Positions 1-64,000 of a stretch of 64,000 nucleotides of DNA are shown here, one piece after another. The notes beneath the pieces are model-generated. The model ran no database searches. It saw nothing but the letters and a program-made list of their open reading frames with translations, and was not told the DNA's origin. How positions within the stretch are numbered: position 1 is the stretch's first letter; each line of letters starts with the position of its first letter. The stretch covers positions 275 through 64,274 of the forward strand of contig JAZQFX010000029.1 of the NCBI GenBank assembly GCA_045539695.1. Reading direction: 5' to 3'. A program made the translations under genes and the position numbers. This stretch comes from Acutalibacteraceae bacterium (GTDB taxonomy: Bacteria; Bacillota; Clostridia; Oscillospirales; Acutalibacteraceae).

Positions 1-138
1 ATCGGTTCTAATAATGTGTTTACGGCCTATGAGCAGCACGGGTATTTTGCGTTCGCTCACTAATAAACGCAATGTATTTCTTCCGATACCGGTATATTCA
101 GCAGCTTCTTCAATAGTCATTGCAATTTTTTCTACCAT
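1..138 (-). CDS. Excisionase-family (MerR/AlpA-like) helix-turn-helix DNA-binding protein, N-terminal part. The gene runs off the left edge of the window.
   Basis: Own minus-strand translation from the ATG at 138-136 gives MVEKIAMTIEEAAEYTGIGRNTLRLLVSERKIPVLLIGRKHIIRTD, the pattern of small excisionase-type HTH proteins. An AGGAGG lies at 145-150, 6 nt upstream. It is absent from the ORF track because no stop codon falls in the window. Confidence 0.6.
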   Translation of the reverse strand, partial: MVEKIAMTIEEAAEYTGIGRNTLRLLVSERKIPVLLIGRKHIIRTD

Positions 139-154
139 TGGCGACCTCCTTATT

Positions 155-202
155 TTATTTACCTCCATTTCCGCTGGAGGCTGGCCTTGAAACATATAAC
201 AT
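155..202 (-). CDS. Possible 15-codon mini-ORF or leader peptide (MLYVSRPASSGNGGK)
   Basis: An AAGGAG (plus-strand 210-215) lies 7 nt upstream of the ATG at 202-200. The stop lies 16 nt before the HTH gene start. No homology support. Confidence 0.2.
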   Translation of the reverse strand: MLYVSRPASSGNGGK

Positions 203-373
203 ATAAATTCTCCTTACAGACGGTGGCAGGTTGCCACCGCCATTTGCTTCGGGCATTTGAATTGCCCGACCTTTACTTCCTTTGTTTGTCCCCATATATC
301 AATCCTGACAGATTTTCGTCAGCAGGATATTATCATCAATTTAATACATTCCTTCATAATTTTAATTAATAAA

Positions 374-1324
374 TCATTTCTTCGGCTTATCAGCCAAGTA
401 AATTCTTGTTACTTCGGTTCTGTGGTGGCCCAAGTTTTCGCTTACAATCTTCCGAGCTTTCTTTGGGCGCTCTTTTAATGCTTCAGCATAGGTTCTTTGT
501 GCATAGGTGTGTCTTAGACTGTGCCAAGAGATTGTCTCAGTTCTTTTCTTTTTACCGTCTTCACTCAAATCCTCGCGATTTTCTACCATAAAGTATTTTC
601 TGTTATAACTCATCCAATTCTGCAACGAGCGTTTTTCTCGTTGAACGCCGCCCTTTTCGCTACCTGAGATTAAATAATCTCGTGGGTATCTACCTGAACA
701 CCTTGCATAGTTCAAATAACCAGTAATAATACCGCGTTGCTTTGCGCTTAAATCAATAGCCCTTGTCTGACCGCCTTTGCCTTTTATGACGAGCTGACCT
801 GTCTTTAATGCAGACATAAGGTATTCAACTCTCAGCGTGCAGATTTCTTCAAGCCGTAGACCAAATTTACTGGCAAAGTCTATGCAAATGACCGCATCCT
901 GCCGACCTTTTTCGATAGCCCACTGCCGAATATCCGAAATTTCTTTATCTAAAAGCGAATGGTCTTTTACGCCTGTTGCTCGTTTGGGTAGTGCCAACTT
1001 GCTATTAGGGGATAGCCTGTTTTTACTACCGGATTTTCTATGGAAATAACGAATGCCGGATAGATCGGATTGAATAGTTGCAGCAGAGTTGTTTTCTTTT
1101 AGATGCTCCACATAGGCTTTAAAGTGTCGGTCTTCAACGTTTTTAAAGTTTTGTAGCCGAAAATTATCGGCTAAGAACTTACAGAACCTTTTTGTTGCTT
1201 CAAAGTACCGAGCCCTTGTTTTATAACTTAATTCATTGCTGTGCCTATAGATAGACTCAACTTGAGCAAGTAGGTTTTTATACAAACCCGGATTTAGCAC
1301 TGTAATATTATTAGAATCTGACAT
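374..1324 (-). CDS. Tyrosine recombinase / phage-type integrase
   Basis: The C-terminal catalytic signature is present: WHSLRHTYAQRTY (HxxR) and LGHHRTEVTRIYL (His and Tyr). The N-terminal region is SAM-like. The start was moved to MSDSNN (1324), which has a GGAGA-type RBS, because the track start at 1378 has none. Confidence 0.85.
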   Translation of the reverse strand: MSDSNNITVLNPGLYKNLLAQVESIYRHSNELSYKTRARYFEATKRFCKFLADNFRLQNFKNVEDRHFKAYVEHLKENNSAATIQSDLSGIRYFHRKSGSKNRLSPNSKLALPKRATGVKDHSLLDKEISDIRQWAIEKGRQDAVICIDFASKFGLRLEEICTLRVEYLMSALKTGQLVIKGKGGQTRAIDLSAKQRGIITGYLNYARCSGRYPRDYLISGSEKGGVQREKRSLQNWMSYNRKYFMVENREDLSEDGKKKRTETISWHSLRHTYAQRTYAEALKERPKKARKIVSENLGHHRTEVTRIYLADKPKK

Positions 1325-1394
1325 AGCAAACCGTCTCCTTTCTTCAAAAATATATTTCAACACAAGGATAGGGACCAAGCCTTGCGTAAAAAAC

Positions 1395-1481
1395 TGTGTA
1401 CGAAAATAGTAAAAAATGCAGTATTTTCGTCAATAAAATATTCGGGGTTCTCCTGACGAAAATAATTTTGTGTACGAAAAT
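1395..1481. repeat. Two exact 13-nt direct repeats TGTGTACGAAAAT (1395-1407 and 1469-1481) just upstream of the integrase gene. A 9-nt partial copy lies at 1830-1838.
   Basis: Read directly from the sequence. An 8-bp inverted repeat, CGAAAATA (1401-1408) and TATTTTCG (1422-1429), overlaps the first copy. The position is compatible with arm-type recombinase or regulator sites. Confidence 0.35.
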
Positions 1482-1495
1482 TTTTCTGCTCATTT

Positions 1496-2217
1496 GAAAA
1501 TGAAAGTCATACATCATCTCAAACCGTGGAGCATCAAAAATTGCTTTTATAGATTGTGCTGACCTGATATCGAAAAGTAAGTAATCTCAAACGGACGGTC
1601 AGCACAATCCTTTTTTACGGGAAATGAAAGTAATTTCAAAATATCATTTCAAAACTATTATCATCAAGCATATCAAAAAGTAAATCATCAATCATACAAG
1701 AGCCATATTTAATAACATCATAATTACAAATAAATTCATTTTTAAAAGTAATCTAAGATTAATCTATAATTAACCCATATGGCTCTTAAAAGGAAAGTAC
1801 GCAGGGCATAATACACCCACTGTCAAAGGTGTGTACGAGCCTTCATTTCTTACTGATTCTTTTTTGACGCGGGGTATTATGCCCTGCTAATCTCGGCTCT
1901 CCGACTGCGTCTCCGAGCCGTTTCTATCTGACTAAAGTCCAATAGAAACGGCTCGGCTCCCAAAAAGAGAGTCATAAATCATTTCAAAAGGACAGTCATT
2001 TATCATCATAGAAATGATAGTCATAGCACCTGCTTCTTATGTTTTATCGTTATCTTCTTCGGCTTCCTGCAGCTTGTCATTCATTACACGAATGACAACT
2101 TGCAGAGAGCCGAAAAGCTTTAATCTTGTCCAAGTTTATACTAATCGCAGGTGCAACTTGCTCTCGAAAAGTAAATCATATACTCTCGAAGAGATAGTCA
2201 TAAATCATATCGAAAAG
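1496..2217. repeat. About 9 degenerate 22-28 nt A/T-rich direct repeats (iteron-like), consensus roughly RAAAGTCATAAATCATNTCRAAAR
   Basis: The AGTCAT / AGTAA cores sit at 1505, 1576, 1629, 1679, 1970, 1994, 2019, 2170 and 2196. Three copies are contiguous at 24-25 nt spacing (1970-2024) and two at 26 nt spacing (2170-2201). Confidence 0.45.
1552..2112. other. Cluster of five long inverted repeats with unrelated sequences
   Basis: The five repeats are: (1) 13 bp, 1552-1564 / 1597-1609, followed by T6; (2) 11 bp, 1698-1708 / 1777-1787; (3) 14 bp, 1801-1814 / 1874-1887; (4) 15 bp perfect, 1913-1927 / 1942-1956; (5) imperfect 23 bp, 2060-2082 / 2090-2112. Confidence 0.6.
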
Positions 2218-2433
2218 AAAATTCTGTTCTGTTATTCTGCTGTAAAATAAGGTTAGTACTTGGCTTAATCTATTTTCACTTTAACGCAAGATTAATAGAT
2301 TTTCCGTGCGTGTTCTCTTGAAATTCAAGAGTGTAAACAACCTTGTATTGTTTACTGTCGCTACGCCGAGTGCAAGGCATTTCAGCCTGCCGAGACTAAA
2401 CAACTCGTTCGGCGGGGATTTTCATTTAGTTTT

Positions 2434-3100
2434 TTAACTACGATTAAATCCCGGAAACTTCGTATGCAATTCCCATAAGAGACGGAGAATTCCCTTAACG
2501 GACGGTAGCACCACCGCTTGAGCAGTTTTATTTACCGACGAAACTCTCAAACGTCGTGGATTCCATAAATTTTCGTCAATAACATAAGCTGGAATCTCGG
2601 CCTTTGTTATGCACTTATTTTTGTTAATAAACTGCCATAAGTGAAGGCAGGTCGCAGTCGAACAATCCTCGTTTCGTAACGGCTCTGCTATCCGCACATT
2701 TTAATTCACATCACCTTTGTGAAGGGTTTTGCATATCACGGCTTTTCCTACTTACCTTCTTCAAACCACTGCGTGAAAGTGGGTTCTGATTTTTGCGGAA
2801 ATCATAAAACCGAGCAACGTGATAGGTCGATTAAATTTGTTTCGCCTATCTTCCATATATCACCCTGTCCGCTGCCGAAACAGTGATAGCTCTTTAATTC
2901 CGTGTTTCCAATTCTTCAGTCATGCGGATAATCAGCCTTAGAGCATCGGCTGATGAAGTCTATCCCGACTTCAAAGGTTTCTCTGCTAGTGATTCACCGC
3001 CCGTCGCAGAACTCAGACTGTAGCACTCGGCACCAAGGCTCCAAAATGCATTGGTGCAACTAACTTCCTATCACAATTTGCAAATGAATGGCTCTGCCTT
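2434..3100 (-). pseudogene. Decayed CHC2 zinc-finger (primase-like) gene of a mobile element
   Basis: One minus-strand frame reads NTELKSYHCFGSGQGDIWKIGETNLIDL (about 2853-2915). This resembles the primase zinc-finger motif yhCFGCGxgGD, with one Cys lost. An orphan AAGGAGG lies at 3107-3113 with no start codon after it. The reading frame is broken by several stops and frame changes. The region is more GC-rich by eye than its flanks. Confidence 0.35.
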
Positions 3101-3175
3101 TTGAATCCTCCTTTTATGGTTCTTTTTTGCTCCGTCACTTACCGAAGACAAAACATAAAAAGAAGGCAAAAAGAT

Positions 3176-3209
3176 AACAAAAAAGCACCTACCCCGAAAG
3201 GTAAGTGCT
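3176..3209 (-). terminator. Intrinsic terminator
   Basis: The minus strand reads GCACTTACC-TTTCGG-GGTAGGTGC, a 9-bp stem with one G-U pair, followed by TTTTTT. Confidence 0.6.
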
Positions 3210-3414
3210 AACTTGCTGTACTTTTGCCTTTTCCTATACACAGGAGTATAGTTTAGCATAACAAACAAGCACAATTAACCCTTTCGGTACATTGCTATTT
3301 TCGTTATCTTTTTAATACACTCCTGCTTATGGCAGATTTTCACTCGGAAAATCCGTTGCCAGTTACTAGCTGACAAAGAAACGTTTCATTTCGTTTCACC
3401 CTTTTAAATAAACC
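3178..3414 (-). ncRNA. Candidate sRNA or leader transcript of about 235 nt, bounded by a consensus promoter and an intrinsic terminator
   Basis: The only coding potential is a 7-codon ORF (MKRFFVS, 3389-3366). Internal helices include GATTTTC/GAAAATC nested in GGCA/TGCC, and a 10-bp long-range stem CAGGAGTGTA/TATACTCCTG. No known RNA class was recognised. Confidence 0.4.
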
Positions 3415-3420
3415 ATTGTT

Positions 3421-3449
3421 ATTTTAGCATATGTTTATTCAATTGTCAA
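3421..3449 (-). promoter_or_regulatory. Sigma-70 type promoter
   Basis: The minus strand has TTGACA (3449-3444), an exact 17-nt spacer, then TAAAAT (3426-3421). Confidence 0.55.
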
Positions 3450-3712
3450 ATTACGAAAAACGCGATTATTTGTGTTTATTAAATGTTATAGGTTGTTATA
3501 GGACGAAAAAAGCCACTTTTTGCAGTTTGTAAACATTTTGTGAACATTTGAAAAGTCTACCACATCGAAGAAATGCGGTAGAGTTAATGCTATTTAACAA
3601 ACTTTTTCTTTTCTACAGATTTAATATAGTTCTTTTGTAATTCTTGTAGCTTATAGAAGAAAGCAGTTTCGGATTTCGTCAATAAATTGTTTTCTCGCTT
3701 TTGCTTTAATAA

Positions 3713-4270
3713 CTATATCGAACAAATGAAATCTGCAACCTGTAACAAGTGATAGGCTTTCGGTGAAGCATTTTTGAATTCAACTAAAGATAACTTAGAA
3801 TTTAAGATAGCATTCAAAATACAACTCAGTTCGCTTTGTTCGTTATCATAATAAACGGCAATGCGTTCAAATCCATAAAAGAATTCCGAATTTTCGTCAA
3901 TAAAACGAGACAACTGCTTTGCAATATTAGTCGATAGAGAGTGCTTGACCTTACATTCACGCTTGTTAACAATAATGTTGAAGTATTTAATAGGACATCT
4001 CATTGTGAAGCGCAGCATCTTATTTAAAATTTTTCTACGCTCGTCAATTGACAAATTATGATACGGATCTTCTTTGCGAATAATAGGATGGGTATGTATA
4101 TATTGGTCATTGATACTGTCATCTAACAGCCATTGCTTTAATCGAGTAATATTTTCAGTAATATCATCATTTTGATCGTGAAAAACCAAAGTAACTATAT
4201 AAAAAGGCGATTGGTTTACAGTTTGACCGAAATCACCCGATTCATCAATAAAAACACTTAATTCCTTCAT
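3713..4270 (-). CDS. DUF3800 domain protein. The frame continues for 40 codons beyond an in-frame TAG.
   Basis: The N-terminus MKELSVFIDESGDFG carries the DUF3800 DESG motif and the C-terminal region carries LLQVADFICSI (QxAD motif). After the TAG at 3715-3713 the same frame reads LLKQKRENNLLTKSETAFFYKLQELQKNYIKSVEKKKFVK down to 3590. Confidence 0.7.
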   Translation of the reverse strand: MKELSVFIDESGDFGQTVNQSPFYIVTLVFHDQNDDITENITRLKQWLLDDSINDQYIHTHPIIRKEDPYHNLSIDERRKILNKMLRFTMRCPIKYFNIIVNKRECKVKHSLSTNIAKQLSRFIDENSEFFYGFERIAVYYDNEQSELSCILNAILNSKLSLVEFKNASPKAYHLLQVADFICSI

Positions 4271-4286
4271 TTTGAACATCTTAAAT

Positions 4287-4316
4287 AAAAAAGTGGCGAG
4301 GAATATGCTCCCCGCC
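4287..4316 (-). terminator. Intrinsic terminator inside the DUF3800 5' leader. It could equally mark the end of a roughly 95-nt sRNA.
   Basis: The minus strand reads GGCGGGGA-GCATAT-TCCTCGCC, then ACTTTTTT, ending 17 nt before the ATG at 4270. The leader is locally GC-rich. Confidence 0.45.
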
Positions 4317-4380
4317 TGCGATGGCCCCAGAGCTTGCGCCCAAGCCAATGCATTTCGGATACTAGGTATCCTTTTGCACC

Positions 4381-4411
4381 ATTATAATACCACACATTTG
4401 TAAAATGTCAA
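4381..4411 (-). promoter_or_regulatory. Promoter for the DUF3800 leader
   Basis: The minus strand has TTGACA (4411-4406), then TGTGGTATTATAAT. That allows either a 17-nt spacer to ATTATA or a 19-nt spacer to TATAAT, with an upstream TG. Confidence 0.5.
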
Positions 4412-4424
4412 TACCATAACAGCC

Positions 4425-4505
4425 GACAGATATCTGTCAATAGTATTATATGCAGAAAATCTAACTATATTGATTTCGAACACGAAACCGCACCAAATTT
4501 GGTGC
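4425..4505. promoter_or_regulatory. Two perfect palindromes in the divergent control region (candidate operators)
   Basis: GACAGATATCTGTC lies at 4425-4438 and GCACCAAATTTGGTGC at 4490-4505. The second ends 8 nt before the -35 element of the DUF262 operon promoter. Confidence 0.4.
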
Positions 4506-4513
4506 ATTACTTA

Positions 4514-4542
4514 TTGCAAAATAATTGTAGAGATGATATAAT
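4514..4542 (+). promoter_or_regulatory. Sigma-70 type promoter of the DUF262 operon
   Basis: TTGCAA (4514-4519), an exact 17-nt spacer, then TATAAT (4537-4542). Confidence 0.55.
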
Positions 4543-4571
4543 TATACTAAAATCTTAGAGGAGTAATGATA

Positions 4572-6398
4572 ATGTCAGTAATTTCTTTAAAAACAGTTTT
4601 ACCAGATCCAAAAGCCGTCAATAAATCCAACGACGATATATATGAGTATAATTTTTTTATAAAGGATTATCAGAGAGGATACCGATGGGAAGAAAAACAA
4701 ATTACAGATTTATTACAAGATATTTATGATTTTGATGATAACAACAAAAGACTAAAATATTGTTTACAACCACTTGTTGTTAAGCCAATAGATTCAATTA
4801 ATAGTTCTCATAATTTAATAAATATTTTTTCGCCTTCCGATAATTCATTTATTGAGCCAACTAATTGTTGGGAGTTAATCGATGGGCAGCAAAGGTTGAC
4901 TACAATTTGGCTTATTTTAAATTGTTGCGATCCAGATTTCACCCCATATTCTATATATTACGAACATGTAAGAAAGATTGATGATTATTATTTAACAAAC
5001 GCAAAAGAAGTTATTGAAAATTGGTTCAGTTCATATGGCCCATTAGAGAAAGATATAAAATTTGATATTCGTTCAAAAATCAATAGAAGCATTCAGTTTA
5101 TATGGTATCAAGTTGAAAAAGAAAATAACTCCGTTGAAATTTTCACTAAGATTAATATGGGTAAAATCCCGTTAACAAATGCTGAATTATTCAAAGCCTT
5201 ATTGCTGAATACAGACAACATTCCTTTCGAAAAAACGCCTGAACAAATTGGTGAATATGAGCGAGCAAAAAATCAATTAGAAAAAATAGCCTTTGAGTGG
5301 GACTATATAGAGCAATCCTTGAGGGATGATGATTTTTGGTATTTTATCTCCAATGATTACAAAGAATCTGAAACTCGTATTGATTATCTATTAAAATTAA
5401 AAGCAAAACAGTTGAAATCATCCAACGCAATAACCGATGTGATTTATGAAACTGATTCTCTATTCTCTTTTCTCGTTATTAACTCTTATTTAAAAAAGTC
5501 AAGCAGTGCCGATGATTTAGTGGCAAATTTTGAGAATCATATTAAGTTGTGGAAGGATATCGTTAAGCTTCATGATATATTGAAGTCGTGGTATTCCGAT
5601 CTTGACATTTATCATTATGTAGGATTTTTAGTGACACCACACGCCAAGGGTGAGAAATACATTGAAGAATTAATAATAAAGACGCAGGATAAAAAGCAAT
5701 CTGAAATAAAAAATTTAGTTCTACAGGATATAAGGGAACTTTTTAAAGGTGTGCAATTAGAAGAGTTAAGTTATAATAATACCGGCGACTCGAAAAAAAT
5801 AAGAAATGCGCTTCTATTTTTTAACATCTATACAATGATACAAAGTAAAACAGATATCAAGTTTTCCTTCAAAAATTATAAGGACAAAAAAATAAATTGG
5901 GATGTTGAACACATACACGCACGAGCAACAGACCACGAGGTACAACAATTACGCGAAGTCGAAAAAATGAAGGAACTTTTATACAGTGTCAGAAATCAAT
6001 TTGTAGAGTTGAATTATGATAGTGCCGTAAAATCTATTGATAATTATATTAAAAACACTTTAATTGAAAAATTTAAAGATTATGAAGGATTTTTTGAGTT
6101 TTACCGAAATATGATCGCTCTTTGCGGTGATTTCGATGAAAACAGTATAGGTAATTTAGCTTTATTAGATTCCGAAACAAATAGATCATATCACAATGCT
6201 TTGTTTCCTATTAAGAGAAAGAAAATCATCGAAAGAGATATGGGAGAAGTCTTTGTTCCGGTATGTACAAAAAATGTGTTTCTAAAAATGTACTCGAAGA
6301 AAACAGATGATATGATGAGATGGACTAATCAGGATGCTGATGACTATTTGTCAGCCATGAAAAAAGCACTAGTGGAGGATGCAAAAATATGTCTATAG
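4572..6398 (+). CDS. GmrSD-like protein with DUF262 (ParB-like NTPase) N-terminal and DUF1524 (His-Me finger nuclease) C-terminal domains. Putative type IV restriction enzyme.
   Basis: Motifs present are DYQRGYRWEEKQ, IDGQQRLTT, INMGKIPLTNAELFK, NWDVEHIHA and IGNLALLDSETNRSYHN. The start was set at the second ATG because its RBS spacing is better. Confidence 0.8.
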   Translation: MSVISLKTVLPDPKAVNKSNDDIYEYNFFIKDYQRGYRWEEKQITDLLQDIYDFDDNNKRLKYCLQPLVVKPIDSINSSHNLINIFSPSDNSFIEPTNCWELIDGQQRLTTIWLILNCCDPDFTPYSIYYEHVRKIDDYYLTNAKEVIENWFSSYGPLEKDIKFDIRSKINRSIQFIWYQVEKENNSVEIFTKINMGKIPLTNAELFKALLLNTDNIPFEKTPEQIGEYERAKNQLEKIAFEWDYIEQSLRDDDFWYFISNDYKESETRIDYLLKLKAKQLKSSNAITDVIYETDSLFSFLVINSYLKKSSSADDLVANFENHIKLWKDIVKLHDILKSWYSDLDIYHYVGFLVTPHAKGEKYIEELIIKTQDKKQSEIKNLVLQDIRELFKGVQLEELSYNNTGDSKKIRNALLFFNIYTMIQSKTDIKFSFKNYKDKKINWDVEHIHARATDHEVQQLREVEKMKELLYSVRNQFVELNYDSAVKSIDNYIKNTLIEKFKDYEGFFEFYRNMIALCGDFDENSIGNLALLDSETNRSYHNALFPIKRKKIIERDMGEVFVPVCTKNVFLKMYSKKTDDMMRWTNQDADDYLSAMKKALVEDAKICL

Positions 6399-8581
6399 GA
6401 AAGAAACATACTTTTTGGGGACTAATCAATGATTCTGAATATGGAATAATACAAATCCCCAAGATACAAAGGGATTATGTACAAGGGAGAAATACTCCAC
6501 AGGTGGAATTTGCTAGACACAAGCTTTTAGACGAACTTGCATATGTGCTTTCAAAAAATAAAATAAGTATAAATTTAAACTATGTGTATGGAAAAACGGA
6601 GAAAGACTGTTTTGTTCCAATTGACGGTCAACAAAGGTTAACAACACTTTTTCTAATACATCTGTATTCATTTTCAAAAGAGAAGCGAAGCACTCAACTG
6701 AAGTTTTTGAAAGAGAGATTTATATACGAAACGCGAACAACAACAGAGCGTTTTTTGGAACAAGCAACTCAGCATTTGTTTGAATTTTTTGATAATATTG
6801 ATGAATATGAGGACATCCAGTCGTTTATAAAAGATGCTGCATGGTTTTCAAGAAATTGGTTGAACGATCCTTCAGTCAGTTCTTTTTTGACGGTATTAGA
6901 TGATATTCACCAACGTTTCAACAAAATCGAAAATATTTCAGAAATGCTTATGTCAGATGATTGTCCTATTACATTTATGGCTTTACCTATAACAAATATG
7001 GGAAAGGCAAACGATTTATATATCAAAATGAATTCACGAGGCAAACCGCTGAGTGACTTTGAAACATTCAAATCGGAATTATTTAATTATATTGATCAAA
7101 ATTATACTGAGAAATTCACCGGTTTCAAAAACAAGGTAGATAATGAATGGATAAGCATGATTTGGGATAACTGCGAAAATCCTCAAAAAACTTGTGATAG
7201 TGTGTTTATGCATTTTATCCATTGGATTATTGTTAATCGGATAATGCTTCATAAAGATAACTATTCAAAAGATGCTATTATTTCGCTAATTGCAAATAAA
7301 GGATTTTTTAATTTCACTAATTATCAATTTTTTCTACAAGATGAAAGTATCTTAGAAGATTTATATTCAACATTAGGATTATTTGAATATTTGTATAATA
7401 CTACTGAAGAAGAATGTAAAAATTTGCTAAATGTCTTCTGCAAGAAAATTCGTTTCCCTGAGTGGTCAGATAGAGTTTTACTTTTTGCGATAACAAAATA
7501 TTCAAGAACTATTGTACCCGATAAATGGAATACAACATCTTTTGGAGATTGGTATCGAACAATTAAAAACCTAGTTGACAATACTGCAATTGACCATGAA
7601 GATAGATATATTTCAGCATGTCTTAGTATTGATAATTTTAATTCTACCGCAATCGGCGACATAATATCATATTTTGCTTCAGGGTTAGAGCAAAAAATCA
7701 CATTTTTTGATAAAAAGCAATTGTCTGAAGAAATTTATAAATGTTGCCTGTTTAAAGAGAACGATTCTTGGAAAAAATCTATTATTTATGCTGAAAAGAA
7801 TAAATATTTCAAACAGGAAATTGCATTTGCGTTAAAGTTAGCCGGAGCCAATATCAATGATTTATCTACTGTCAAAACAATAGACATATTAGAATTTGAT
7901 TCTGTTTGGAAGGATGTGGAATTGCTCTATAATAATGACGGTCTAAATGTAACAGAAGTTCTATTTAGACAAGCATTGCTTACTTATGGCGATTATTCCA
8001 TATGGGCTAATTCTAGCCAAACCTTCTTTTTTGAAGGTGGAAAAGGATACTTTAATTGGCGTCGTATGTTGCGTGAAGAATCCTCATTTAATGTTTTTAA
8101 ACATCTGTTTTATGATATTCACGGTAGCGTAAGTGACCTAAAAGAATTGGAAGAAATATTAACTAAAAAAATCAGCGAATTTTCAAATAAGGATAATGAG
8201 TTTATTTATTATCTAATTAAATATCCACAATTATTCGATTACATGAGAGAAAATCGTTTTTATCTTTGCACTTCGAAAGAGCAAAAAAATCGAACAATAC
8301 TATATAGCAGAGCACGTTTAAGTGCTGAATATGCCGAAATGCATACATATATACTCAAAGTAATATTTGCTGATAAAATTAATTATCAATTTGGTCGTGG
8401 ATATCTAGATGAAGAATCCTCGTTAGCGCATATTAGTAGTGTTAATGGTGTAGAATTCTATATTGGTTATGACGGAAAATTTGTTGATGAAGAAGGTATA
8501 ACCTTAATAGATGAAAATAATCAAGAAATTTCAACGATAGAACAAGCTATAAGTTATATCAATTTCTTAATTGATCAATAA
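6389..8581 (+). CDS. Second DUF262-domain protein with a long C-terminal region that I could not assign
   Basis: Motifs present are IPKIQRDYVQGR, IDGQQRLTTLFL and MNSRGKPLSDFETFKSELF. It overlaps the upstream gene by 10 nt. No HNH or DUF1524 motif was seen. Confidence 0.75.
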   Translation: MSIGKKHTFWGLINDSEYGIIQIPKIQRDYVQGRNTPQVEFARHKLLDELAYVLSKNKISINLNYVYGKTEKDCFVPIDGQQRLTTLFLIHLYSFSKEKRSTQLKFLKERFIYETRTTTERFLEQATQHLFEFFDNIDEYEDIQSFIKDAAWFSRNWLNDPSVSSFLTVLDDIHQRFNKIENISEMLMSDDCPITFMALPITNMGKANDLYIKMNSRGKPLSDFETFKSELFNYIDQNYTEKFTGFKNKVDNEWISMIWDNCENPQKTCDSVFMHFIHWIIVNRIMLHKDNYSKDAIISLIANKGFFNFTNYQFFLQDESILEDLYSTLGLFEYLYNTTEEECKNLLNVFCKKIRFPEWSDRVLLFAITKYSRTIVPDKWNTTSFGDWYRTIKNLVDNTAIDHEDRYISACLSIDNFNSTAIGDIISYFASGLEQKITFFDKKQLSEEIYKCCLFKENDSWKKSIIYAEKNKYFKQEIAFALKLAGANINDLSTVKTIDILEFDSVWKDVELLYNNDGLNVTEVLFRQALLTYGDYSIWANSSQTFFFEGGKGYFNWRRMLREESSFNVFKHLFYDIHGSVSDLKELEEILTKKISEFSNKDNEFIYYLIKYPQLFDYMRENRFYLCTSKEQKNRTILYSRARLSAEYAEMHTYILKVIFADKINYQFGRGYLDEESSLAHISSVNGVEFYIGYDGKFVDEEGITLIDENNQEISTIEQAISYINFLIDQ

Positions 8582-8594
8582 AGGTGGAAAAATT

Positions 8595-9575
8595 ATGGAC
8601 TGTTTAGAACCAAAAAAACTTGCTCTGATAAGAATTTATCAAATTTTCAAAGTGTATAGCGACTATGATCATCCGTTAACTCAGGATGATATTTCAAATC
8701 ATTTAGAGAAAAACTATGGTATCACCATAGAAAGAAAAGCAATAAGCCGAAATATTTCTTTACTTAAAGAAGCAGGTATTGAAATAGAATCCCGCAAGGC
8801 CGGTAGTTATCTCGGGTCAAGAGAGTTTGAAGACAGTGAACTGCGTATGCTGATCGACGGTGTGCTTGCAAGCAAATACATAACCGCCAATCATTCAAAG
8901 TATTTAATCGAAAAACTTTGTAAGTTATCAAACAAATATTTTAGATCCCATGTTAAAAACATTTACTCAGTTAACGACTGGAGTAAAACGGACAACCAAG
9001 CGTTGTTCTATAACATTGAACTCATCGATGATGCAATAGAACACGGTAAACAAATCAAGTTCGATTATAACAAGTATGGTATTGATAAAAAGTTGCACCG
9101 AACCAAAACCCATCGTGCCAGTCCGTACCAATTAATCCTCCATAATCAACGCTATTATCTTATGTCGCAAAGCGAACATTGGCACAACATGGCCTATTAC
9201 AGAGTTGACCGAATAACCAATATGACTATACTAGATTTGCCATCTACTCCAATAACTTCAATCGAAGGATTCGAAAGCGGAATCAACTACAAAGAAATTG
9301 CATCTTCCCTGCCTTATATGTACACAGATAAGTTAGAGCATATTGAGTTTACAGCTCATCGTGGCATAATTGATCAAATAGTTGATTGGTTTGGTAATGA
9401 AGTTCATTTCAAGGAAATTGACAAAGATTATGTGAGTGTATCTATAAAGGCTAGTCCAAACGCAATGGAACACTGGGCTATGCAATATATTAACTACGTT
9501 GAAGTAATCAAGCCGATAGCTTTAAGAAACCGAATAAAAGAAAATATAAATAAGGCAACAAGAAAGTACAAATAA
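8595..9575 (+). CDS. WYL-domain transcriptional regulator (wHTH plus WYL, BrxR/CapW-like)
   Basis: The N-terminal winged HTH reads LTQDDISNHLEKNYGITIERKAISRNISLLKEAG. The WYL core reads NQRYYLMSQSEHWHNMAYYRVDRITNM. The start is at MDCLEP, with an AAGGTGGA RBS. Confidence 0.75.
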   Translation: MDCLEPKKLALIRIYQIFKVYSDYDHPLTQDDISNHLEKNYGITIERKAISRNISLLKEAGIEIESRKAGSYLGSREFEDSELRMLIDGVLASKYITANHSKYLIEKLCKLSNKYFRSHVKNIYSVNDWSKTDNQALFYNIELIDDAIEHGKQIKFDYNKYGIDKKLHRTKTHRASPYQLILHNQRYYLMSQSEHWHNMAYYRVDRITNMTILDLPSTPITSIEGFESGINYKEIASSLPYMYTDKLEHIEFTAHRGIIDQIVDWFGNEVHFKEIDKDYVSVSIKASPNAMEHWAMQYINYVEVIKPIALRNRIKENINKATRKYK

Positions 9576-9598
9576 ACAATACTATTAGGAGTTAGAGT

Positions 9599-10288
9599 AT
9601 GACAAAAAATGATTTTTCAATTTCCGGAGATTTGCTTTTTAGATATAACGGTGATGATAAAACAGTCGCCATTCCACAGGGAATCAGCAAAATTAGTGGA
9701 TTTGCTTTTGAAAACTGTGAAAAGCTTCTATCCGTTACCATTCCTGACGGCGTGACAAAAATCGGTGAATTTGCATTCAAAGGTTGCAAAAATCTTATTA
9801 CAGTCAACTTGCCAGATAGCTTAATCCACATTGGAGAAAGCGCCTTTGAATATTGCGATAACCTTAAAAACATTAATGTTCCCTCGCAAGTTACAAAAAT
9901 AGAGCAATGTGCCTTCTCACACTGCAAAAACCTTGCTAATGAAAAGGGATTTACAATCATAAAAAATGTTTTATATAATTACTATGGAAAAGAAAGCAAC
10001 GTTAATATTCCTAACGGTACAATTGAAATCGGTAGATTTGCATTTGGTGGTCATGGTGGTCGAATGGATAATTTAACTTCCGTCAATATTCCTGATGGTG
10101 TTATTGCAATTGACACCTACGCTTTTGACTGTTGCAGAAATCTCATATCTGTCAATATTCCTAATAGTGTGGTTTGTTTTGGCGAAGATGTTTTTGGCAA
10201 TTGTGAAAAACTAACCATTTATGCTCCAAAAGGCAGTTGCGCAGAACAATACGCATTAAATAATGATATACCATTTATTGCAAAATAA
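9599..10288 (+). CDS. BspA-type leucine-rich repeat (LRR_5) protein with no signal peptide
   Basis: It contains tandem units such as IPDGVTKIGEFAFKGCKNLITVNLPDSLIHIGESAFEYCDNL. The N-terminus MTKNDFSISGD is hydrophilic. The gene starts 24 nt after the WYL gene. Confidence 0.8.
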   Translation: MTKNDFSISGDLLFRYNGDDKTVAIPQGISKISGFAFENCEKLLSVTIPDGVTKIGEFAFKGCKNLITVNLPDSLIHIGESAFEYCDNLKNINVPSQVTKIEQCAFSHCKNLANEKGFTIIKNVLYNYYGKESNVNIPNGTIEIGRFAFGGHGGRMDNLTSVNIPDGVIAIDTYAFDCCRNLISVNIPNSVVCFGEDVFGNCEKLTIYAPKGSCAEQYALNNDIPFIAK

Positions 10289-10335
10289 AAAAACGATATA
10301 ACTTACAACACATTCATAACAATGCACCAAAAATG

Positions 10336-10388
10336 CCCCATAATTTTTGATATATTTAAAGTATCAAAGGATATGGGGTGTTTTTATT
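10336..10388 (+). terminator. Compound hairpin terminator or attenuator
   Basis: The outer stem is CCCCATA (10336-10342) with TATGGGG (10372-10378). The inner stem is TTTGATA (10346-10352) with TATCAAA (10362-10368). The tail TGTTTTTATT runs straight into the next ATG. Confidence 0.55.
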
Positions 10389-10760
10389 ATGTATGAAATT
10401 AAACTACCTACACTTGATTGGTTTATGTACGGGAATGTTTATACTGGTTCCTTCAGGCCTGATCCCTCAAAAGGATGCTTGTGCCAAACAACATTTAATT
10501 ATAAAGTAAAAATTATCGAGCATAAAAATGAACCCTATCTTGCTGCAGCTTGCTTTTATATATTACCTTGGAACTGTTGTTCAAATATGGATGAAATTAC
10601 TCTCGGCCGTTTCGAAGCAAGCACATTTGGAATCGAAGTTGCTGAAAACTGGCTCAGAAACAAATTTATATCAGATTACAAATTAGGAATACCTGAAAAA
10701 CTTCTAAAATCTCTACCGCACCAAAAACGGTACATCAAATCTTGTAATATAAGCTTGTAA
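10389..10760 (+). CDS. Hypothetical protein (123 aa)
   Basis: The ORF is followed after 22 nt by the AAA+ gene. The start is uncertain because no good RBS precedes it. No motif was recognised. Confidence 0.45.
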   Translation: MYEIKLPTLDWFMYGNVYTGSFRPDPSKGCLCQTTFNYKVKIIEHKNEPYLAAACFYILPWNCCSNMDEITLGRFEASTFGIEVAENWLRNKFISDYKLGIPEKLLKSLPHQKRYIKSCNISL

Positions 10761-10781
10761 AAAAGAAATGGAGGATATGTT

Positions 10782-12800
10782 ATGTTGTTTTATAAGATTG
10801 ACACAACCCTTATTGATGAAGATTCCCTTCCTACTTCCAGAGAGCGTGACAGTTTCAGAACGTTAGCAGCAGAATATAAAGAAAAGAGCGACTCATTCTA
10901 TCATAAAATCAAAGAACAAAGATTTTTCTTTGTTTCAAATACAAATAACGGACACGTCGTTATGGGTGCTATCTCAAATGATGCCAGCACAATCGAAAAA
11001 GATTGTAACAAATATATTAGATTGCTTGGCATCAAGGTAAATAACATCCATATTGAGGAGATCACGCTGCGTTCTATGGATTCTTTGCTCTCAACTGCAA
11101 GTCGAAATGACTTTGTTAACAGTGATGATGAAATCCTTGAACGCTTTGGAATTGATTGCCTTGTTGGTCATAGAAGTTATTCAGAGTATGGAGAATCTAT
11201 GATTGACACAAGCTTAAACAAAGACGAACTGATTAAAAAATCCAATAATCTACTGATGGAAGATACGCTTACCGCAGAAATAAATCGAATCTATGAGGTC
11301 CCGGCTGCTAAGAACTCAAGTGGACACCCTGTTCATTATCTTGTTAGAACAGACAATCGTGATAACAGAAAATCTATTTATAAAACTTTGCTTTCTGCAT
11401 TATATTCAAATAATCGTGTGAAGAGCAAAAGATATTGTTTTGTAGATTATGATGATAGAAGCAATCTGCCAGATGGTGAATACGAAGCTTTGTATCGTAG
11501 CTGTGAAAACAGTGCGATTATTGTAAGGTATTCTACCGAAGAGTCAAGCGGCGGTCAGTTTGCCAAATCCGGAGAGAATGTTATTGCTGCACTTTGCGAA
11601 TTTGCTCTTAGATATAGGAACAAAGTTTTAACGGTATTTTGCTTACCGATTGAAGCAGAAAAAGCACGCTCCGTGCTTCTGAGCAATCTTAACAACACAT
11701 CTTTAATCGAATTGCGTGAGGATGTTGTGAATTCGGAAAGAGCTAACGAATATCTTAAAATAATGGCCAAGAACTACAAAATCAGAACAGACAAAAATCT
11801 TTTTCCTGTATGTAAAGAAGGTCAATTATTTACCGCAACAGAATTAAGAGATATCTTTGATAAATGGTACGACCAAAAACTTCGAAATAACATCTTCCCT
11901 CAATATAAAGAGGCTCAAACTGTAAAAAGCGATATTGTAAAAGCAAAACCATGTGGTAGCGCTTATGATGAACTAAGTGAAATGGTTGGTCTTTCCAAAG
12001 CCAAGGAAACCATTGACCAAGCGCTTAATTTCTACAAAGCACAGAAGCTATTTAAAAATAAAAACATTTCCTTTAATCGCCCTGCTATGCATATGATTTT
12101 TGCAGGCAATCCCGGAACTGCTAAAACAACCGTTGCTCGTCTCTTTGCGCAAATAATGAAAGAGAACGGACTTTTATCTAAAGGCAATTTGTATGAAGTC
12201 GGTCGGGCAGATCTTGTTGGTAAATATGTAGGTCATACTGCACCACTTGTAAAGCAAGCATTTAAGAAAGCGCGCGGAAGCGTGTTGTTTATTGATGAAG
12301 CATATTCACTTGTAGACGACAAGGACGGGCTTTTTGGTGATGAAGCAATAAACACTATTGTTCAAGAAATGGAGAACAATCGTGATGATATGATAGTGAT
12401 TTTTGCCGGCTATCCAAATAAAATGGAACAGTTCCTCAGTAAAAACCCTGGTCTGCGTTCTCGCATCGCTTTCCACATTCCTTTTGAAGACTATTCTTCT
12501 AACGAGCTTTGTGACATCGCAAAGATGATTGCTTCTTCACGCGGTCTTGCATTATCAGATGATGCCGTATGCAAATTGGATAGCATATTTTCTGATGCAA
12601 GAAAGAACAGCGATTTTGGCAACGGCAGATATGCCCGCAATCTTATCGAAAAGGCGCAAATGGCTCAAACAAACCGCCTACTCAAAGGTGACATCAACAG
12701 TATAAATGATGAGATTTTAAGCACAATTACTGCTGATGATATCGAAACACCCAAAATTTGTTGCGAAACTCCTAAAGTTAAAATCGGCTTTGCTTCATAA
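10782..12800 (+). CDS. CbbX/SpoVK/EccA-type AAA+ ATPase with a large N-terminal region of about 400 aa
   Basis: Walker A is FAGNPGTAKTTVARLFA and Walker B is VLFIDEAYSL. Also present are EAINTIVQEMENNRDDMIVIFAGYPNKMEQF and NPGLRSRIAFHIPFEDYS. The N-terminal part (HPVHYLVRTDNRDNRKSIYKTLL...) looks like a degenerate second AAA-like module. Confidence 0.85.
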   Translation: MLFYKIDTTLIDEDSLPTSRERDSFRTLAAEYKEKSDSFYHKIKEQRFFFVSNTNNGHVVMGAISNDASTIEKDCNKYIRLLGIKVNNIHIEEITLRSMDSLLSTASRNDFVNSDDEILERFGIDCLVGHRSYSEYGESMIDTSLNKDELIKKSNNLLMEDTLTAEINRIYEVPAAKNSSGHPVHYLVRTDNRDNRKSIYKTLLSALYSNNRVKSKRYCFVDYDDRSNLPDGEYEALYRSCENSAIIVRYSTEESSGGQFAKSGENVIAALCEFALRYRNKVLTVFCLPIEAEKARSVLLSNLNNTSLIELREDVVNSERANEYLKIMAKNYKIRTDKNLFPVCKEGQLFTATELRDIFDKWYDQKLRNNIFPQYKEAQTVKSDIVKAKPCGSAYDELSEMVGLSKAKETIDQALNFYKAQKLFKNKNISFNRPAMHMIFAGNPGTAKTTVARLFAQIMKENGLLSKGNLYEVGRADLVGKYVGHTAPLVKQAFKKARGSVLFIDEAYSLVDDKDGLFGDEAINTIVQEMENNRDDMIVIFAGYPNKMEQFLSKNPGLRSRIAFHIPFEDYSSNELCDIAKMIASSRGLALSDDAVCKLDSIFSDARKNSDFGNGRYARNLIEKAQMAQTNRLLKGDINSINDEILSTITADDIETPKICCETPKVKIGFAS

Positions 12801-12813
12801 AGGGGCTGACACA

Positions 12814-13635
12814 ATGTATATTACAAAATTACATATTGTAGGTTTCGGAAACATCACTTCCGAAACCTTCTCCCTCAACGAACAACCCTCAATCATTAAA
12901 TCGGATTTTTGCGATGAAATTGTCGCAGCTTTGAAATTAATTTTAGGTTACAGCAACAAAGTATACTATTTAAAAAAATCAAGCATCATAAATGCCGAGT
13001 TCAATGGCGAGTCGAATATTACAGTTACATATTCAGGCAGCAAACTCAAAGCCTACAATGAACAAGGCGAAGATATTACTGAAGATTACTTAAACATCAT
13101 GTCTCACAATTCAGAGGAAGATTCATTAAATGTTTTTCAGCATTTCAAAAAACAAAAATATCCTCATAGGCTTCTAAAGTACAAGGATATGGATAGATAT
13201 TACGGAGAACACGATTTCAGAAACATCACAGATGGATATGGAGTTACAAGAAGTTTTAGAGCTTTTTTAAATGAATACATTAAAACCTTTAATCCTATTA
13301 AAATCAATCAAGATAAAGAATATTTTGTTCATCTGCTACCATCTGGAGAATTTGTTGTCAAATATAAAGACGAGCCTATTACACCTTATCTTAGTGAATC
13401 TGAATCAGTATTGTATCATTATATCTGTTTTTTGTGCCTTGCTGATTTTTGGAGCCGCGCCGAAAGTATTCGTAACATAAACCGGATTAATAAGCCCATT
13501 ATCATATCTGACTTTTTAGAAAGAATCGATAGTTCTATTAATCTTTCCGACATTATGAAACGTACTTTGAATTTAGAAAGACAAACAATAATAATTGTAC
13601 CCAAAAAGTGCAATGACTTGGAGTGTGACACATAA
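12814..13635 (+). CDS. Hypothetical protein (273 aa). The N-terminus resembles an SMC/RecF-type ATPase head but lacks Walker A.
   Basis: The N-terminus MYITKLHIVGFGNITSETFSLNEQPSIIKSDF has the beta-strand pattern of ABC/SMC heads, with no GxxGxGKS motif. The C-terminal PIIISDFLERIDSS is Walker B / D-loop-like. An AAAGGGG RBS precedes the start. Confidence 0.5.
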   Translation: MYITKLHIVGFGNITSETFSLNEQPSIIKSDFCDEIVAALKLILGYSNKVYYLKKSSIINAEFNGESNITVTYSGSKLKAYNEQGEDITEDYLNIMSHNSEEDSLNVFQHFKKQKYPHRLLKYKDMDRYYGEHDFRNITDGYGVTRSFRAFLNEYIKTFNPIKINQDKEYFVHLLPSGEFVVKYKDEPITPYLSESESVLYHYICFLCLADFWSRAESIRNINRINKPIIISDFLERIDSSINLSDIMKRTLNLERQTIIIVPKKCNDLECDT

Positions 13636-13994
13636 TGGATAATAATGAGAAAAAAGAACGTATGATGAATGCCATTAGATTATGGTGTATAGAACAGGGA
13701 TTAAACGAAATCACAGATAATGAAACCTATTATTACTATACAGATATTGCATTCACGAAAGATAATAAGGTAACAGGTTTCATTTTTGAGTTTGATAGAG
13801 ATGATGAGCGACTCATGTTTAGGATGGTGTTTTCAAAAGACATCTGTGATTATGTTTATGTGGTTACAGATGACTCTAAAAAGCGAAAAGAACTATCTGA
13901 AAAAATCATGGATGAATACGGATTACTTTGCTATTCCAATAGTTTTGGGTTGGGATATGTTTATCAAGTTTTAAAGGAACCATCATTATTATAA
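13635..13994 (+). CDS. Hypothetical protein (119 aa)
   Basis: The start codon overlaps the upstream stop (TAATG). No motif was recognised with confidence. Confidence 0.5.
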   Translation: MDNNEKKERMMNAIRLWCIEQGLNEITDNETYYYYTDIAFTKDNKVTGFIFEFDRDDERLMFRMVFSKDICDYVYVVTDDSKKRKELSEKIMDEYGLLCYSNSFGLGYVYQVLKEPSLL

Positions 13995-14027
13995 TCAACT
14001 ATTTTTAACACAAAAAGGATTGATCAG

Positions 14028-14465
14028 ATGAATGAAAATATAAATACCTTTGATTTTTTAAACCCTATCGGTCATATTGAAGTCGGTGATAAACCGATTA
14101 AGTTATCCAACATTTCGGATAACTTACAAACAGGAAATTTAGTCGTTGTTTTTTCAGATAGCAATAAAGATTTCGAGAACCTAGCAAAAAAGTTATGCAA
14201 CCAAAAGAACCTATTGATATTGAACAAAGGAATAAAGAGCTTCTCGTTTTTGAAAAAGAAATCCCAAAAGCTTAATAAGACGGTATTTGTAAAACTTAAT
14301 ACCAAAAAGCTCGACAAATACAAACGAAAAAAACATTTTACAAAAAAAGTTTCACTCAGCCTACACATTAAACATAAACCATATTACTATATAGCAGGTT
14401 GTAAAAATCACTCTACTGACTTTAATATTGGATGGACTGTGATAGGGTTAGAAGAGATAGCATAA
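14028..14465 (+). CDS. Hypothetical Lys-rich protein (145 aa)
   Basis: An AAAGGA RBS is present. The gene lies 33 nt after the previous one. Confidence 0.45.
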   Translation: MNENINTFDFLNPIGHIEVGDKPIKLSNISDNLQTGNLVVVFSDSNKDFENLAKKLCNQKNLLILNKGIKSFSFLKKKSQKLNKTVFVKLNTKKLDKYKRKKHFTKKVSLSLHIKHKPYYYIAGCKNHSTDFNIGWTVIGLEEIA

Positions 14466-14503
14466 TTTTTTATATCTGTGTCTGCAATTACATTTATTTA
14501 TAC

Positions 14504-14532
14504 TTGAAAGAAATATAAAAGCATATTATAAT
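14504..14532 (+). promoter_or_regulatory. Sigma-70 type promoter
   Basis: TTGAAA (14504-14509), a 17-nt spacer, then TATAAT (14527-14532). Confidence 0.5.
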
Positions 14533-14570
14533 TTTAGAAAAAGAGTGTTTTAGAAGGGGGGGTTAATACA

Positions 14571-15155
14571 ATGGAAAACATAAAAGAAAAGCTAATTAAT
14601 GATATGCTAGCAATTTTGTTTGATAAAAATGATATCACTTCGTATTCAAGAAATCATATTATAGATATGTATTGTTGGTTATTAACCGAACGAGTATATA
14701 GTTCAAATGACGGTAAGACTAAAAATGTAAAATACGCAGGGTGCAATTATTGGAGCGAACTAGCCATAAATAAATATAAAAAAAATAGTAGTGCAAATAA
14801 ATATAAAGGTTTAAAACATGAGCATGTGGTTCCGCGACGCCTGTTTAGAAAATACTTATATGATTTAATTGATGAATATGGTGAAAAATGTCCTGATAAA
14901 GAGCAAAAAAGAAAAATTAGAGAACAAATCAATGATTGCTTTATTGGCTGCGTTGTAACTTTCGAAGAAGCAGCAGCGATAGATGAACTATATAAAGATA
15001 GCTTTCCCGATGGCACAGAATCATTATCAAATATCAAAAAAGAAAATATTTGGGAAAGATATAAAAACATTGACAATATTAAAATCAAAGAAGTAGAATG
15101 GGAATTTACCGCTGATAAATGGAGTATAGTGAAAGAAACAGAAATCAATATATAA
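14571..15155 (+). CDS. Hypothetical protein (194 aa) with a possible His-Me/HNH-like motif
   Basis: GLKHEHVVPRRLF and, downstream, CFIGCVVTFEEAAAID are reminiscent of DUF1524/HNH cores. This assignment is weak. A strong GGGGGG RBS is present. Confidence 0.5.
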   Translation: MENIKEKLINDMLAILFDKNDITSYSRNHIIDMYCWLLTERVYSSNDGKTKNVKYAGCNYWSELAINKYKKNSSANKYKGLKHEHVVPRRLFRKYLYDLIDEYGEKCPDKEQKRKIREQINDCFIGCVVTFEEAAAIDELYKDSFPDGTESLSNIKKENIWERYKNIDNIKIKEVEWEFTADKWSIVKETEINI

Positions 15156-15170
15156 AAAGGAGTTTTTTAA

Positions 15171-15746
15171 ATGCAAGATAAAAACAGCTTGGACAAAAAA
15201 AGTCAAAATATAATAAAAGAGCAGTTTTTCGAACGATTCAATATTGATACATTGGTTGCTAAAGATTTTGTAGCGGAGTATATTAAAGTAGATATGTACT
15301 GTAACCTTGATAAATTTGGTATAATATGCAGATATGGTACGGTAGGATTATGTGCGGAATATTTTGATGACTATGCAGAAATATTTTTTATGTCCAATGG
15401 AAGACTTGGAGCTGAAAAAGAAAAAATAATGCTTCAAGATATTTCTAATATTATTTGCAAAATACATAACAAAGATGTTGAAATAGTGTCAGGGGCAACG
15501 GTTAAAGTTTCGGATGAAGCAAAGAAAAACTTTGGCTTTGATTATTACTTTTTTGATATATACGATTTTGATTTTACTTATTTAAATAAACCAATCTATA
15601 TAATTATGCCTGTTCAGATATATGAAAATGAGTATAATTATCTTCAAGCAAACGGATTGGATGCTTTTTTGAAAGAATATCAAAAACAAGTGCCCAAGGA
15701 AGATCAATTGGCTTTCGGTTTGTCCCGAAAACAAATGAATGTATAA
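15171..15746 (+). CDS. Hypothetical protein (191 aa)
   Basis: An AAAGGAG RBS is present. The gene lies 15 nt after the previous one. Confidence 0.5.
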   Translation: MQDKNSLDKKSQNIIKEQFFERFNIDTLVAKDFVAEYIKVDMYCNLDKFGIICRYGTVGLCAEYFDDYAEIFFMSNGRLGAEKEKIMLQDISNIICKIHNKDVEIVSGATVKVSDEAKKNFGFDYYFFDIYDFDFTYLNKPIYIIMPVQIYENEYNYLQANGLDAFLKEYQKQVPKEDQLAFGLSRKQMNV

Positions 15747-15758
15747 TTGGTTTTAATG

Positions 15759-15789
15759 ACGAAACTCCGCCAAAAAGGCGGAGTTTCGT
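15759..15789. terminator. Bidirectional terminator between convergent genes
   Basis: A 13-bp perfect stem, ACGAAACTCCGCC / GGCGGAGTTTCGT, with an AAAAA loop. Confidence 0.7.
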
Positions 15790-15792
15790 GTT

Positions 15793-17289
15793 CTAGTTTA
15801 CAACTTCTCGTAATTTCTCCCACACCTTAACCATTGCATATGTATCAAGTTCGCAATATTTGAGCAGGTTGTGGCGGGTGCGGGCAGCTTCATCGGGTTC
15901 CATATCTTTAATGTGTGGAAATATTGTCATTGCCTCGGTGCCGTTGTGAATATCCTCGAGATTGTGATAATCAAGCTCGTGGTCGTTGGGGAACAGTGCC
16001 GGGAGCACGCTCTTGATTGAAAAGCTACCGCCCATATCTCGCGTGTAATAATGACCTGACTGAAAGGGTTTTAGCAAATCAACAATATTTTCCCTTATAT
16101 TCATCAGGTGGTCGGCAAGGTCGGGGAAACTTTCGGCAAGCTCTTTAAGTCTGCTACATTCAAAGCCCTTGTTATACGCCGTTACACAAACACCCATAGG
16201 TATGTTTTCGCAAAGGCTTTCGGCAATGGGGCGGCGGGGGTCAACGCCCGATTCGGCCAAAAACTCTTTGTGCTTTAGTTCGCCGCCCTCGTGTTCAATA
16301 TAGTGTAGCGAATACTGAAACGGTATTTGCTGATATGGATGGGTGCTGGGAAATTCGGGAATAGTTAACTGCATCGTTTCAAAATCAAGAAAATATAACG
16401 GATACGAAAGGTTGTCAAGGAAATCTTCGATGCCTTTTTTAAATATATATGGCTCGCGAGTTTCGGTGGCGTGAAGCATCTGTATTATCCATTTTTCGTT
16501 TTTGATTTTGGTATCATAAAGCAATTGTTCGTAAGATGTTTTACCTTCATAATAGTATTTAAGAGCGGGTTTAAACTGTATCCTATAAAGGTCAAAAACA
16601 TTTGGCTTTGGCAAATGCTTGGTGCAGTGACCCCAAAACGCACAGTCATATGGATCGCGGCAATGAAGACCTATGTCTTTTTGTGGTTCCTCTTTCATAG
16701 CGTAGATGGCTTCCGCTTTTTTCAATAACGAAGGCACATTCTGGAATTCATCGTTTACTTCCGCAGATATATCAATTATTTGAAAAAATTTGTGTATATC
16801 AATTTCCTCACCACGAACATAGTTACTATCTATACAGATAAGGTATGTTCCGGTGATATTTATACCGCAATGCTCTAAAACATATTTTTGATATGATACA
16901 TCAACGGCATAAATGTGTGATGCGTGGGTAGAGCTTTTAACCTCGTAAATCGCATATCCATCGGCTGTTTTGCGCAGAATATCTACCGCGCAATAAAGAC
17001 CGTTATAGTCAAAAGATGCCTCACATATATTTTCTACTCCGTTAGCAATACACTGCTTTGTCAGTTCTTTCATACGGTTAAGGTCGAGGCTGCCGTCGGG
17101 TTTGTGAGCGGTTACCTCAACATAATCACCGAACAGCCCCATAGCCATATCGCCCACAACATTACCGCCGTCAAAGCGCGCCTGAAGCGCTGCGTCAACG
17201 GGTTTTAGTTCTGGTCTATATTTGTTTAGCCATAAATTTTTTGGACACTGCCATACTTGACAGTATTTTGATTTTGAAAAGTAGAACAT
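15793..17289 (-). CDS. DUF2779 domain protein (PD-(D/E)xK-like N-terminus, exonuclease-like C-terminus)
   Basis: The N-terminus MFYFSKSKYCQVWQCPKNLWLNKY matches the remembered DUF2779 signature (SKS..f..g.QCpK.LWL). The gene is visibly more GC-rich than both flanks. Confidence 0.7.
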   Translation of the reverse strand: MFYFSKSKYCQVWQCPKNLWLNKYRPELKPVDAALQARFDGGNVVGDMAMGLFGDYVEVTAHKPDGSLDLNRMKELTKQCIANGVENICEASFDYNGLYCAVDILRKTADGYAIYEVKSSTHASHIYAVDVSYQKYVLEHCGINITGTYLICIDSNYVRGEEIDIHKFFQIIDISAEVNDEFQNVPSLLKKAEAIYAMKEEPQKDIGLHCRDPYDCAFWGHCTKHLPKPNVFDLYRIQFKPALKYYYEGKTSYEQLLYDTKIKNEKWIIQMLHATETREPYIFKKGIEDFLDNLSYPLYFLDFETMQLTIPEFPSTHPYQQIPFQYSLHYIEHEGGELKHKEFLAESGVDPRRPIAESLCENIPMGVCVTAYNKGFECSRLKELAESFPDLADHLMNIRENIVDLLKPFQSGHYYTRDMGGSFSIKSVLPALFPNDHELDYHNLEDIHNGTEAMTIFPHIKDMEPDEAARTRHNLLKYCELDTYAMVKVWEKLREVVN

Positions 17290-17318
17290 ATCTTTACCTC
17301 TAAGCGTACATTTTTTAC

Positions 17319-17329
17319 ATTATACCACA
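17319..17329 (-). promoter_or_regulatory. Extended -10 promoter element (TGTGGTATAAT)
   Basis: The minus strand has TGnTATAAT about 30 nt upstream of the DUF2779 start, followed by an AGAGGTAAAGA RBS. Confidence 0.45.
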
Positions 17330-17499
17330 TAAAAGCATAAAATCACACCTTTTTATAAAACTCTCTCAAATTTATCAGGATTTGTTTTAATATAATACGG
17401 ATAGTCGACCGCAAATAAAAGCATCGCACTCAACGTTCCAATTTTGGTACATAGAGTGTGGTATTTTATATATAGTGAATTTTTTGAAGGGGGCTTTAT

Positions 17500-17892
17500 A
17501 TGAGTATTTACAAAGGTATATTTTGGTATGTTCCGGGTGAACACAAGCTTATCGCAGTTAAAGTCGCTTGTGATGAAAATGGCAATGCGTTAGAAAATAC
17601 AAACTATTCCTCTAAATCGGGAGAGAATTTTAATCACAAAATCGAATGGAATAAGCTTCATAAGGACGTAACCAAAAAGAATCCTTACAACTATTACCCA
17701 CGTGGAAGGGTTGAAATTAAAAATAGCAAGGTAAAAATCTTTTTAAATTCCACTTTAAATGAGTCTGAATTACTTAAATTAATCTATTCGGAATTTTCTT
17801 TGTCTAACTATATTGAGCTTAAAGCAATTTCCGATAATTCAAAACATTACAATTATTTAATGGAATATGGAAAAGGTGATAAAAATGAATGA
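17500..17892 (+). CDS. Hypothetical protein (130 aa)
   Basis: A GAAGGGGG RBS is present. The conserved-looking stretch YNYYPRGRVEI was not assigned to any family. Confidence 0.55.
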   Translation: MSIYKGIFWYVPGEHKLIAVKVACDENGNALENTNYSSKSGENFNHKIEWNKLHKDVTKKNPYNYYPRGRVEIKNSKVKIFLNSTLNESELLKLIYSEFSLSNYIELKAISDNSKHYNYLMEYGKGDKNE

Positions 17893-18319
17893 CAGTGCAT
17901 TTAAAACAAAAAGTTTATTTACAAATCTAAAATACTGTATTCAAAGAATTAGACGTGGTTATTGCGATGCGGATCTTTGGGATATGGATAGTTGGTTCAT
18001 GGCTGTCATTGTCCCTATGCTTCGACAATTCGACAAAACCAGATTTGGCTGGCCAACACCTATTCAAGAGCATTATATAGAAGAACATATGGCAAAATAT
18101 GGTGTCGACCGTGACGAACTCCTTTGTAACTACGGCGAAGAACTTGAAGAAGTTTGCAACAGAAAATGGAGCGAGATCCTTAACAAATTAGCAGATAATT
18201 TTGAAATGGTTAATGAACTTGAGTTTAGTGACAAAAGAGGCGACCAAGAGAAACAAGAAGAACTCAAGAACAAGTGCTTTGAAACTTTTTCTAAATGGTT
18301 CTTTTATCTTTGGGATTGA
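17885..18319 (+). CDS. Hypothetical protein (144 aa)
   Basis: The start overlaps the upstream stop (ATGAATGA) and is preceded by an AAAGGTGA RBS. Confidence 0.5.
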   Translation: MNDSAFKTKSLFTNLKYCIQRIRRGYCDADLWDMDSWFMAVIVPMLRQFDKTRFGWPTPIQEHYIEEHMAKYGVDRDELLCNYGEELEEVCNRKWSEILNKLADNFEMVNELEFSDKRGDQEKQEELKNKCFETFSKWFFYLWD

Positions 18320-18331
18320 GGGGTATATTTT

Positions 18332-19030
18332 ATGATTTACGCTATGAGCGACCTACATGGTTGTTACGACAAGTATATTAAAATGCTTGAAAAGATAAGG
18401 TTTAACGAAAATGACATCCTTTATATATTGGGCGATATTGTTGACAGGGGTCCTGATGGAATAAAAATTTGGCAAGACATTATAAATCGAAAAAATGTTA
18501 TTGCGCTTCGTGGTAACCATGATTTTTTAGCATATCACTTACTTAAAATTTTAAGCAAAAGTTCCTTGTTTGATGTTTTAGGTTCAGGACAAGACGATGG
18601 ATTTGTAGAAAAATATCGCAGTTGGATTTTTGATGGCGGCTTATCTACTGAAGAAGGCTTTAATGAGTTAGATGAATCTGAAAAAAAGAAACTCTTACTG
18701 CATATGAGCTATATGCCGATTTACGAAGAAATTGAAGTAAACGGTAATAAATTCTTTTTATCTCACACCGTTCCTAGTAAAGAACGGATGCAGAATTTTA
18801 ATAAGCTTTTATGGCAGGAATTTATTATTGGTGAACCGGAATATGAAAAAGAATACTTCCCTGATAAGTTTATCGTAACCGGGCATACACCGACAGGATT
18901 TATTGATCCAAAATGCAAAGGTAAAATCTGGCATGGCAATAATCATATTGCCATTGAATGTGGTGCTGCATTCGGCAATCCGCTTGGCTGCATTTGCCTT
19001 GATACTCTTGAAGAATTTTATGTGGAATAA
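18332..19030 (+). CDS. PPP-family metallophosphoesterase (lambda-phosphatase/PrpE-like Ser/Thr phosphatase or Ap4A hydrolase)
   Basis: Motifs present are MSDLHGCYD, LGDIVDRGPDG, LRGNHD and GHTP. Confidence 0.8.
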   Translation: MIYAMSDLHGCYDKYIKMLEKIRFNENDILYILGDIVDRGPDGIKIWQDIINRKNVIALRGNHDFLAYHLLKILSKSSLFDVLGSGQDDGFVEKYRSWIFDGGLSTEEGFNELDESEKKKLLLHMSYMPIYEEIEVNGNKFFLSHTVPSKERMQNFNKLLWQEFIIGEPEYEKEYFPDKFIVTGHTPTGFIDPKCKGKIWHGNNHIAIECGAAFGNPLGCICLDTLEEFYVE

Positions 19031-19047
19031 TTGAAAAGAGGGTTTTT

Positions 19048-20181
19048 ATGAGATTCAAAATAACATCAGCAGGAAATAATTCGACATTTGGGGATGTGTT
19101 TTTTAGTGTGCCTACAAAAGAAGAAATGCAAAAGGCAGAAAAAAGAGTTGCAGAAATTTGTCATGAAAAAGCATTAAAGATATATAAAGATAACCCAAAC
19201 GTTTTTGAGAACGAAATATTTACCAGAATCGAAAAAGAAATCGAAAAAATGAGTGCCACCGAAACGGTATATCATTTCCTAGTTTTGAAAGAAATCGCAG
19301 AAGTATCCAGAGAAGCGGGATTCCCTATTATGACCGAAGGCAACCTTTCCGGTTCTGTTATTTCTTACTTACTTGGTATTACCGAATACGACCCTATGAG
19401 TTTCAACCTGGATTATACCCCAATTGAACTTCTTTGGGGCACAGATGAAACTGTTTTAACACCAGATTTTTCTACAGGCATCGCTCCGCAAATCCGTCCG
19501 TTAATACATAGCAGATTGGATTCAAAATATGGATTTGTTGACTGTAATAAAGATATTTACAAGCAACTCTCGCTGACAGATACTACCATATGCGAACGAC
19601 TGGGGCAACTCTTGAAAGTCACCGATACAAAACCATCCTTTAAAGATTATAACGATAAGATTTATATTCAAGTTATCAAAAATATTGCAGATGATTATAT
19701 TTGCGAATTTGAAGAACTAAAAAAAGAAGGCTATATGTTTGATGAAGAACTGCCCCACGTTTTATCTTTCGCAAAAGATTTAAAGCTGATGAAACATTGT
19801 AATTTTAAACAATTACTTCGTTTATATGCATATCGACACGGATCTTTCAACACTAAGAAAAGTCTAAGCACTTTATCAAATGATTTCTTTACTACTCGTG
19901 ATGAATTCTTCAATGCATTAATTTATCATAAAGTCCCCGATGCCGTTGCTTTGGACATTGTAAAAAAAGGCGTATGGTCAACCCAAGACAAACGCAAAAA
20001 ATATACAGAAATTCTCAGCTCTTATAACACACCCGAATGTGTATCTGAATACTTTTCCAATGTCCGTCATCTTTGGGAAACACATGCTTGTATTAGCAGA
20101 TTGATGCTTATGTGTACTATTGCCTGGTACCAAATTAATTACCCCACAGAGTTTATGACACTTGAAAATGGAGAATTATAA
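19048..20181 (+). CDS. Truncated, catalytically degenerate PolC-like protein (mini C-family polymerase paralog)
   Basis: GNLSGSVISYLLGITEYDP corresponds to the PolC motif RGSVGSSxVAxLxGITxVNPL. TPDFSTG replaces the catalytic PDIDLNF. The C-terminal HACISRLMLMCTIAWYQINYPTEF corresponds to FPKAH...YPxEF. Confidence 0.6.
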   Translation: MRFKITSAGNNSTFGDVFFSVPTKEEMQKAEKRVAEICHEKALKIYKDNPNVFENEIFTRIEKEIEKMSATETVYHFLVLKEIAEVSREAGFPIMTEGNLSGSVISYLLGITEYDPMSFNLDYTPIELLWGTDETVLTPDFSTGIAPQIRPLIHSRLDSKYGFVDCNKDIYKQLSLTDTTICERLGQLLKVTDTKPSFKDYNDKIYIQVIKNIADDYICEFEELKKEGYMFDEELPHVLSFAKDLKLMKHCNFKQLLRLYAYRHGSFNTKKSLSTLSNDFFTTRDEFFNALIYHKVPDAVALDIVKKGVWSTQDKRKKYTEILSSYNTPECVSEYFSNVRHLWETHACISRLMLMCTIAWYQINYPTEFMTLENGEL

Positions 20182-20182
20182 T

Positions 20183-21199
20183 ATGGATATTTTAAGATTT
20201 ATAAATTCAAAGGACATACGAGAATACCTAAAAACAATAAACTATGAATTCAATTCCCTCGAAGCAGCGTGGCTCATCTATCAGTGCAGGAATGCAACCA
20301 TTGAGGAAAAGCACGCGGCTTGGCGAGAACTCATTAATACTATGCCAGATTGTGAAATAAAACAAGCAGCTATTTGCCGGCATAGCCTTCATAGTTTTTT
20401 GAACGAGTTTTTAAAAACAGAAAACAAAATTTTAAATGAGTTTTTTAACAACACAGAAAATTCCATATATTCCTACGAGTGGTGGGAAGATAATATGTGG
20501 CACCCAAGAAATCCCTATTGTTCGAATTATGAAGATATTCTTGCTTCATATGACAGCCTTGAGAAATGCTTCAGTAAAAATGGCGTTTATTCTACCGAAT
20601 ATGAACGTCCCGAAAAATATAGAATAATCAAACAAGAGCTAAATAACGGAACCATCATAACAGTTATTTTTTCAAAAGATAATAAGGTTATTAATTATAG
20701 TTTTGGTTTTTCCCCGAGCAACAATGAGTATTTGTATGATGAGAGTGTACTTTTTACATTTGATAACCTATATTTCAACTTCCCTACTCCTTTCAAAAAA
20801 GGAGATATCTTATGTATACAATATGAACAATCCAATATCCCAAGGCATTTACATCGTGGCCCGTTTGTGCTGACAGAACTATGCACGGAAAATACTATGT
20901 TGCAAAAAATTCTTCGACCATTTGAAATGGTTGCGTCTGGAATTTTCCAAAATGAAAATGGGCTAATATATGAAGCTCCGACCACTAATTATATGGATCT
21001 TGAATATTACAGAGGCGAACTTGACGGCAAAAAGCAAATTTTGAAAGCCTTTAGAGATTTTTATATGAATAAACTTAACGTCATTGACCTCACAAATACA
21101 TACCACCTTACTTTAACCCAAGAAAACACCAAGGATATTGAATACTTCGTTAAGAACAATAAAAAAAGCGACAAGGAGGCTTGTTGTGAACATCCTTAA
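20183..21199 (+). CDS. Unknown-family protein, paralog A (338 aa)
   Basis: The start MDILRFINSKDIREYL has a GGAGA RBS. It shares FNSLEAAWLIYQCRNATIEEKHAAWRELI, FPTPFKKGDILC and YMDLEYYRGE with paralog B. Confidence 0.6.
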   Translation: MDILRFINSKDIREYLKTINYEFNSLEAAWLIYQCRNATIEEKHAAWRELINTMPDCEIKQAAICRHSLHSFLNEFLKTENKILNEFFNNTENSIYSYEWWEDNMWHPRNPYCSNYEDILASYDSLEKCFSKNGVYSTEYERPEKYRIIKQELNNGTIITVIFSKDNKVINYSFGFSPSNNEYLYDESVLFTFDNLYFNFPTPFKKGDILCIQYEQSNIPRHLHRGPFVLTELCTENTMLQKILRPFEMVASGIFQNENGLIYEAPTTNYMDLEYYRGELDGKKQILKAFRDFYMNKLNVIDLTNTYHLTLTQENTKDIEYFVKNNKKSDKEACCEHP

Positions 21200-22166
21200 T
21201 TTTATAAATTCAAAAGACATACGAGAACATATGAAAGCCATAAACTATGAGTTTAATTCCCTTGAGGCAGCTTGGCTCATCTATCAGTGCAGGAATGCAA
21301 CCATTGAGGAAAAGCACGCGGCTTGGCGAGAACTTATAAGAACAATGCCAGACTGTAAAATACCAGAGCGTATTAACGCTAACCCACACGATAGCTTACA
21401 CAATTATCTGCGGAAATACATTGATTACGAAGAAAACGTTTTTGATGAGTATTTTACCTCTACTGAAAATTGGATTTATACTGTCGAATGGTTAGAGCAA
21501 GACACTTGGTTTTCAAGTGACAAACTATATAAGACCTTTGAAAAAGCCCAACAAGAGTTACTTGAGGAGTTTAAAGATTGGGAAAGAAAATATATTTATA
21601 GAATCACTAAACAAAAGCTCGAGAGCAAGCAATACATAACCGTATATTTCGATAAGAATAACGAGCCGTATGATTACGGTATATGTGAATACCCCGAGAA
21701 ACTTACAGAAATTTTGTACGGAGTGTTTGACGGTCTTTGGTTTGACTTTCCGACACCGTTTAAAAAGGGAGATATTCTTTGCCAATATGATTTATATGGT
21801 AAAGAAACATCTGGATTTTGCCGTGGACCTTTTGTTATGAAAGGCATTACACCCGATGAAGTTCGAGATTGGACTAGAAAAGACGGAGACACAAGCGATA
21901 TGAACGCTTGGGGATATTTTCAAGGCCCTGACGGTACAATTTACTACGAAGTAATGCATAACTATATGGATCTTGAATACTACCGAGGCGAGTTTACAGG
22001 AAAAAAGCGAATTTTAAAGGCACTTGGTAACTTCCTTAAAGGCGAAATAGATGTTGAACTTATGTGCAGAGCGTATCATTATCTTATGTGCGATGAATAT
22101 ACTAAAGATTCTATTCCTCAAGGTTTTACAAATGAAGGCTTAAAGCTGGCAGGTGTAATAGAATGA
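21186..22166 (+). CDS. Unknown-family protein, paralog B (326 aa, GTG start)
   Basis: An AAGGAGG precedes the GTG at 21186 (VNILNFINSKDIREHM). It overlaps paralog A by 14 nt. Confidence 0.6.
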   Translation: MNILNFINSKDIREHMKAINYEFNSLEAAWLIYQCRNATIEEKHAAWRELIRTMPDCKIPERINANPHDSLHNYLRKYIDYEENVFDEYFTSTENWIYTVEWLEQDTWFSSDKLYKTFEKAQQELLEEFKDWERKYIYRITKQKLESKQYITVYFDKNNEPYDYGICEYPEKLTEILYGVFDGLWFDFPTPFKKGDILCQYDLYGKETSGFCRGPFVMKGITPDEVRDWTRKDGDTSDMNAWGYFQGPDGTIYYEVMHNYMDLEYYRGEFTGKKRILKALGNFLKGEIDVELMCRAYHYLMCDEYTKDSIPQGFTNEGLKLAGVIE

Positions 22167-22564
22167 ACATATTTATAGGGGGCTCTAAAAACATAGGTAG
22201 ACTGTCACCTACTGTAAAAAAGATGCTATGTTCCATAATCAGAAGTAATCATCATATTTTAATCGGTGACTGTTACGGTATCGATTTGGCCGTGCAACAC
22301 TTTTTGAATGAACAAAAATATGATAGCGTAACCGTTTATACTGCCTGCAATTGTGCAAGACATAACGTGGGCGGTTGGAAAGAAATAAATATAGCCACCG
22401 ATAATGTTGGATTTACTGCTCACAGAGAAAAAGATGATGCGATGGCAAACGCTTGTGATTTTGGAATTATGATTTGGAACGGTAGTAGCAAAGGAACCTT
22501 TGCCAATATTAAAGACTTAAGAACTTTAGGAAAAAAGGTTGTGGTTATAAATGAAGATACCTGA
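22163..22564 (+). CDS. Small SLOG/DprA-like Rossmann-fold protein (133 aa)
   Basis: IFIGGSKNI...ILIGDCYGIDLAVQHFL...VTVY...IMIWNGSSKGT follows the GSR / GDAxGxD / SxGT pattern of DprA and SLOG-type nucleotide-binding domains. The start overlaps the upstream stop as ATGA. Confidence 0.45.
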   Translation: MNIFIGGSKNIGRLSPTVKKMLCSIIRSNHHILIGDCYGIDLAVQHFLNEQKYDSVTVYTACNCARHNVGGWKEINIATDNVGFTAHREKDDAMANACDFGIMIWNGSSKGTFANIKDLRTLGKKVVVINEDT

Positions 22565-23612
22565 TTTGATAAACGAACTTTTTGAATCAAGAGAGATGTC
22601 TGAATACCTTATTGAACATTCCGCAGAACTCTCAAAATACAACATTTTGCGAATGGTTTGTAGCGCACCTATTGATATACGACGTAAAGCTGAAATATTA
22701 TTAGAACTTTCAAAGGATGAGAATATCGAAAAAGAAATAGCAGAAAAATTAAATTGCGGAAGCATAAATCATTCTGAGAAAAAAGAAATAATAGAACGAA
22801 TAAAAGAAGATTCTTTTCGCTTTAATTATGAATGCGTTTCAAAAGCAATAGAACACTTACATTGTAAATCTGGCGATGTATTTACTATGCAGAATATCTG
22901 GCACGATGAAGACGGTACTGTCACTCGCAAAAAGGGTGATTTTTATCTGTCATCCTCCTTTGAAAACATATTGACCTTAATCAAAGATTATATGGAGTTC
23001 GAAGGATGGTCTTTTATCGATAAAAATGCATATTCTTGGTTTGAAATAACAAAGTGGTCTCTCAATAAAAACGGTGACTACGATGCAATTATTGTATATG
23101 AGTTTGTAAATAACAAACTTATGTATTATTTCTATGTAGAAGACAAAAAATCAAACTTCAATATATTTGAGCCTAATTGCGACCTGAATTTAACAACTCC
23201 GTTTACAACAGGTAATATTTTGACTGTTGATTGCTGTCCTTATAAACCCGAAAGAAATATACTCATTCTTGAAAATATCACTAACGACGATTGCTGTTCC
23301 TTACAAGGATTGTATTATGATCCTACTATACAACTCTTTAACATTGGCGCCGTTAAACATGCCTCTATGTATCGCGGATTGTACCGTCCATCCGTTTCAC
23401 CATTATACCGAATCTCTGAGAATGTTAATGAACTGTCCAATGAAGAAGCAATCTTCAAGGATATTAAATCATTTTTAAGCGGAGATTCCCAAAAAGGACA
23501 AGAAATGTGGTCATGGATTTACAACACCAAAACAAACAAAGAAAAAAGAAAGTTAAAGAATTCGGATGGTGTTACAGCTGAAGAAATCAGACGATATATG
23601 GAGGAAAATTAA
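22551..23612 (+). CDS. Unknown-family protein, divergent paralog C (353 aa)
   Basis: It has the same length and layout as A and B: an N-terminal helical segment, then LNLTTPFTTGNILTV matching FNFPTPFKKGDILC. It overlaps the upstream gene by 14 nt. Confidence 0.55.
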   Translation: MKIPDLINELFESREMSEYLIEHSAELSKYNILRMVCSAPIDIRRKAEILLELSKDENIEKEIAEKLNCGSINHSEKKEIIERIKEDSFRFNYECVSKAIEHLHCKSGDVFTMQNIWHDEDGTVTRKKGDFYLSSSFENILTLIKDYMEFEGWSFIDKNAYSWFEITKWSLNKNGDYDAIIVYEFVNNKLMYYFYVEDKKSNFNIFEPNCDLNLTTPFTTGNILTVDCCPYKPERNILILENITNDDCCSLQGLYYDPTIQLFNIGAVKHASMYRGLYRPSVSPLYRISENVNELSNEEAIFKDIKSFLSGDSQKGQEMWSWIYNTKTNKEKRKLKNSDGVTAEEIRRYMEEN

Positions 23613-23613
23613 G

Positions 23614-23907
23614 ATGTATTTTATCACTTGTTTTAATCAAATTGAAAACGACTTCTCTGATGATATAAGAACTTTCGGTTTTTTTAAAGATATAAAAACT
23701 TGCCGAGAAGCTCTTAATGAAAATTGGTGTGATATGCATGAATGTTGTTACACCTTTGCCGTAATTGAACGAATAGAACCAGGAATCCATCCTAAATCCG
23801 AAAAGATCACTTGGTTCAAGTGGGATAAGAACAAATCTGGATTTTTTGAGGTTGATAACCCCATAGGTGCAGGTAATTTAAGCAATTATGCTATTGCCAT
23901 TGGATAA
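23614..23907 (+). CDS. Hypothetical protein (97 aa)
   Basis: A GGAGGA RBS is present. The start lies 2 nt after the upstream stop. Confidence 0.5.
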   Translation: MYFITCFNQIENDFSDDIRTFGFFKDIKTCREALNENWCDMHECCYTFAVIERIEPGIHPKSEKITWFKWDKNKSGFFEVDNPIGAGNLSNYAIAIG

Positions 23908-23944
23908 GCCTATAAATCATAAAACAGAATGAGGTAAAAGACAT

Positions 23945-26900
23945 ATGAAAAAAATTAAAACTCTATTTTACGAAATCGATGAAATTTTAAATAACAACAA
24001 CGGTGAAGGCAAACTGATAGCACTCGGTTCTCGTCCTGGTATGGGCAAAACATCATTACTTTTAGATATAATGTTAAATACTGCATTGTTTAACGATGTG
24101 GATATTTTATTATTTACCTTGGAAATGACGAAATCGCAAATCATTGAACGGTTATTAAAAAAGCAAGATTTAACACCTGAAGAGTTGAATAAAATACATA
24201 TAGACGAAATCGAAAGTGGTATGCCGAGCAGTGACTATATCGAAAAGGTAATATCATACTATAATAAACAAAAAGTTATTTTTATCGATTATATTAACTT
24301 AGTAGAAGATTACACGCGTGAGAATTCAGCAAATATATTATTAAGGCTTAAAACCATCTGCAAAGAAAAAGGTATACATATTATTTATACCTGTCAGTTA
24401 CCAAAAAGTTTAGAAACACGTGCTAACAAACGTCCGGTTTTAGAGGACATAGACGAAATCACCCGTACCACAGTCGATGCGATATTTGCGCTTTACAGAC
24501 CTGCATATTATACAGGTAATAACAACACCACTGCAGAACTGCGAGCATTAAAACATCCTTCAGGCGAGTTATTGGAAATTCCTCTAGTTTTCGATAATAA
24601 AACCCTCAGCCTATACTATGATATAAAATTCGGACTTGATGATGCTCCCATAAAACGTGTTGAACTTTCAGTACACACAAAAATGTCCGATGATGTTTCA
24701 ACTATAAGTGTCCAAGAGGCTTTCGATTTTGCCGACAGCTGCAACCACAAGGCTATTGCCTTTACCAATTATAATAATGTTCAGGATTTCCCCGAAATTC
24801 GAAACATTTCAGGAAAATACCATAATCTCAAGGTTATATATGGTGCCAGAATACTTTACGAAAACGATAACGGCGGTGCATGGGCTACAACGTTACTAAT
24901 TAAAAATCAGCAGGGCGTCAAAAACTTATACAAACTCATCTCTTCTATGACAAATATGGGGAATACAAAAATCGCTCATATAAATTTCATCGAGCAATAT
25001 AGAGAAAATTTGCTTTGCAGTGCTTGTGGTGATTTAAGCGAATTGTATTGCGCCTTTCAATCTGAATCACCTATGGACGAAATCAAGGCAATAGCACAAA
25101 GATATGATTACTTTGAAATCTTCCCAACCAATGATATAAAAACTCGCTCTATTTATCAGAAAATAGTTAAATTGGGCAAGGAGTTGAATATACCTGTTGC
25201 AGCCACGGGAGACTGTCATTATTATTCTAAAGGCGATGAAATCTACCGCCGAGTTGTAAAAGAATTTAAAGGCGGAGCTGATGACAATAATCAGCAATAT
25301 CTTCGTAATACTGAAGATATGCTTAAGGCATTTGCCTACTTAGGTGAAGAAGATGCTTATGATGTAGTTATTAAAAATCCCAATTTAATTGCAGATATGA
25401 TTGAGCAGGTAGAACCGCTATCTACTGATATTCCAGAATTTGAAATTCCAGGAGCAGATGATTTCATTACAAAAGAAGCAACTTCAAAAGCTGTTTTTAT
25501 ATATGGGGAACATCTGTCTCCCACCGTTGAAGAAAGATTAAACAGTGAGCTAAAAATAATAAAAAACAACGGTTTTTCTTCGCTTTATATGTTAGCTCAT
25601 CTTCTTGCAAAATATGCCCACAAAAATGGACAACCAACAAGTTCTCGCGGATCAGTAGGTTCTTCGTTTGTGGCCTTTCTGTTAGGTATAACAAATGTTA
25701 ATCCGTTACCGCCACACTATTATTGTAGCGAGTGCTCTTTTACGGACATAGATCCTAATATTTGTTCAGGTTATGATTTAGAAGAAAAGAACTGTCCGTT
25801 ATGCGGAAAACCCCTTGTCCGCGATGGTCATAATATTCCGTTTGAATCATTTATGGGATTTTATGGAAGTAAACTACCTGATATTGATTTGAATTTCCCT
25901 TCTTCTTTTAGGAACAATGTACTGGAATACCTTTGTGAACTGTTTGGACAAGAACGGCTTTTAATAGCCGGTACAATTCGTACATTAACTCCCACAGATG
26001 CTGAAATGTATGTGAATATGTATCAAGAAAAGAATGACCAAGAGTTTGAGCAGAAATTGGTCGCTTCAATTATAAGAAATATTGATGGAGTTAAGCGACA
26101 AGAGTCCATACATCCTGGCGGAGTATTTATTCTGCCCGAAGGGAAAGGGGCTTGCGATTATACACCAACCAAAACTCTTAATAATCATTCCCCAATAAAA
26201 AAGAAAACACATTTAGAATTCAATAGTTTACAAGACAATATTTACAAAGCTGACATCCTTGGATTCATTCCGTTAGAAATTTTAGCACGCCTTGAAAAAT
26301 ACACGGGTGTTTCCTCAAAAGACATTGATATTACTGATCCGAAAATTTATGAACTTTTTAAGGATTCACGCGTAATCGGGATTGTCTCCGATGAACCGGC
26401 CACTTCTGGATTGCCTGAATTTGACACCGATTTTGTCCGTAATATGATTAAACAAACTCATCCTAAAAACTTTGGAGATTTGGTAAAAATCAGTGCTTTA
26501 TGTCATGGCACAAATACCTGGTTCTATAATGCTGAGGAATTGCTTAAAAACAATGTTTGTAGTTTAAATGATTTACCCGCCTCAAGAGAAGATATATATA
26601 ACCATCTTGTATCTTGCGATATTGAAAGGCCACTAGCATTTAAAATAATGCAGGCTGTTCGAAAAGGTGAATTTATGCGTATAGGGTTAAATAAAGATCC
26701 AGAAGTTATTAAGGCTTTCGCTACTCATAATATTCCTGATTGGTATATGGATTCACTTTGCAAAATTAGATATATGTTTCCTAAAGCACATTCAGTTGAA
26801 TATGTTAAAACGGCATTAACTCTCGCTTGGTACAAAATTTATTTTCCAACAGAATTTTATGCTGTAACTTTCAATGTACGCTTCCCTGACAGAAATTATA

Positions 26901-27112
26901 GTTTCCTTTGTGGAGGATTAGAAGTTATAAATCAATACTTAGAAGATGTTAAATTGCCTTTTGGTTCTGAAAAAGAAGATTCGATTGATCGAGAATTAAA
27001 TTTGTTTAAGGAATGTGCGGAAAGAGGCATAGTTTTTGAATGTAATACCAACAAAGGAAATTGCTCCGAACCATATTCCGTCTCTAACGGCAAAATACTC
27101 TTAAACTATTAA
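23945..27112 (+). CDS. Fusion of a DnaB-C-terminal/RecA-fold ATPase domain with a PolC-type C-family DNA polymerase. The polymerase part lacks the exonuclease, OB and N-terminal domains.
   Basis: Residues 1 to about 230 carry GSRPGMGKTS, FTLEM, VIFIDYINLV and ALYRPAYY. From about residue 238 the PolC-type motifs appear: VELSVHTKMSDD (degenerate PHP), LLIKNQQGVKNLYKLIS, RGSVGSSFVAFLLGITNVNPLPPHYYCSEC...CPLCGKPL, IPFESFMGFYGSKLPDIDLNF, HPGG, KADILG and FPKAHSVEYV...YFPTEFYA. Confidence 0.8.
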   Translation: MKKIKTLFYEIDEILNNNNGEGKLIALGSRPGMGKTSLLLDIMLNTALFNDVDILLFTLEMTKSQIIERLLKKQDLTPEELNKIHIDEIESGMPSSDYIEKVISYYNKQKVIFIDYINLVEDYTRENSANILLRLKTICKEKGIHIIYTCQLPKSLETRANKRPVLEDIDEITRTTVDAIFALYRPAYYTGNNNTTAELRALKHPSGELLEIPLVFDNKTLSLYYDIKFGLDDAPIKRVELSVHTKMSDDVSTISVQEAFDFADSCNHKAIAFTNYNNVQDFPEIRNISGKYHNLKVIYGARILYENDNGGAWATTLLIKNQQGVKNLYKLISSMTNMGNTKIAHINFIEQYRENLLCSACGDLSELYCAFQSESPMDEIKAIAQRYDYFEIFPTNDIKTRSIYQKIVKLGKELNIPVAATGDCHYYSKGDEIYRRVVKEFKGGADDNNQQYLRNTEDMLKAFAYLGEEDAYDVVIKNPNLIADMIEQVEPLSTDIPEFEIPGADDFITKEATSKAVFIYGEHLSPTVEERLNSELKIIKNNGFSSLYMLAHLLAKYAHKNGQPTSSRGSVGSSFVAFLLGITNVNPLPPHYYCSECSFTDIDPNICSGYDLEEKNCPLCGKPLVRDGHNIPFESFMGFYGSKLPDIDLNFPSSFRNNVLEYLCELFGQERLLIAGTIRTLTPTDAEMYVNMYQEKNDQEFEQKLVASIIRNIDGVKRQESIHPGGVFILPEGKGACDYTPTKTLNNHSPIKKKTHLEFNSLQDNIYKADILGFIPLEILARLEKYTGVSSKDIDITDPKIYELFKDSRVIGIVSDEPATSGLPEFDTDFVRNMIKQTHPKNFGDLVKISALCHGTNTWFYNAEELLKNNVCSLNDLPASREDIYNHLVSCDIERPLAFKIMQAVRKGEFMRIGLNKDPEVIKAFATHNIPDWYMDSLCKIRYMFPKAHSVEYVKTALTLAWYKIYFPTEFYAVTFNVRFPDRNYSFLCGGLEVINQYLEDVKLPFGSEKEDSIDRELNLFKECAERGIVFECNTNKGNCSEPYSVSNGKILLNY

Positions 27113-27154
27113 TAAAAAACACAATATAAATTTCATTAGATGTTTATATTACAA

Positions 27155-27188
27155 AAGGACAGTAGCGTTACAAAGCGTTACTGTCCTT
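27155..27188. terminator. Hairpin between convergent genes
   Basis: A 10-bp stem, AAGGACAGTA / TACTGTCCTT. A T-run follows on the minus strand only. Confidence 0.5.
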
Positions 27189-27203
27189 ACTTAATATATA
27201 AGT

Positions 27204-28115
27204 TTAATATATTTTCGTTATGTGGTACTCTTTATCTAATACAAAAGCATTATCAATTTTTCTAAAGCCATAAAGTTCTTTTTTGTTTTTGGATTGGATG
27301 ATATCAAAAGTCACATCAATATTCCACCAAGAGCCATTAAAATAGACTCTGTTCCAAGTATGATTATAATTGACATTATCAAATTTTGTTCCATCGACCA
27401 CATAGCAAGGGATATTCTGGCTACGGCAGAGAACTGCGAATAGATGGGAAAAGTCGTAGCAGATGCCTTTTTTAGTAGTTAAAGTTTTGTGAACATTAAA
27501 ATATTGAATAAAGGGTTCACATTTGTAATCGTACTCAAAATTGTGTATCATCCATTTGTATATTGCTTTTACCTTTTCTTCATTAGTGTCACAGTCAACA
27601 CAAATTTCGTCAGCAAGTTCAACGGTATTTGTATCCCATAAGGTTGCTTGACCATTGGTAAGTGAAAAATCTTCCTGTTTGTAGATAAAAATATATGATG
27701 AGAAGAGTAATGCCACAATTGAGGTGGATACCACCAATAAATAAATTCTCGTCAGCAACTTATCATTACCAGTATCATTGGTAAAAGCAATACAATATAT
27801 AAAAACAATAACAAGTGATAAAAGTGCAAAAAAGGGAAACACCCTGCGACAGTAAATTGCATAAGCAATATTCATACAAGCAATGAGCATCAGCAAAATA
27901 TAAACCACTGCTCTCATTGCTTTTGTTTTTATCTCAACGATCAAAAACAAAGACGGTAAAACTGACAACAAATAGAACACCGTAAGTGTTTGAGATAAAG
28001 CTAGAAAATTTTTCAAACAAAATCCCAAAACAAAATTATATAAAAGTGCAACTATCAAGAAAATAATTCTTATTTTTGACTGCAATGTGATTGCAAATAA
28101 TTTGGATATCTTCAC
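27204..28115 (-). CDS. Transglutaminase-like (Cys-His-Asp) domain membrane protein
   Basis: The N-terminal half is multi-pass hydrophobic. The core motifs are KGICYDFSHLFAVLCRSQNIPCYVVDG, HTWNRVYFNGSWWNIDVT. Confidence 0.75.
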   Translation of the reverse strand: MKISKLFAITLQSKIRIIFLIVALLYNFVLGFCLKNFLALSQTLTVFYLLSVLPSLFLIVEIKTKAMRAVVYILLMLIACMNIAYAIYCRRVFPFFALLSLVIVFIYCIAFTNDTGNDKLLTRIYLLVVSTSIVALLFSSYIFIYKQEDFSLTNGQATLWDTNTVELADEICVDCDTNEEKVKAIYKWMIHNFEYDYKCEPFIQYFNVHKTLTTKKGICYDFSHLFAVLCRSQNIPCYVVDGTKFDNVNYNHTWNRVYFNGSWWNIDVTFDIIQSKNKKELYGFRKIDNAFVLDKEYHITKIY

Positions 28116-28477
28116 GATAATTCCTCAATTCATTTGTAAATTCACATTGCAACAGTTCGTTTTCCAAATCTCAAACTAAAAATCCAATGATTCTTGCCCT
28201 TAATTTTGCCCTTATAATACTTTCGGGCAAGGTTAAAACGAAATAATAATTCATAACAAGATGAAACGAGTTGTTTGCGAAAAACCATTGATTTGCAACG
28301 GTTTTGGAGAATATTGTTAATGCCCTATGGAGGGTAATAACAGCATTAAATTTTTACAAATTCAAATTCCAATTTATCGAATAGATGATATTTGTTTAGA
28401 AAAGGGTTTTAGGTTCTCCTAAAGATTGGGAAATGTGCCGTACATTTTCCCTGCTTGTTATGGTATGCGACAAAATT

Positions 28478-28512
28478 AAGAGCTGTGTAGAAATTTTCTA
28501 CACAGCTCTTTT
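28478..28512 (+). terminator. Orphan 15-bp hairpin terminator in an ORF-free junction
   Basis: AAGAGCTGTGTAGAA-ATT-TTCTACACAGCTCTT followed by TT. No plus-strand gene lies upstream of it. Confidence 0.5.
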
Positions 28513-28553
28513 ACTGTCCTTTAGAGTACGGCTCCTACGGGGTCCGTTTTTTA

Positions 28554-28582
28554 TTGCAAAAAGTGTCTGAACATGTTAATAT
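28554..28582 (+). promoter_or_regulatory. Sigma-70 type promoter for the GH94-like gene
   Basis: TTGCAA (28554-28559), a 17-nt spacer, then TAATAT (28577-28582). Confidence 0.45.
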
Positions 28583-28609
28583 AAGATAAAATTAAAAAGA
28601 GGGTTAATA

Positions 28610-30853
28610 ATGAAGCAATATGGTTTTTTTAAGGATAAAGCATATATTGTTACCGACCGTAACACGCCGCGTCATTGGTATAACTATTTGTATAATGATG
28701 AGTATGTTACCTTTGTGTCGCAGGTAGGCTTCGGACAGGGCATCGCTCAGGATGACAAGGGTCGTCGACTGAGTCCTGTTGTTGACCGCAATGTTTATAT
28801 AAGCGACGGCGAAAAATTCTGGCAGGCGACCGGTCTGCCTGTGTATGAGTCGGTCGATGAATATTGCTGTGAGCATAATATAGGCTACACCGATATAAAT
28901 CTTACAAAAAACGGTATAAAATCAACCTGTCGCTTTTTTGTTGCAAATAGTGGCGCCCGTGAATTTTTGCGAGTTACTGTTACCAATGTTAGCTCGCAAG
29001 AAAAAACACTAAAAGTTATTCCCTTTTCAGAGACAAATATCGACGGTGCATATACACCGCAGGGTTATAATACCAGTAGCGCAAAATTCTATGCCAAACA
29101 AAACGCCGTTGCAGGCGTAGGCTATTCAGGCTTTGGAGGCAAGGGTTATCGTAAAATGTTTACATATCTTACTGCTGACCAAAAGGTGAGTAGTTTTGAC
29201 ACGCGTATGACCGCGTTTATAGGTACTTACGGTAACAAGCAAATGCCCAAAGCACTTATTGAAAATTTGGCTTGCACAGGCAGTGAATGTATTGCAGAAA
29301 AGATTTGTTTTGCTCTCGAAAACACTGTTACACTCGCACCAAATGAGAGCAAAAGCTTTTATTATACCTTTGGTGTAACGGATAATATTGACGATATTCC
29401 AAAATTTACTGCCGATCAGATAGAAGCGCAGTTTACCGAAATGGTAGAAAAATACAGTGAAGTTTGTGACGGAGTTAGTATTAAAACACCTTGGGATAAT
29501 CTTAATAACCTATTTAATGATTGGCTTAAATACCAAACCAATATGGGTTCGCGTTGGGCTCGTGTGCGCCACAACGGTATGCGCGATATGACAAGCGACA
29601 GCGAGTGTCTTGGATGCATTGCGCCAAACCTTGCCGCAGAGCGATTACAGCGCGTTATGACCTATCAATATTCTAACGGGTATTCACCGCGTACGTTTTT
29701 GGACGGCTCTATTCAGGATAAAGGCTTTTCCGACAATATGGTGTGGATGGTCTTTGCTGCGCATGCTATCACAAAAGAGCTCGGAGATACAAAATATCTT
29801 TTGCGTGAGACAAAGTTTAACGATGGCACATCTGCTACCGTTTATGAGCATACGCGTCGTGCTGTGGAATTTTTGTGGGATTTCACAGGTCATCACGGTC
29901 TTGTACGTATATGGCGAGGCGACTGGAACGACTGTATGGATATGGCGGGTAAGGATGGCAAGGGTGTCAGTGTTTGGTTGTCAATTGCCTTTGTACGCGC
30001 CGCAAAAATGCTAAGCGAAATGGCAGAATGGTTAGGATATGCAGAGTATGTCACAAAGTATAAAGAATATGCCGCCGTTATGCAAACAAGGGTGAATACG
30101 CACGGTTGGTATAATGATAGATATATCTATGCTATTTCTGATAGCGGTCACTTAATAGGCGCGCCAAGCTGCGAGGAGGGCTCCGCCTATGCGTTGCCGC
30201 AACTTTGGAGTGTGCTGGCAGACTTTGAAGCTGATAAACAGCTTATTGCAATGGATACTCTTGAACGTGAGCTTAATACCGATTTAGGCTTACTTGTGAG
30301 TCACCCGGCGTATAGCAAATATGTAGATTATATCGGTTCTATGACCACCAAGCACCCGGGCGTTCACGAGCACGGCGGTCCGTATCTGCACGGCGCTGTT
30401 TGGAAATTGGCGGTTGATAGTATACTCGGTAAAAACGACAAGGTAGAAGAGGGGCTTCGCAAAATCTTGCCCGATGATCACACCTACTTTAAAACCTGTG
30501 GCGAGCCGTATGTTATGTTTAATTCGTATTTAGGACTTGAAACCGGCTATCGCGCAGGCACACCGGGTCAAAGCTGGCGCACAGCGGCGGGTCAGTGGTT
30601 GCTTTATTCTTTGGTAAGATTTATTTACGGTCTTATACCTGAATTTGAGGGGCTGCGTATAAAGCCCTGCTTGCCACCGTCTTGGTATGATTGTTTTATA
30701 ACCAAAAAATTCCGCGGTTGCATATATAATGTGCATTTTAGTGGTAGCGGAAAAGTGACAAGCATTACCGTAAATGGCAAAAATCACGATATCAAAAAGG
30801 CGATAGTATCTATTGAAAACGGACAACTTAATATCGAAGTTATACTTGGATAA
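28610..30853 (+). CDS. GH94-like glycoside phosphorylase (cellobiose/chitobiose phosphorylase family)
   Basis: The N-terminus MKQYGFFKDKAYIVTDRNTPRHWYNYL parallels MxFGxFDDxxxEYxITxPxTPxPWxNYLG. The RGDWNDCMD catalytic-Asp motif is present. Confidence 0.65.
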   Translation: MKQYGFFKDKAYIVTDRNTPRHWYNYLYNDEYVTFVSQVGFGQGIAQDDKGRRLSPVVDRNVYISDGEKFWQATGLPVYESVDEYCCEHNIGYTDINLTKNGIKSTCRFFVANSGAREFLRVTVTNVSSQEKTLKVIPFSETNIDGAYTPQGYNTSSAKFYAKQNAVAGVGYSGFGGKGYRKMFTYLTADQKVSSFDTRMTAFIGTYGNKQMPKALIENLACTGSECIAEKICFALENTVTLAPNESKSFYYTFGVTDNIDDIPKFTADQIEAQFTEMVEKYSEVCDGVSIKTPWDNLNNLFNDWLKYQTNMGSRWARVRHNGMRDMTSDSECLGCIAPNLAAERLQRVMTYQYSNGYSPRTFLDGSIQDKGFSDNMVWMVFAAHAITKELGDTKYLLRETKFNDGTSATVYEHTRRAVEFLWDFTGHHGLVRIWRGDWNDCMDMAGKDGKGVSVWLSIAFVRAAKMLSEMAEWLGYAEYVTKYKEYAAVMQTRVNTHGWYNDRYIYAISDSGHLIGAPSCEEGSAYALPQLWSVLADFEADKQLIAMDTLERELNTDLGLLVSHPAYSKYVDYIGSMTTKHPGVHEHGGPYLHGAVWKLAVDSILGKNDKVEEGLRKILPDDHTYFKTCGEPYVMFNSYLGLETGYRAGTPGQSWRTAAGQWLLYSLVRFIYGLIPEFEGLRIKPCLPPSWYDCFITKKFRGCIYNVHFSGSGKVTSITVNGKNHDIKKAIVSIENGQLNIEVILG

Positions 30854-30861
30854 ATATAAAA

Positions 30862-30896
30862 CGCTTACCGCGTTAAAGCGGTAAGCGCCTTTTTTT
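30862..30896 (+). terminator. Intrinsic terminator that overlaps the stop of the convergent AraC gene
   Basis: A 10-bp stem, CGCTTACCGC / GCGGTAAGCG, followed by T7. Confidence 0.7.
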
Positions 30897-31667
30897 GTAC
30901 TCAATTGGCGATACACCAACCCTGCTTTTAAATGTTTTGCACAGATATGATGCTGAGCAAAAACCAACTAATTCGGCAATTTCATCTATGGTTTTTTCGG
31001 GCGCATCAAGAAGTATTTCTTTTGCCATTTCTATCTTCTTATTCAGTATATACTCCATAGGTGGAATACCAAAGTTTTTTACAAACAGCCGCCTGAGATG
31101 TGCGGGAGAATATCCTGATATTTTTGAAAGAAAGGCAGGGGTTATTTTTTTATAATAATTTATGTTTATGTACTCAACCGTTGATAATAGCTTGTGCGTG
31201 TCGGCATAATCCTTACTTTTTTCTAATCTTTTTGAGCAAAGTAAATGCAAAAGCCTTAAAAACAACTCAGCAACCTTTAGTTTAGAAAGATACGCGCCCG
31301 AGCGGTGTGATTCGCTTATGTCTTTAAAAAGTCTTAAAGCGTTTGAATCCTTGGTTACTGTATTTATTTGAAAATCAAAATCACGTTCGCAGTAAAAGGA
31401 AACAAAGTAATAGGAAAGATCTTCTTTTAAAACGTTTGTTAGGTTAACCTTTTCACAGCATCTTATAAAAACAGTGTCACCTGCGCTACAAACGCCGTCA
31501 TATTCTTTGGTACGCACCCGCATTTTCCCCGATTCAACATGAAAAAACACAGCGTGCTCGGTTTCTTGCACCCAATTCCAACCTGCACGGTGTTTATAAT
31601 AACCGGCATTTTTAAAGGCTTTTATGGGGTTTAAGGTGAAATTGTCAAAATCACTTATATTTTTCAT
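30873..31667 (-). CDS. AraC-family transcriptional regulator
   Basis: It has a cupin-like N-terminus and a C-terminal double HTH (ISGYSPAHLRRLFVKNFGIPPMEY...IAELVGFCSASYLCKTFKSRVGVSPIEY). Confidence 0.85.
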   Translation of the reverse strand: MKNISDFDNFTLNPIKAFKNAGYYKHRAGWNWVQETEHAVFFHVESGKMRVRTKEYDGVCSAGDTVFIRCCEKVNLTNVLKEDLSYYFVSFYCERDFDFQINTVTKDSNALRLFKDISESHRSGAYLSKLKVAELFLRLLHLLCSKRLEKSKDYADTHKLLSTVEYININYYKKITPAFLSKISGYSPAHLRRLFVKNFGIPPMEYILNKKIEMAKEILLDAPEKTIDEIAELVGFCSASYLCKTFKSRVGVSPIEYKKRRLPL

Positions 31668-31826
31668 AAAATGTTTTCCTTTTAAAAGATATTATTATTT
31701 TATTAAAACCAGTTTGATTTGTCAATATAAATGAGCGAATTGTTATATAAATAGAGCGTTGTTTGCATTGCAAAATTCAAGTTTTAATAATATAATTACA
31801 ATACAATACTATGTTTGGGAGCAGTT

Positions 31827-32831
31827 ATGAAAGCGTTAGTTGCAATAAATAAAGATAAAACCTTTGATACTTTTTTTACAAAAGATAATATCGACTATGC
31901 CGAGTCGCTTGGTGAGATTGTGTGGATTGATACTGCTACGGCATCAGCCGATGAGCTGAAAGAAAAAATTAAAGACTGCGATACATATATAACCTGCTGG
32001 GGTTCTCCTGCGCTTACACCTGAAATTTTGGATTGTGCTCCAAAGCTTAAGCTTCTTACTCACTTAGGTTCTACCGTAGTGCCCGTAGTATGTGACGAGG
32101 TTTACAAGCGCGGTATAAAGGTTATAAGTGGGTTTGACTATTATTCAAAGTCTACTGCCGAAGGCGCTGTGGCGTATATGCTGGCGGCTCTTCGCAATAT
32201 TCCGTTTTATTGTGAAAGATTAAAAAGAGGAAAAATATGGCGCGAGGTCGACGATTATACCGACGGTCTTTTGTATAAAAGCGTAGGTATAGTTGGTTTT
32301 GGCGGCGTTGGTAGATATGTAGCTCAAATGCTAAAACCATTTGACACACAAATAAAGGTTTATGATATAGCTCAAATATCTAAAGAAGAAAAAGAACAAT
32401 ATAGTATCACACAGTGTGATATAGAGGAAATCTTTACCACATGTGATATAATTTCATTGCACCTACCGTATAACGATAGTACTTATCATATAATTGATGA
32501 CGCTCTGCTTTCAAAAACAAAGTCTGGCGCACTGCTTGTTAATACTGCTCGCGGCGCTGTTGTTGACGAGCAGGCTATGATAAAGCATCTTAAAAGCGGT
32601 GATTTTAATGCAGCGCTTGACGTTTACGAAAAAGAGCCAATAGATTTAAACAGCCCGCTACTTTTGATAGATAATGTGTTAATGCTTCCTCATCAAGCGG
32701 GGCCTACTGTAAATCTACGTGCAGTTATTACCCGTAAGCTTATAGAGGAAAGCGCCAATTACATAGATAAGAATATACCGCTAATAAATGAAATTTCAGC
32801 CGCAAAGTCTCAAAATATGTCAAAATTTTAA
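31827..32831 (+). CDS. D-isomer-specific 2-hydroxyacid dehydrogenase family protein
   Basis: Motifs present are VGIVGFGGVGRYVA (Rossmann fold), LVNTARGAVVDE and PHQAG. Confidence 0.8.
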   Translation: MKALVAINKDKTFDTFFTKDNIDYAESLGEIVWIDTATASADELKEKIKDCDTYITCWGSPALTPEILDCAPKLKLLTHLGSTVVPVVCDEVYKRGIKVISGFDYYSKSTAEGAVAYMLAALRNIPFYCERLKRGKIWREVDDYTDGLLYKSVGIVGFGGVGRYVAQMLKPFDTQIKVYDIAQISKEEKEQYSITQCDIEEIFTTCDIISLHLPYNDSTYHIIDDALLSKTKSGALLVNTARGAVVDEQAMIKHLKSGDFNAALDVYEKEPIDLNSPLLLIDNVLMLPHQAGPTVNLRAVITRKLIEESANYIDKNIPLINEISAAKSQNMSKF

Positions 32832-32842
32832 GGAGAAAAGAT

Positions 32843-34789
32843 ATGCTTAATTCACCTTATAAAAAACCATATATAACTCCACCTGCCGAGCATCCGCGTG
32901 TTATGTTCAGACAGTCGGACAAGCAAAGAATTGTAAACAATTTTGAGCACAAGGAAAATCGTCGCGCTTATGAGCTGTGGCAGCGCATATGCAAAAAGGA
33001 TTTTCGCCAGTTTTATGACGATATAGCTGCAGGCAAGTACAACCTTATGGTTTGCTTTATGATAGAATCAAAGGCTTTTGAAGCTTGGGTAGAGAATGAC
33101 GAAAAAAAGGCGCGTGATGTTATTGATAACACCAAAAAGATAGTAGAGCGCTATAGCATTGACCGCAACGTAAACCTTATGCTTTGCCGTCATACAGGTC
33201 ACGTGGTTTTCGTGGTGTCGCTTGTTTACGACTGGCTTTACAAGTATTTAAGTGAACAAGAAAAATTGTTTTTTATAGAAAAGTGTGAGCAGTTTTTGCA
33301 AGCCGCAATGGAGGTGGGTTACCCACCGACAAAGCAGCGCAATACCCATTCACATTCTCACGAGGCACAATATCTTCGCGATATGTTGGCGTTCTCAATT
33401 GCCACTTACGACGAGCGTCCCGATATATACGATTTTATCGTTGGCAGAATAATCAACGACTTGGTGCCCTTTTACAAGTTTAGTTTTTCTTGCGGACTTC
33501 ATAATCAAGGTCCTGCTTATGGTAGCTACCGTCAGGTTTCGGCTCTTTGGGCACAGTTGCTTTTTTATCAAATGAGCGGTCAGCGAATATTTGACCGTTG
33601 TGTCGAGAATGCCGATAGTTACCACTATTTAACGCGCGCCGATGGCGAGAGTTTGCGAATAGGTAACGACTGTAACGATGACAAGGGCGGCGGCCATGTT
33701 GTAAAGCATCCGTTTAGTATTGTAAACTTTTTTGCAGCAGCTGCGTCGGGTAACACCAATTACAAAAAAGACTTTTTAGAAAACTATCGTGACGAGGTTA
33801 TAATGCCAACCCACTACGGCAGAGACCTTTATCAAGATACCACTTATGGCGAGGGTCTTTATTCACCGGTGGTGCATCTTGTTTTTAACCTTATCACACC
33901 GGAATTTACACCTGCACCTTATGAAAAGGCAAGACATTTTAAATATCCCGCAGGTACTACAATTTATAAGGATGAAGAAAAAAACACTACCGTTTATATG
34001 AAGATAGGTGAGCTTTGGTGCGAGGGCCACGAGCATTATGACACGGGTGATTTTCAAATATATCACAATGGTATATTAGCATCAAGCTCGGGCGCATATT
34101 ACTGGTACGGTTGTGAACATTTTTACAACTACGACACCTGCACTTCGTCACATAACTGTCTTACAATTCGTGACCCCGAGGTTAAAACGCTCGGTCAAAT
34201 AACGGAATGGGGAAAAACATTTGACCTTATAAACGACGGTGGAACACGCAGACCAAAACCTACCACCGACTATAATCTTGAACCCGATTTAGCGGCAGCT
34301 TGGGCTAGAGATTGCCAGATGGCAAAGGTGTTATCACACACCGAAACCGAAGACGAGGTTCAAGTTGTTGGTGATTTAACAACCGCCTATGCCCACACTT
34401 GTGATAAGGTGATAAGAAAAATGACCTTCTTGCCAAAGAAGGGCGAAAACGGTGTGTTCACAGTCGAAGATGAAGTAACTGCAAAAAGTGAAGAATTTAT
34501 CAAATGCTTCCATATTCATATGATGAACGAGCCGGATGTTGACGGTAACGTAATCACAATTACCCACAAGGGCGGCAAATTGCGTTGCACAGTGCTTGAG
34601 CCACAAAATGCAAGCATTACAGCTATTGGCGGTGGCGATATGCGCTTTACCACAGTTGGTATTCCGGTGCCCAGCGATAAAACCGAAAATCGTGAGTGCG
34701 GCTGGGGCAAGGTCATAATCTCGCCTACCGATAAAGCAAAAACACATAAATTCAAGGTAATGATGGAAATACTTGATGTTGAAATTTAA
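32843..34789 (+). CDS. Heparinase II/III-like polysaccharide lyase family protein
   Basis: GHEHYDTGDFQIYHNGILASSSGAYY resembles the H.H.D..sF....G core of the heparinase II/III family. No signal peptide was seen. Confidence 0.5.
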   Translation: MLNSPYKKPYITPPAEHPRVMFRQSDKQRIVNNFEHKENRRAYELWQRICKKDFRQFYDDIAAGKYNLMVCFMIESKAFEAWVENDEKKARDVIDNTKKIVERYSIDRNVNLMLCRHTGHVVFVVSLVYDWLYKYLSEQEKLFFIEKCEQFLQAAMEVGYPPTKQRNTHSHSHEAQYLRDMLAFSIATYDERPDIYDFIVGRIINDLVPFYKFSFSCGLHNQGPAYGSYRQVSALWAQLLFYQMSGQRIFDRCVENADSYHYLTRADGESLRIGNDCNDDKGGGHVVKHPFSIVNFFAAAASGNTNYKKDFLENYRDEVIMPTHYGRDLYQDTTYGEGLYSPVVHLVFNLITPEFTPAPYEKARHFKYPAGTTIYKDEEKNTTVYMKIGELWCEGHEHYDTGDFQIYHNGILASSSGAYYWYGCEHFYNYDTCTSSHNCLTIRDPEVKTLGQITEWGKTFDLINDGGTRRPKPTTDYNLEPDLAAAWARDCQMAKVLSHTETEDEVQVVGDLTTAYAHTCDKVIRKMTFLPKKGENGVFTVEDEVTAKSEEFIKCFHIHMMNEPDVDGNVITITHKGGKLRCTVLEPQNASITAIGGGDMRFTTVGIPVPSDKTENRECGWGKVIISPTDKAKTHKFKVMMEILDVEI

Positions 34790-34810
34790 ATAGCAAAGGG
34801 GGAGAACTTA

Positions 34811-36106
34811 ATGGATATATCCCAAATTAATAATAAAATATTATCCGCAATTCAAGAGGGTCAAGAGTGGATAAAAGGCCTTGCGAATTCGATTTACCAA
34901 AATGCTGAGCTTGGTTTCTGTGAACAAAAAAGTTCTATCTTGGTGTGCAAAGCGTTCAAGGAGTTACAAATAGAATACCAATATCCTCTTGCACTTACCG
35001 GTGTAAAGGCAACACTCAAGGGTAGAAACAGCAACTTTAATGTATGCATAATCGGTGAATTAGATGCAATCACATCGACCGAACATCCCGATGCTAAAAA
35101 CGGTGTTGTTCACGCTTGCGGACATTCGGCACAAATTGGAGCAATGCTGGGGGCGGCTTACGCTCTTCAAAAAAGCGGAGTTATGCAACAGCTTGACGGC
35201 GACGTAACCTTTATGGCGGTTCCCGCCGAAGAGTTTAATGAAATAGAGTATCGTTCAGAATTAAAAAAACAAGGTAAAATCAAATATTATAGCGGTAAGC
35301 AACAACTTATATATGAGGGTGCTTTTGATGACATTGACATGGCAATTATGCTTCATGCAATGGGTGACGAGCCTGAGTCAAAGCTTTATGTGCGCGGAAA
35401 CAATTTGGGATTTATTACAAAAAAATTAACCTTTATTGGCAAAGCGGCGCACGCAACGGCGCCCGATCAGGCAATTAATGCTTTAAATGCGGCTGCACTT
35501 GCCATTTTGGGTATACATTCTAACCGCGATACCTTCCGTGAGGATGAACGAATAAGGATTCACCCCATCATTACCAAGGGCGGAGATGTGGTTAACACAG
35601 TTCCCGACAAGGTTGAGTTAGAAATGCAGGTGCGCGGCGCAACAAATCAAGCCATTGCCAAGGCAAATGCCGTTGTAAACCGTGTAGCCGAGGGTGCCTG
35701 TCAAATGATAGGCGCACAACTTGCAGTTGAAGATATAGTAGGCTACCTGCCACTTTGCGAAAATGAAGATATTACCGCTATAATGGAAAATATTGCAAAT
35801 AATCTTATCGGTAAAGAAAATGTTGTAAGCGGGTATACGCTGGTCGGCTCCACTGATATGGGTGATATAAGTAATATTATGCCGGCGGTCCAAGCATCAA
35901 TCGGTGGTTTTGTTGGGGGACTTCATTCAAAGGATTTTAAAATTGCCAACGAAGATACAGCGATTTTGTTACCTGCAAAGCTTATGGCATTAACGGCAGT
36001 GGAACTGCTTTTTGACGGCGCAAAAAAAGCGCAAATAGTTAAAGAAAACTTCATACCCAATTTTACAAAAGAAGAGTATTTAAAATATTTAGAAGGAGAA
36101 ACATAA
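34811..36106 (+). CDS. M20-family amidohydrolase/peptidase
   Basis: Motifs present are VHACGHSAQIGAMLGAAYAL and FMAVPAEE. Confidence 0.75.
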   Translation: MDISQINNKILSAIQEGQEWIKGLANSIYQNAELGFCEQKSSILVCKAFKELQIEYQYPLALTGVKATLKGRNSNFNVCIIGELDAITSTEHPDAKNGVVHACGHSAQIGAMLGAAYALQKSGVMQQLDGDVTFMAVPAEEFNEIEYRSELKKQGKIKYYSGKQQLIYEGAFDDIDMAIMLHAMGDEPESKLYVRGNNLGFITKKLTFIGKAAHATAPDQAINALNAAALAILGIHSNRDTFREDERIRIHPIITKGGDVVNTVPDKVELEMQVRGATNQAIAKANAVVNRVAEGACQMIGAQLAVEDIVGYLPLCENEDITAIMENIANNLIGKENVVSGYTLVGSTDMGDISNIMPAVQASIGGFVGGLHSKDFKIANEDTAILLPAKLMALTAVELLFDGAKKAQIVKENFIPNFTKEEYLKYLEGET

Positions 36107-36108
36107 TA

Positions 36109-37137
36109 ATGCAGCGCGAACTTTGGACAGAAGATAAATTAAACAAGCTTTTAGCAACACCAAGTGACGCTCTTGTCGAAGATATAAAGAAAATAAAGGG
36201 CGATATAATGGTGTTGGGAGCCGGCGGAAAAATGGGACCAAGCCTCTGTTTGCTTGCAAAAAACGCCATAAATAAGGCAGGAATTTCAAAAAAGGTTTAT
36301 GCTGTATCTCGCGGCAGTGATAAAATTGCTACCGAGCTTATGCAGCAAAACGGTATTGAGGTAATTGCCTGCGACCTGCTCGATAAAGAAAAGCTTTACG
36401 CTCTACCCGAGGTAGAAAATATTATTTATATGGCGGGCAGAAAATTTGGCACCGACGGTAACGAGTGGCAGACTTGGGCAATGAACTCTACGTTGCCTGC
36501 GTTTGTTGCCGACAAGTTTAAAAAATCAAGTATAGTTGTTTTTTCGTCAGGCAATATTTATCCCATTGTGCCGCTTTCAAGCGGCGGTTGTACCGAAGAG
36601 GATAAGGTAGGTCCCAACGGCGAATATGCTATGAGCTGTCTTGCGCGTGAACGGGCGTTTGAGTATGCCGCAAATACATACGGCACAAAAATATTTACCT
36701 ATCGGCTTAATTTTGCGGTTGACCTTCGCTACGGCGTTATTTTTGATGTTGCAAATAAAATTTTAAACGGTGAGCCAATTAATCTTTCTACCCCTTGCTT
36801 TAATTTTATTTGGCAGGGTAGTGCCAACGAATACGCCATAAGAGGTCTGTTACACGCAACTGCACCTGCAGCAATTATGAACATAACAGGTCCTGAAATT
36901 GTTTCTATTAAAAAAATGGCTATAAAATTAGGTGGCTATCTTGGTAAAGAGCCAATTTTTGAAAACGAGTGCGGCACGGATGCCTATTTAAACGATGCGT
37001 CAAAGGCAATGGAGGTATTTGGCTATCCGTCAGTCAGCGCTGAAACCCTTATACGCTGGCAAGCCGAGTGGCTGCTTGACGGCGGAAGAACTTTAGACAA
37101 ACCCACCCATTTTGAAGAAAGAAAGGGTAGCTACTAA
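36109..37137 (+). CDS. NAD(P)-dependent epimerase/dehydratase-like oxidoreductase
   Basis: A Rossmann motif VLGAGGKMGPS is present. The gene is tightly coupled to its neighbours. Confidence 0.6.
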   Translation: MQRELWTEDKLNKLLATPSDALVEDIKKIKGDIMVLGAGGKMGPSLCLLAKNAINKAGISKKVYAVSRGSDKIATELMQQNGIEVIACDLLDKEKLYALPEVENIIYMAGRKFGTDGNEWQTWAMNSTLPAFVADKFKKSSIVVFSSGNIYPIVPLSSGGCTEEDKVGPNGEYAMSCLARERAFEYAANTYGTKIFTYRLNFAVDLRYGVIFDVANKILNGEPINLSTPCFNFIWQGSANEYAIRGLLHATAPAAIMNITGPEIVSIKKMAIKLGGYLGKEPIFENECGTDAYLNDASKAMEVFGYPSVSAETLIRWQAEWLLDGGRTLDKPTHFEERKGSY

Positions 37138-37139
37138 TT

Positions 37140-38207
37140 ATGGATAGACACATAAAAGCATTACAAATTTTAAAAAGCGGCACGGTTATTCCCGCAACAC
37201 CGTTAGCATTAGATGAAAACCGTAATTTTGATGAATATTCACAGCGACTGCTTATGAAATATTATCTTAACTGCGGCGTTGGCGGTATTGCAACCGCCGT
37301 TCACTCTACGCAGTTTGAAATTCGTGACCCCGAGGTTCAACTTTTTGAGCCCATATTAAAACTGGTTTCAGACGAGATAACACATTTTGAAAACAAAACA
37401 GGCAAGGTGATTGTTAAGGTTGCAGGTGTTTGCGGCAAAACCGAACAGGCGGTAAAAGAGGCAATGCTTGCAAAAAAATACGGATATGACGCGGTGCTGC
37501 TTAGCCCAGGCGGACTTAACGATTTATCCGAAAGCGAATTAATAGAACGCACCAAAGCAGTAGCAGCAGTGATGCCTGTAATTGGCTTTTATTTGCAAAC
37601 GGCAGTAGGCGGCAGACATTTTTCTTATAACTATTGGCAACAAATTTGCGAGATACATAATGTGGTGGCAATTAAAGCGGCACCCTTTAACCGATATATG
37701 TCGCTTGACGTTGTTCGCGCAGCGGCTCTATCGTCTCGAAGCGATGAAATCACTCTCTATACCGGAAATGACGACAATATAGTAATCGACTTGCTTACTA
37801 CATATAAGTTTGATGTTGACGGAAAGCATTACGAAAAAGGCTTTGAGGGTGGGCTGTTGGGTCACTGGTCGGTATGGACCAAGCGCGCGGTAGAGCTCTT
37901 TGAACTTTGTAAAAAGGAAAAGAAAAAAGATAACATCTCTACCGAAATGTTATCACTTGCAAATGCGGTTACCGACACAAACACAGTGCTTTTTGACGGT
38001 GCAAACGGTTTTGCGGGTTGTATACCGGGACTGCACTATGTGCTTAAAAAGCAAGGTCTTATGAAAAGCCTTAACTGCATAAATCCTAATGAAAAGCTTT
38101 CTGATGGTCAAGTGCAAGAATTTGAAAGAATTTATGCTATGTACCCACAACTTTTTGATGATGAATTTATCAGTCAAAACATTGAATACTGGAAAAACGA
38201 ATTATAA
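37140..38207 (+). CDS. TIM-barrel aldolase-like protein (DapA-like or DUF993-like)
   Basis: The layout ATPLALDENRNFDE...GVGGIATAVHSTQFEIRD resembles the DapA family but lacks the canonical GTTGE motif. Confidence 0.4.
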   Translation: MDRHIKALQILKSGTVIPATPLALDENRNFDEYSQRLLMKYYLNCGVGGIATAVHSTQFEIRDPEVQLFEPILKLVSDEITHFENKTGKVIVKVAGVCGKTEQAVKEAMLAKKYGYDAVLLSPGGLNDLSESELIERTKAVAAVMPVIGFYLQTAVGGRHFSYNYWQQICEIHNVVAIKAAPFNRYMSLDVVRAAALSSRSDEITLYTGNDDNIVIDLLTTYKFDVDGKHYEKGFEGGLLGHWSVWTKRAVELFELCKKEKKKDNISTEMLSLANAVTDTNTVLFDGANGFAGCIPGLHYVLKKQGLMKSLNCINPNEKLSDGQVQEFERIYAMYPQLFDDEFISQNIEYWKNEL

Positions 38208-38215
38208 AAAACGCG

Positions 38216-38247
38216 TCCCATAAATTTAATTTTATGGGATGTTTTTT
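38216..38247 (+). terminator. Intrinsic terminator
   Basis: A 9-bp stem, TCCCATAAA / TTTATGGGA, followed by T6. Confidence 0.7.
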
Positions 38248-38320
38248 GATATTCATACTTTATTTTTAGGCTTTTTTGTGTTATAATATTATGTAATTTT
38301 ATTTAATGTTGGGGTAAAAT

Positions 38321-39541
38321 ATGGCAGAACGAAAAAAACAAAAAAAGTGGCTTAAGTTCCGTCACCGTGTGGTGCGTAACTTGGCTTACATAATCCTTTA
38401 TCCGTATTCACGTATTAAATACGGCATAACAATACAAAAATTTAAAGAGCAAAAAAAGACACCCTATCTTATTTTGCTCAATCATCAAACTCCATTTGAC
38501 CAGTTTTTTGTCGGAATGGCGTTTAAAGGCCCCATATATTACCTTGCTACCGAAGATATTTTTTCGATGGGCTTTTTGTCATCAATTATCCGTTATATTG
38601 TAGCGCCCATACCTATCAAAAAGCAAACCAGTGATGTAAAGGCTGTAAAGCAGTGTATAAGAGTTGCGCGTGAAGGCGGCACCATTTGCATAGCGCCCGA
38701 GGGCAACCGCACATATAGCGGCAGAACCGAATATATGAACGACTCAATCGCTTCAATGGCAAAAATGCTTAAATTGCCTATAGCTTTATATCGCTTAGAG
38801 GGTGGCTATGGCGTAGAGCCCCGTTGGAGTGATGTTGTGCGTAAGGGCAAAATGCGTGGTTACGTATCGCAGGTTATAGAGCCAGAGGAATATAAAGATA
38901 TGTCAAACGAAGAGCTTTTCAGTATTATCGAAAAAGGCCTTTATGTAGACGAGGCGTGTGTAAGCGGTGAGTTTCACCACACAAAAAGAGCCGAATATCT
39001 TGAGCGTGCTATGTACGTGTGTCCTTTCTGCGGTCTTTCGCGCTTTGAGAGCAAAAATGAATTTTGCGAGTGCAAAAATTGCGGCGCAAAGATAGAATAT
39101 ACTCCCACTAAAGAAATAAAGGGTATTGACTGTGATTTTCCGTTTAAGTTTGTTGCCGATTGGTATGATTACCAAAAGGAATTTATAAACAAATTAGATA
39201 TAAACGAGTACATAGCGGCGCCTATTTATCACGACGAAGCTGATGTTTTTGAGGTTATCATAAACAAGAAAAAGGTACCGTTTAAAGCAAATGCAAGCAT
39301 CTCGCTTTACGGCGACAAAATTGTTTTTAATGAGGGCAACCCTGACGAATTAAAGCTTGACTTTAGTGAAACTGCGGCTGTATCGGTACTTGGCAGAAAC
39401 AAACTTAATATATATTACGGCGACAAGGTTTATCAGTTAAAGGGTGACAAACGTTTTAATGCGCTTAAATATGTACATATTTACTATCGACATAAAAACA
39501 TAACCAAGGGTAACGAGTCTGAACAATTTTTGGGACTTTGA
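38321..39541 (+). CDS. PlsC-type lysophospholipid acyltransferase with a C-terminal zinc ribbon
   Basis: Motifs present are LNHQTPFD (HxxxxD), APEGNRT and CPFCG...CKNCG. Confidence 0.7.
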   Translation: MAERKKQKKWLKFRHRVVRNLAYIILYPYSRIKYGITIQKFKEQKKTPYLILLNHQTPFDQFFVGMAFKGPIYYLATEDIFSMGFLSSIIRYIVAPIPIKKQTSDVKAVKQCIRVAREGGTICIAPEGNRTYSGRTEYMNDSIASMAKMLKLPIALYRLEGGYGVEPRWSDVVRKGKMRGYVSQVIEPEEYKDMSNEELFSIIEKGLYVDEACVSGEFHHTKRAEYLERAMYVCPFCGLSRFESKNEFCECKNCGAKIEYTPTKEIKGIDCDFPFKFVADWYDYQKEFINKLDINEYIAAPIYHDEADVFEVIINKKKVPFKANASISLYGDKIVFNEGNPDELKLDFSETAAVSVLGRNKLNIYYGDKVYQLKGDKRFNALKYVHIYYRHKNITKGNESEQFLGL

Positions 39542-39561
39542 TTTTGAAAAGAGGGATTTTT

Positions 39562-41010
39562 ATGAACTATGAATCTAGTTGGGATTTTACTATGAAAAAC
39601 TATGATTCTGTGTGGGGCTTTTTGGTGCAGTTAGGTTTGTTGCTATTGTTTTTAATGTTGGGCAACATTTTGCGCACAAAGATTCCGTGGCTTAGAAAGT
39701 GCCTTATTCCATCGGCGCTTTTGGGCGGCACGCTGCTTCTCGTTATAAACATTATCATAAAACAATTAGGTGCCGCGCCACTTGTAGATAAACGCTTAAT
39801 GCAGGTTATTACCTATCACTGCTTGGCTATTGGTTTTGCGGCAATGAGCTTAAAAACTGAAAAAAGCACCCACAAAACCAAGGGCATTCAGGTGGTAGAG
39901 TTTGGAGCCTTACAGGGTGGCGCCTATATGCTTCAAGCGTTTGTTGGACTCGCGATTACAATTGTTATGTTTTTAATTACCCGTTATGGAAAGCAAGTTA
40001 TATCTTATGTTTGCGGCATTATTCTGCCGTTAGCGTTTGGTCAGGGCCCCGGCAATGCGCTTACTTGGGATGTTGAGTTTACTAAAGCGGCCGATGTAAC
40101 ACAGTTTGCAGGCAACGGCAGTTTTGGACTGTCGCTTGCATCTATTGGTTTTGTTGTGGCGTCTGTTTTTGGCGTGCTTTATATTAACATTCATAAAAAG
40201 CGTAGTGGATTGCGTGTAAGAAAATCAAGACCAAATGATGAAATTGTAGACCAAAGCAATCCTACGGGCAATGAAATTCCCGATAATGAATCCATAGATA
40301 AGCTTTCATTACAGTTTGGTTTCGTGGCGCTTGCATATGCGCTTTCGTTTGGGTTTATGTATTTACTGGGTTCGCTTTCTGATTTTACAAATAAAATTGC
40401 GTGGGGCTTTAACTTCTTGTGGGCGTCTTTGGCGGCTATGCTCATTAAGCTTGTTGTAAAAAGATTGCGTAAAAGCAAACTGATGAACCGTGAGCATATC
40501 AACAATTATCAGATGGATCGTATTTCAGGCTTTATGTTTGACCTTATGATTGTTGCGGGTGTTGCGGCTATTGAAATAAACGATATAAAGAATTATATTT
40601 TACCGGTTATAATTTTAAGTGTAGTAGGCGCTGTAATTACATACATATATATTCGTCTGGCTTCTAAAGAATGCTTTAAGGGCTTTGAGCACGAAATGTT
40701 CTTGATGAGCTTTGGTACACTTACGGGCACTGCTTCTAACGGTATGATTTTGATGAAGGAGGTAGACCCCGGTCTTCGCACACCAACGTCAAGTCTATAT
40801 ATTCTTTCTAATTTTCCTGCTATGGTAATGATTGCGCCGCTACTGCTGCTTCTTGCTTTTGCAGGAAAATCACTAACCCACACAATAATCGCCTGCGCAA
40901 TTTTCTTTGTGCTGTGGCTTGTATATACAATATTTATATTCCGTAGAAGAATCTTTAAAAAGAAATACAAAAATTCTACTGTTGAAGAATGGGTAGACGA
41001 GGCAGAGTAA
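39562..41010 (+). CDS. Sodium/glutamate symporter (GltS-like) membrane protein
   Basis: The protein is multi-pass. LGNILRTKIPWLRKCLIPSALLGG and FGTLTGTASNGMILMKEVDP parallel E. coli GltS segments. Confidence 0.6.
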   Translation: MNYESSWDFTMKNYDSVWGFLVQLGLLLLFLMLGNILRTKIPWLRKCLIPSALLGGTLLLVINIIIKQLGAAPLVDKRLMQVITYHCLAIGFAAMSLKTEKSTHKTKGIQVVEFGALQGGAYMLQAFVGLAITIVMFLITRYGKQVISYVCGIILPLAFGQGPGNALTWDVEFTKAADVTQFAGNGSFGLSLASIGFVVASVFGVLYINIHKKRSGLRVRKSRPNDEIVDQSNPTGNEIPDNESIDKLSLQFGFVALAYALSFGFMYLLGSLSDFTNKIAWGFNFLWASLAAMLIKLVVKRLRKSKLMNREHINNYQMDRISGFMFDLMIVAGVAAIEINDIKNYILPVIILSVVGAVITYIYIRLASKECFKGFEHEMFLMSFGTLTGTASNGMILMKEVDPGLRTPTSSLYILSNFPAMVMIAPLLLLLAFAGKSLTHTIIACAIFFVLWLVYTIFIFRRRIFKKKYKNSTVEEWVDEAE

Positions 41011-41040
41011 GAAATCACATAAGAAAAAATATCTATTATA

Positions 41041-41068
41041 CGGGAGGCGTTTAGCCTCCCGATTTTTA
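41041..41068 (+). terminator. Intrinsic terminator
   Basis: CGGGAGGC-GTTTA-GCCTCCCG followed by a T-run. Confidence 0.75.
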
Positions 41069-41142
41069 TTTGCAAGTGCAAAAAATGTCGCTTGACAAAT
41101 TATACTATGCATTGTATAGTATTATACAAAGGGAGGTATCGT

Positions 41143-41457
41143 ATGGATATTCAACTTAAACGTGGACTTTTGGATATTTGTGTTCTTTCGGCCATAAAAG
41201 GCGAGGATTCTTACGGGTATCAGATTATAAAAGATATAAAGCCTTTTGTTGAGATTTCAGAGTCGACGCTCTATCCTATTTTACGGCGACTTGAAACAGC
41301 CAATTTACTTACCGTGCGTACCGCTGAGCACAATGGTAGACTGCGAAAATATTACCATATAACCGAATTAGGCTTAAAACGAATAGAAGACTTTAAATGC
41401 GAGTGGCAAGAGATTGTATCAATTTATAACTTTGTGACAAGGGAGGAAGAAAAATGA
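41143..41457 (+). CDS. PadR-family transcriptional regulator
   Basis: LKRGLLDICVLSAIKGEDSYGYQIIKDI...STLYPILRRLE is present. Confidence 0.85.
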   Translation: MDIQLKRGLLDICVLSAIKGEDSYGYQIIKDIKPFVEISESTLYPILRRLETANLLTVRTAEHNGRLRKYYHITELGLKRIEDFKCEWQEIVSIYNFVTREEEK

Positions 41458-42065
41458 GCAAACAAGAGTTTTTAGATGCGCTTAAAAAGGCGCTTGTAGG
41501 TTTGCCTGATGATGACGTTCAAAAATCACTTGATTTTTACAGTGAAATGATAGACGACCGTATAGAAGACGGCCTTTTAGAACAAGAGGCAGTAGCCGCA
41601 ATAGGTGACCCTCACAAAATAGCAAAACAAATTTTATCGGATATTCCGATTACAAAGCTTGTAAAACAAAAAATAAAACCTAAACGTCGAATGAGTGCAT
41701 TAGAAATAGTGCTGCTTATTCTCGGTTCGCCGATATGGTTATCGCTGTTTATTGCGTTGCTTGCCATAGTTTTTTCAATTTATGTGGTTTTATGGTCGGT
41801 AATAATTAGCCTTTACGCTGTTTCATCTTCTCTTGTGGCTTGCGGCGTGGCAGGTATCGCGTCTTTGGTTGTATTTGCCGTGATGGGCAATATGCCGCAG
41901 GGCTTGTTTATATTCGGTTGTGCTCTTTGTTGTATAGGATTTGCAATACTTATGTTTATGACATCAAATCTTGTTACAAAAGGACTTTTGTGGTTGAGCA
42001 AAAAAATATGGCTTGGCATAAAGCGTTGTTTTATAAAAAGGGGTGATTACAATGAAAACTGCTAA
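41454..42065 (+). CDS. DUF1700 membrane protein (PadR partner)
   Basis: MSKQEFLDALKKALVGLPDDDVQKSLDFYSEMIDD is followed by transmembrane segments. Confidence 0.7.
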   Translation: MSKQEFLDALKKALVGLPDDDVQKSLDFYSEMIDDRIEDGLLEQEAVAAIGDPHKIAKQILSDIPITKLVKQKIKPKRRMSALEIVLLILGSPIWLSLFIALLAIVFSIYVVLWSVIISLYAVSSSLVACGVAGIASLVVFAVMGNMPQGLFIFGCALCCIGFAILMFMTSNLVTKGLLWLSKKIWLGIKRCFIKRGDYNENC

Positions 42066-43017
42066 AAAGGTATGGATAACAGTAGCCATTTGCCTAATTG
42101 TTTTGGGTGCCGGTGTAAGTATGTGTTCACTCGCAAAGTTAGACTTTAATTTTGAAAGTCTGGCTACCCAAAAGGCAATATCCAATGAGCACAAAATTAC
42201 CGATGATTTCAGCAACATAAAAATAGATGTTGATACTTCTGATATAGATTTCGTTTCTTCTCAAACCGATGAGTGTATGGTAGTTTTTGTTGAAAACGAA
42301 AAAACAAAGCATAACGTAACAGTAAATAACAATACGCTTTTAATAGACGTTGAGGACAATCGCAAATGGTATGACCATATTGGTATTTCTTTTAGCGAAA
42401 TGTCAATTACCGTTCACTTGCCCAAGGAACATTATGATTCACTTAATATAGAGGCCGATACAAGTGATCTAACCATACCAAAAGATTTTACATTTGACAG
42501 CATTGATATTAAAAACTCAACCGGTGATGTAAGTTGTAATGCATCAACAGCAAATGATTTAAAAATCAAGACATCCACAGGTCACATAAATATTGATAAT
42601 ATCACTGTGGCAAATATGAATCTTACTACTTCTACAGGTGGCATAAATGTGAAATCGGTAGACTGCAGCGGTAAAATAGAAACAAAGGTATCTACGGGAA
42701 AAACAAATCTTACCTATGTAAAATGCGAAAGTCTGATTTCAAACGGTAATACGGGTGATATAAAACTAACAAATGTTATAGCGGCAAAAGACTTTAATAT
42801 TAAAAGAAGTACGGGTGATATAAGGTTTGACGAGTGTGATGCGGGTGAGATTTTAATAACAACCGACACAGGTGACGTTGGCGGCACTTTACTTACCGAT
42901 AAGGCGTTCATTTGTAAAACCGATACAGGTGATATTGATGTTCCAAAAACCACAACAGGTGGAAGGTGTGAAATCACCACCGATACAGGTGATGTAAGAA
43001 TCAAAATAGGAAAGTAA
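42052..43017 (+). CDS. DUF4097-like beta-repeat protein with an N-terminal TM anchor
   Basis: It contains repeated STGDI / DTGDV strands. It is the third gene of the typical PadR-DUF1700-DUF4097 triad. Confidence 0.65.
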   Translation: MKTAKKVWITVAICLIVLGAGVSMCSLAKLDFNFESLATQKAISNEHKITDDFSNIKIDVDTSDIDFVSSQTDECMVVFVENEKTKHNVTVNNNTLLIDVEDNRKWYDHIGISFSEMSITVHLPKEHYDSLNIEADTSDLTIPKDFTFDSIDIKNSTGDVSCNASTANDLKIKTSTGHINIDNITVANMNLTTSTGGINVKSVDCSGKIETKVSTGKTNLTYVKCESLISNGNTGDIKLTNVIAAKDFNIKRSTGDIRFDECDAGEILITTDTGDVGGTLLTDKAFICKTDTGDIDVPKTTTGGRCEITTDTGDVRIKIGK

Positions 43018-43020
43018 TGT

Positions 43021-43839
43021 ATGAAGAAGAAAACCGTTCCTTTAATATACAACCAACAGCACCGACGAAAAATAGGGGATTTTTTAGTGTGCCAAAACGT
43101 GCTTAACCAAAATCATCCTCTTCATCAGCACGATTTTTATGAAATCGAATATATAACCGAGGGTAGCGGCACCCATCTTATAAACGATAAGTCATATTCT
43201 GTGCAAAAGGGTGATTTGCTGTTTATTACTCCTATGGATTTTCACGGCTTTGAAACCCAAAACATAAAAACAATAACTCTTCACTTTTTTGCAAAAGATA
43301 TGTCACCAGAAATTGCACAAATACTTGGCTTTCTTAATGCCGATATTGTAAAGGATGTAGGTGAGAAAACGGTTGCCGATTTAGAATATCTTGTAAAGGT
43401 TTTTAAAGCTAACCGTAACTACGCTGTTTTACAAATTAAAAATGTTATAGAAATAATTATTCTTGACCTCTTCGGCGGTAAGGCGTTTAGCTTTGAACAA
43501 AAGTATGCTTCAGACAGCGTTTCGCAAGCGATAGGATATATAAATATAAATTTCAGACAAGAAATTACCCTTAACGCAATAAAAGACAGGTTTAATATTT
43601 CGCCTGCATACTTTAGCCGCGAATTCAAGCGCCGCACGGGTATGTGTTTTAATGATTACCTCGCGGAAAAGCGTTTCGATTATGCTAAAAAGCTACTCAA
43701 AAATGGAAATCGGGTAATTGACGCTTGCCTTGAAAGCGGCTTTGGCACCGTGCGTAACTTTAGCCGGCGCTTTAAAGAAAAGTATGGAATTACACCAAAA
43801 GAGTATGCAAAAGTAAAAATAATTCCTGAAAAGGTTTAA
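43021..43839 (+). CDS. AraC-family transcriptional regulator
   Basis: A C-terminal double HTH is present (ISPAYFSREFKRRTGMCFNDY...FGTVRNFSRRFKEKYGITPKEY). Confidence 0.85.
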   Translation: MKKKTVPLIYNQQHRRKIGDFLVCQNVLNQNHPLHQHDFYEIEYITEGSGTHLINDKSYSVQKGDLLFITPMDFHGFETQNIKTITLHFFAKDMSPEIAQILGFLNADIVKDVGEKTVADLEYLVKVFKANRNYAVLQIKNVIEIIILDLFGGKAFSFEQKYASDSVSQAIGYININFRQEITLNAIKDRFNISPAYFSREFKRRTGMCFNDYLAEKRFDYAKKLLKNGNRVIDACLESGFGTVRNFSRRFKEKYGITPKEYAKVKIIPEKV

Positions 43840-43905
43840 ATACTTCTTGTTATTTTTTGAGATAAATGCTATATTTGTGTTGAAAATAAATTAGGAGTTG
43901 ATTAT

Positions 43906-44895
43906 ATGGCAAAGGTACTTAACGGCACATCTATACCAAATATCCCGTGGGAAGAAAAGCCTGCTTCTTGTAAAGATGTTTGTTGGCGCAGCAGCCACAA
44001 TCCAATTCTTACGCGTGACGATATTGAGGACGCAAACAGTCTTTTTAACAGTTCGGTTATAGCGTATAAGGGGGAATTCCGCGGCATATTCCGTTGCGAT
44101 AAAACCGATATGCTTCCACTTCTCCATAAGGGAAAAAGTAAAGACGGTATCAACTGGGACATTGACGACGAGCCGCTCAAGTTTGAAAATGAGGTTGAAG
44201 GTCAGCGTTATGAATATGGATATGACCCACGTATTTGTGAGCTTGAAGGCAAGTACTATATCATCTGGTGCAGAAATTCAGCAACAAGCAACTGGGACCC
44301 AACCTTAGGTATGGCTTGGACCGAGGATTTCGAAAGTTTTTACCTTATGCAAAATCCATTTTTGCCATATAACCGCAATGGCTCACTATTTCCTCGCAAG
44401 ATAAACGGCTACTACCTGATGCTTTCTCGCCCAATGGCACCAAATCTTCCAACCGTTGGCAGTATTTATGCAAGCAAGAGTAAGAATTTGGAATTTTGGG
44501 GACACCATAGCTTTGTTATGGGGCCAAAAGGCGGCTGGCAATCTTGTAAGATAGGCTCAGGACCTACCCCTATCGAGACCGATGAGGGTTGGCTGCTTAT
44601 CTATCACGGTGTAAAGAAAACCTGTAACGGTCTTTGCTATTATGCGGGCGTGGCTATTCTTGATTTGGATGATCCTACAAAGGTTCTTTACCGCAGTAAG
44701 AAATACATACTAAGTCCTCGCGAGCTTTACGAGTGCGTGGGTGACGTACCAAACGTTGTGTTTCCGTGCGCTGCTTTGTGCGACGCTGATACAGGCAGGG
44801 TTACCATTTATTATGGCGCTGCAGATACCGTTGTTGGTATGGCGCACACTACAGTTGATGACTTAATTGAATTTGCAAAGAAAAATACGTTTTAA
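43906..44895 (+). CDS. GH130 beta-mannoside phosphorylase family protein
   Basis: Motifs present are NPILTRDDI, FNSSVIAYKGEFRGIFRCD and YYGAADTVVGMA. No signal peptide was seen. Confidence 0.8.
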   Translation: MAKVLNGTSIPNIPWEEKPASCKDVCWRSSHNPILTRDDIEDANSLFNSSVIAYKGEFRGIFRCDKTDMLPLLHKGKSKDGINWDIDDEPLKFENEVEGQRYEYGYDPRICELEGKYYIIWCRNSATSNWDPTLGMAWTEDFESFYLMQNPFLPYNRNGSLFPRKINGYYLMLSRPMAPNLPTVGSIYASKSKNLEFWGHHSFVMGPKGGWQSCKIGSGPTPIETDEGWLLIYHGVKKTCNGLCYYAGVAILDLDDPTKVLYRSKKYILSPRELYECVGDVPNVVFPCAALCDADTGRVTIYYGAADTVVGMAHTTVDDLIEFAKKNTF

Positions 44896-44902
44896 ATAAA
44901 AA

Positions 44903-44930
44903 ATCTCCCGAATTATCGGGAGATTTTTTA
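44903..44930 (+). terminator. Intrinsic terminator
   Basis: ATCTCCCG-AATTAT-CGGGAGAT followed by T5. Confidence 0.75.
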
Positions 44931-44991
44931 TTGTATTATATAATGTCTTCGTGTATAATAAAGATAATAAAATATTTGAGGAGATGTAACC

Positions 44992-45981
44992 ATGGCAAAA
45001 GTAATTAACGGAAAATCAATCCCCAATATGCCTTGGCAGGACAAACCTGTCGATTGTGACGAGGTTTTTTGGAGATATAGTGAAAACCCGATACTTTCAT
45101 ACAAAGATATTAAAAAGGCAAATACGTTATTTAACAGCTCGGTTATAACATTTAACGGTGAATTCCGCGGTGTGTTCCGTTGCGACCGTACCGATATGTT
45201 GCCTAAACTTCACGTTGGCAAGAGCAAGGACGGTATTCATTGGGACATAAATGATGAACCGCTTGAGTTTGAAAATAAAATTGACGGTGTTCCTTACGAA
45301 TACGGTTACGACCCACGCGTTTGCGAACTCGATGGCAGATACTATATTGTTTGGTGTACCGGTATGGCTAACTGGGATCCTACAATCGGTATGGCATATA
45401 CCGACGATTTTGAAAAATTTTATCATATGGAAAATGCGTTTTTGCCATATAACCGCAATGGTGTGTTGTTCCCACGTAAGATAAACGGTAAATATGTTAT
45501 GTTCTCACGTCCGTCAGAAGCAGGTCATGGAACACTTGGTGCCGGCAGTATTTATTATAGCGAAAGTCCCGACCTTACATATTGGGGCAAGCACCGCCTT
45601 GTTATGTCACCGGCTGGCGGTTGGCAAAGCGGAAAAATCGGCGGAGGTCCCACACCTATTGAGACTGACGAGGGTTGGCTTCTTATCTATCATGGCGTAA
45701 AGGGTACCTGCAATGGACTTTGTTACTATGCGGGCGCAGCGCTTTTGGACCTTGATGATCCTACCAAGGTGCTTTATCGCACAAAGCATTACGTGTTAGG
45801 ACCGCGTGAAATATATGAGCGCGCAGGCGACGTGCCAAACGTTGTGTTCCCTGTATCAACTCTATGCGATGCCGACACAGGCAGAATAGCTCTTTACTAC
45901 GGTGCGGCTGACACTTACGTAGGCGTAGCCTTTACAACCGTTGACGAGCTTATTAAATTTACAAAAGAAAATTCGCTTTAA
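44992..45981 (+). CDS. GH130 beta-mannoside phosphorylase family protein (tandem paralog)
   Basis: It is collinear with the upstream GH130 along its whole length and has the same size (329 aa). Confidence 0.8.
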   Translation: MAKVINGKSIPNMPWQDKPVDCDEVFWRYSENPILSYKDIKKANTLFNSSVITFNGEFRGVFRCDRTDMLPKLHVGKSKDGIHWDINDEPLEFENKIDGVPYEYGYDPRVCELDGRYYIVWCTGMANWDPTIGMAYTDDFEKFYHMENAFLPYNRNGVLFPRKINGKYVMFSRPSEAGHGTLGAGSIYYSESPDLTYWGKHRLVMSPAGGWQSGKIGGGPTPIETDEGWLLIYHGVKGTCNGLCYYAGAALLDLDDPTKVLYRTKHYVLGPREIYERAGDVPNVVFPVSTLCDADTGRIALYYGAADTYVGVAFTTVDELIKFTKENSL

Positions 45982-46004
45982 AGTTAGAAACACTTGACTG
46001 AATT

Positions 46005-46847
46005 TCAGTCAAGTGTTTTTTGTCGGTATTCACGCATTGTGACACCGTATTTTAATTTAAAACATTCCGATGCCCAGCTAATATTATTAAAACCACTGTC
46101 GAAAATAATTTGCGATATGCTGTAGTTAGAATTGCGAAGCATATTTGCAATAAAATTAAGTCGCAGGGAGTTTATATATTCGCTGACCGTCATACCGGTA
46201 TATTGTTTAATTGAGCGTGATATATGCTCGCGGCTTTTGTCGCTTAGACTAAAAAAGTAATCAGAACCGAGCGCAAAATTACCGTCACGTTTCATTTTTT
46301 CACACATTTGCTCAAGCCATACGGGCATATCCTCGTGTATTTGCTCACCTGCGGCAAAATAGCGCGTAAAGGTATTAAACAAAAAGCTTCTCATAGCGGT
46401 TTTAAGCTCGGCGGTGTTTTGCGGGTCAATGGCCTTAATGCTTTCAAAACGATTGGTAAAACGCTTCAGGTCATAGTCGTTGAGGTGAATTTCGGGCGGC
46501 ATTGGCGAGCTTATAAGCTGCTTGCTTGGAAAGCCGTCACCCAAAAATTCAAATATTTTTGCAGCCGTATTTGCAGAAAAAGAAATGTTTAAAAAAACAA
46601 ACGGTTTTGAATTTATAGCTACATAATCGTGCGTGTCATTAGGGCGAATAAACACAAGGCTACCCTTGGTGAGCTTGGTTTTACTGCCGTTTATAAGGTG
46701 ATAGGCATTACCCTCTAAAATGATAAAGAACTCATAAAATTCGTGATAGTGTGGGTCAAAATGCTCGGTATCACTGTAAACATAGCGGTATAAGCATTCA
46801 AGATTATTATTAAATTCGTATTCATTTGTAAGCAGTTTCGGTTCCAT
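46005..46847 (-). CDS. AraC-family transcriptional regulator
   Basis: It has a cupin-like N-terminus and a C-terminal HTH (ISQIIFDSGFNNISWASECFKLKYGVTMREY). Confidence 0.85.
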   Translation of the reverse strand: MEPKLLTNEYEFNNNLECLYRYVYSDTEHFDPHYHEFYEFFIILEGNAYHLINGSKTKLTKGSLVFIRPNDTHDYVAINSKPFVFLNISFSANTAAKIFEFLGDGFPSKQLISSPMPPEIHLNDYDLKRFTNRFESIKAIDPQNTAELKTAMRSFLFNTFTRYFAAGEQIHEDMPVWLEQMCEKMKRDGNFALGSDYFFSLSDKSREHISRSIKQYTGMTVSEYINSLRLNFIANMLRNSNYSISQIIFDSGFNNISWASECFKLKYGVTMREYRQKTLD

Positions 46848-46964
46848 AGTGCCTCCACAAATATCAAAATACCATAATTATAGTATCACATTACCACTTG
46901 AATTTCAAGCGGTTTAATAATAAAATAAAATCATAAAACTATATGTTTGAAAGGCGGACTATTT

Positions 46965-49900
46965 ATGGCATTTATTGATGAAAAAATCAGAATAACATGG
47001 CAAAAACTTAATCAGTTTGCAAACACAAAGCTCTACGACATTGTAGATGCCGAATATTTGCAGTGTGACTACAAAACCGACAACGTTTTACCCGGTGACG
47101 ATGCCGCGTGGCAACCCTTTACCCGAGATACCCGAATGACCGGCCGCGACGCGCACTACTGGATTAGAACCAGCTTTAAAACTCCGCCTAAAAAAGCGAA
47201 CACTTCTTATTATATTAAGTGCACCACAGGCTATGAAGGTCAGTGGGACGGCACAAATCCACAGGGTCTTATTTTCTTAAACGGCGAAATGGTGCAGGGT
47301 ATAGACACCAACCACACCGAGATTTATCTTGATGCTGATACCGAATATACCATGTACAACTATTTTTATTTAGGACTTGAAAAAAACAACGTTCCGCTTT
47401 TTATGTCTATGTTTGAATTAGACGAAAAAAGCGAACAACTTTACTATGATATTCGTGTGCCCTATGACGTATTTATGATGCACAAGCAAAACGAGGATCC
47501 ACACGAAATCATTATACCCGTGCTTGAGCAAACCTGTAACCTTATAGATTTTCGCAAGCCCCGCAGCGACGAGTATGAGGCAAGTGTTGCTAAAGCCGTA
47601 GACTTTATTGCAAAAGAATTTTACGACAAGCTTTGCACCGAAGAGGGCAAGCCTATTGTTGACTGCATAGCTCATACCCACATTGATATAGAGTGGCTCT
47701 GGGCGCGTGCACAAACAAGAGAAAAAATTCAGCGCAGTTTTACAAACGTATTGGCGCTTATGAAAAAGTACCCCGAATATAAGTTTATGCTTTCTCAGCC
47801 CGAGCTTTACCGCTATCTAAAGGAAGAGGCTCCCGAAAAGTATGAGGAATTAAAGCAGCTTATTGCCGAGGGTAGATGGGAACCCGAAGGTTCAATGTAC
47901 GTTGAGGCCGATTGTAACCTTATAAGCGGCGAAAGCCTTGTTCGTCAAATTTATCAGGGTAAAAAGTTCTTTAAAGACGAGTTTGGTGTTGAAAATAAAA
48001 TACTCTTCTTGCCTGACGTTTTCGGCTATTCTGCTGCACTACCTCAGATACTTAAAAAGAGTGGAATTCGCCACTTTGTAACCTCTAAAATTTCTTGGAA
48101 CGAAACCAACACAATGCCCGTTGACACATTTATGTGGCAGGGCCTTGACGGTACTGAAATATTTACAAACTTTATTACCGCGCAGGCCTATCACGGCATA
48201 GACCCCGACAGATACACAACCTATGTAGCGCACAACAACCCTAATGAAATCAAGGGTACTTGGAACAAGTTTGCAAACAAGCAGTACTCTAACCACGCGC
48301 TTACAACCTACGGCTTTGGTGACGGCGGCGGTGGTCCTACCAAAGAAATGCTTGAAAAACAACGCCGTATGGCACGCGGTATTCCCGGTATGCCGGTTAC
48401 AAAATTGCCAACATTACTTGAGCATCTTGACACCAAGCGAGAGGAATTTGACGCCGCTTGTAAGAAACTAAAGCGCACACCAAAATGGGTGGGCGAGCTA
48501 TATCTTGAGCTGCATCGCGGCACATATACCTCTATGGCAAAAAATAAGCGCGGCAACCGACTAAGCGAAATGGCACTCGGCAAGGCAGAGGGTATATCAT
48601 ACATTGGCTCAATGCTTGGCAGTAATTACGACGCAAAGGGTCTATATCACAACTGGAACCTTGTTCTTCACAACCAGTTCCACGATATAATCCCCGGTTC
48701 TTCTATTAAAGAGGTTTATGACGGCACCGATATCGATTACAAACAAATTGCCGAATATACCGACAGCGTTATAAATGAAAAGTTGGATGTTATTGCAAAC
48801 AATATTACCACAGACGGCGGTGTATTGGTTTACAACCCATCAGGCTTTGAACGTAAGGGTATTGCAACTGTTGACGGTAAAACAGTAGAGCTTACCGACA
48901 GCATTCCTGCATTCGGCTTTAAGGTTATAAACAGCTACAATGATAAAGCTGACGTTACACTAAACGGCCTTACCGCCGAAAACAAGTTCTATAAAATGAC
49001 ACTCGATAACGCGGGTAGAATAGTAGAGCTTTATGACAAAAAGGCAGACCGACAGGTGTTAAAGCAGGGCGAATTAGGCAACGAATTCCAAGCGTTTGAG
49101 GATTACCCACGCCTTTATGATAACTGGGAAATCACCGATTATTATAAGGAAAAGAAATGGGTGCTTGATGATGACGCCACCATTACACCTATTACCGACG
49201 GCTCTCGCGCAGGCTTTAAGGTGGTTAAAAAATATCTTGATTCCGAAATTGCACAAAACATTTGGCTCTATTCCGATACAGGTCGTATTGACTTTGACAC
49301 CACACTCGACTGGCACGAGCACCACCAGGTATTAAAGGTTGCTTTCCCTGTTGACGTTCTTGCCAATACCGCAACCTATGAGACACAATTTGGTCATATT
49401 GAGCGTCCAACCCACGCAAACACCAGCTGGGATGCCGCTAAATTTGAGGTTTGCGCTCACAAGTGGATTACCGTTGCCGATAGCGGTTATGGTGTGGGAC
49501 TGCTTAACGACTGCAAATACGGTTTTAATACCGAGGGCAGCACAATGAAGCTTACTGTGCTTAAATGTAGTCAGTACCCCAATGCCGAGGCCGACCAGGG
49601 CGAGCATAAGCTTACCTATTCAATTATGGCTTATGAGGGTGATTTCCGCGAAGCAGGTCTTATAAACGAAGCGTATGCGCTAAATCAGCCATTTACCGTA
49701 GCCGAGGTAAAGGCAAACAGCGGCTCGCTTGCCGACGAGTTCTCACTCGTTTCTTGCGACAAGCCAAATGTTATTGTCGAAACGGTTAAAAAGGCAGAGG
49801 CAGACGACGGCATGATAGTACGTATGTACGATGCATTTAACCGCCGCGCAAACGCTACCATCACCGTAGCAGACGGCTTTAAGGTGGCATATTTGTGCGA

Positions 49901-50000
49901 CCTTATGGAAAACGAAATAGAGGAACTTAAATTCGACGGCAACAAGGTCACCGTTCCCGTATCAAACTTTGAGATAGTAACACTTAAGTTTGTGAAATAA
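46965..50000 (+). CDS. GH38 alpha-mannosidase
   Basis: Motifs present are HTHIDIEWLW, FLPDVFGYS and LHNQFHDIIPGSSI. The start was moved to MAFIDEK (GGCGGA RBS). Confidence 0.85.
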   Translation: MAFIDEKIRITWQKLNQFANTKLYDIVDAEYLQCDYKTDNVLPGDDAAWQPFTRDTRMTGRDAHYWIRTSFKTPPKKANTSYYIKCTTGYEGQWDGTNPQGLIFLNGEMVQGIDTNHTEIYLDADTEYTMYNYFYLGLEKNNVPLFMSMFELDEKSEQLYYDIRVPYDVFMMHKQNEDPHEIIIPVLEQTCNLIDFRKPRSDEYEASVAKAVDFIAKEFYDKLCTEEGKPIVDCIAHTHIDIEWLWARAQTREKIQRSFTNVLALMKKYPEYKFMLSQPELYRYLKEEAPEKYEELKQLIAEGRWEPEGSMYVEADCNLISGESLVRQIYQGKKFFKDEFGVENKILFLPDVFGYSAALPQILKKSGIRHFVTSKISWNETNTMPVDTFMWQGLDGTEIFTNFITAQAYHGIDPDRYTTYVAHNNPNEIKGTWNKFANKQYSNHALTTYGFGDGGGGPTKEMLEKQRRMARGIPGMPVTKLPTLLEHLDTKREEFDAACKKLKRTPKWVGELYLELHRGTYTSMAKNKRGNRLSEMALGKAEGISYIGSMLGSNYDAKGLYHNWNLVLHNQFHDIIPGSSIKEVYDGTDIDYKQIAEYTDSVINEKLDVIANNITTDGGVLVYNPSGFERKGIATVDGKTVELTDSIPAFGFKVINSYNDKADVTLNGLTAENKFYKMTLDNAGRIVELYDKKADRQVLKQGELGNEFQAFEDYPRLYDNWEITDYYKEKKWVLDDDATITPITDGSRAGFKVVKKYLDSEIAQNIWLYSDTGRIDFDTTLDWHEHHQVLKVAFPVDVLANTATYETQFGHIERPTHANTSWDAAKFEVCAHKWITVADSGYGVGLLNDCKYGFNTEGSTMKLTVLKCSQYPNAEADQGEHKLTYSIMAYEGDFREAGLINEAYALNQPFTVAEVKANSGSLADEFSLVSCDKPNVIVETVKKAEADDGMIVRMYDAFNRRANATITVADGFKVAYLCDLMENEIEELKFDGNKVTVPVSNFEIVTLKFVK

Positions 50001-50009
50001 TTTTTAACC

Positions 50010-50040
50010 AAAACCGAGATAAATTTTATCTCGGTTTTGT
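50010..50040 (+). terminator. Intrinsic terminator
   Basis: AAACCGAGATAAA / TTTATCTCGGTTT followed by a T-run. Confidence 0.7.
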
Positions 50041-50113
50041 TAATAAATCACAGTTGAAATTTTTAAATTAATACTATATAATATTACACGAAAAAATTAA
50101 AGGAGGAGCAAAA

Positions 50114-50344
50114 ATGAAAAAGATTATTTGCAAGGTAGAATACGATACCGAAACCGCAGCGCTTATTAAAAAGCATACATACGGTGCGTTTGGTGACACC
50201 GACGGTTATGAAGAAAGCCTTTATGTAACCGAAAGCGGTAAATTTTTTCTTTATGTAAATGGCGGTGTTGACTCTATTTACCCTGAGGAAAACATCAAGA
50301 GAATGTCTGCCGAAAAGGCTGACGAGTGGCGCAAGGCTCACTAA
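50114..50344 (+). CDS. Small hypothetical protein (76 aa)
   Basis: An AAAGGAGGAG RBS is present, and the gene has its own GC-rich terminator at 50358-50391. Confidence 0.5.
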   Translation: MKKIICKVEYDTETAALIKKHTYGAFGDTDGYEESLYVTESGKFFLYVNGGVDSIYPEENIKRMSAEKADEWRKAH

Positions 50345-50441
50345 TTCTAAACGCAGGTTCGGCGTGGCGACTTTACGCCGCGCCGAATTTTGTATTTGCA
50401 ATGGGAGATAATAAGTTTATCTCAAAAAAGAAGGTTTTTAA

Positions 50442-51239
50442 ATGCTTATAGATTTTCATACCCACTGTTTCCCCGACAAAATAGCGCCTAAAGCTATCGA
50501 AAAATTAAGCTTTACTTCGGGCGGACTGACCCCCTATACCGATGGCACGGTATCGGGACTTAAAGATTCTATGAAAAAGGGCGGGGTAGATGCATCGGTA
50601 GTGTTAAATATTGCTACCAACGCGCATCAGCAGCACAGTGTAAATGATTTTGCCGCGTCGATAAATGATAATAAAACTATTTTTTCGTTCGGTTCGGTTT
50701 TTCCGTTCAGTGAGGATGCGTTCGACGAGCTTGAACGCATAAAAGAATTAGGGCTTAAGGGCGTTAAGCTGCACCCCGATTATCAGGGCTTTAATGTTGA
50801 CGATATTCGACTTAAACCGCTTTATAAAAAGATTTCGGAGCTTGGACTTATCACCGTTTTCCATGCAGGGTTTGACTACGGCTTTGCACCGCCTTACGGC
50901 GCCACGCCCGACAAAATGGCACGTGCGCTTGAGTGGTTTAGCACGCCCGTGGTAGCGGCTCATTGGGGCGGCATTAACTGTAACGAGGATGTAATTAAAT
51001 ATCTTTGCGGAAAGGATATTTATTTTGATGTTTCGTTTGGCTATGCAATGATGCCAAAATATTACGCCGAAAAGATTATGTCGCTTCACACACCCGACCG
51101 TATGCTTTTTGGTACCGATACTCCGTGGCATACGCCCGATATGGAAAAAAGATTGCTTAATACACTTGGTTTATCGGTCGAAGATATGGACAAAATCACA
51201 CACAAAAACGCCGGGAGACTTTTGGGGATAGAAAAATGA
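50442..51239 (+). CDS. Amidohydrolase-family TIM-barrel metal hydrolase
   Basis: MLIDFHTHCFPDKIA (HxH) and a later HAG/H motif are present. Confidence 0.7.
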   Translation: MLIDFHTHCFPDKIAPKAIEKLSFTSGGLTPYTDGTVSGLKDSMKKGGVDASVVLNIATNAHQQHSVNDFAASINDNKTIFSFGSVFPFSEDAFDELERIKELGLKGVKLHPDYQGFNVDDIRLKPLYKKISELGLITVFHAGFDYGFAPPYGATPDKMARALEWFSTPVVAAHWGGINCNEDVIKYLCGKDIYFDVSFGYAMMPKYYAEKIMSLHTPDRMLFGTDTPWHTPDMEKRLLNTLGLSVEDMDKITHKNAGRLLGIEK

Positions 51240-52456
51240 TAAACTATAATCGTCTTAAATGGGCGGCATATACCGCAAATCTTTCAATGTCGGTGGTGGC
51301 TTGTCTTTCACCACTGCTGTTTGTAACTTTTCGTACACTTTATGGCATTTCTTTCACCAAGCTTGGACTTCTTGTTTTAATAAACTTTTTAACCCAGCTT
51401 GGCATTGATTTGATGCTGTCGTTTATTCCGCATAAATTTAACATCAAAAAAACTGTGCGGCTTATTCCCGTGCTTGTGACAACAGGACTTTTAATATATG
51501 CAGTATTTCCGTTTGTTTTCCCAAACCACGTATATATAGGGCTTTTGATAGGCACTATAATTTTCTCGGCTTCAAGCGGCTTTAACGAGGTTTTGGCAAA
51601 TCCACTTATACTATCTATTCCGTCCGATAATCCCGACAAGGAAATCAGCAAATTACACGCGGTATACCCTTGGGGTGTAGTTGGTGTAATAATTGTGGGC
51701 ACTGCGTTTTTGTTCTTTGCAGGCAGCGAGAATTGGCAGTGGTTGGCAATGCTGTTTTTACTTATTCCCATAACCTCAACCGCTTTGTTTTTCTCTACCG
51801 ATATGCCCGAAATAGAAACACCACAAAAGGCGTCGGGAATTGTAAAGTTGCTAAAAAACAAAATGCTTTGGCTATGCGTTACGGCAATATTCTTTGGCGG
51901 TGCCGCCGAGATGATAATGACTCAGTGGTGTTCGGCTTATCTTGAAAAATCGATGGGTATTCCAAAAATTTGGGGTGACCTATTGGGCATGGCGCTTTTT
52001 GCACTATTTTTGGGACTGGGCCGCACAATTTACAGCGCAAGGGGCAAAAGTGTTAGCAGGGTTTTGATTTTCGGCTCGGCAGGCGCATTTATCTGTTACA
52101 TAACAGCGGCACTTACAAGTAATGCTATAGTTGGAATTATTGCTTGCGTATTTACGGGCTTTTGTGTGTCTATGCTTTGGCCCGGCAGCATACTCGTATC
52201 GTCCGAGCGTTTTCCATCGGGCGGTGTGTTCATTTTTGCTATGATGGCATCGGGCGGCGATTTGGGCGCGGCGATTGGTCCGCAACTCTTAGGCTCGGTT
52301 ACCGACAAAGCGATGACACTGCCTGTCGTTGCACAATATGCCGAGCAATTATCTATGACTGCCGAGCAGTTGAGTATGAAAATAGGTATACTTTCAGGAG
52401 CAATTTTTCCGCTTTTGGCAATACCGTTTATGATTGCTATAACTAAAAAGAAATGA
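51236..52456 (+). CDS. MFS transporter
   Basis: It has about 12 hydrophobic segments. It overlaps the upstream gene by 4 nt. Confidence 0.7.
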   Translation: MINYNRLKWAAYTANLSMSVVACLSPLLFVTFRTLYGISFTKLGLLVLINFLTQLGIDLMLSFIPHKFNIKKTVRLIPVLVTTGLLIYAVFPFVFPNHVYIGLLIGTIIFSASSGFNEVLANPLILSIPSDNPDKEISKLHAVYPWGVVGVIIVGTAFLFFAGSENWQWLAMLFLLIPITSTALFFSTDMPEIETPQKASGIVKLLKNKMLWLCVTAIFFGGAAEMIMTQWCSAYLEKSMGIPKIWGDLLGMALFALFLGLGRTIYSARGKSVSRVLIFGSAGAFICYITAALTSNAIVGIIACVFTGFCVSMLWPGSILVSSERFPSGGVFIFAMMASGGDLGAAIGPQLLGSVTDKAMTLPVVAQYAEQLSMTAEQLSMKIGILSGAIFPLLAIPFMIAITKKK

Positions 52457-52463
52457 GTTTATT

Positions 52464-53636
52464 ATGGATATAAAACAAGAATCATTAAAAAAGCACTATG
52501 AATGGCAGGGTAAAATAGAGGTTGTGTCGCGCACAGACGTGCGTGACAGCAAGGCGCTGTCTTTGGCCTACACACCGGGCGTTGCCGAGCCTTGCCTTGA
52601 AATTCAAAAGGATATAGACAAATCATATGAGCTTACACGCCGCAGTAACCTTGTGGCTGTTATAACCGACGGCAGCGCGGTTTTAGGCCTTGGTGACATT
52701 GGAGCCGAGGCAGGAATGCCCGTTATGGAGGGTAAATGCGTGCTTTTTAAAGAATTTGCCGATGTTGACGCCTTTCCGCTTTGCATAAAGTCGCAAGATA
52801 TTGACGAAATTGTGCGCACAATTTATTTGCTGTCAGGCTCATTTGGTGGAATAAATCTTGAGGATATAGCCGCGCCTCGCTGCTTTGAGATAGAAAGACG
52901 TCTTAAAGAAATTTGCGACATACCCGTTTTCCACGACGATCAGCACGGCACCGCCGTTGTGGTGGCTGCTGCGTTGATTAACGCTCTTAAGGTGGTTGGC
53001 AAAAGCATTGCCGATATAAAATGTGTAATAAACGGTGCAGGTGCTGCAGGCACGGCAATCGGTGAGCATCTATTGGATATGGGGGTTAAAAACCTTGTTA
53101 TGTGCGACAAAGCGGGCGCAATATATAACGGTGCGCTACATTTAAGTGATGCACACAAAAAGCTTGCCCAAAAGACTAATCCAAACTGCGAAAAGGGCAG
53201 TCTTGCCGAAGTGCTTAAAAATGCCGATGTGTTTATCGGTGTATCGGCGCCAAACATTGTAACGCGCGAAATGATAGCATCTATGAACAGCGGCTCAATT
53301 GTGTTTCCAATGGCGAACCCCGTGCCCGAGATTATGCCCGACGAGGCGCTTGCGGGGGGTGCAATAGTTGTAGGCACCGGTAGGTCTGATTTTGCAAATC
53401 AGATAAACAATGTATTGGCTTTTCCAGGTATATTCCGCGGCGCGCTCGATGTAAGAGCCGCTGATATTAACAAGCAAATGCTAACTGCGGCCTCGCGCGC
53501 TATTGCGTCTTTAGTAAGTGACGCTGAGCTTAGCGCCGACTACATATTACCAAAAGCGTTTGACAAACGCATAGCGCCAACAGTAGCGTCGGCTGTAGCC
53601 GAAGCCGCGCGCAAAAGCGGCGTAACCAGAATTTAA
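52464..53636 (+). CDS. NAD(P)-dependent malic enzyme
   Basis: Motifs present are LAYTPGVAEPC, VITDGSAVLGLGDIG, PVFHDDQHGTA and INGAGAAG. Confidence 0.85.
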   Translation: MDIKQESLKKHYEWQGKIEVVSRTDVRDSKALSLAYTPGVAEPCLEIQKDIDKSYELTRRSNLVAVITDGSAVLGLGDIGAEAGMPVMEGKCVLFKEFADVDAFPLCIKSQDIDEIVRTIYLLSGSFGGINLEDIAAPRCFEIERRLKEICDIPVFHDDQHGTAVVVAAALINALKVVGKSIADIKCVINGAGAAGTAIGEHLLDMGVKNLVMCDKAGAIYNGALHLSDAHKKLAQKTNPNCEKGSLAEVLKNADVFIGVSAPNIVTREMIASMNSGSIVFPMANPVPEIMPDEALAGGAIVVGTGRSDFANQINNVLAFPGIFRGALDVRAADINKQMLTAASRAIASLVSDAELSADYILPKAFDKRIAPTVASAVAEAARKSGVTRI

Positions 53637-53649
53637 AGGAGATATAACT

Positions 53650-54366
53650 ATGCTTTTATATTATGTAAGACACGGTGACCCAATCTATAATCCCGACAGC
53701 CTGACACCACTCGGTCACAGGCAGGCGGAAGCAGTAGCAAAAAGACTTGCACTTCACGGCATTGATGAAATATATTCTTCAAGTTCTAATCGGGCAATAC
53801 TTACATCACAGCCCACCTGTGAGATACTAAAAAAAGAGGCTACCATACTTGAATGGTGTCACGAGGCTGTGGCGGCAAAATATTTTTCCTTTGACAGTAA
53901 AAACGGTGAGAGTGGCTGGGTTTTTGCACAGCCAAGCTATATTGAGAAATTTGCATCAAAAGAGGTTGTCGACTTAGGTGAAAAGTGGTACGAACACACC
54001 GACTTTGCCGACAAAAACTTTAAAGAGGGAATAGAGGTTACACGCAAAAAAGCCTTTGACTTTTTGGCAGGTTTTGGTTTTACATACGATGAGCAAAAGG
54101 GAATGTATAAATGCACCGCCAATGGTAACAAACGAGTGGCACTTTTTGCGCATCAAGGAATGGGACTATTACTGCTTAGCATAATTTCACTAATCCCTTA
54201 TCCCACCTTTAGTACACGCTTTGATATGACGCATACGGGCGTGACGGTTATTGAATTTCCCGAAAAAGATGGTTACGTATTACCAACAATTCTTACACTT
54301 TCAAACGATTCTCACATTTATCGTGAGGGATTACCCACAAAATATAGTAATGCTTTTTATATTTAA
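53650..54366 (+). CDS. Histidine phosphatase (phosphoglycerate mutase-like) family protein
   Basis: An N-terminal YYVRHGDP (RHG motif) is present. Confidence 0.75.
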   Translation: MLLYYVRHGDPIYNPDSLTPLGHRQAEAVAKRLALHGIDEIYSSSSNRAILTSQPTCEILKKEATILEWCHEAVAAKYFSFDSKNGESGWVFAQPSYIEKFASKEVVDLGEKWYEHTDFADKNFKEGIEVTRKKAFDFLAGFGFTYDEQKGMYKCTANGNKRVALFAHQGMGLLLLSIISLIPYPTFSTRFDMTHTGVTVIEFPEKDGYVLPTILTLSNDSHIYREGLPTKYSNAFYI

Positions 54367-54407
54367 TATTAAAAACTCTGCCTGATTTTTTCAAGCAGAG
54401 TTTTTAA

Positions 54408-55892
54408 TTATTGTGGTTTTCTTTCTCTACCGTAAAGCACGGTGTTTTCTTTTAAAATATTGGCAAGCCACGGGTTTATACATTCACCCTTTATGCGCCA
54501 CTGCCAGTTGTCGCCAAGGGTTGACGGCGTGTTTATTCTGCCGCACGAGTCAAGGCCCAAAAGGTCGCCCATAAAAAGTATGCAGGTATCGGCAACGCTT
54601 GACATTGCCGCTTTCATCATAGCCCAGTTAAAGCCGTTGTCATCTTGATGATTCAAATAATCTTTTGCGTGCTTTATAGTTGCTTTATCACTATTTTCAA
54701 GCCAACCCATAATTGTATTGTTATCATGGGTGCCGGTATAAACAACACAATTGTTTGTAAAATTGTGGGGTAAATAGGCGTTAAGGCTATCGCTGTCAAA
54801 CGCAAACTGCAACACCTTCATACCTGGGAACTTGGTGTGTTTTAGCAATTTGCGAACAGCAGGGGTAATAACGCCAAGGTCCTCGGCAATAATTGGCAAA
54901 TTTTTACCAAACTGGGATTTTAGCGCATCAAACAAGTCGGTGTCGGGGCCCTTTACCCATTTGCCGCCCTTTGCGTTTTTATCGCCGTAAGGAATAGCAA
55001 AATATGATTCAAACCCTCTGAAATGGTCAATACGGACAATATCATAGCGCTTTAGCGCAAAGCCCAAATAATTTTTCCACCAAGAATAGCCTGTTTGCTT
55101 CATATAATCCCAATCGTAAAGTGGGTTACCCCAAAGCTGACCGTCTTCGCTAAACGCATCGGGCGGCACACCCGCAACGGCTTTTGGCGTGTAGTTGTCA
55201 TCTAACTGAAACTGCTGTGGATTGCTCCACACATCAACCGAGTCAAGCGCCACGTAAATAGGGGTGTCGCCTATAATCTCTATGCCGCATTTATTGGCAT
55301 ATGCTTTAAGCGCCGACCACTGCTCATTAAACTTAAACTGCAAAAATTTATGAAAATTTATATCATCAATAAACTCTTTTTGAGCAGTTTTGATGGCGTT
55401 TTTCTCTCTGATCTTTAGACTATCAGGCCAATCGTACCATGCTTTGCCGCTATTTGCCGATTTTATTGCCATAAAAAGTGAATAATCATCTAACCAATGA
55501 GAATTTTTATTTTCAAATTCGGTGTAATCAGCATTTGGTTTAAAACGGTTAAAGGCTATTTTAAGCACATTAAAACGGTTGTTAAAAAGCTTTTCGTAGT
55601 CGATTTTTTCGTACTCGTCACCAAAATCAAATTTTTTGATTTCATCGGCCTTTAGCAAGCCGTCATTTACTAATAAATCGAGGTCAATGAAATATGGATT
55701 ACCTGCAAAGGATGAAAAGGATTGGTAGGGCGAGTCGCCAAAGTTGGTTGGGTTTAGCGGCAGTATCTGCCAATAGCTTTGTTTAGCACTATGTAAAAAG
55801 TCTACAAAATCTTTTGCCGCGCGCCCAAATGTGCCAATGCCGTAGGGCGAGGGTAAAGAAAAAATAGACATTAAAATTCCGTTTTTGCGCAT
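54408..55892 (-). CDS. malQ: 4-alpha-glucanotransferase (amylomaltase, GH77)
   Basis: Motifs present are GILMSIFSLPSPYGIGTFG, VRIDHFRGF, IAEDLG and YTGTHDN. Confidence 0.9.
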   Translation of the reverse strand: MRKNGILMSIFSLPSPYGIGTFGRAAKDFVDFLHSAKQSYWQILPLNPTNFGDSPYQSFSSFAGNPYFIDLDLLVNDGLLKADEIKKFDFGDEYEKIDYEKLFNNRFNVLKIAFNRFKPNADYTEFENKNSHWLDDYSLFMAIKSANSGKAWYDWPDSLKIREKNAIKTAQKEFIDDINFHKFLQFKFNEQWSALKAYANKCGIEIIGDTPIYVALDSVDVWSNPQQFQLDDNYTPKAVAGVPPDAFSEDGQLWGNPLYDWDYMKQTGYSWWKNYLGFALKRYDIVRIDHFRGFESYFAIPYGDKNAKGGKWVKGPDTDLFDALKSQFGKNLPIIAEDLGVITPAVRKLLKHTKFPGMKVLQFAFDSDSLNAYLPHNFTNNCVVYTGTHDNNTIMGWLENSDKATIKHAKDYLNHQDDNGFNWAMMKAAMSSVADTCILFMGDLLGLDSCGRINTPSTLGDNWQWRIKGECINPWLANILKENTVLYGRERKPQ

Positions 55893-55907
55893 AAAAATCT
55901 CCTAAAA

Positions 55908-56411
55908 TTAGTATTTTCTTATTTCAAGGCTATCATCGTCGGCGCCTTTTTCGATTTTACGAATAACAATATAGTAGCTGTAATCGGGGTTTACCTTTAC
56001 CTCTACTCTGTCGCCAACCTTTTTACCCATTAAAGCGTTGCCTAAAGGTGACTCCTTGCTTATGATACTTTGAAATGGGTCGCGGCGCAAGGAGGTGGCA
56101 ATGCGCACCGTTTCTTCCTCGGCGTCCTCTTCAACATAATAGGTTACAGTGTCAAAAAGACCGACAACATCATCGGCGCTTACGGCATCAATAATTATTG
56201 CGGTTTTAATCATATTGCGAAGATATCTTATGCGGCTCTCGTTTTTGCCTCGTTCACGCTTGGCGGCGTGGTATTCAAAGTTTTCCGAAAGGTCGCCAAA
56301 GCTGCGGGTAAATTTTACCTCTTCGAGTATCTTTGGTCGCACTACTGTTATGCGGTAGTCAAGTTCATCCTGCATCTTTTTTATATCAACCTGTGTTAGT
56401 TCGTCGTACAT
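55908..56411 (-). CDS. greA: Transcription elongation factor GreA
   Basis: GDLSENFEYHAAKRE and the C-terminal SPLGNALMGKKVGD are present. Confidence 0.8.
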   Translation of the reverse strand: MYDELTQVDIKKMQDELDYRITVVRPKILEEVKFTRSFGDLSENFEYHAAKRERGKNESRIRYLRNMIKTAIIIDAVSADDVVGLFDTVTYYVEEDAEEETVRIATSLRRDPFQSIISKESPLGNALMGKKVGDRVEVKVNPDYSYYIVIRKIEKGADDDSLEIRKY

Positions 56412-56459
56412 ATTATATCACCTTGCTTTCAAACAGTATAACATTATAAAGCTTTAATT

Positions 56460-57143
56460 TCAAGCGGTTTGACGCTGTTGCATTCTTTTCCAACTGATGA
56501 ATCCGTATAAATCATTAAATAAAAACATAATAAAGCACACAGTGACCGAAATGTACGATGGATCGCTAAATGATGCCAGCGCCCACAGCACAATAAGCAC
56601 AACATCGTTTAATGCGTACACAAGCGCAAAATAGGGGCTGCGCCTAAAGGTTAAATATGCCGCAATAAAGCTTGTGGTAACCGATACGGTGCTTGGCAGC
56701 AAATTTGCCGTGTCTAATGCTTTTAATATAAAATAAAAAGTTATTGTTACTAAAACAGACAAGCACAACATAAAAACAATTTCTTGCTTGCTGATTTTAT
56801 TTACGGCAACCTCAGATTTATTGTTTTTATATGGATTTTTAAGCCAGGTAACAAGCGCCACTGCAGCCATTGGCACCGTCATACCAAGGTATGTTATCAT
56901 TTCGCCAAAGTATGAAAACGAGTAAGAAATAACGCCATATAATGCGCCAAAGATTATCATCAAAACCTGACCTATCGGGTTGCCTTTTGCACAATAGATA
57001 AGTGACGTCGCGCCTACGAGCGAGGCGATTAAGGTTAAATAACCGTTGCCGCCAAAGATTAAAAACGATGCGACAATAAAAACAATAGAGCCAATCCATA
57101 ATATCCATTCGGCTTTTGAAAAATATTTTAAATTAAGCTTCAT
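56460..57143 (-). CDS. pnuC: Nicotinamide riboside transporter PnuC family
   Basis: It is a 7-TM protein of typical PnuC size with a central WLKNPYK...VAVNKIS loop. The call rests on remembered family features. Confidence 0.65.
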   Translation of the reverse strand: MKLNLKYFSKAEWILWIGSIVFIVASFLIFGGNGYLTLIASLVGATSLIYCAKGNPIGQVLMIIFGALYGVISYSFSYFGEMITYLGMTVPMAAVALVTWLKNPYKNNKSEVAVNKISKQEIVFMLCLSVLVTITFYFILKALDTANLLPSTVSVTTSFIAAYLTFRRSPYFALVYALNDVVLIVLWALASFSDPSYISVTVCFIMFLFNDLYGFISWKRMQQRQTA

Positions 57144-57287
57144 AAAAAAACTCCTAACAAAAAAGTATCCGTATTATGCATCTTCAAAGACCTAACGATG
57201 CATAAACGGATACCAATGTATCGCGCTACCCGGTGGCAGCAAATATTTTGTTTTTTCTATCTTAACACAAAACAAATTAAATGTAAA
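57144..57287 (-). promoter_or_regulatory. Promoter plus a roughly 108-nt leader with an intrinsic terminator (riboswitch- or attenuator-like) upstream of pnuC
   Basis: The minus strand has TTTACA (57287-57282), a 17-nt spacer, then TAAGAT (57264-57259). The hairpin is 57213-57165 (GTATCCGTTTATGCATC / GATGCATAATACGGATAC), followed by T6 and then the AGGAG RBS. An upstream GATAC could pair with the 5' arm of the terminator as an antiterminator. Confidence 0.4.
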
Positions 57288-57989
57288 CTATAATTTAATT
57301 GTTGCGATATGCGGGCGGTGGTCGGCAGCGATTATTGCGGGTATGTCTGCTTTTATTACCTCTATATCAGGACTTACAAAGATGTAATCTATTTTTCTGT
57401 CGGGTTTGTCTGACGGAAAAGATAGCTTTGGCTCGTCAAAATATTCGGCAGCGTCAACCATGCGAGAGCGAATAGGGTTTAAAATAGGATTATCGGGTGT
57501 CATATTAAAATCACCCATAAGAATACAGCGCTTATTAGCTAAATTTTCTATTATTGTTTTAACGGCGTTTTCCTGCTCATCGGGGTTAAGGCCCATATGC
57601 GTTATAAGCACAGTAATATTGCCCTCTAACTTTGCTTTAAGAACGCAACGTGTTTCATAATAACCGTCGTACTTTTTAGGATTAGGGTCGGGAATTATTA
57701 TGGTTTCGGCTGAGATTATCGGCAGCTTCGTAAGCATGGCATTACCGTAAGGCTTTATACCGCCAAATTTTATAGCCTCGGCAAAATAATAGTTTTGAAT
57801 TCCTGTAAGGCGCGATAAAATTGCCGTCTGGTCGGCATAATCTGCCGCCTTATTACACTCGCCACGCATTTCGTTAAGGCCTATAATATCAGCATCACAC
57901 TTTTTAATAGCGTCCGCCATAATATCAAAATCAATCTTTTGCTCAAGATAATTCAAGCAGTGCTGTGTATTGAATGACATAATTTTCAT
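57288..57989 (-). CDS. Endonuclease/exonuclease/phosphatase (EEP) family protein
   Basis: Motifs present are IMSFNTQH, IIGLNEM, GDFN and SDHRP-like ADHRPH. Confidence 0.8.
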   Translation of the reverse strand: MKIMSFNTQHCLNYLEQKIDFDIMADAIKKCDADIIGLNEMRGECNKAADYADQTAILSRLTGIQNYYFAEAIKFGGIKPYGNAMLTKLPIISAETIIIPDPNPKKYDGYYETRCVLKAKLEGNITVLITHMGLNPDEQENAVKTIIENLANKRCILMGDFNMTPDNPILNPIRSRMVDAAEYFDEPKLSFPSDKPDRKIDYIFVSPDIEVIKADIPAIIAADHRPHIATIKL

Positions 57990-58131
57990 AAAATCACCCT
58001 CAATGTGTTTTATTTTATTATACTATCAAAAACAACAAATGCAATAATTATAAACGAAAAAAGACACACTGAAGGTGTTTTTCTTGCTTGGCTGTTACGA
58101 ACCATTTAGATGCCAAGTTAATTTTTGTGAT

Positions 58132-58710
58132 TTATAATGTTATATTGATAATTTCTGATTTTTTCTTCATTCTTTTCAACATCAATTTTAGTTTTGGGGT
58201 ATTATATCTCAATGCAAGTGTTGGTAAAATGTTCAAAAATAAATTAACTACCGCAACGGGAAACGCAATGGAAAACGCGCAGATGTTCGGTATAAATAAC
58301 ATTGGAAGAAAGCCTATCGGATAGGACAGTCTATGGGTAAGCACGCCTTTATTACATTCAATAATAAATTTTTCTATGTACTCGGGACTACTGGGATTTG
58401 ACAAATTCTTTTTACTAAAGCCACCAAGACCGCCAAGTTCCCATACTTTATCTTTCCAGCTACGCACTTTAAGTTTTTTATAAAAAGTCTTTTCTGATTC
58501 CGATACGTTGTATAAAGGATTTTCGGCACCGAAAAGTTTGTCCGGCATTTTATTTATAATAATTGCAATGATACCGTCAAGAGCGAATTGCAACGCCGTA
58601 CATACAACGACTAATATGATTATGTTGTACCAAGCGGCTGTATGAAAGATTATATTTACCGCCGATATTATAAGCATTGCTACACTGATTACAGTTAAAT
58701 AAAATTTCAT
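58132..58710 (-). CDS. Small integral membrane protein (possibly CrtO-like acyltransferase fold)
   Basis: It has four hydrophobic segments and a YKKLKVRSWKDKVWELGG loop. The family assignment is tentative. Confidence 0.45.
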   Translation of the reverse strand: MKFYLTVISVAMLIISAVNIIFHTAAWYNIIILVVVCTALQFALDGIIAIIINKMPDKLFGAENPLYNVSESEKTFYKKLKVRSWKDKVWELGGLGGFSKKNLSNPSSPEYIEKFIIECNKGVLTHRLSYPIGFLPMLFIPNICAFSIAFPVAVVNLFLNILPTLALRYNTPKLKLMLKRMKKKSEIINITL

Positions 58711-59537
58711 AATGTACTATACTCCAAAGGCTTCCCGTAAAATTCTTCATAGGTCCTAACCCAAGCATTGTAATTTCTGTTTTTCATATCATTTTTCGCT
58801 TCGCCTCGTGAAAGGGTTTTATCGGGATAGATAGCCGGTAATATGTGAAGTGTGTATTCCTGAACAGGAAAGCCGTCACCGTCAAGATGGTCGCTATCTT
58901 CCATTGTAATGAATATTGGTACAACCGGTGCGTTGTTTCTTACCGCAAGTGAAAATGCACCGTCTTGCATAGGACGAGGTTTTTTATAATTCCACCACAT
59001 ACCTTGCTCAGGATATATAAGTATCGTTTCGCCACGTTTTAACAGCTCTGCAACCGCCTTCATAAATTTTACCATCGTTGCTTTTTGGCTTGACAACGGA
59101 AGGGTGTTGCAATGCCTCATAAAAAGGCCGAAAGGCTTGGGCGGATTCGTATAGTTCCCCTCACGAACGACTTTGTAAAGCATTTTGCCGTCCATATAAT
59201 CACGAAGTGCAACCCATACAGCATAGTTATCGGTGATGCTGAAATGATTACAAGTAACAATTTTACCGCCTTGGGTGGCAGTAAAATTTTCAATGCCACG
59301 AACCTCTTTTATAATGAGCTGCCTGTCAGCAATCATCTTGTCAAAAAAGCGAGTGGCGAAGATGTTAGCGATTTTGTTCTTAATCTTATTTGACAACTTC
59401 TCGTTCAGATAATCTATATTATCCGGCATAAGCGGATAGGTTTCGGGATCATCCTCAACATCAAGGTGCCACAGTTCCTGTTTTTCAAGTTCTGCAATTC
59501 TTTTGAGCAGTTCTAATTTATGAGCCGATTTTTCCAT
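58707..59537 (-). CDS. PlsC-type acyltransferase
   Basis: TCNHFSITDN (HxxxxD) and YPEQG are present. Confidence 0.7.
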   Translation of the reverse strand: MEKSAHKLELLKRIAELEKQELWHLDVEDDPETYPLMPDNIDYLNEKLSNKIKNKIANIFATRFFDKMIADRQLIIKEVRGIENFTATQGGKIVTCNHFSITDNYAVWVALRDYMDGKMLYKVVREGNYTNPPKPFGLFMRHCNTLPLSSQKATMVKFMKAVAELLKRGETILIYPEQGMWWNYKKPRPMQDGAFSLAVRNNAPVVPIFITMEDSDHLDGDGFPVQEYTLHILPAIYPDKTLSRGEAKNDMKNRNYNAWVRTYEEFYGKPLEYSTL

Positions 59538-59541
59538 GTTT

Positions 59542-60471
59542 TTATCCTCTTACGCCAAGTATTTTAGCAAAGGTATTATCGGACGCAACGATCCTGTCGG
59601 CGTGTAAAAGAATCTCCTTTGCCATCGCATCGCCCGCAGCTTTCTCTTTTTCGCCGAACTTTGCTTTTCTGTCGAGTATCAATTCATAAAACGGGGAACG
59701 TTTGGCGTATTCCCAAAAACATTCTCCGTCTATCACGTCATCATACTGCCAAGGCTTTTTATAAAGGTTATAGTGAACGATATTTTTATCACCTTCGCAA
59801 GTAATTTCGGTAGGTGCTTTGTTCCAACCGTTCGATAGAATATGTGTTTTTCCAAAGCAAAGATAATTGAGATATGCTTGGTCGGGGTCAAGCAGGTCAA
59901 AGTCGTGTTCCGTTATAAGATTTATAAATTTGTTTTCGATATCATTTTTCCTAAATTGCTCTAAACTAATAACCAAAACCCCTGCGTTGAAATACGTGTC
60001 GGGATTAACACCGATCGCCTTTTCGGCATAGGTTCTGAATTCTCTTGTGTTGCAAACATATTGATCGGGAACTGCAGCCAATATATTGTCCTCAAGTTCA
60101 GTATTGTAAAGTTTCGATATATCACCGAGCACAACAAGGTCGCAATCGAGATATAAAATTTTATCGTACTGCGGGAAAAGCGAAGCAATAAAAAGTCGAT
60201 AATACGTTACGATAGAAAAGTGATATACGTTCTTAAACCGAGATTTTATGCTTTTGACGTTTTCAGAAATATCAATAAAATCGATGGTAAAGCCATCACG
60301 CTCGTTCAGTTTAACCTTTGCTATATTATCAGTACTGAGACCTGTATTCAATACAATAATCCTGTAGCTGTAATCCTTGGATGCATTCGCAATTAGCGAA
60401 TGAACCGCAACATCCAAGAAAGGTATGTAATTGTCATCGGTCGAAAAGAAAATTGGGATTTCTCTACTCAT
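59542..60471 (-). CDS. Glycosyltransferase family 8
   Basis: Motifs present are IPIFFSTDDNYIPF, LYLDCDLVVLGD (DxD) and HYNLYKKPW. The start was moved to MSREIP (AAGGAG RBS). Confidence 0.8.
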   Translation of the reverse strand: MSREIPIFFSTDDNYIPFLDVAVHSLIANASKDYSYRIIVLNTGLSTDNIAKVKLNERDGFTIDFIDISENVKSIKSRFKNVYHFSIVTYYRLFIASLFPQYDKILYLDCDLVVLGDISKLYNTELEDNILAAVPDQYVCNTREFRTYAEKAIGVNPDTYFNAGVLVISLEQFRKNDIENKFINLITEHDFDLLDPDQAYLNYLCFGKTHILSNGWNKAPTEITCEGDKNIVHYNLYKKPWQYDDVIDGECFWEYAKRSPFYELILDRKAKFGEKEKAAGDAMAKEILLHADRIVASDNTFAKILGVRG

Positions 60472-60671
60472 TTCTCTACTCCTTCGGTGTTCGCTTGAAA
60501 TCATCAAGAATTATTATATCTTTATATCAATCATGAGTAAACCGAAGTTTTAGCAATACGTGTCTACTTATCGGATTTCGTGTCGTAGAATCGTTTCTCT
60601 ACGACTCTACGTTTCAGAGAATTAAAGAAAAACGCCCTGTTTTTCTGAAAAACAAAGCGCTTTTAGTGTAT

Positions 60672-61277
60672 TTATTTAGTCTTTGGTTTGTTTATGTAGG
60701 ATGCCAACACTATTACAATTTGTCCTGCAACACCGAGCAGATAAATGAGTGAAACATTTATTTTAAAATACAAAAAGGTAATATGAATTGTTGCAAGTAT
60801 TGACCACAATAGTGCCGATATGATGAGGTAATTGTGTCTGGGGTTAAACCAAATCGAATTAAAAACCAATTTAACAATTAGCACAACCGGTAAGGCATAT
60901 ACAAAATACAACCATTGGAATGTCATTTGATTGGTAATTAACGTCGTAACGATAAACGCAAAGATGGCAACAATCCATCCGCCGCCTTCGGCAATATACG
61001 AAACAGCACGGCGATTAAAGGTTACTCCCTTTGTTTTACGCTCACTAACAGCTTCTTCAATGTTCTCGGTTCTTACGAGATAATCAAGCGTAACTCCAAA
61101 CAGATCTGCCATCTCAACCAACACCGATATATCAGGGGAGGATTCTGCCCGTTCCCATTTTGAAATGGTCTTGTCAGAATAATTTAGTTTCTCCGCAAGT
61201 TCCATTTGTGTCATATTATTAAGAATTCGAAGTTCAGTTATATTTTTAGCAACATTGCTTTTTATGTCCTCCATCAA
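60672..61277 (-). CDS. XRE-family HTH protein with C-terminal transmembrane segments
   Basis: LRILNNMTQMELAEKLNYSDKTISKWERAES is followed by 3-4 hydrophobic helices. Confidence 0.8.
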   Translation of the reverse strand: MMEDIKSNVAKNITELRILNNMTQMELAEKLNYSDKTISKWERAESSPDISVLVEMADLFGVTLDYLVRTENIEEAVSERKTKGVTFNRRAVSYIAEGGGWIVAIFAFIVTTLITNQMTFQWLYFVYALPVVLIVKLVFNSIWFNPRHNYLIISALLWSILATIHITFLYFKINVSLIYLLGVAGQIVIVLASYINKPKTK

Positions 61278-61302
61278 AAATCCCCCTTATTTTGAACATT
61301 AA

Positions 61303-62142
61303 TTATTTCTTGAAAAATGCCACGACAACTGCCCCGGGGCCTGCATGTGTACCGATAACGCTACCCACGGTTGTATAACGCACTTCATCGAGATTGCCTT
61401 CCCATATATGTCGGCTATCTTCAATATATTTCTGCAACAATGCATCAGAAATACCGCTGTAACCAAGCAGTACAGGTTTATTGAAATCAATGCCACTCGC
61501 TTTATCTATTTCTTGAACGAGCAGGTTGTTACCCATCTTAGACCCACGTGCCTTACCGAGCATATTAATTTCACCGTCTATAACAGAAAGAACAGGCTTA
61601 ATATTTAATACGCCACCGGCAAAAGCGACAGCTTTTGAAATACGGCCGCCTTTTTTAAGGTATTCAAGCGTATCCACCAACGCAACGATGATAATCTTTT
61701 TCTTTTCTTCTTCCAGTGTCTTTGCGATTTCTTCTGCGCTCTTTCCCTCATCAAGTAGTCTAAATGCCAATTCTACCAAAATACCGCTACCCATTGCTGC
61801 ACTGGCGCTATCTACAACATAAACATTCTCATATTCGGCTGCTGCAATGGTAGCACTTTGGTATGTACCTGAGAATTTAGAAGCAAGCGTAATAACAACA
61901 GCGGCATCACCTGATTCTCTTGCTTTTTCAAATTCCTTAATAAAAGCATCTGGCGTTGCTTGGCTTGTGGTAGGAAGCACATCGCTTTCAATGAGTTTTT
62001 CATAAAAAGCTTTATGGTCGATGGTAACACCGTCGATGTATTCCTGATCGCCGAAACGAACAGTAAGCGGAACGGTATGCACACGACATTTAAATTCGGG
62101 CATCAAATCTGCCGTAGAATCTACAATAATTCTTGTATTCAT
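61303..62142 (-). CDS. DegV-family fatty-acid-binding protein
   Basis: Motifs present are IIVDSTADL, TSQATP, SGTYQSA and GTHAGPG. Confidence 0.85.
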   Translation of the reverse strand: MNTRIIVDSTADLMPEFKCRVHTVPLTVRFGDQEYIDGVTIDHKAFYEKLIESDVLPTTSQATPDAFIKEFEKARESGDAAVVITLASKFSGTYQSATIAAAEYENVYVVDSASAAMGSGILVELAFRLLDEGKSAEEIAKTLEEEKKKIIIVALVDTLEYLKKGGRISKAVAFAGGVLNIKPVLSVIDGEINMLGKARGSKMGNNLLVQEIDKASGIDFNKPVLLGYSGISDALLQKYIEDSRHIWEGNLDEVRYTTVGSVIGTHAGPGAVVVAFFKK

Positions 62143-62159
62143 AAATAACTACTCCTTAT

Positions 62160-62600
62160 TTAGCCGTTCTTTGCTACGGCATCTAAACTCTCGCTGACAA
62201 TGGACAGGCTACGGTAAAATGCTATTCTTTCTTCTTCTGTGAGTCCACCGCTAATAGTATCGAGAACGCCGTCAATTTTATCAGCAATTTTTCTACCGAT
62301 TTCATAACCTTTATCGGTCAGCAATAACGGGCTTTTATATCTTTTTGCGCTTTCAACTTCACGGGTAATATATCCGTTATTATCGAGATAATCTAATGCA
62401 CGGGAAATAGTCGCCTTGTCTTCCTCGCAGCGCTCACAGAGATCAGTCGCAGTTGCATCTTTTAGGATATAAATATAATAAAGGCACGATACGTGTGCGC
62501 TTCTTAAATTATACTCTGCCATTTCTTGATTCTTTATCTTTTTAATATTACGGCTAATTCTGTTAATAAGAACCGTAAAAGTCTCAAATCTTTCTTGCAT
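62160..62600 (-). CDS. MarR-family transcriptional regulator
   Basis: A winged HTH (ATDLCERCEEDKATISRALDYLDNNGYI) is present. The start was moved to MQERFETF. Confidence 0.8.
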   Translation of the reverse strand: MQERFETFTVLINRISRNIKKIKNQEMAEYNLRSAHVSCLYYIYILKDATATDLCERCEEDKATISRALDYLDNNGYITREVESAKRYKSPLLLTDKGYEIGRKIADKIDGVLDTISGGLTEEERIAFYRSLSIVSESLDAVAKNG

Positions 62601-62785
62601 TATACAACCCCCCGTACTATTTGTTGAAATATCAACAGGCTGTAGTATAACACAAAATTGTTGAAATGTCAACAAGACACAAGATTTTATATTTCATCAA
62701 AAAGAGCAGACTTAGCGATAATAAATCACTAAATCTGCCCGAATAATTGACTTCGGTGGTTCTCATCCAACTAACTATTTCTATC

Positions 62786-62822
62786 CAAACAAAAAAGACA
62801 CCGTGAAGGTGTCTTTTTTGTT
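62786..62822. terminator. Terminator after the minus-strand tRNA pair (symmetric A/T arms)
   Basis: AAAAAAGACACC-GTGAA-GGTGTCTTTTTT. Confidence 0.7.
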
Positions 62823-62907
62823 TGGTGGGAGATGGTGGATTCGAACCACCGAAGGCTTAGCCAGCAGATTTACAGTCTGTCCCCTTTGGCCACTCGGGAA
62901 ATCTCCC
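62823..62907 (-). tRNA. tRNA-Tyr (GTA)
   Basis: The reverse complement folds as a cloverleaf. The acceptor stem is GGGAGAT/ATCTCCC, the anticodon loop is CTGTAAA, the variable arm is long, the T-loop is GGTTCGAATCC, and CCA is encoded. Confidence 0.9.
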
Positions 62908-62926
62908 ATATTCTGTTTATGCACGT

Positions 62927-63002
62927 TGGAGCTGGTGGACGGACTCGAACCCCCGACCTGCTGATTACAAATCAGCTGCTCTACCAACTGAGCTACACCA
63001 GC
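62927..63002 (-). tRNA. tRNA-Thr (TGT)
   Basis: The reverse complement reads GCTGGTGTAGCTCAGTTGGTAGAGC. The anticodon stem is GCTGA/TCAGC with loop TTTGTAA, the T-loop is GGTTCGAGTCC, and CCA is encoded. Confidence 0.9.
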
Positions 63003-63019
63003 ATTTTTCGTGCCAAAAT

Positions 63020-63048
63020 AATATACCACACTTGAAAGATAATGTCAA
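63020..63048 (-). promoter_or_regulatory. Promoter of the minus-strand tRNA pair
   Basis: The minus strand has TTGACA (63048-63043), a 17-nt spacer, then TATATT (63025-63020) with an upstream TGTGG. Confidence 0.55.
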
Positions 63049-63081
63049 GCATAATTTTTAAAAATTTTAATAAAGTTATTG

Positions 63082-63110
63082 TTGACAATTGATTTTGTTT
63101 GTGTTAAAAT
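63082..63110 (+). promoter_or_regulatory. Promoter of the plus-strand tRNA-Ser pair
   Basis: TTGACA (63082-63087), a 17-nt spacer, then TAAAAT (63105-63110). Confidence 0.55.
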
Positions 63111-63123
63111 GGCTCTTGCACAC

Positions 63124-63210
63124 GGAGAGGTATCGAAGCGGTCATAACGAGGCGGTCTTGAAAACCGTTTGGCGCAAGCCACAAGGGTTCGAATCCCTTC
63201 CTCTCCGCCA
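63124..63210 (+). tRNA. tRNA-Ser (TGA)
   Basis: The acceptor stem is GGAGAGG/CCTCTCC, the anticodon loop is CTTGAAA, the variable arm is long, the T-loop is GGTTCGAATCC, and CCA is encoded. Confidence 0.9.
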
Positions 63211-63250
63211 TTTTTTTATTTTTAGATATGTAAATAGAACGTAAGCATTT

Positions 63251-63340
63251 GGAGTAGTACTCAAGTGGTGACGAGGCGCCCCTGCTAAGGGCGTAGGTCG
63301 GGTAACCGGCGCGAGAGTTCAAGTCTCTCCTACTCCGCCA
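63251..63340 (+). tRNA. tRNA-Ser (GCT)
   Basis: The acceptor stem is GGAGTAG/CTACTCC, the anticodon stem is CGCCC/GGGCG with loop CTGCTAA, the variable arm is long, and CCA is encoded. Confidence 0.9.
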
Positions 63341-63347
63341 AGCGAAA

Positions 63348-63380
63348 GAGCATACCTTTATGGTGTGCTCCTTTTCTTTT
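63348..63380 (+). terminator. Intrinsic terminator after the tRNA-Ser pair
   Basis: GAGCATACC-TTTAT-GGTGTGCTC followed by CTTTTCTTTT. Confidence 0.65.
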
Positions 63381-63458
63381 GTTTAGTAATTGATTTTTAA
63401 GAGCAAATCACTTATACTATAAACGGTTATTCTTTTAAATTTAAAGGAGAAAATAAGA

Positions 63459-64000
63459 ATGTTACCACTCGAAACTTTAAATTCACAAAGGGTATTTTAC
63501 TATTTTGAAAAAATTTCATCTATTCCTCACGGCTCGGGCAATATGAACGCTATAGCGCAGTTTTGCGTGGATTTTGCCGCCCAGCATAACCTTAAATATA
63601 TACGCGATGAAGCTAACAATGTAATAATTTATAAAAACGGCACTGTGGGTTATGAAAATAGCGAGCCTTTAATTTTGCAGGGGCATCTTGATATGGTTTG
63701 TCAAAAAACCGAGGACTGCAATATTGATTTTGAAAAAGATGGATTAGAATTATATGTTGATGGCGATTTTGTAAAAGCGCGTGGCACAACCTTAGGCGCC
63801 GATAACGGTATTGCTGTGGCTATGGTGCTTGGCATTTTAGAAAGCAATGATATTGCGCATCCGCCTATTGAAGCGGTTTTTACCACAGATGAAGAGGTTG
63901 GTATGATCGGCGCGCGTGCGCTTGATATGAGCGTGTTGCAAGGCCGCCGTATGATAAACCTTGACTCCGAAACCGAAGATATTGTTACCGTATCGTGCGC
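63459..64000 (+). CDS. pepD: Aminoacyl-histidine dipeptidase (PepD, M20C), N-terminal part. The gene runs off the right edge of the window.
   Basis: Own translation gives MLPLETLNSQRVFYYFEKISSIPHGSGN...ILQGHLDMVCQK...GADNGIAVAMVL...FTTDEEVGMIGA. An AAAGGAGA RBS is present. It is absent from the ORF track because no stop codon falls in the window. Confidence 0.8.
   Translation, partial: MLPLETLNSQRVFYYFEKISSIPHGSGNMNAIAQFCVDFAAQHNLKYIRDEANNVIIYKNGTVGYENSEPLILQGHLDMVCQKTEDCNIDFEKDGLELYVDGDFVKARGTTLGADNGIAVAMVLGILESNDIAHPPIEAVFTTDEEVGMIGARALDMSVLQGRRMINLDSETEDIVTVSC

What the first reader, a model, noticed from the sequence alone, without database searches (positions are those of the whole stretch)
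17500..27112. Ten-gene co-directional AT-rich operon centred on a RecA/DnaB-like::PolC-like fusion, with no phage or plasmid context
Seen in the sequence:
- Every ORF from 17500 to 27112 is on the + strand.
- Gaps are at most about 40 nt, or the genes overlap (17885, 21186, 22163, 22551). It therefore reads as one transcription unit, closed by the hairpin at 27155-27188.
- The genes are two small unknowns, a PPP-type metallophosphatase, a catalytically dead mini PolC-like protein, three tandem paralogs of an unrecognised family of about 340 aa, a small SLOG/DprA-like Rossmann protein, a 97-aa unknown, and a 1055-aa RecA/DnaB-like::PolC-like fusion.
- No capsid, terminase, tail, lysis, primase, clamp, relaxase or recombinase gene accompanies them. 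It is therefore neither a recognisable prophage nor a standard replication module.

Inference: this is either the replication core of an undescribed self-replicating element or a stand-alone polymerase-centred system. It combines a RecA-fold domain, an inactive polymerase paralog and a C-family polymerase. That combination formally recalls ImuA-ImuB-DnaE2 mutasome cassettes, but here it is built from PolC parts.
Basis: partly seen in the sequence, partly recalled or inferred. Interest (0 to 1): 0.85.

Follow-up and report, generated by a model that had tools for sequence, protein, structure and literature searches.

The report
Helicase-fused PolC polymerase island cluster
A gut Clostridia genomic island carries a conserved, undescribed gene cluster built around a proofreading-less PolC DNA polymerase fused to a DnaB-type helicase motor; its partners elsewhere (end-healing phosphatase, RtcB ligase, Cas4-like nuclease) suggest a mobile break-repair or DNA-resynthesis machine, not a replicon or a mutasome.

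Summary
The ten co-directional genes are real, and so is the fusion. Residues 1-220 are a DnaB C-terminal motor with every helicase motif. Residues 236-1031 are a PolC core whose DnaQ exonuclease insert, N-terminal domains and C-terminal tail are gone.

About 40 protein clusters share this architecture. None was found in annotated phages or plasmids.

The operon lies in a low-GC island with an integrase, GmrSD, DUF3800 and WYL genes. Related loci sit beside relaxases and serine recombinases.

The conserved partners are:
- the metallophosphatase;
- g1;
- the ~330-aa family.

That family has 2,340 clusters, no Pfam model and no Foldseek match. Elsewhere it is fused to DnaB_C, to DnaA/IstB-like ATPases or to cREC. 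RtcB joins these genes in four independent arrangements. One subclade of the fusion has lost all three catalytic aspartates.

Best reading (0.35): a mobile, conflict-associated end-healing and strand-displacement resynthesis system.

Rivals: an anti-phage defence system, an island replicon, and a mutasome. The mutasome fails its membership tests.

No function was tested.

The parts
15793..17289 (-). DUF2779 protein (498 aa). It has an N-terminal Cas4-like PD-(D/E)xK nuclease with Cys cluster and a C-terminal RNase-H-fold 3'-5' exonuclease. It is divergently transcribed from the operon.
   Evidence: PF11074 8.2e-48. PADLOC Cas4 1.7e-6. Conserved motifs are D103/E116-x-K118, Cys, D302-x-E304 and D482. 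It is 63-75% identical next to fusion or PolC-core genes in L001, L002, L003, L165, L166 and L175. The domain interpretation comes from PMC13621843 and PMC3985635.
17290..17499 (.). Divergent intergenic region with promoter-like sites and the g1 ribosome-binding site.
   Evidence: TTTACA-18-TAAAAT at 17314-17343. GAAGGGGG lies 6 nt before the ATG at 17500. Function is not tested.
17500..17892 (+). g1: 130-aa protein of an unnamed family.
   Evidence: 170 homologous clusters, no Pfam. AF2 pLDDT 83, no Foldseek match in PDB. 57-64% identical in L001, L003, L166 and L167. Also found in L169 and L174, and in large IMG/VR contigs.
17867..18319 (+). g2: about 144-150-aa unknown protein. The probable start is 17885.
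   Evidence: 92% identical in L004. A C-terminal remnant is present in L165. 29% identical in viral contig L186. phrog_11543 2e-4.
18332..19030 (+). g3: PPP-family (lambda-phosphatase/ApaH/Pnkp-type) metallophosphoesterase.
   Evidence: PF00149 1.4e-17. phrog_246 5e-40. ApaH, PrpA and Pnkp models match below their cut-offs. The catalytic motifs are intact. It lies in the same operon upstream of the fusion, or upstream of g6-family genes, in every locus type that has one except L168, and directly adjacent in most.
19048..20181 (+). g4: 377-aa catalytically dead PolC-derived protein.
   Evidence: PF07733 6.9e-11 over residues 35-163. BLASTP to g10 aligns 26-117 with 500-588 and 252-372 with 842-974; the catalytic segment is absent. 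97% identical in L165. A 403-aa analogue is in L192.
20162..21199 (+). g5: member of the ~330-aa family. The probable start is 20183.
   Evidence: 47% identical to g6. DNA repeats D1 and D3 link g5 and g6.
21186..22166 (+). g6: member of the ~330-aa family. The ORF opens at 21138.
   Evidence: 545 hits in the word-indexed search and 2,340 representative clusters in the profile search; no Pfam. AF2 pLDDT 92.6 with no PDB or BFVD fold match. Relatives are fused to cREC, DnaB_C or a DnaA/IstB-like AAA+.
22163..22564 (+). g7: 133-aa SLOG/YAcAr-like Rossmann protein.
   Evidence: phrog_289 5.8e-7. hhalign to the YAcAr proteins of L165, L003 and L166 gives probability 69%, E 4.6e-5. 92% identical in L165.
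22551..23612 (+). g8: 353-aa distant paralog of g5/g6.
   Evidence: hhalign of A3 against A6 gives probability 90%, E 1.4e-6 over 268 columns. 61% identical in L165. Relatives are present in L192 and L193.
23566..23907 (+). g9: 97-113-aa unknown protein.
   Evidence: 79% identical in L165 and weakly similar in L004. No family match.
23945..27112 (+). g10: 1055-aa fusion. Residues 1-220 are a DnaB C-terminal (RecA-fold) helicase motor. From residue 236 it is a PolC core (PHP, palm, zinc finger, fingers, thumb) without the DnaQ exonuclease, the N-terminal domains or the C-terminal tail.
   Evidence: Pfam, NCBIfam and PDB alignments. Walker A, Walker B, H1a, H4 and the DA-x-FALYR motif are conserved. 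PDIDLNF and KADILG are intact. About 40 clusters share the architecture.
27155..27188 (.). Inverted repeat between the convergent genes g10 (+) and a transglutaminase-like gene (-). It is a possible bidirectional terminator.
   Evidence: Read in the sequence. The simple terminator scan did not list it, because there is no T tract.
10782..14465 (+). Possibly linked neighbour module: a 672-aa AAA+ (AAA plus AAA_lid_6) and three small ORFs.
   Evidence: Syntenic in L001 (65% identity), L169 (49%) and L192 (45%). It sits next to g1-like genes in viral contigs L180 and L181 (40-44%). Whether it belongs to the same system is not established.
8571..9575 (+). WYL-domain regulator and candidate controller of the island.
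   Evidence: PF13280 3.2e-9. PADLOC WYL 3.7e-25. WYL genes recur in L169, L175 and L192, where the WYL-WCX gene lies just upstream of RtcB-DUF2779. The link is by association only.

Best explanation
The operon, together with the divergent DUF2779 gene, is an accessory, horizontally mobile nucleic-acid break-processing and resynthesis system carried in conflict (defence/counter-defence) islands of gut Oscillospirales.

Proposed mechanism (every step is inferred; none was tested):
1. Damage leaves nicks or breaks with blocked ends (3'-phosphate or 2',3'-cyclic phosphate, 5'-OH).
2. The PPP-type phosphoesterase g3 heals the 3' end to 3'-OH. In related loci cREC and RtcB process or seal the same kind of end.
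3. DUF2779 trims or resects through its Cas4-like nuclease and 3'-5' exonuclease. It could also proofread in trans for a polymerase that has lost its own exonuclease.
4. The DnaB-type motor of g10 assembles on the displaced 5' strand. It may be helped by the g5/g6/g8 family, which elsewhere is fused to DnaB_C or to DnaA/IstB-like loader ATPases.
5. The tethered PolC core extends the healed 3'-OH by clamp-independent and primase-independent strand-displacement synthesis.
6. g4 (dead mini-PolC) and g7 (SLOG) would act as DNA-binding or nucleotide-binding accessory subunits.
For: Shown by tools:
- g10 keeps all DnaB helicase motifs and all three polymerase aspartates. It lacks the exonuclease insert, the N-terminal domains and the C-terminal tail, and shows no QLxLF-type motif.
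- The phosphatase accompanies the fusion from 91% down to about 35% fusion identity.
- DUF2779 is divergently paired with the fusion, or with a 780-aa PolC core, in 7 locus types.
- RtcB joins the same genes in four separate arrangements: L171 (phosphatase, g6, 254 aa, RtcB); L178 (phosphatase, fusion, RtcB); L190/L192 (phosphatase ... WYL, RtcB, DUF2779, g8, mini-PolC); and L194 (PolC-like, RtcB, g6::DnaA-type AAA+).
- Many g6-family members carry a C-terminal cREC domain. Others carry DnaB_C or DnaA/IstB-like AAA+ domains.
- Type-B loci insert a DnaA/DnaC-like AAA+ and a PDDEXK nuclease between the phosphatase and the fusion.
- NADAR and WYL-WCX genes sit in L192.

From the literature:
- cREC and calcineurin-like enzymes are predicted end-healing components of RNA-repair systems (PMC7824862, PMC9503650).

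From my own knowledge, not checked here:
- RtcB can also join or cap DNA 3'-phosphate ends.
- The Pnkp phosphatase domain is lambda-phosphatase-like.
Against: - No step is demonstrated.
- The window itself has no ligase (no RtcB) and no kinase.
- The phosphatase matches ApaH and Ser/Thr-phosphatase models better than the Pnkp model. It could therefore act on nucleotides or on proteins.
- Six of 20 sampled family members, including L002 and L168, have lost the catalytic aspartates but keep Walker A. Synthesis is therefore not universally required.
- The neighbours are mostly offensive defence genes: GmrSD, McrBC and a dGTPase-like HD protein.
- The g1 and g6 families have no recognisable fold, so their roles are guesses.
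Confidence: 0.35

Rival explanations
1. It is an anti-phage or anti-plasmid defence system. The helicase-polymerase acts as sensor or effector on invader replication intermediates or DNA ends. DUF2779 is the nuclease, and in related loci the dGTPase-like HD protein depletes nucleotides. The diversified g5/g6/g8 proteins would be specificity or sensing subunits.
For: - The island context includes DUF3800, two GmrSD genes, WYL and an IetA-like AAA.
- McrBC, SLFN-type helicase/SbcCD/AAA_13 and UvrD plus an endonuclease occur in related loci.
- The HD neighbour matches PADLOC dGTPase at 5e-45, and YAcAr matches ShosA at 2.4e-7.
- The polymerase-dead subclade fits a sensing or scaffold role.
- Tandem divergent paralogs and mosaic identities are typical of conflict genes.
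Against: - None of the ten proteins matches a PADLOC model convincingly. The best is mad8 at 1.8e-6, on the generic RecA fold only.
- The recurrent partners are restorative enzymes: RtcB ligase, phosphatases, cREC and NADAR.
- The window lacks the HD gene.
- No abortive-infection effector is evident.
Confidence: 0.25
2. It is the replication module of an integrative mobile island. The g6-family protein would be the organiser, a DnaC-like protein the loader, and the DnaB_C::PolC fusion the replicase that copies the excised element.
For: - A helicase-polymerase fusion looks like a minimal leading-strand replisome.
- The g6 family is fused to DnaB_C and to DnaA/IstB-like AAA+ domains.
- A DnaA/DnaC-like gene is present in L003 and L166.
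- The loci always lie in islands with recombinases.
- L174 places the genes beside a DUF2800-SSB-PolA replication module.
Against: - There is no initiator, primase, SSB or iteron-type origin by the operon.
- The same cluster occurs in elements with unrelated backbones (tyrosine integrase, serine recombinases, relaxase/ParM).
- It also occurs in L001, where no mobility gene was seen within 10 kb.
- Polymerase-dead members occupy the same context.
- The phosphatase-g6 pair occurs without any polymerase.
- No such fusion is present in PLSDB or in the phage collection.
Confidence: 0.15
3. [quoted passage not shown] An exonuclease-less, error-prone PolC with a RecA-fold partner and an inactive polymerase paralog would carry out damage-induced mutagenic synthesis.
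For: - The fusion has no proofreading domain and a degenerate PHP site (ELSVHT in place of ELHVHT).
- An inactive paralog, g4, is present.
- PolC-type bacteria lack ImuA-ImuB-DnaE2 according to PMC12926913.
- Plasmid-borne C-family polymerases are mostly the error-prone DnaE2 type (PMC3919608).
Against: - The RecA-fold domain is a complete DnaB-type helicase motor, not ImuA or RecA.
- g4 is a C-family fragment, not a Y-family ImuB, and it occurs in only two fusion loci (the window and L165); a 403-aa analogue lies in L192, which has no fusion.
- No LexA/Cheo box lies near the operon.
- The partners are phosphatases, nucleases and a ligase.
- The polymerase is not in the DnaE2 clade.
Confidence: 0.07
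4. It is a decaying remnant of a phage or plasmid replication module with no present function.
For: - The fusion lacks several PolC domains.
- g4 is a degraded polymerase.
- L165 shows a g1/g2 deletion fusion.
Against: - All ten ORFs are intact and tightly packed.
- Nine of the ten are conserved in order in L165, two of them (g1, g2) only as a deletion remnant.
- The catalytic and ATPase motifs are invariant across a family that spans 35-71% identity in independent samples.
Confidence: 0.03

Closest known systems
PolC (Gram-positive replicative DNA polymerase III alpha)
   Same: The core is about 40% identical to PolC across PHP, palm, zinc finger, fingers and thumb. It aligns to PDB 9qpc residues 360-426 and 640-1386, with PDIDLNF and KxDILG intact.
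   Different: - The score is below the NCBIfam PolC cut-off (760 against 873 bits).
- The DnaQ exonuclease insert is deleted.
- The N-terminal and OB domains are replaced by a DnaB motor.
- The C-terminal HhH and clamp-binding tail is missing.
- It is encoded in an island, not at the polC locus.
Minimal helicase-coupled replisomes and helicase fusions (T7 gp4 primase-helicase with gp5; Twinkle with Pol gamma)
   Same: A hexameric RecA-fold 5'-3' helicase motor of the DnaB/gp4 superfamily is coupled physically to a replication enzyme. This comparison rests on my own knowledge.
   Different: Here the polymerase itself is covalently fused to the motor. It is a C-family enzyme, there is no primase, and the context is not a virus replication module.
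ImuA-ImuB-DnaE2 mutasome
   Same: [quoted passage not shown]
   Different: It is PolC-clade rather than DnaE2. The RecA-fold part is a DnaB helicase motor. The dead paralog is C-family rather than Y-family. There is no SOS box, and the partner genes are different.
RNA/DNA end-healing and sealing systems (RtcB-RtcA, Pnkp-Hen1, LigD Pol/PE/Lig)
   Same: A binuclear metallophosphoesterase is combined with a ligase (RtcB, in related loci), a cyclic-phosphate-processing cREC domain, a polymerase and a nuclease. WYL regulators lie nearby (PMC7824862, PMC9503650).
   Different: The window has no ligase or kinase. The polymerase is a replicative-type C-family enzyme with a helicase, not an AEP or Pol-beta-fold enzyme. 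The substrate (DNA or RNA) is unknown.
Self-synthesising or self-replicating islands (SCCmec Cch/CCPol-MP, pipolins, casposons)
   Same: An integrative island encodes its own DNA polymerase and helicase.
   Different: Those elements use A- or B-family polymerases with primase activity as backbone genes. Here the cluster behaves as cargo shared between unrelated backbones, and it can be polymerase-dead.

Membership tests
Bona fide replicative PolC | Full-length match above the curated NCBIfam equivalog cut-off | tested here: not met
   NF001688 gives 760 bits against a cut-off of 873. TIGR01405 gives 727 against 1043.
Bona fide replicative PolC | DnaQ-type 3'-5' exonuclease inserted in the PHP domain | tested here: not met
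   The query jumps from residue 303 to 313 where PolC 9qpc runs from 427 to 639. There is no PF00929 hit, unlike the true PolC hits.
Bona fide replicative PolC | Three catalytic aspartates in the palm | tested here: met
   PDIDLNF and KADILG are present in the window protein. They are lost in the subclade P0013, P0015, P0016, P0018, P0019 and P0032.
Bona fide replicative PolC | C-terminal clamp-binding and tau-binding tail | tested here: not met
   The alignment ends at PolC residue 1386 of 1474. The remaining 24 residues show no QLxLF-type motif, and half of the family ends about 70 residues earlier.
DnaB replicative helicase | C-terminal RecA-fold motor with Walker A, Walker B, the H1a glutamate, the H4 loop and the arginine finger region | tested here: met
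   PF03796 5.3e-31. RPGMGKT, FSLE, (V/I)FIDY, RxLExRxDKRP and DA(I/V)FALYR are conserved in 20 sequences.
DnaB replicative helicase | N-terminal helical domain and linker (primase binding, collar) | tested here: not met
   The protein starts at the position matching DnaB residue ~177 of the 435-position TIGR00665 model. No N-terminal domain is hit.
ImuA-ImuB-DnaE2 mutasome | Polymerase of the DnaE2 clade | tested here: not met
   The error-prone DnaE2 model NF004225 gives 93 bits, against 760 bits for PolC.
ImuA-ImuB-DnaE2 mutasome | ImuB: inactive Y-family polymerase with RecA-NT motif and ImuB-C domain | tested here: not met
   No Y-family hit appears in any of the ten proteins. The inactive paralog g4 is C-family. 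The definition is taken from PMC12926913.
ImuA-ImuB-DnaE2 mutasome | SOS (LexA) control | tested here: inconclusive
   No Cheo-box-like site lies near 17290-17500. The 13 matches in the window are no more than the 16.3 expected by chance. The LexA motif of this lineage is unknown.
Known anti-phage defence systems (PADLOC-DB v2) | Component proteins match the models of a described system | tested here: not met
   Only mad8 at 1.8e-6 (on the RecA fold of g10) and PDC-S10 at 0.003 (on g3) were found. The other eight proteins have no hit.
Phage or plasmid replication module | Initiator, primase, SSB or origin alongside the helicase and polymerase; embedded in a phage or plasmid | tested here: not met
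   None was found by Pfam, PHROGs or NCBIfam in 1-28 kb. No fusion was found in phage or plasmid collections. pCY186 has separate, full-length polC and dnaB genes.
RtcB/Pnkp-type end-healing and sealing systems | A ligase (RtcB or Rnl) encoded with the end-healing enzymes | tested here: not met
   The window has no RtcB. RtcB is present in the related loci L171, L178, L190/L192 and L194.
RtcB/Pnkp-type end-healing and sealing systems | 3'-phosphatase or cyclic phosphodiesterase activity of the metallophosphoesterase | not testable with these tools
   The catalytic motifs are intact. The Pnkp model matches only weakly (5.4e-4, 18 bits), and the ApaH and PrpA models score higher.

The most novel reading that the evidence does not exclude
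The DnaB_C::PolC fusion would be a self-contained, clamp-independent and primase-independent C-family 'mini-replisome'. With a 3'-end-healing phosphatase, a Cas4/DEDD nuclease and a large new-fold protein family (g5/g6/g8; 2,340 clusters) acting as helicase-associated adaptors, it would form a previously unrecognised class of mobile bacterial system. That system would resynthesise DNA from damaged ends during inter-genomic conflict. This would be a new role for a replicative-type polymerase outside chromosome replication.
Probability: 0.3. Interest if true: 0.85.

Novelty: new variant of a known kind. Interest (0 to 1): 0.68.

Why it matters
- C-family polymerases are regarded as chromosomal replicases (PolC, DnaE1/3) or as DnaE2 mutasome subunits. 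Two systematic surveys of bacterial polymerases do not mention a helicase-fused, exonuclease-less PolC (PMC3919608, PMC12926913).
- A covalent helicase-polymerase would be a compact strand-displacement engine. That is of mechanistic interest and possibly of biotechnological interest.
- The linked ~330-aa family is large (2,340 clusters at 50% identity). It is confidently folded, has no recognisable fold match and has no Pfam model. Its fusions to DnaB_C, DnaA/IstB-like ATPases and cREC give a concrete handle on its function.
- The cluster also ties DUF2779, a widespread family that is quasi-essential in JCVI-syn3.0, to a polymerase partner.
- All of this is directly testable by cloning about 11.5 kb.

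Tried and rejected
- Megablast of the operon against the phage and plasmid collections gave no match.
- The single-sequence scan of genome contigs returned only one relative, an Acutalibacteraceae MAG (L004).
- Profile-derived scans of viral contigs and metagenome contigs with the fusion alignment were swamped by ordinary DnaB and PolC genes. They yielded no further fusion locus. tblastn of all partner proteins against those 160 loci found no extra co-occurrence.
- Foldseek of confident AF2 models of g6 and g1 against PDB, and of g6 against BFVD, gave no match at E <= 0.001. The highest TM-score among the listed hits was about 0.2 for g6 and 0.35 for g1. Profile searches of PDB sequences were also negative.
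- I considered that DUF2779's exonuclease is the excised PolC exonuclease. BLASTP found no similarity to a true PolC, so I rejected this for lack of evidence.
- I considered pCY186 of Butyrivibrio as a plasmid carrying the fusion. It has separate full-length polC and dnaB genes within a plasmid replisome, so I rejected it.
- A search for a LexA/Cheo box gave nothing above chance.
- g7 had no direct Pfam or PDB hit. Only a profile-profile link to YAcAr was found.
- att-site direct repeats flanking the island were not found. The left end may lie beyond the window.
- Literature searches for DUF2779, PolC-like proteins, polymerase-containing defence systems and RtcB/WYL neighbourhoods found no description of this cluster. 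Two Aravind-lab papers that I wanted (NAR 2015 on SLOG, NAR 2016 on RNA repair) are not held.

Full report
**1. Observation**

The region 17500-27112 holds ten + strand ORFs. They are separated by at most 37 nt or overlap. A strong Shine-Dalgarno sequence precedes g1. A 34-nt inverted repeat follows g10.

- g3 is a PPP-type metallophosphoesterase (PF00149 1.4e-17; phrog_246 5e-40). It matches ApaH, PrpA and Pnkp models below their cut-offs. Its DxH, GDxxDRG and GNHD motifs are intact.
- g4 carries only the N-terminal piece of the PolIII-alpha palm (PF07733 6.9e-11). BLASTP to g10 aligns g4 residues 26-117 with 500-588 and residues 252-372 with 842-974. The zinc finger, the catalytic PDIDLNF segment and the fingers are missing, so g4 is inactive.
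- g5 and g6 are 47% identical.
- g8 looked unrelated at first (20% identity; single-sequence hhalign probability 1.6%). A three-sequence g8 profile then aligned to the g6-family profile over 268 columns (probability 90%, E 1.4e-6). The 'three paralogs' therefore stand as two close and one distant.
- g7 has no Pfam or PDB hit. It aligns to the YAcAr (SLOG) proteins of related loci (probability 69%, E 4.6e-5) and to phrog_289.
- g1, g2 and g9 have no family.

**2. The fusion protein**

g10 residues 1-220 match DnaB_C (5.3e-31). From residue 236 it matches PHP, PolIII-alpha and finger domains. Against solved PolC (9qpc) it aligns 236-303 to 360-426 and 313-1031 to 640-1386.

This has three consequences.
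- The DnaQ exonuclease insert (PolC residues ~427-639) is deleted.
- The N-terminal and OB domains are replaced by the helicase motor.
- The last ~90 PolC residues are absent. The short tail shows no clamp-binding-like motif.

The protein scores below the curated PolC cut-offs (760 against 873 bits).

In an alignment of 20 family members, these helicase motifs are conserved: Walker A (RPGMGKT), the H1a glutamate (FSLE), Walker B ((V/I)FIDY), the RxLExRxDKRP loop and DA(I/V)FALYR. The domain therefore looks like a working DnaB-type motor that lacks the DnaB N-terminal collar.

The window protein keeps all three palm aspartates (PDIDLNF, KADILG) and the Cys4 zinc finger. The first PHP histidine is Ser in its clade.

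The architecture is not an assembly artefact. About 40 clusters, 35-71% identical and drawn from NCBI, ENA, JGI and Logan assemblies, share it. A further group of ~720-810-aa proteins has the PolC core alone.

**3. Context in the window**

The operon lies in a low-GC stretch (0.30-0.36). GC rises to 0.39-0.45 at about 28.5 kb, where ordinary metabolic genes begin.

The stretch contains:
- a tyrosine integrase (374-1378);
- DUF3800 with its DUF3800-XI RNA;
- two GmrSD genes;
- a WYL regulator;
- a BspA-type LRR protein;
- a 672-aa AAA+ protein;
- immediately upstream and divergent from g1, a 498-aa DUF2779 protein.

No phage structural, lysis, conjugation or replication-initiation gene was detected by Pfam, PHROGs or NCBIfam.

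The title claim of no mobile context is therefore only half right. There is no prophage or plasmid, but the region is an integrase-bearing island enriched in conflict genes.

**4. Related loci**

Contigs encoding fusion homologs were fetched and compared by tblastn.

- L165 (fusion 70% identical) repeats the window's order: YAcAr, a g1/g2 deletion remnant, phosphatase, mini-PolC, one g6-type gene, g7, g8, g9, fusion. The identities are strikingly mosaic (g4 97%, g6 95%, g10 70%, g8 61%).
- L001 and L002 have only g1 and/or the phosphatase directly before the fusion.
- L004 (an Acutalibacteraceae MAG) has g2, the phosphatase, a weak g9 and the fusion.
- L003, L166 and L167 (fusion 42% identical, phosphatase up to 89%) have YAcAr, g1, the phosphatase, a g6-type gene, a second phosphatase, a DnaA/DnaC-like AAA+, a PDDEXK_4 nuclease, DUF1810 and the fusion.
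- L178 and L179 (35-37%) have the phosphatase, the fusion and RtcB.
- L168 has the fusion without these partners.

In seven locus types a DUF2779 gene lies divergently upstream. It is 63-75% identical to the window's and is usually followed by a 398-aa HD protein. One of these types is L175/L176, where the polymerase is the 780-aa core without DnaB_C. The window lacks the HD gene. The L165 HD protein matches the PADLOC dGTPase model at 5e-45.

DUF2779 has a Cas4-like N-terminal half (PADLOC Cas4 1.7e-6; D...ExK, QxxxY and Cys motifs). It also has a C-terminal RNase-H-fold exonuclease with D-x-E and D motifs (PMC13621843, PMC3985635).

Mobility genes near these loci differ:
- a partial tyrosine integrase (L002);
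- ParM-like, NikA and relaxase genes (L166);
- large serine recombinases (L171, L174, L192).

The cluster therefore behaves as cargo exchanged between different element backbones.

**5. The ~330-aa family and g1**

The g6 family has 545 hits in the word-indexed search and 2,340 representative clusters at E <= 1e-3 in the exhaustive profile search. It has no Pfam model.

Its AF2 model is confident (pLDDT 92.6). It has no match at E <= 0.001 in PDB or BFVD.

In every context examined, a ~227-aa phosphatase of the g3 type lies immediately upstream of a g6-type gene or in the same operon.

Many members carry a C-terminal cREC (cyclic-phosphate-processing receiver) domain. Others are fused to DnaB_C (P0489, P0503) or to a DnaA/IstB-like AAA+ domain (P0385).

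The phosphatase-g6 pair also occurs without any polymerase:
- L169: phosphatase, then g6::cREC;
- L171: SbcCD, AAA_13, phosphatase, g6, a 254-aa gene, RtcB.

g1 has 170 homologous clusters, an AF2 pLDDT of 83 and no fold match. It recurs in L001, L003, L166, L169 and L174. It also occurs, often in several copies, in 100-200-kb IMG/VR contigs. In two viral contigs (L180, 103 kb, and L181, 10.8 kb) it sits next to a homolog of the window's 672-aa AAA+.

**6. The RtcB link**

RtcB appears with these genes in four different arrangements:
- L171/L172 (above);
- L178/L179, directly after the fusion;
- L190/L192: NADAR, phosphatase, WYL-WCX, RtcB, DUF2779, GNAT, a g8-like gene, a 403-aa mini-PolC and an AAA+ of 702 aa;
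- L194: a 985-aa PolC-like protein that still has its exonuclease, then RtcB, then g6::DnaA-type AAA+.

L174, an IMG/VR contig, carries in order:
- the end of a PolC-like gene;
- a YpsA-type SLOG gene;
- a g1-like gene;
- the phosphatase;
- two g6-type genes;
- a DUF2800-SSB-PolA module;
- serine recombinases.

These genes therefore form a recurring, shuffled network. The window's operon is one elaborate instance of it.

**7. A polymerase-dead subclade**

Six of the 20 aligned fusions have changes at all three catalytic positions. These are P0013, P0015 (L002), P0016, P0018, P0019 (L168) and P0032.
- In the PDID motif the second or first Asp is lost (PDIS, PRID), except in P0019 (PDFDICV), which keeps both aspartates.
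- KxDILG becomes KxN(I/L)LG.
- Walker A is retained.

L002 keeps the DUF2779/HD and phosphatase partners. Whatever the family does, DNA synthesis is dispensable in part of it. This weighs against an essential replicase role. It leaves room for a DNA-end-binding or scaffold function.

**8. Interpretation**

The recurrent partners are the parts list of break repair rather than of attack:
- a 3'-end-healing-type phosphoesterase;
- cREC;
- RtcB ligase;
- a nuclease/exonuclease;
- a helicase motor with possible loader or adaptor proteins;
- a polymerase;
- NADAR;
- WYL regulators.

They travel in conflict islands and mobile elements.

I therefore favour (0.35) a mobile, conflict-associated system. 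It would heal blocked ends and resynthesise DNA by helicase-coupled strand displacement from the healed 3'-OH. DUF2779 would resect and perhaps proofread in trans.

The geometry fits. A DnaB-type motor moves 5'-3' on the displaced strand, in the same direction as a polymerase extending the nick. This point is established knowledge of DnaB. Every mechanistic step here is inference.

The main rival (0.25) is a defence system in which the fusion senses or acts on invader DNA. It is supported by the island neighbours, the dGTPase-like and Cas4-like partners and the dead-polymerase clade.

An island replicon (0.15) is supported by the loader-like fusions of the g6 family. It is weakened by the absence of an initiator, primase and SSB, by the cargo-like distribution and by the dead clade.

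The ImuA-ImuB-DnaE2 analogy (0.07) fails the clade, ImuB and ImuA tests. No SOS box was found.

A decaying remnant (0.03) is contradicted by intact ORFs and conserved motifs across independent samples.

**9. Novelty**

None of the following describes a helicase-fused, exonuclease-less PolC or this gene network:
- the two polymerase surveys I could read (PMC3919608, PMC12926913);
- PADLOC-DB;
- PHROGs;
- nine full-text searches.

Database names are only 'PHP domain-containing protein' or 'DNA polymerase-3 subunit alpha (Gram-positive type)'.

The enzymes are known kinds. The fusion, its partner set and the two unrecognised families are new. I rate it a new variant of a known kind. There is a real chance (about 0.3) that it represents a distinct class of system.

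**10. Limits**

- Only about a dozen informative loci were available, and most came from short metagenome contigs.
- No co-occurrence statistics against a background were computed.
- No experiment was possible.
- Operon structure, enzymatic activities, substrates and biological role are all untested.

Noticed in passing
window 374-2250: A tyrosine integrase (334 aa, - strand) is followed by a 0.8-kb stretch with repeated 29-36-nt motifs (core AGTCATAAATCAT.TCAAAA) at 1492, 1643, 1667, 1957, 1978 and 2183. These may be recombinase or regulator binding sites. No att direct repeat pairing with the right island edge (~28.2-28.6 kb) was found.
   Followed up: partly
window 3713-4348 (-) and 4301-4347 (-): A DUF3800 gene has a DUF3800-XI RNA motif (Rfam RF02975, 41.7 bits) over its 5' end. 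This is the known pairing and is a separate element of the island.
   Followed up: no
window 4566-9575: Two tandem GmrSD-type (type IV restriction) genes are followed by a WYL regulator. This is a separate defence module of the same island.
   Followed up: no
window 10782-14465: A 672-aa AAA+ (AAA plus AAA_lid_6; weak IetA similarity) and three small ORFs are syntenic with L001 (65%), L169 (49%) and L192 (45%). The AAA+ also neighbours g1-like genes in viral contigs L180 and L181. It may belong to the same gene network as the operon.
   Followed up: partly
window 47150-47224 (-): ARAGORN calls a tRNA-Leu(TAG) inside a 1017-aa + strand ORF (46947-50000). Rfam did not report it at gathering threshold. 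It is probably a false positive.
   Followed up: no
L165 5238-5402 versus window 17500-18319: L165 has a 54-aa ORF made of the first ~26 residues of g1 joined to the last ~31 residues of g2. This is an in-frame deletion joining the two genes. Identities between the two loci are strongly mosaic (g4 97%, g6 95%, g10 70%, g8 61%, DUF2779 63%), which indicates recombination between modules.
   Followed up: partly
fusion family (alignment A2): P0013, P0015 (L002), P0016, P0018, P0019 (L168), P0032: A subclade of the DnaB_C::PolC family has changes at all three polymerase catalytic positions but keeps the helicase Walker A motif. In P0019 the PDID aspartates are kept.
   Followed up: yes
L180-L189 (IMG/VR contigs, most 90-207 kb): g1-like genes, and in L186 a g2-like gene, occur in large viral contigs. 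There are up to three copies within about 10 kb. What they do there is unknown.
   Followed up: no
L173 (NC_014390.1, Butyrivibrio proteoclasticus pCY186): This 186-kb plasmid encodes its own near-complete replisome: dnaX, a DnaA/Hda-like protein, a 1490-aa PolC, dnaB, a DnaC-like ATPase and a Rep protein. It is unrelated to the fusion but is an unusual plasmid feature.
   Followed up: no
L192 3983-4516 and 6897-9987: A NADAR gene and a WYL-WCX regulator lie directly upstream of RtcB-DUF2779 in an IMG/VR contig that also carries Mrr and a serine recombinase. This suggests that ADP-ribose-linked or end-damage sensing is tied to this gene network.
   Followed up: no

What the first reader, a model, noticed from the sequence alone, without database searches (positions are those of the whole stretch)
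23945..27112. Unusual domain architecture: a degenerate DnaB-C/RecA ATPase fused to a PolC palm-fingers core with an inactivated PHP domain and no proofreading domain
Residues 1 to about 230 carry DnaB C-terminal/RecA-fold motifs: Walker A GSRPGMGKTS, FTLEM, and Walker B VIFIDYINLV. The DnaB SQLSR and SDLRESGxIEQDAD motifs are degraded to CQLPK and EDIDEITRTTVDA. The DnaB N-terminal domain is absent.

From about residue 238 the protein follows PolC:
- The PHP motifs have lost their metal ligands. VELSVHTKMSDD replaces the HxH motif and AFTNYNNVQ replaces the DH motif.
- There is no DEDD exonuclease insert, no OB domain and no N-terminal domain.
- The palm appears intact: RGSVGSSFVAFLLGITNVNPL, the CSEC...CPLCG zinc module, KLPDIDLNF (two catalytic Asp), HPGG and KADILG (third Asp).

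The protein could therefore be an active, non-proofreading polymerase tethered to an ATPase module. I do not know of a described family with this fusion.
Basis: partly seen in the sequence, partly recalled or inferred. Interest (0 to 1): 0.8.

Follow-up and report, generated by a model that had tools for sequence, protein, structure and literature searches.

The report
Helicase-like ATPase fused to stripped-down PolC
A gut Clostridia genomic island encodes one protein that joins a degenerate DnaB-type ATPase to a minimal PolC DNA polymerase with no proofreading or clamp-binding parts; the rare, undescribed family is probably an island-encoded DNA-synthesis machine, but its function is untested.

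Summary
ORF 23945-27112 (+) is one uninterrupted 1055-aa gene. Residues 1-225 are a DnaB C-terminal RecA-fold domain. Residues 238-1055 are a PolC core.

Compared with PolC, the protein lacks:
- the N-terminal and OB domains
- the DnaQ exonuclease insert
- 4-5 of the 9 PHP metal ligands

The zinc module and catalytic D646/D648/D770 are intact. The DnaB module keeps Walker A, Walker B and the catalytic Glu. It has lost the ssDNA-loop Arg and the arginine finger, so it is unlikely to be a ring helicase.

The fusion is not an artefact. About 30 clusters from independent assemblies share it, and dN/dS is 0.1-0.25. Reverse-order, split and primase-zinc-finger variants also exist. The family is very rare and was seen only in Oscillospirales MAGs. 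It was found in no phage or plasmid record.

It sits at the edge of integrated islands, usually after a PPP-type phosphoesterase. In two lineages it lies next to a DnaG primase. Several lineages have independently lost the catalytic aspartates.

Best reading: polymerase of an island-encoded mini-replisome (about 0.4). Main rival: a defence-system component (about 0.3).

The parts
23945..27112 (+). Whole gene: DnaB_C-like ATPase fused to a minimal PolC core; 1055 aa plus stop.
   Evidence: GAGG ribosome-binding site at 23931-23934.
23945..24619 (+). DnaB C-terminal-type RecA-fold P-loop domain (aa 1-225). Retained: Walker A 28-37 (K35/T36), catalytic Glu E60, Walker B D115. Lost: the ssDNA-loop Arg (SDLRESG reads EDIDEIT, D170) and the Arg finger (KQRNG reads K203-H-P-S-G207). 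There is no DnaB N-terminal domain or linker; the alignment starts at Bst DnaB residue 186.
   Evidence: Pfam DnaB_C 5e-31. Alignments to DnaB structures. Family motif table. Foldseek matches to DnaB C-terminal domains.
24620..24655 (+). Inter-domain linker and fusion junction (aa 226-237). pLDDT is low at 227-230.
   Evidence: The junction is spanned collinearly by homologues.
24656..25444 (+). PHP domain with depleted metal ligands and no DnaQ insert (aa 238-500). The nonad HHDHEH[C/H]DH reads S242 H244 D250(?) Y276 R302 A314 C361 D423 H425. It is the most conserved region of the protein (dN/dS 0.09-0.15).
   Evidence: Nonad definition from PMC12926913.
25445..27040 (+). PolC palm-thumb-fingers (aa 501-1032). 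Includes the dNTP-binding RGSVGSS at 568-574, the Cys4 zinc module (C594, C597, C617, C620), catalytic D646/D648 (nt 25880-25888) and D770 (nt 26252-26254), HPGG at 723-726 and YMFPKAH at 943-949.
27041..27109 (+). Short C-terminal tail ending NGKILLNY. This is where canonical PolC continues into the HhH domain and the clamp-binding motif, both absent here.
   Evidence: Comparison with P0044. PF14579 is present in canonical PolCs and absent from all fusions. Regex search for a clamp motif was negative.
18332..19030 (+). PPP-family (ApaH/PrpA/lambda-phosphatase-like) metallophosphoesterase. It is the most constant neighbour of the mini-PolC genes.
   Evidence: Present in 13 of 20 loci and directly adjacent in 6.
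19048..20181 (+). A 377-aa drastically reduced Pol III alpha-like protein with no catalytic Asp pair. It belongs to a conserved family and is not a pseudogene.
   Evidence: Forty-four clusters at 40-97% identity. Homologues in the pCY186 replication cluster.
15793..17289 (-). DUF2779 protein (Cas4-like PD-(D/E)xK domain plus DnaQ-like RNase H-fold exonuclease). It is divergently transcribed and conserved at 63-75% identity in 8 loci. It is a candidate trans-acting nuclease or proofreader.
   Evidence: Literature.
17500..17892 (+). A 130-aa protein, first gene of the operon. It is homologous to the N-terminal domain of the 'DnaA/Hda family protein' in the plasmid pCY186 replication cluster.
   Evidence: (34% identity over 121 aa, E 1e-11).
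20162..22166 (+). Two tandem paralogues (345 and 342 aa, 46% identical) of an unknown family. The family is also found between the phosphoesterase and the polymerase in other loci.
22163..23907 (+). Three further operon genes: a 133-aa protein that may be SLOG/YAcAr-like (weak), a 353-aa unknown and a 113-aa unknown. All overlap or abut their neighbours.
   Evidence: E 0.002 against the L003 YAcAr protein.
10782..14465 (+). AAA+ ATPase (672 aa, AAA plus AAA_lid_6) followed by three small genes. The module recurs with very divergent fusions, including the reverse-order one.

Best explanation
Proposal. The gene encodes the DNA-synthesising subunit of a compact replication or repair-synthesis module carried by an integrated genomic island. 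It is not the host's replicative PolC.

Shown from sequence and structure:
- The C-terminal 820 residues are a PolC palm-thumb-fingers core with the zinc module and all three catalytic aspartates.
- That core has been stripped of everything that ties PolC to the cellular replisome or gives it fidelity: the N-terminal and OB domains, the DnaQ exonuclease, an active PHP domain, the HhH domain and the clamp-binding tail.
- The N-terminal 225 residues are a DnaB-derived RecA-fold domain that keeps the nucleotide-binding and hydrolysis residues.
- That domain has lost the N-terminal collar and linker, the ssDNA-loop arginine and the arginine finger.

Inferred mechanism:
- The polymerase extends 3'-OH primers distributively or by strand displacement, without a clamp and without intrinsic proofreading.
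- The DnaB-derived module no longer acts as a ring helicase. It acts as an ATP-dependent assembly or coupling module that docks the polymerase to ssDNA or to partner proteins.
- In sister islands those partners include a DnaG primase (translationally coupled) and a DnaA/DnaC-like AAA+ protein.
- Any editing or end processing would be supplied in trans by the conserved neighbours: DUF2779, which has a DnaQ-like exonuclease plus a Cas4-like nuclease, and the PPP-type phosphoesterase, which may heal 3' ends.
- In this window no primase is present, so host primers or nicked 3' ends would have to be used.
For: Architecture and catalytic residues.

Purifying selection acts on all three regions (dN/dS 0.09-0.25).

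Rosetta-stone evidence that a DnaB_C module and a mini-PolC work together:
- N-terminal fusion in about 30 clusters.
- An independent reverse-order fusion, P0133.
- A stand-alone DnaB_C gene right after the phosphoesterase.
- Fused and unfused forms interspersed in the tree.

Link to priming and loading:
- In L011 a complete DnaG gene has a stop codon that overlaps the fusion's start by 14 nt.
- In L023/L024 a DnaG gene lies divergently adjacent.
- P0121 carries a DnaG zinc ribbon fused in front of the DnaB_C and PHP domains.
- DnaA-type AAA+ genes lie upstream in L003, L005 and L022.

The island's small gene families have homologues inside a bona fide plasmid replication cluster. B. proteoclasticus pCY186 carries dnaX, PolC, dnaB, a DnaC-like gene and Rep. 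That cluster also contains degenerate Pol III alpha-like ORFs and a protein made of a w130-like domain plus a DnaA/Hda domain.

The gene travels with islands that carry tyrosine or serine recombinases. It is always the last gene, next to differing host genes.
Against: - The helicase-specific residues are gone in nearly all members, so there is no obvious unwinding activity.
- At least four lineages have independently lost the catalytic aspartates yet keep full-length, conserved ORFs. That is hard to reconcile with an essential replicative role.
- No initiator, origin, SSB or clamp gene was found in the window's island, and no att repeats either.
- This window has no primase.
- The family is absent from 50,697 phage records, 72,556 plasmid records and IMG/VR.
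- Many neighbours are defence-type genes.
- There are no biochemical data at all.
Confidence: 0.4

Rival explanations
1. The protein is a component of an anti-phage or anti-plasmid conflict system. In this reading the DnaB-like and PolC-like modules mimic host replisome proteins and act as a sensor or decoy for invader factors. Alternatively they make aberrant DNA as an effector. The neighbouring nucleases, phosphoesterase, AAA+ proteins and WYL regulator would supply signalling and killing.
For: - The island is full of defence-type genes: two GmrSD genes, a WYL regulator, a BspA-LRR protein, the Cas4-like DUF2779 and an IetA-like AAA+.
- Sister loci carry a dGTPase (PADLOC 2e-45), PDDEXK_4/PDC-S26, McrBC, SNF2-MoxR-VWA, Fic toxin-antitoxin genes, an RHS toxin and a reverse transcriptase.
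- The operon has constant ends and variable cassettes.
- Recurrent catalytic inactivation with the ORFs preserved fits a binding or sensing role.
- A fully degenerate DnaB_C-like plus Pol-like pair sits in a three-gene cassette between host genes in L107.
- The w130 domain also occurs in a WYL-LRR-GIY-YIG operon.
Against: - The polymerase has no PADLOC hit beyond a weak P-loop match.
- The argument is guilt by association only. Mobile islands routinely carry defence cargo next to their own backbone genes, and here the polymerase, phosphoesterase and DUF2779 are the constant part while the defence genes vary.
- The coupling to DnaG and DnaA-like genes, and the homology to a plasmid replication cluster, point to real DNA replication chemistry.
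- In this window the catalytic site is intact and under purifying selection.
Confidence: 0.3
2. The protein is an error-prone or translesion polymerase, a Clostridial analogue of the ImuA'-DnaE2 mutasome. A catalytically limited RecA-fold protein is joined to a C-family polymerase that has a dead PHP domain and no proofreading. The island would carry it much as plasmids and ICEs carry umuDC/rumAB.
For: - The architecture is parallel: a RecA-fold module plus a C-family polymerase with an inactive PHP domain and no exonuclease.
- DnaE2 systems are characterised this way in PMC12926913.
- A WYL-type regulator, a class linked to DNA-damage responses, heads the island.
- The gene is carried on a mobile island.
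Against: - No Y-family or ImuB-like gene and no LexA-type regulator is nearby.
- There is no clamp-binding motif and no partner that could supply one.
- The protein is phylogenetically PolC-derived, not DnaE2. The PRK05672 model scores 93 bits against a cut-off of 939.
- Catalytically dead members are not expected for a TLS polymerase.
Confidence: 0.1
3. The gene is the host's ordinary replicative PolC, or a sequencing or assembly chimera of separate dnaB and polC genes, or a decaying pseudogene.
For: - Best hits outside the family are canonical PolCs at 35-40% identity.
- dnaB and polC are neighbours on some plasmids.
Against: - The gene scores below the PolC and DnaB equivalog cut-offs.
- It lacks five PolC modules.
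- The identical fusion occurs in about 30 clusters from four independent data sources, with a collinear junction.
- dN/dS is 0.1-0.25.
- In pCY186 the gene order is PolC then DnaB, the opposite of the order in the fusion.
Confidence: 0.02

Closest known systems
PolC-type DNA polymerase III alpha (Geobacillus kaustophilus PolC, PDB 3F2B; 9QPC/9QRL)
   Same: - Same PHP-palm-thumb-fingers fold (Foldseek E 5e-71, TM 0.72-0.77).
- 33-40% identity.
- Cys4 zinc module, PDIDLNF, HPGG, KxDILG and YMFPKAH motifs.
   Different: - No N-terminal domains or OB fold.
- No DnaQ exonuclease insert.
- PHP ligands depleted.
- No HhH domain or clamp-binding tail.
- Fused to a DnaB_C domain.
- Below the NCBIfam equivalog cut-offs (760 vs 873 bits; 727 vs 1043 bits).
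- Encoded on an island rather than in the core genome.
DnaB replicative helicase (C-terminal RecA-like domain), and stand-alone DnaB_C-only proteins
   Same: - Fold.
- Walker A (RPGMGKT), catalytic Glu (SLE) and Walker B (IDY).
- The KRP...D and YR motifs.
   Different: - No N-terminal collar or linker helix.
- The ssDNA-loop Arg is Asp.
- The Arg finger is Pro or another residue; only the neighbouring Lys is kept.
- The DnaB model scores 102 bits against a cut-off of 385.
ImuA'-ImuB-DnaE2 (ImuC) mutasome
   Same: A RecA-fold accessory works with a non-proofreading C-family polymerase that has an inactive PHP domain. It is a non-essential, accessory system.
   Different: - In the mutasome these are separate proteins.
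- That polymerase is DnaE-type rather than PolC-type.
- It depends on ImuB for clamp access.
- It is LexA-regulated.
- None of these partners is present here.
Helicase/primase-polymerase fusions of other families (T7 gp4 primase-helicase; Pol theta helicase-like plus A-family polymerase; pRN1 ORF904 and NrS-1 prim-pol-helicase)
   Same: One polypeptide couples a P-loop translocase-type domain to a nucleotide-polymerising domain. The P0121 variant even adds a DnaG zinc ribbon, as in gp4.
   Different: None of these uses a C-family polymerase. Here the translocase motifs are degraded. These comparisons rest on my own knowledge, not on a test made here.
Self-replicating integrative elements with their own polymerase (pipolins with piPolB, casposons with PolB), and the plasmid-borne replisome of B. 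proteoclasticus pCY186
   Same: - An integrated element bounded by recombinases carries its own DNA polymerase.
- pCY186 shares homologous small families: degenerate Pol III alpha-like ORFs, the w130 domain and a DnaA/Hda-like AAA+.
   Different: - Pipolins and casposons use B-family polymerases.
- pCY186 carries a full-length PolC plus separate DnaB and DnaX genes.
- Excision or replication of the present islands has not been shown.

Membership tests
PolC-type DNA polymerase III (NCBIfam NF001688 / TIGR01405 equivalogs) | Whole-protein score above the curated equivalog cut-off. | tested here: not met
   760.2 bits against a cut-off of 873, and 727.1 bits against 1043.
PolC-type DNA polymerase III | Palm with three catalytic aspartates and the Cys4 zinc module, plus thumb and fingers. 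| tested here: met
   D646, D648 and D770 and C594/C597/C617/C620 align to PolC. Foldseek TM 0.72-0.77 to 3F2B.
PolC-type DNA polymerase III | DnaQ-type (DEDDh) 3'-5' exonuclease inserted in the PHP domain. | tested here: not met
   PolC residues 427-639 correspond to about 9 query residues. There is no PF00929 hit, unlike canonical PolCs.
PolC-type DNA polymerase III | N-terminal domains and OB fold. | tested here: not met
   Query residue 236 aligns to PolC residue 360. The upstream 235 residues are a DnaB_C domain.
PolC-type DNA polymerase III | C-terminal HhH (PF14579) domain and beta-clamp-binding motif. | tested here: not met
   The protein ends at PolC residue 1386 of 1474. PF14579 is absent. 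No clamp-like motif was found.
PolC-type DNA polymerase III | PHP metal-ligand nonad HHDHEH[C/H]DH. It is optional: it is also inactive in a fraction of genuine PolCs. | tested here: not met
   The nonad reads S H D? Y R A C D H. Definition from PMC12926913.
DnaB replicative helicase (TIGR00665) | Score above the cut-off, and an N-terminal domain plus linker. | tested here: not met
   101.8 bits against a cut-off of 385. The alignment starts at Bst DnaB residue 186.
DnaB replicative helicase | Walker A, catalytic Glu and Walker B. | tested here: met
   G32-K35-T36, E60 and D115. Walker A and D115 are invariant in the family.
DnaB replicative helicase | Arginine finger (KQRNG) and the ssDNA-binding loop Arg (SDLRESG). 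| tested here: not met
   The finger motif reads K203-H-P-S-G207 and the loop reads E-D-I-D170-E-I-T. Both are lost in all members except P0039 and P0046.
DnaB replicative helicase | Hexameric ring formation and 5'-3' unwinding. | not testable with these tools
   Only a monomer model could be built.
DnaE2 / ImuC error-prone polymerase (NF004225) | Score above the cut-off, and ImuA/ImuB partners. | tested here: not met
   93 bits against a cut-off of 939. No ImuB or Y-family neighbour is present.
Known anti-phage defence systems (PADLOC-DB v2) | A match of the protein to a defence-system model. | tested here: not met
   The only hit is a weak P-loop match to mad8 (1.8e-6, 25.7 bits, residues 21-157).
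Mobile-element replication module | Co-encoded primase, loader or initiator, and evidence of autonomous replication. | tested here: inconclusive
   DnaG is adjacent in 2 lineages and DnaA-like AAA+ in 3. There are homologues in the pCY186 replication cluster. None of these is in this window, and no origin or att site was found.

The most novel reading that the evidence does not exclude
The mini-PolC family, with or without the fused DnaB_C domain, marks a previously unrecognised class of integrative elements in gut Oscillospirales. These elements would carry their own C-family replisome in miniature: DnaG, a DnaB-derived module and a PolC core. They would be a bacterial-type counterpart of pipolins and casposons.

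In this reading the catalytically dead derivatives (dead fusions, the 377-aa Pol remnant, degenerate DnaB_C-like proteins) have been exapted as replisome-mimicking sensors in defence cassettes.
Probability: 0.2. Interest if true: 0.85.

Novelty: new variant of a known kind. Interest (0 to 1): 0.62.

Why it matters
C-family polymerases are treated as the conserved heart of the bacterial replisome, with four recognised groups: PolC, DnaE1, DnaE2 and DnaE3. This family shows that PolC can be pared down to a clamp-independent core without an exonuclease. It also shows that this core can be covalently or operonically coupled to a DnaB-derived ATPase and a DnaG primase, and that it can be carried around on genomic islands.

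If the protein is active, it would be the smallest natural PolC-type polymerase. That would make it a tractable system for asking what the PolC core can do on its own, for example in priming, strand displacement and fidelity.

The repeated, independent loss of the catalytic aspartates in otherwise conserved proteins points to a second, non-catalytic role. That role could be scaffolding, or sensing and decoy functions in conflict systems. It would be a new use for replisome parts.

Tried and rejected
- **Frameshift or assembly chimera:** rejected.
- **Host replicative PolC:** rejected.
- **Phage gene:** no junction-spanning hit in INPHARED or IMG/VR. The best 'Bacteriophage sp.' hits are a different class: exonuclease-less PolC ORFs of 1228 and 1269 aa on unverified gut contigs.
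- **Plasmid gene:** the only record covering both halves is pCY186, where full-length PolC and DnaB are separate genes in the opposite order.
- **Known defence system:** no meaningful PADLOC hit for the polymerase or its unknown neighbours.
- **Island borders:** no att-type direct repeats between the integrase end and the polymerase end. No tRNA gene lies near the island.
- **Metagenome-contig scan with the junction profile:** It was uninformative.
- **Literature:** searches for the fusion, for DUF2779, for YAcAr and for exonuclease-less PolC on mobile elements found nothing describing it.
- **Unknown operon genes:** Pfam and PHROGs gave no assignment for the 130-, 150-, 345-, 342-, 353- and 113-aa proteins.
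- **PAE and inter-domain contacts of the AF2 model:** could not be inspected.

Full report
**1. The observation**

The window contains a single uninterrupted ORF at 23945-27112 (+) of 1055 codons. A GAGG ribosome-binding site lies 10 nt upstream. The gene is the last in a run of overlapping or abutting + strand genes that starts at 17500.

Pfam finds four domains:
- DnaB_C at 1-220 (5e-31)
- PHP at 241-387
- DNA_pol3_alpha
- DNA_pol3_finger

NCBIfam's PolC equivalog models match strongly but stay below their cut-offs: 760 bits against 873, and 727 against 1043. The DnaB model scores 102 bits against a cut-off of 385.

**2. Anatomy of the polymerase part**

I aligned the protein to solved PolC structures 9QPC and 3F2B.
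- Residue 236 corresponds to PolC residue 360. The PolC N-terminal and OB region is therefore replaced by the DnaB_C module.
- The roughly 210-residue DnaQ exonuclease insert (PolC 427-639) is reduced to about 9 residues.
- The protein stops at PolC residue 1386 of 1474. Canonical PolCs continue from there into the HhH domain (PF14579) and a C-terminal QxxxF-type clamp motif. P0044, for example, ends ...QFSMF.
- No clamp-like motif occurs anywhere in the protein.

The palm is intact:
- RGSVGSS at 568-574
- the Cys4 zinc module (C594, C597, C617, C620), which is invariant over 68 aligned sequences
- P645-D646-I-D648
- HPGG at 723-726
- K768-A-D770-ILG
- YMFPKAH at 943-949

PMC12926913 defines the PHP ligand nonad as HHDHEH[C/H]DH. 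Here it reads S242, H244, D250(?), Y276, R302, A314, C361, D423, H425. By that definition the domain is 'inactive'. The loss is partial, however, and the PHP region is the most strongly conserved part of the protein, with dN/dS of 0.09-0.15.

The AF2 model is confident (pLDDT 88.9, pTM 0.72), with only the linker at 227-230 disordered. Foldseek returns PolC structures for the body (E 5e-71, TM 0.72-0.77) and DnaB C-terminal domains for the N-terminus.

**3. Anatomy of the DnaB-like part**

Family-wide:
- Walker A (RPGMGKT[T/S]) is invariant.
- Walker B D115 is invariant.
- The catalytic Glu (S-L-E60) is present in most members.

Residue-by-residue alignment to DnaB structures shows two losses:
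- The ssDNA-contacting loop SDLRESG reads E-D-I-D170-E-I-T. The Arg-to-Asp change is nearly invariant in the family.
- The arginine-finger motif KQRNG reads K203-H-P205-S-G207.

Only the divergent pair P0039 and P0046 keeps an Arg (KNRHG). The alignment begins at Bst DnaB residue 186. From my knowledge of the Bst DnaB structures, that is after the N-terminal collar and the linker helix that hold the hexamer together.

The module therefore probably still binds ATP and may hydrolyse it. It is unlikely to be a DnaB-type ring helicase.

**4. The fusion is real and forms a small family**

The word-indexed search found about 30 clusters (90% identity level) with the same DnaB_C-PHP-polymerase architecture. 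They are 35-72% identical to the window protein, come from NCBI, ENA, JGI and Logan assemblies, and are all unnamed.

The exhaustive HMM search of 1.84 billion cluster representatives used a profile that spans the junction. Only five representatives crossed it: P0009, P0025, P0032, P0121 and P0135.

In one genome per GTDB species, two contigs carry the fusion and eight carry the short form. All ten are Acutalibacteraceae, Oscillospiraceae or unclassified Clostridia MAGs.

No phage record, plasmid record or IMG/VR contig carries it.

dN/dS between the window gene and its relatives is 0.09-0.25 in each of the three regions. Synonymous sites are near saturation, so these values are approximate.

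A distance tree places all short and fused forms in a 'mini-PolC' clade apart from canonical PolC. Fused and unfused forms are interspersed within it. This is a neighbour-joining tree only.

**5. Variants that reveal functional coupling**

- P0133 has the opposite order, with the mini-PolC first and DnaB_C at the C-terminus.
- P0123 is a stand-alone DnaB_C gene sitting exactly where the fusion normally starts, right after the phosphoesterase.
- P0121 has a DnaG CHC2 zinc ribbon in front of the DnaB_C and PHP domains.
- In L011 a complete DnaG primase (zinc ribbon, DNAG_N, Toprim, DnaB_bind) ends 14 nt inside the fusion's start.
- In L023/L024 a DnaG gene is divergently adjacent to a 30%-identical fusion.
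- DnaA-type AAA+ genes lie just upstream in L003, L005 and L022.

Independent fusions in both orders, together with the recurring link to a primase and an AAA+ protein, argue that these proteins act together on DNA.

**6. Genomic context**

Counts across about 20 distinct loci:

| Neighbour | Loci |
|---|---|
| PPP-type metallophosphoesterase (ApaH/PrpA/lambda-phosphatase-like) | 13 |
| ... of which directly abutting the polymerase | 6 |
| Divergently transcribed DUF2779 | 8 |
| 670-aa AAA+ module | 4 |
| SNF2-MoxR-DUF2201 trio | 6 |
| Tyrosine or serine recombinase | 5 |

- The polymerase is always the last gene of its operon. The next gene is a different host gene in each case: GGDEF, PadR, a truncated spoVAD, DUF6259, or a transglutaminase in the window. 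The gene therefore travels with the island.
- DUF2779 is described as a Cas4-like nuclease plus a DnaQ-like RNase H-fold exonuclease.
- Between the constant genes lie variable cassettes. These include the 377-aa Pol remnant, the 340-aa family, PDDEXK_4, DUF1810 and YAcAr.
- Classic defence genes surround the module: GmrSD, a dGTPase (PADLOC 2e-45), McrBC and a WYL regulator.

**7. Link to a genuine replication cluster**

Megaplasmid pCY186 of Butyrivibrio proteoclasticus encodes dnaX, a full PolC, dnaB, a DnaC-like ATPase and a Rep protein in one cluster. The same cluster contains:
- two degenerate Pol III alpha-like ORFs related to the window's 377-aa protein and to the fusion;
- a 'DnaA/Hda family protein' whose N-terminal 120 residues are homologous to the island's first operon gene (17500-17892). 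Its C-terminus matches the islands' DnaA-like AAA+ (confirmed by tblastn).

This is the most direct evidence that the island's gene set descends from a mobile-element replication module.

**8. Catalytically dead members**

The aspartate triad is DDD in the window protein, in its close relatives, and in the 43% and 36% identity groups. It is changed in these members:

| Members | Triad |
|---|---|
| P0013, P0014, P0015, P0018 | DSN |
| P0016 | RDN |
| P0019 | DDN |
| P0022 | DEN |
| P0032 | SGN |
| P0057 | EDN |
| P0133 | YDD |

These represent at least four independent events. All are full-length ORFs that keep the zinc module and the PHP and fingers motifs.

The dead fusions sit in the same place in their islands. 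In L190 the phosphoesterase gene ends 3 nt before the fusion. L189 and L190 are next to the same host gene.

The window's 377-aa Pol remnant belongs to a family of at least 44 clusters. In L107 it follows a 200-aa protein that aligns to the DnaB_C module but has a ruined Walker A (hhalign probability 80%, E 1.5e-5).

The pairing of a DnaB_C-like and a PolC-like module therefore persists even when both enzymes are dead. That implies a selected non-catalytic property, such as scaffolding or binding.

**9. Explanation**

I favour a clamp-independent, non-proofreading DNA polymerase that is the synthetic subunit of an island-encoded replication or repair-synthesis module (confidence about 0.4). 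The DnaB-derived domain would serve as an ATP-dependent coupling and assembly module rather than a helicase. Nuclease and end-healing functions would be supplied in trans.

- Shown: the architecture, the residue status, selection, the family and its variants, and the context.
- Inferred: activity, partners and biological role.

The main rival is a defence-system component that acts as a sensor, decoy or effector (about 0.3). It is supported by the neighbourhood, the cassette-like variability and the dead variants. It is weakened by the lack of any model hit and by the links to replication genes.

A translesion or mutasome analogue of ImuA'-DnaE2 is possible (about 0.1) but lacks every expected partner. 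An artefact, a pseudogene or the host's own PolC is excluded.

**10. Novelty**

None of the searched literature describes the fusion or the mini-PolC clade. A 2026 survey of bacterial DNA polymerases recognises only PolC, DnaE1, DnaE2 and DnaE3 and never mentions a helicase fusion. The held library is incomplete, so this is absence of evidence only.

I classify the finding as a new variant of a known kind: a C-family, PolC-derived polymerase with a new architecture and a new genomic setting.

Noticed in passing
window 19048-20181 (+): A 377-aa, drastically reduced Pol III alpha-like protein. It keeps an N-terminal palm segment and the end of the fingers but has no catalytic Asp pair. It belongs to a conserved family of at least 44 clusters (40-97% identity, 325-419 aa). 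An 97-98% identical copy is in L012. Distant homologues occur in L022 and in the plasmid pCY186 replication cluster.
   Followed up: partly
L107 9378-11750 (NCBI GCA_054294445.1) and L108 5169-7043: Tiny cassettes lie between host genes. Each contains a Pol-remnant homologue. In L107 it is preceded by a 200-aa DnaB_C-like protein with a ruined Walker A (KPGDGRMN) and followed by a 194-aa protein. By eye, the 194-aa protein has a PD-(D/E)xK-like motif; this is unverified. The arrangement looks like a small conflict cassette built from dead replisome parts.
   Followed up: partly
window 20162-22166 (+): Two tandem paralogues (345 and 342 aa, 46% identical) of an unknown family. Their 5' regions share a 162-nt stretch at 88% identity (20198-20359 and 21201-21362). 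The same family sits between the phosphoesterase and the polymerase in L003-L005, L012 and L013.
   Followed up: partly
window 4301-4347 (-): Rfam match to the DUF3800-XI RNA motif (41.7 bits against a gathering score of 37.8), at the 5' end of the DUF3800 gene (3713-4348, - strand).
   Followed up: no
window 1378-3713: A 2.3-kb stretch next to the tyrosine integrase (374-1378, - strand) has no ORF longer than 87 aa. It carries several short direct and tandem repeats, for example 22-24-nt units at 1961-2006 and 2161-2222. It could be a decayed gene, a regulatory region or an origin-like region.
   Followed up: no
window 4566-9575 (+): Two adjacent GmrSD-type (DUF262/DUF1524) restriction genes are followed by a WYL-domain regulator and a BspA-type LRR protein. 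The WYL-LRR pairing recurs upstream of mini-PolC genes in L006, L016 and L018, and on R. albus plasmid pRUMAL01 (L191).
   Followed up: partly
L011 13202-13612: Immediately downstream of the fusion lies an ORF that matches only SpoVAD positions 201-328 of 329. This suggests that the island sits inside or beside a sporulation gene, as sporulation-gene-intervening elements do.
   Followed up: no
L009 (B. proteoclasticus pCY186, NC_014390.1 108428-130599): A plasmid replication cluster (dnaX, PolC, dnaB, DnaC-like, Rep) also encodes two degenerate Pol III alpha-like proteins of 480 and 332 aa. It further encodes a 'DnaA/Hda' protein with an N-terminal domain homologous to window 17500-17892.
   Followed up: partly
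L190 7383-8444, L189 1960-7956: Next to catalytically dead fusions lie a 353-aa reverse transcriptase (RVT_1) in L190 and an RHS/Ntox37 polymorphic toxin in L189. Both islands abut the same host gene (DUF6259).
   Followed up: no
L025 7903-11589, L026 5686-9495 (MT835953.1, MT836562.1): Unverified 'Bacteriophage sp.' gut contigs carry PolC-like ORFs of 1228 and 1269 aa. They align to the query from about residue 232 to the end without a full-size exonuclease insert. They seem to belong with the 1141-1238-aa exonuclease-less PolCs (P0049, P0070, P0080) that cluster with canonical PolC.
   Followed up: no
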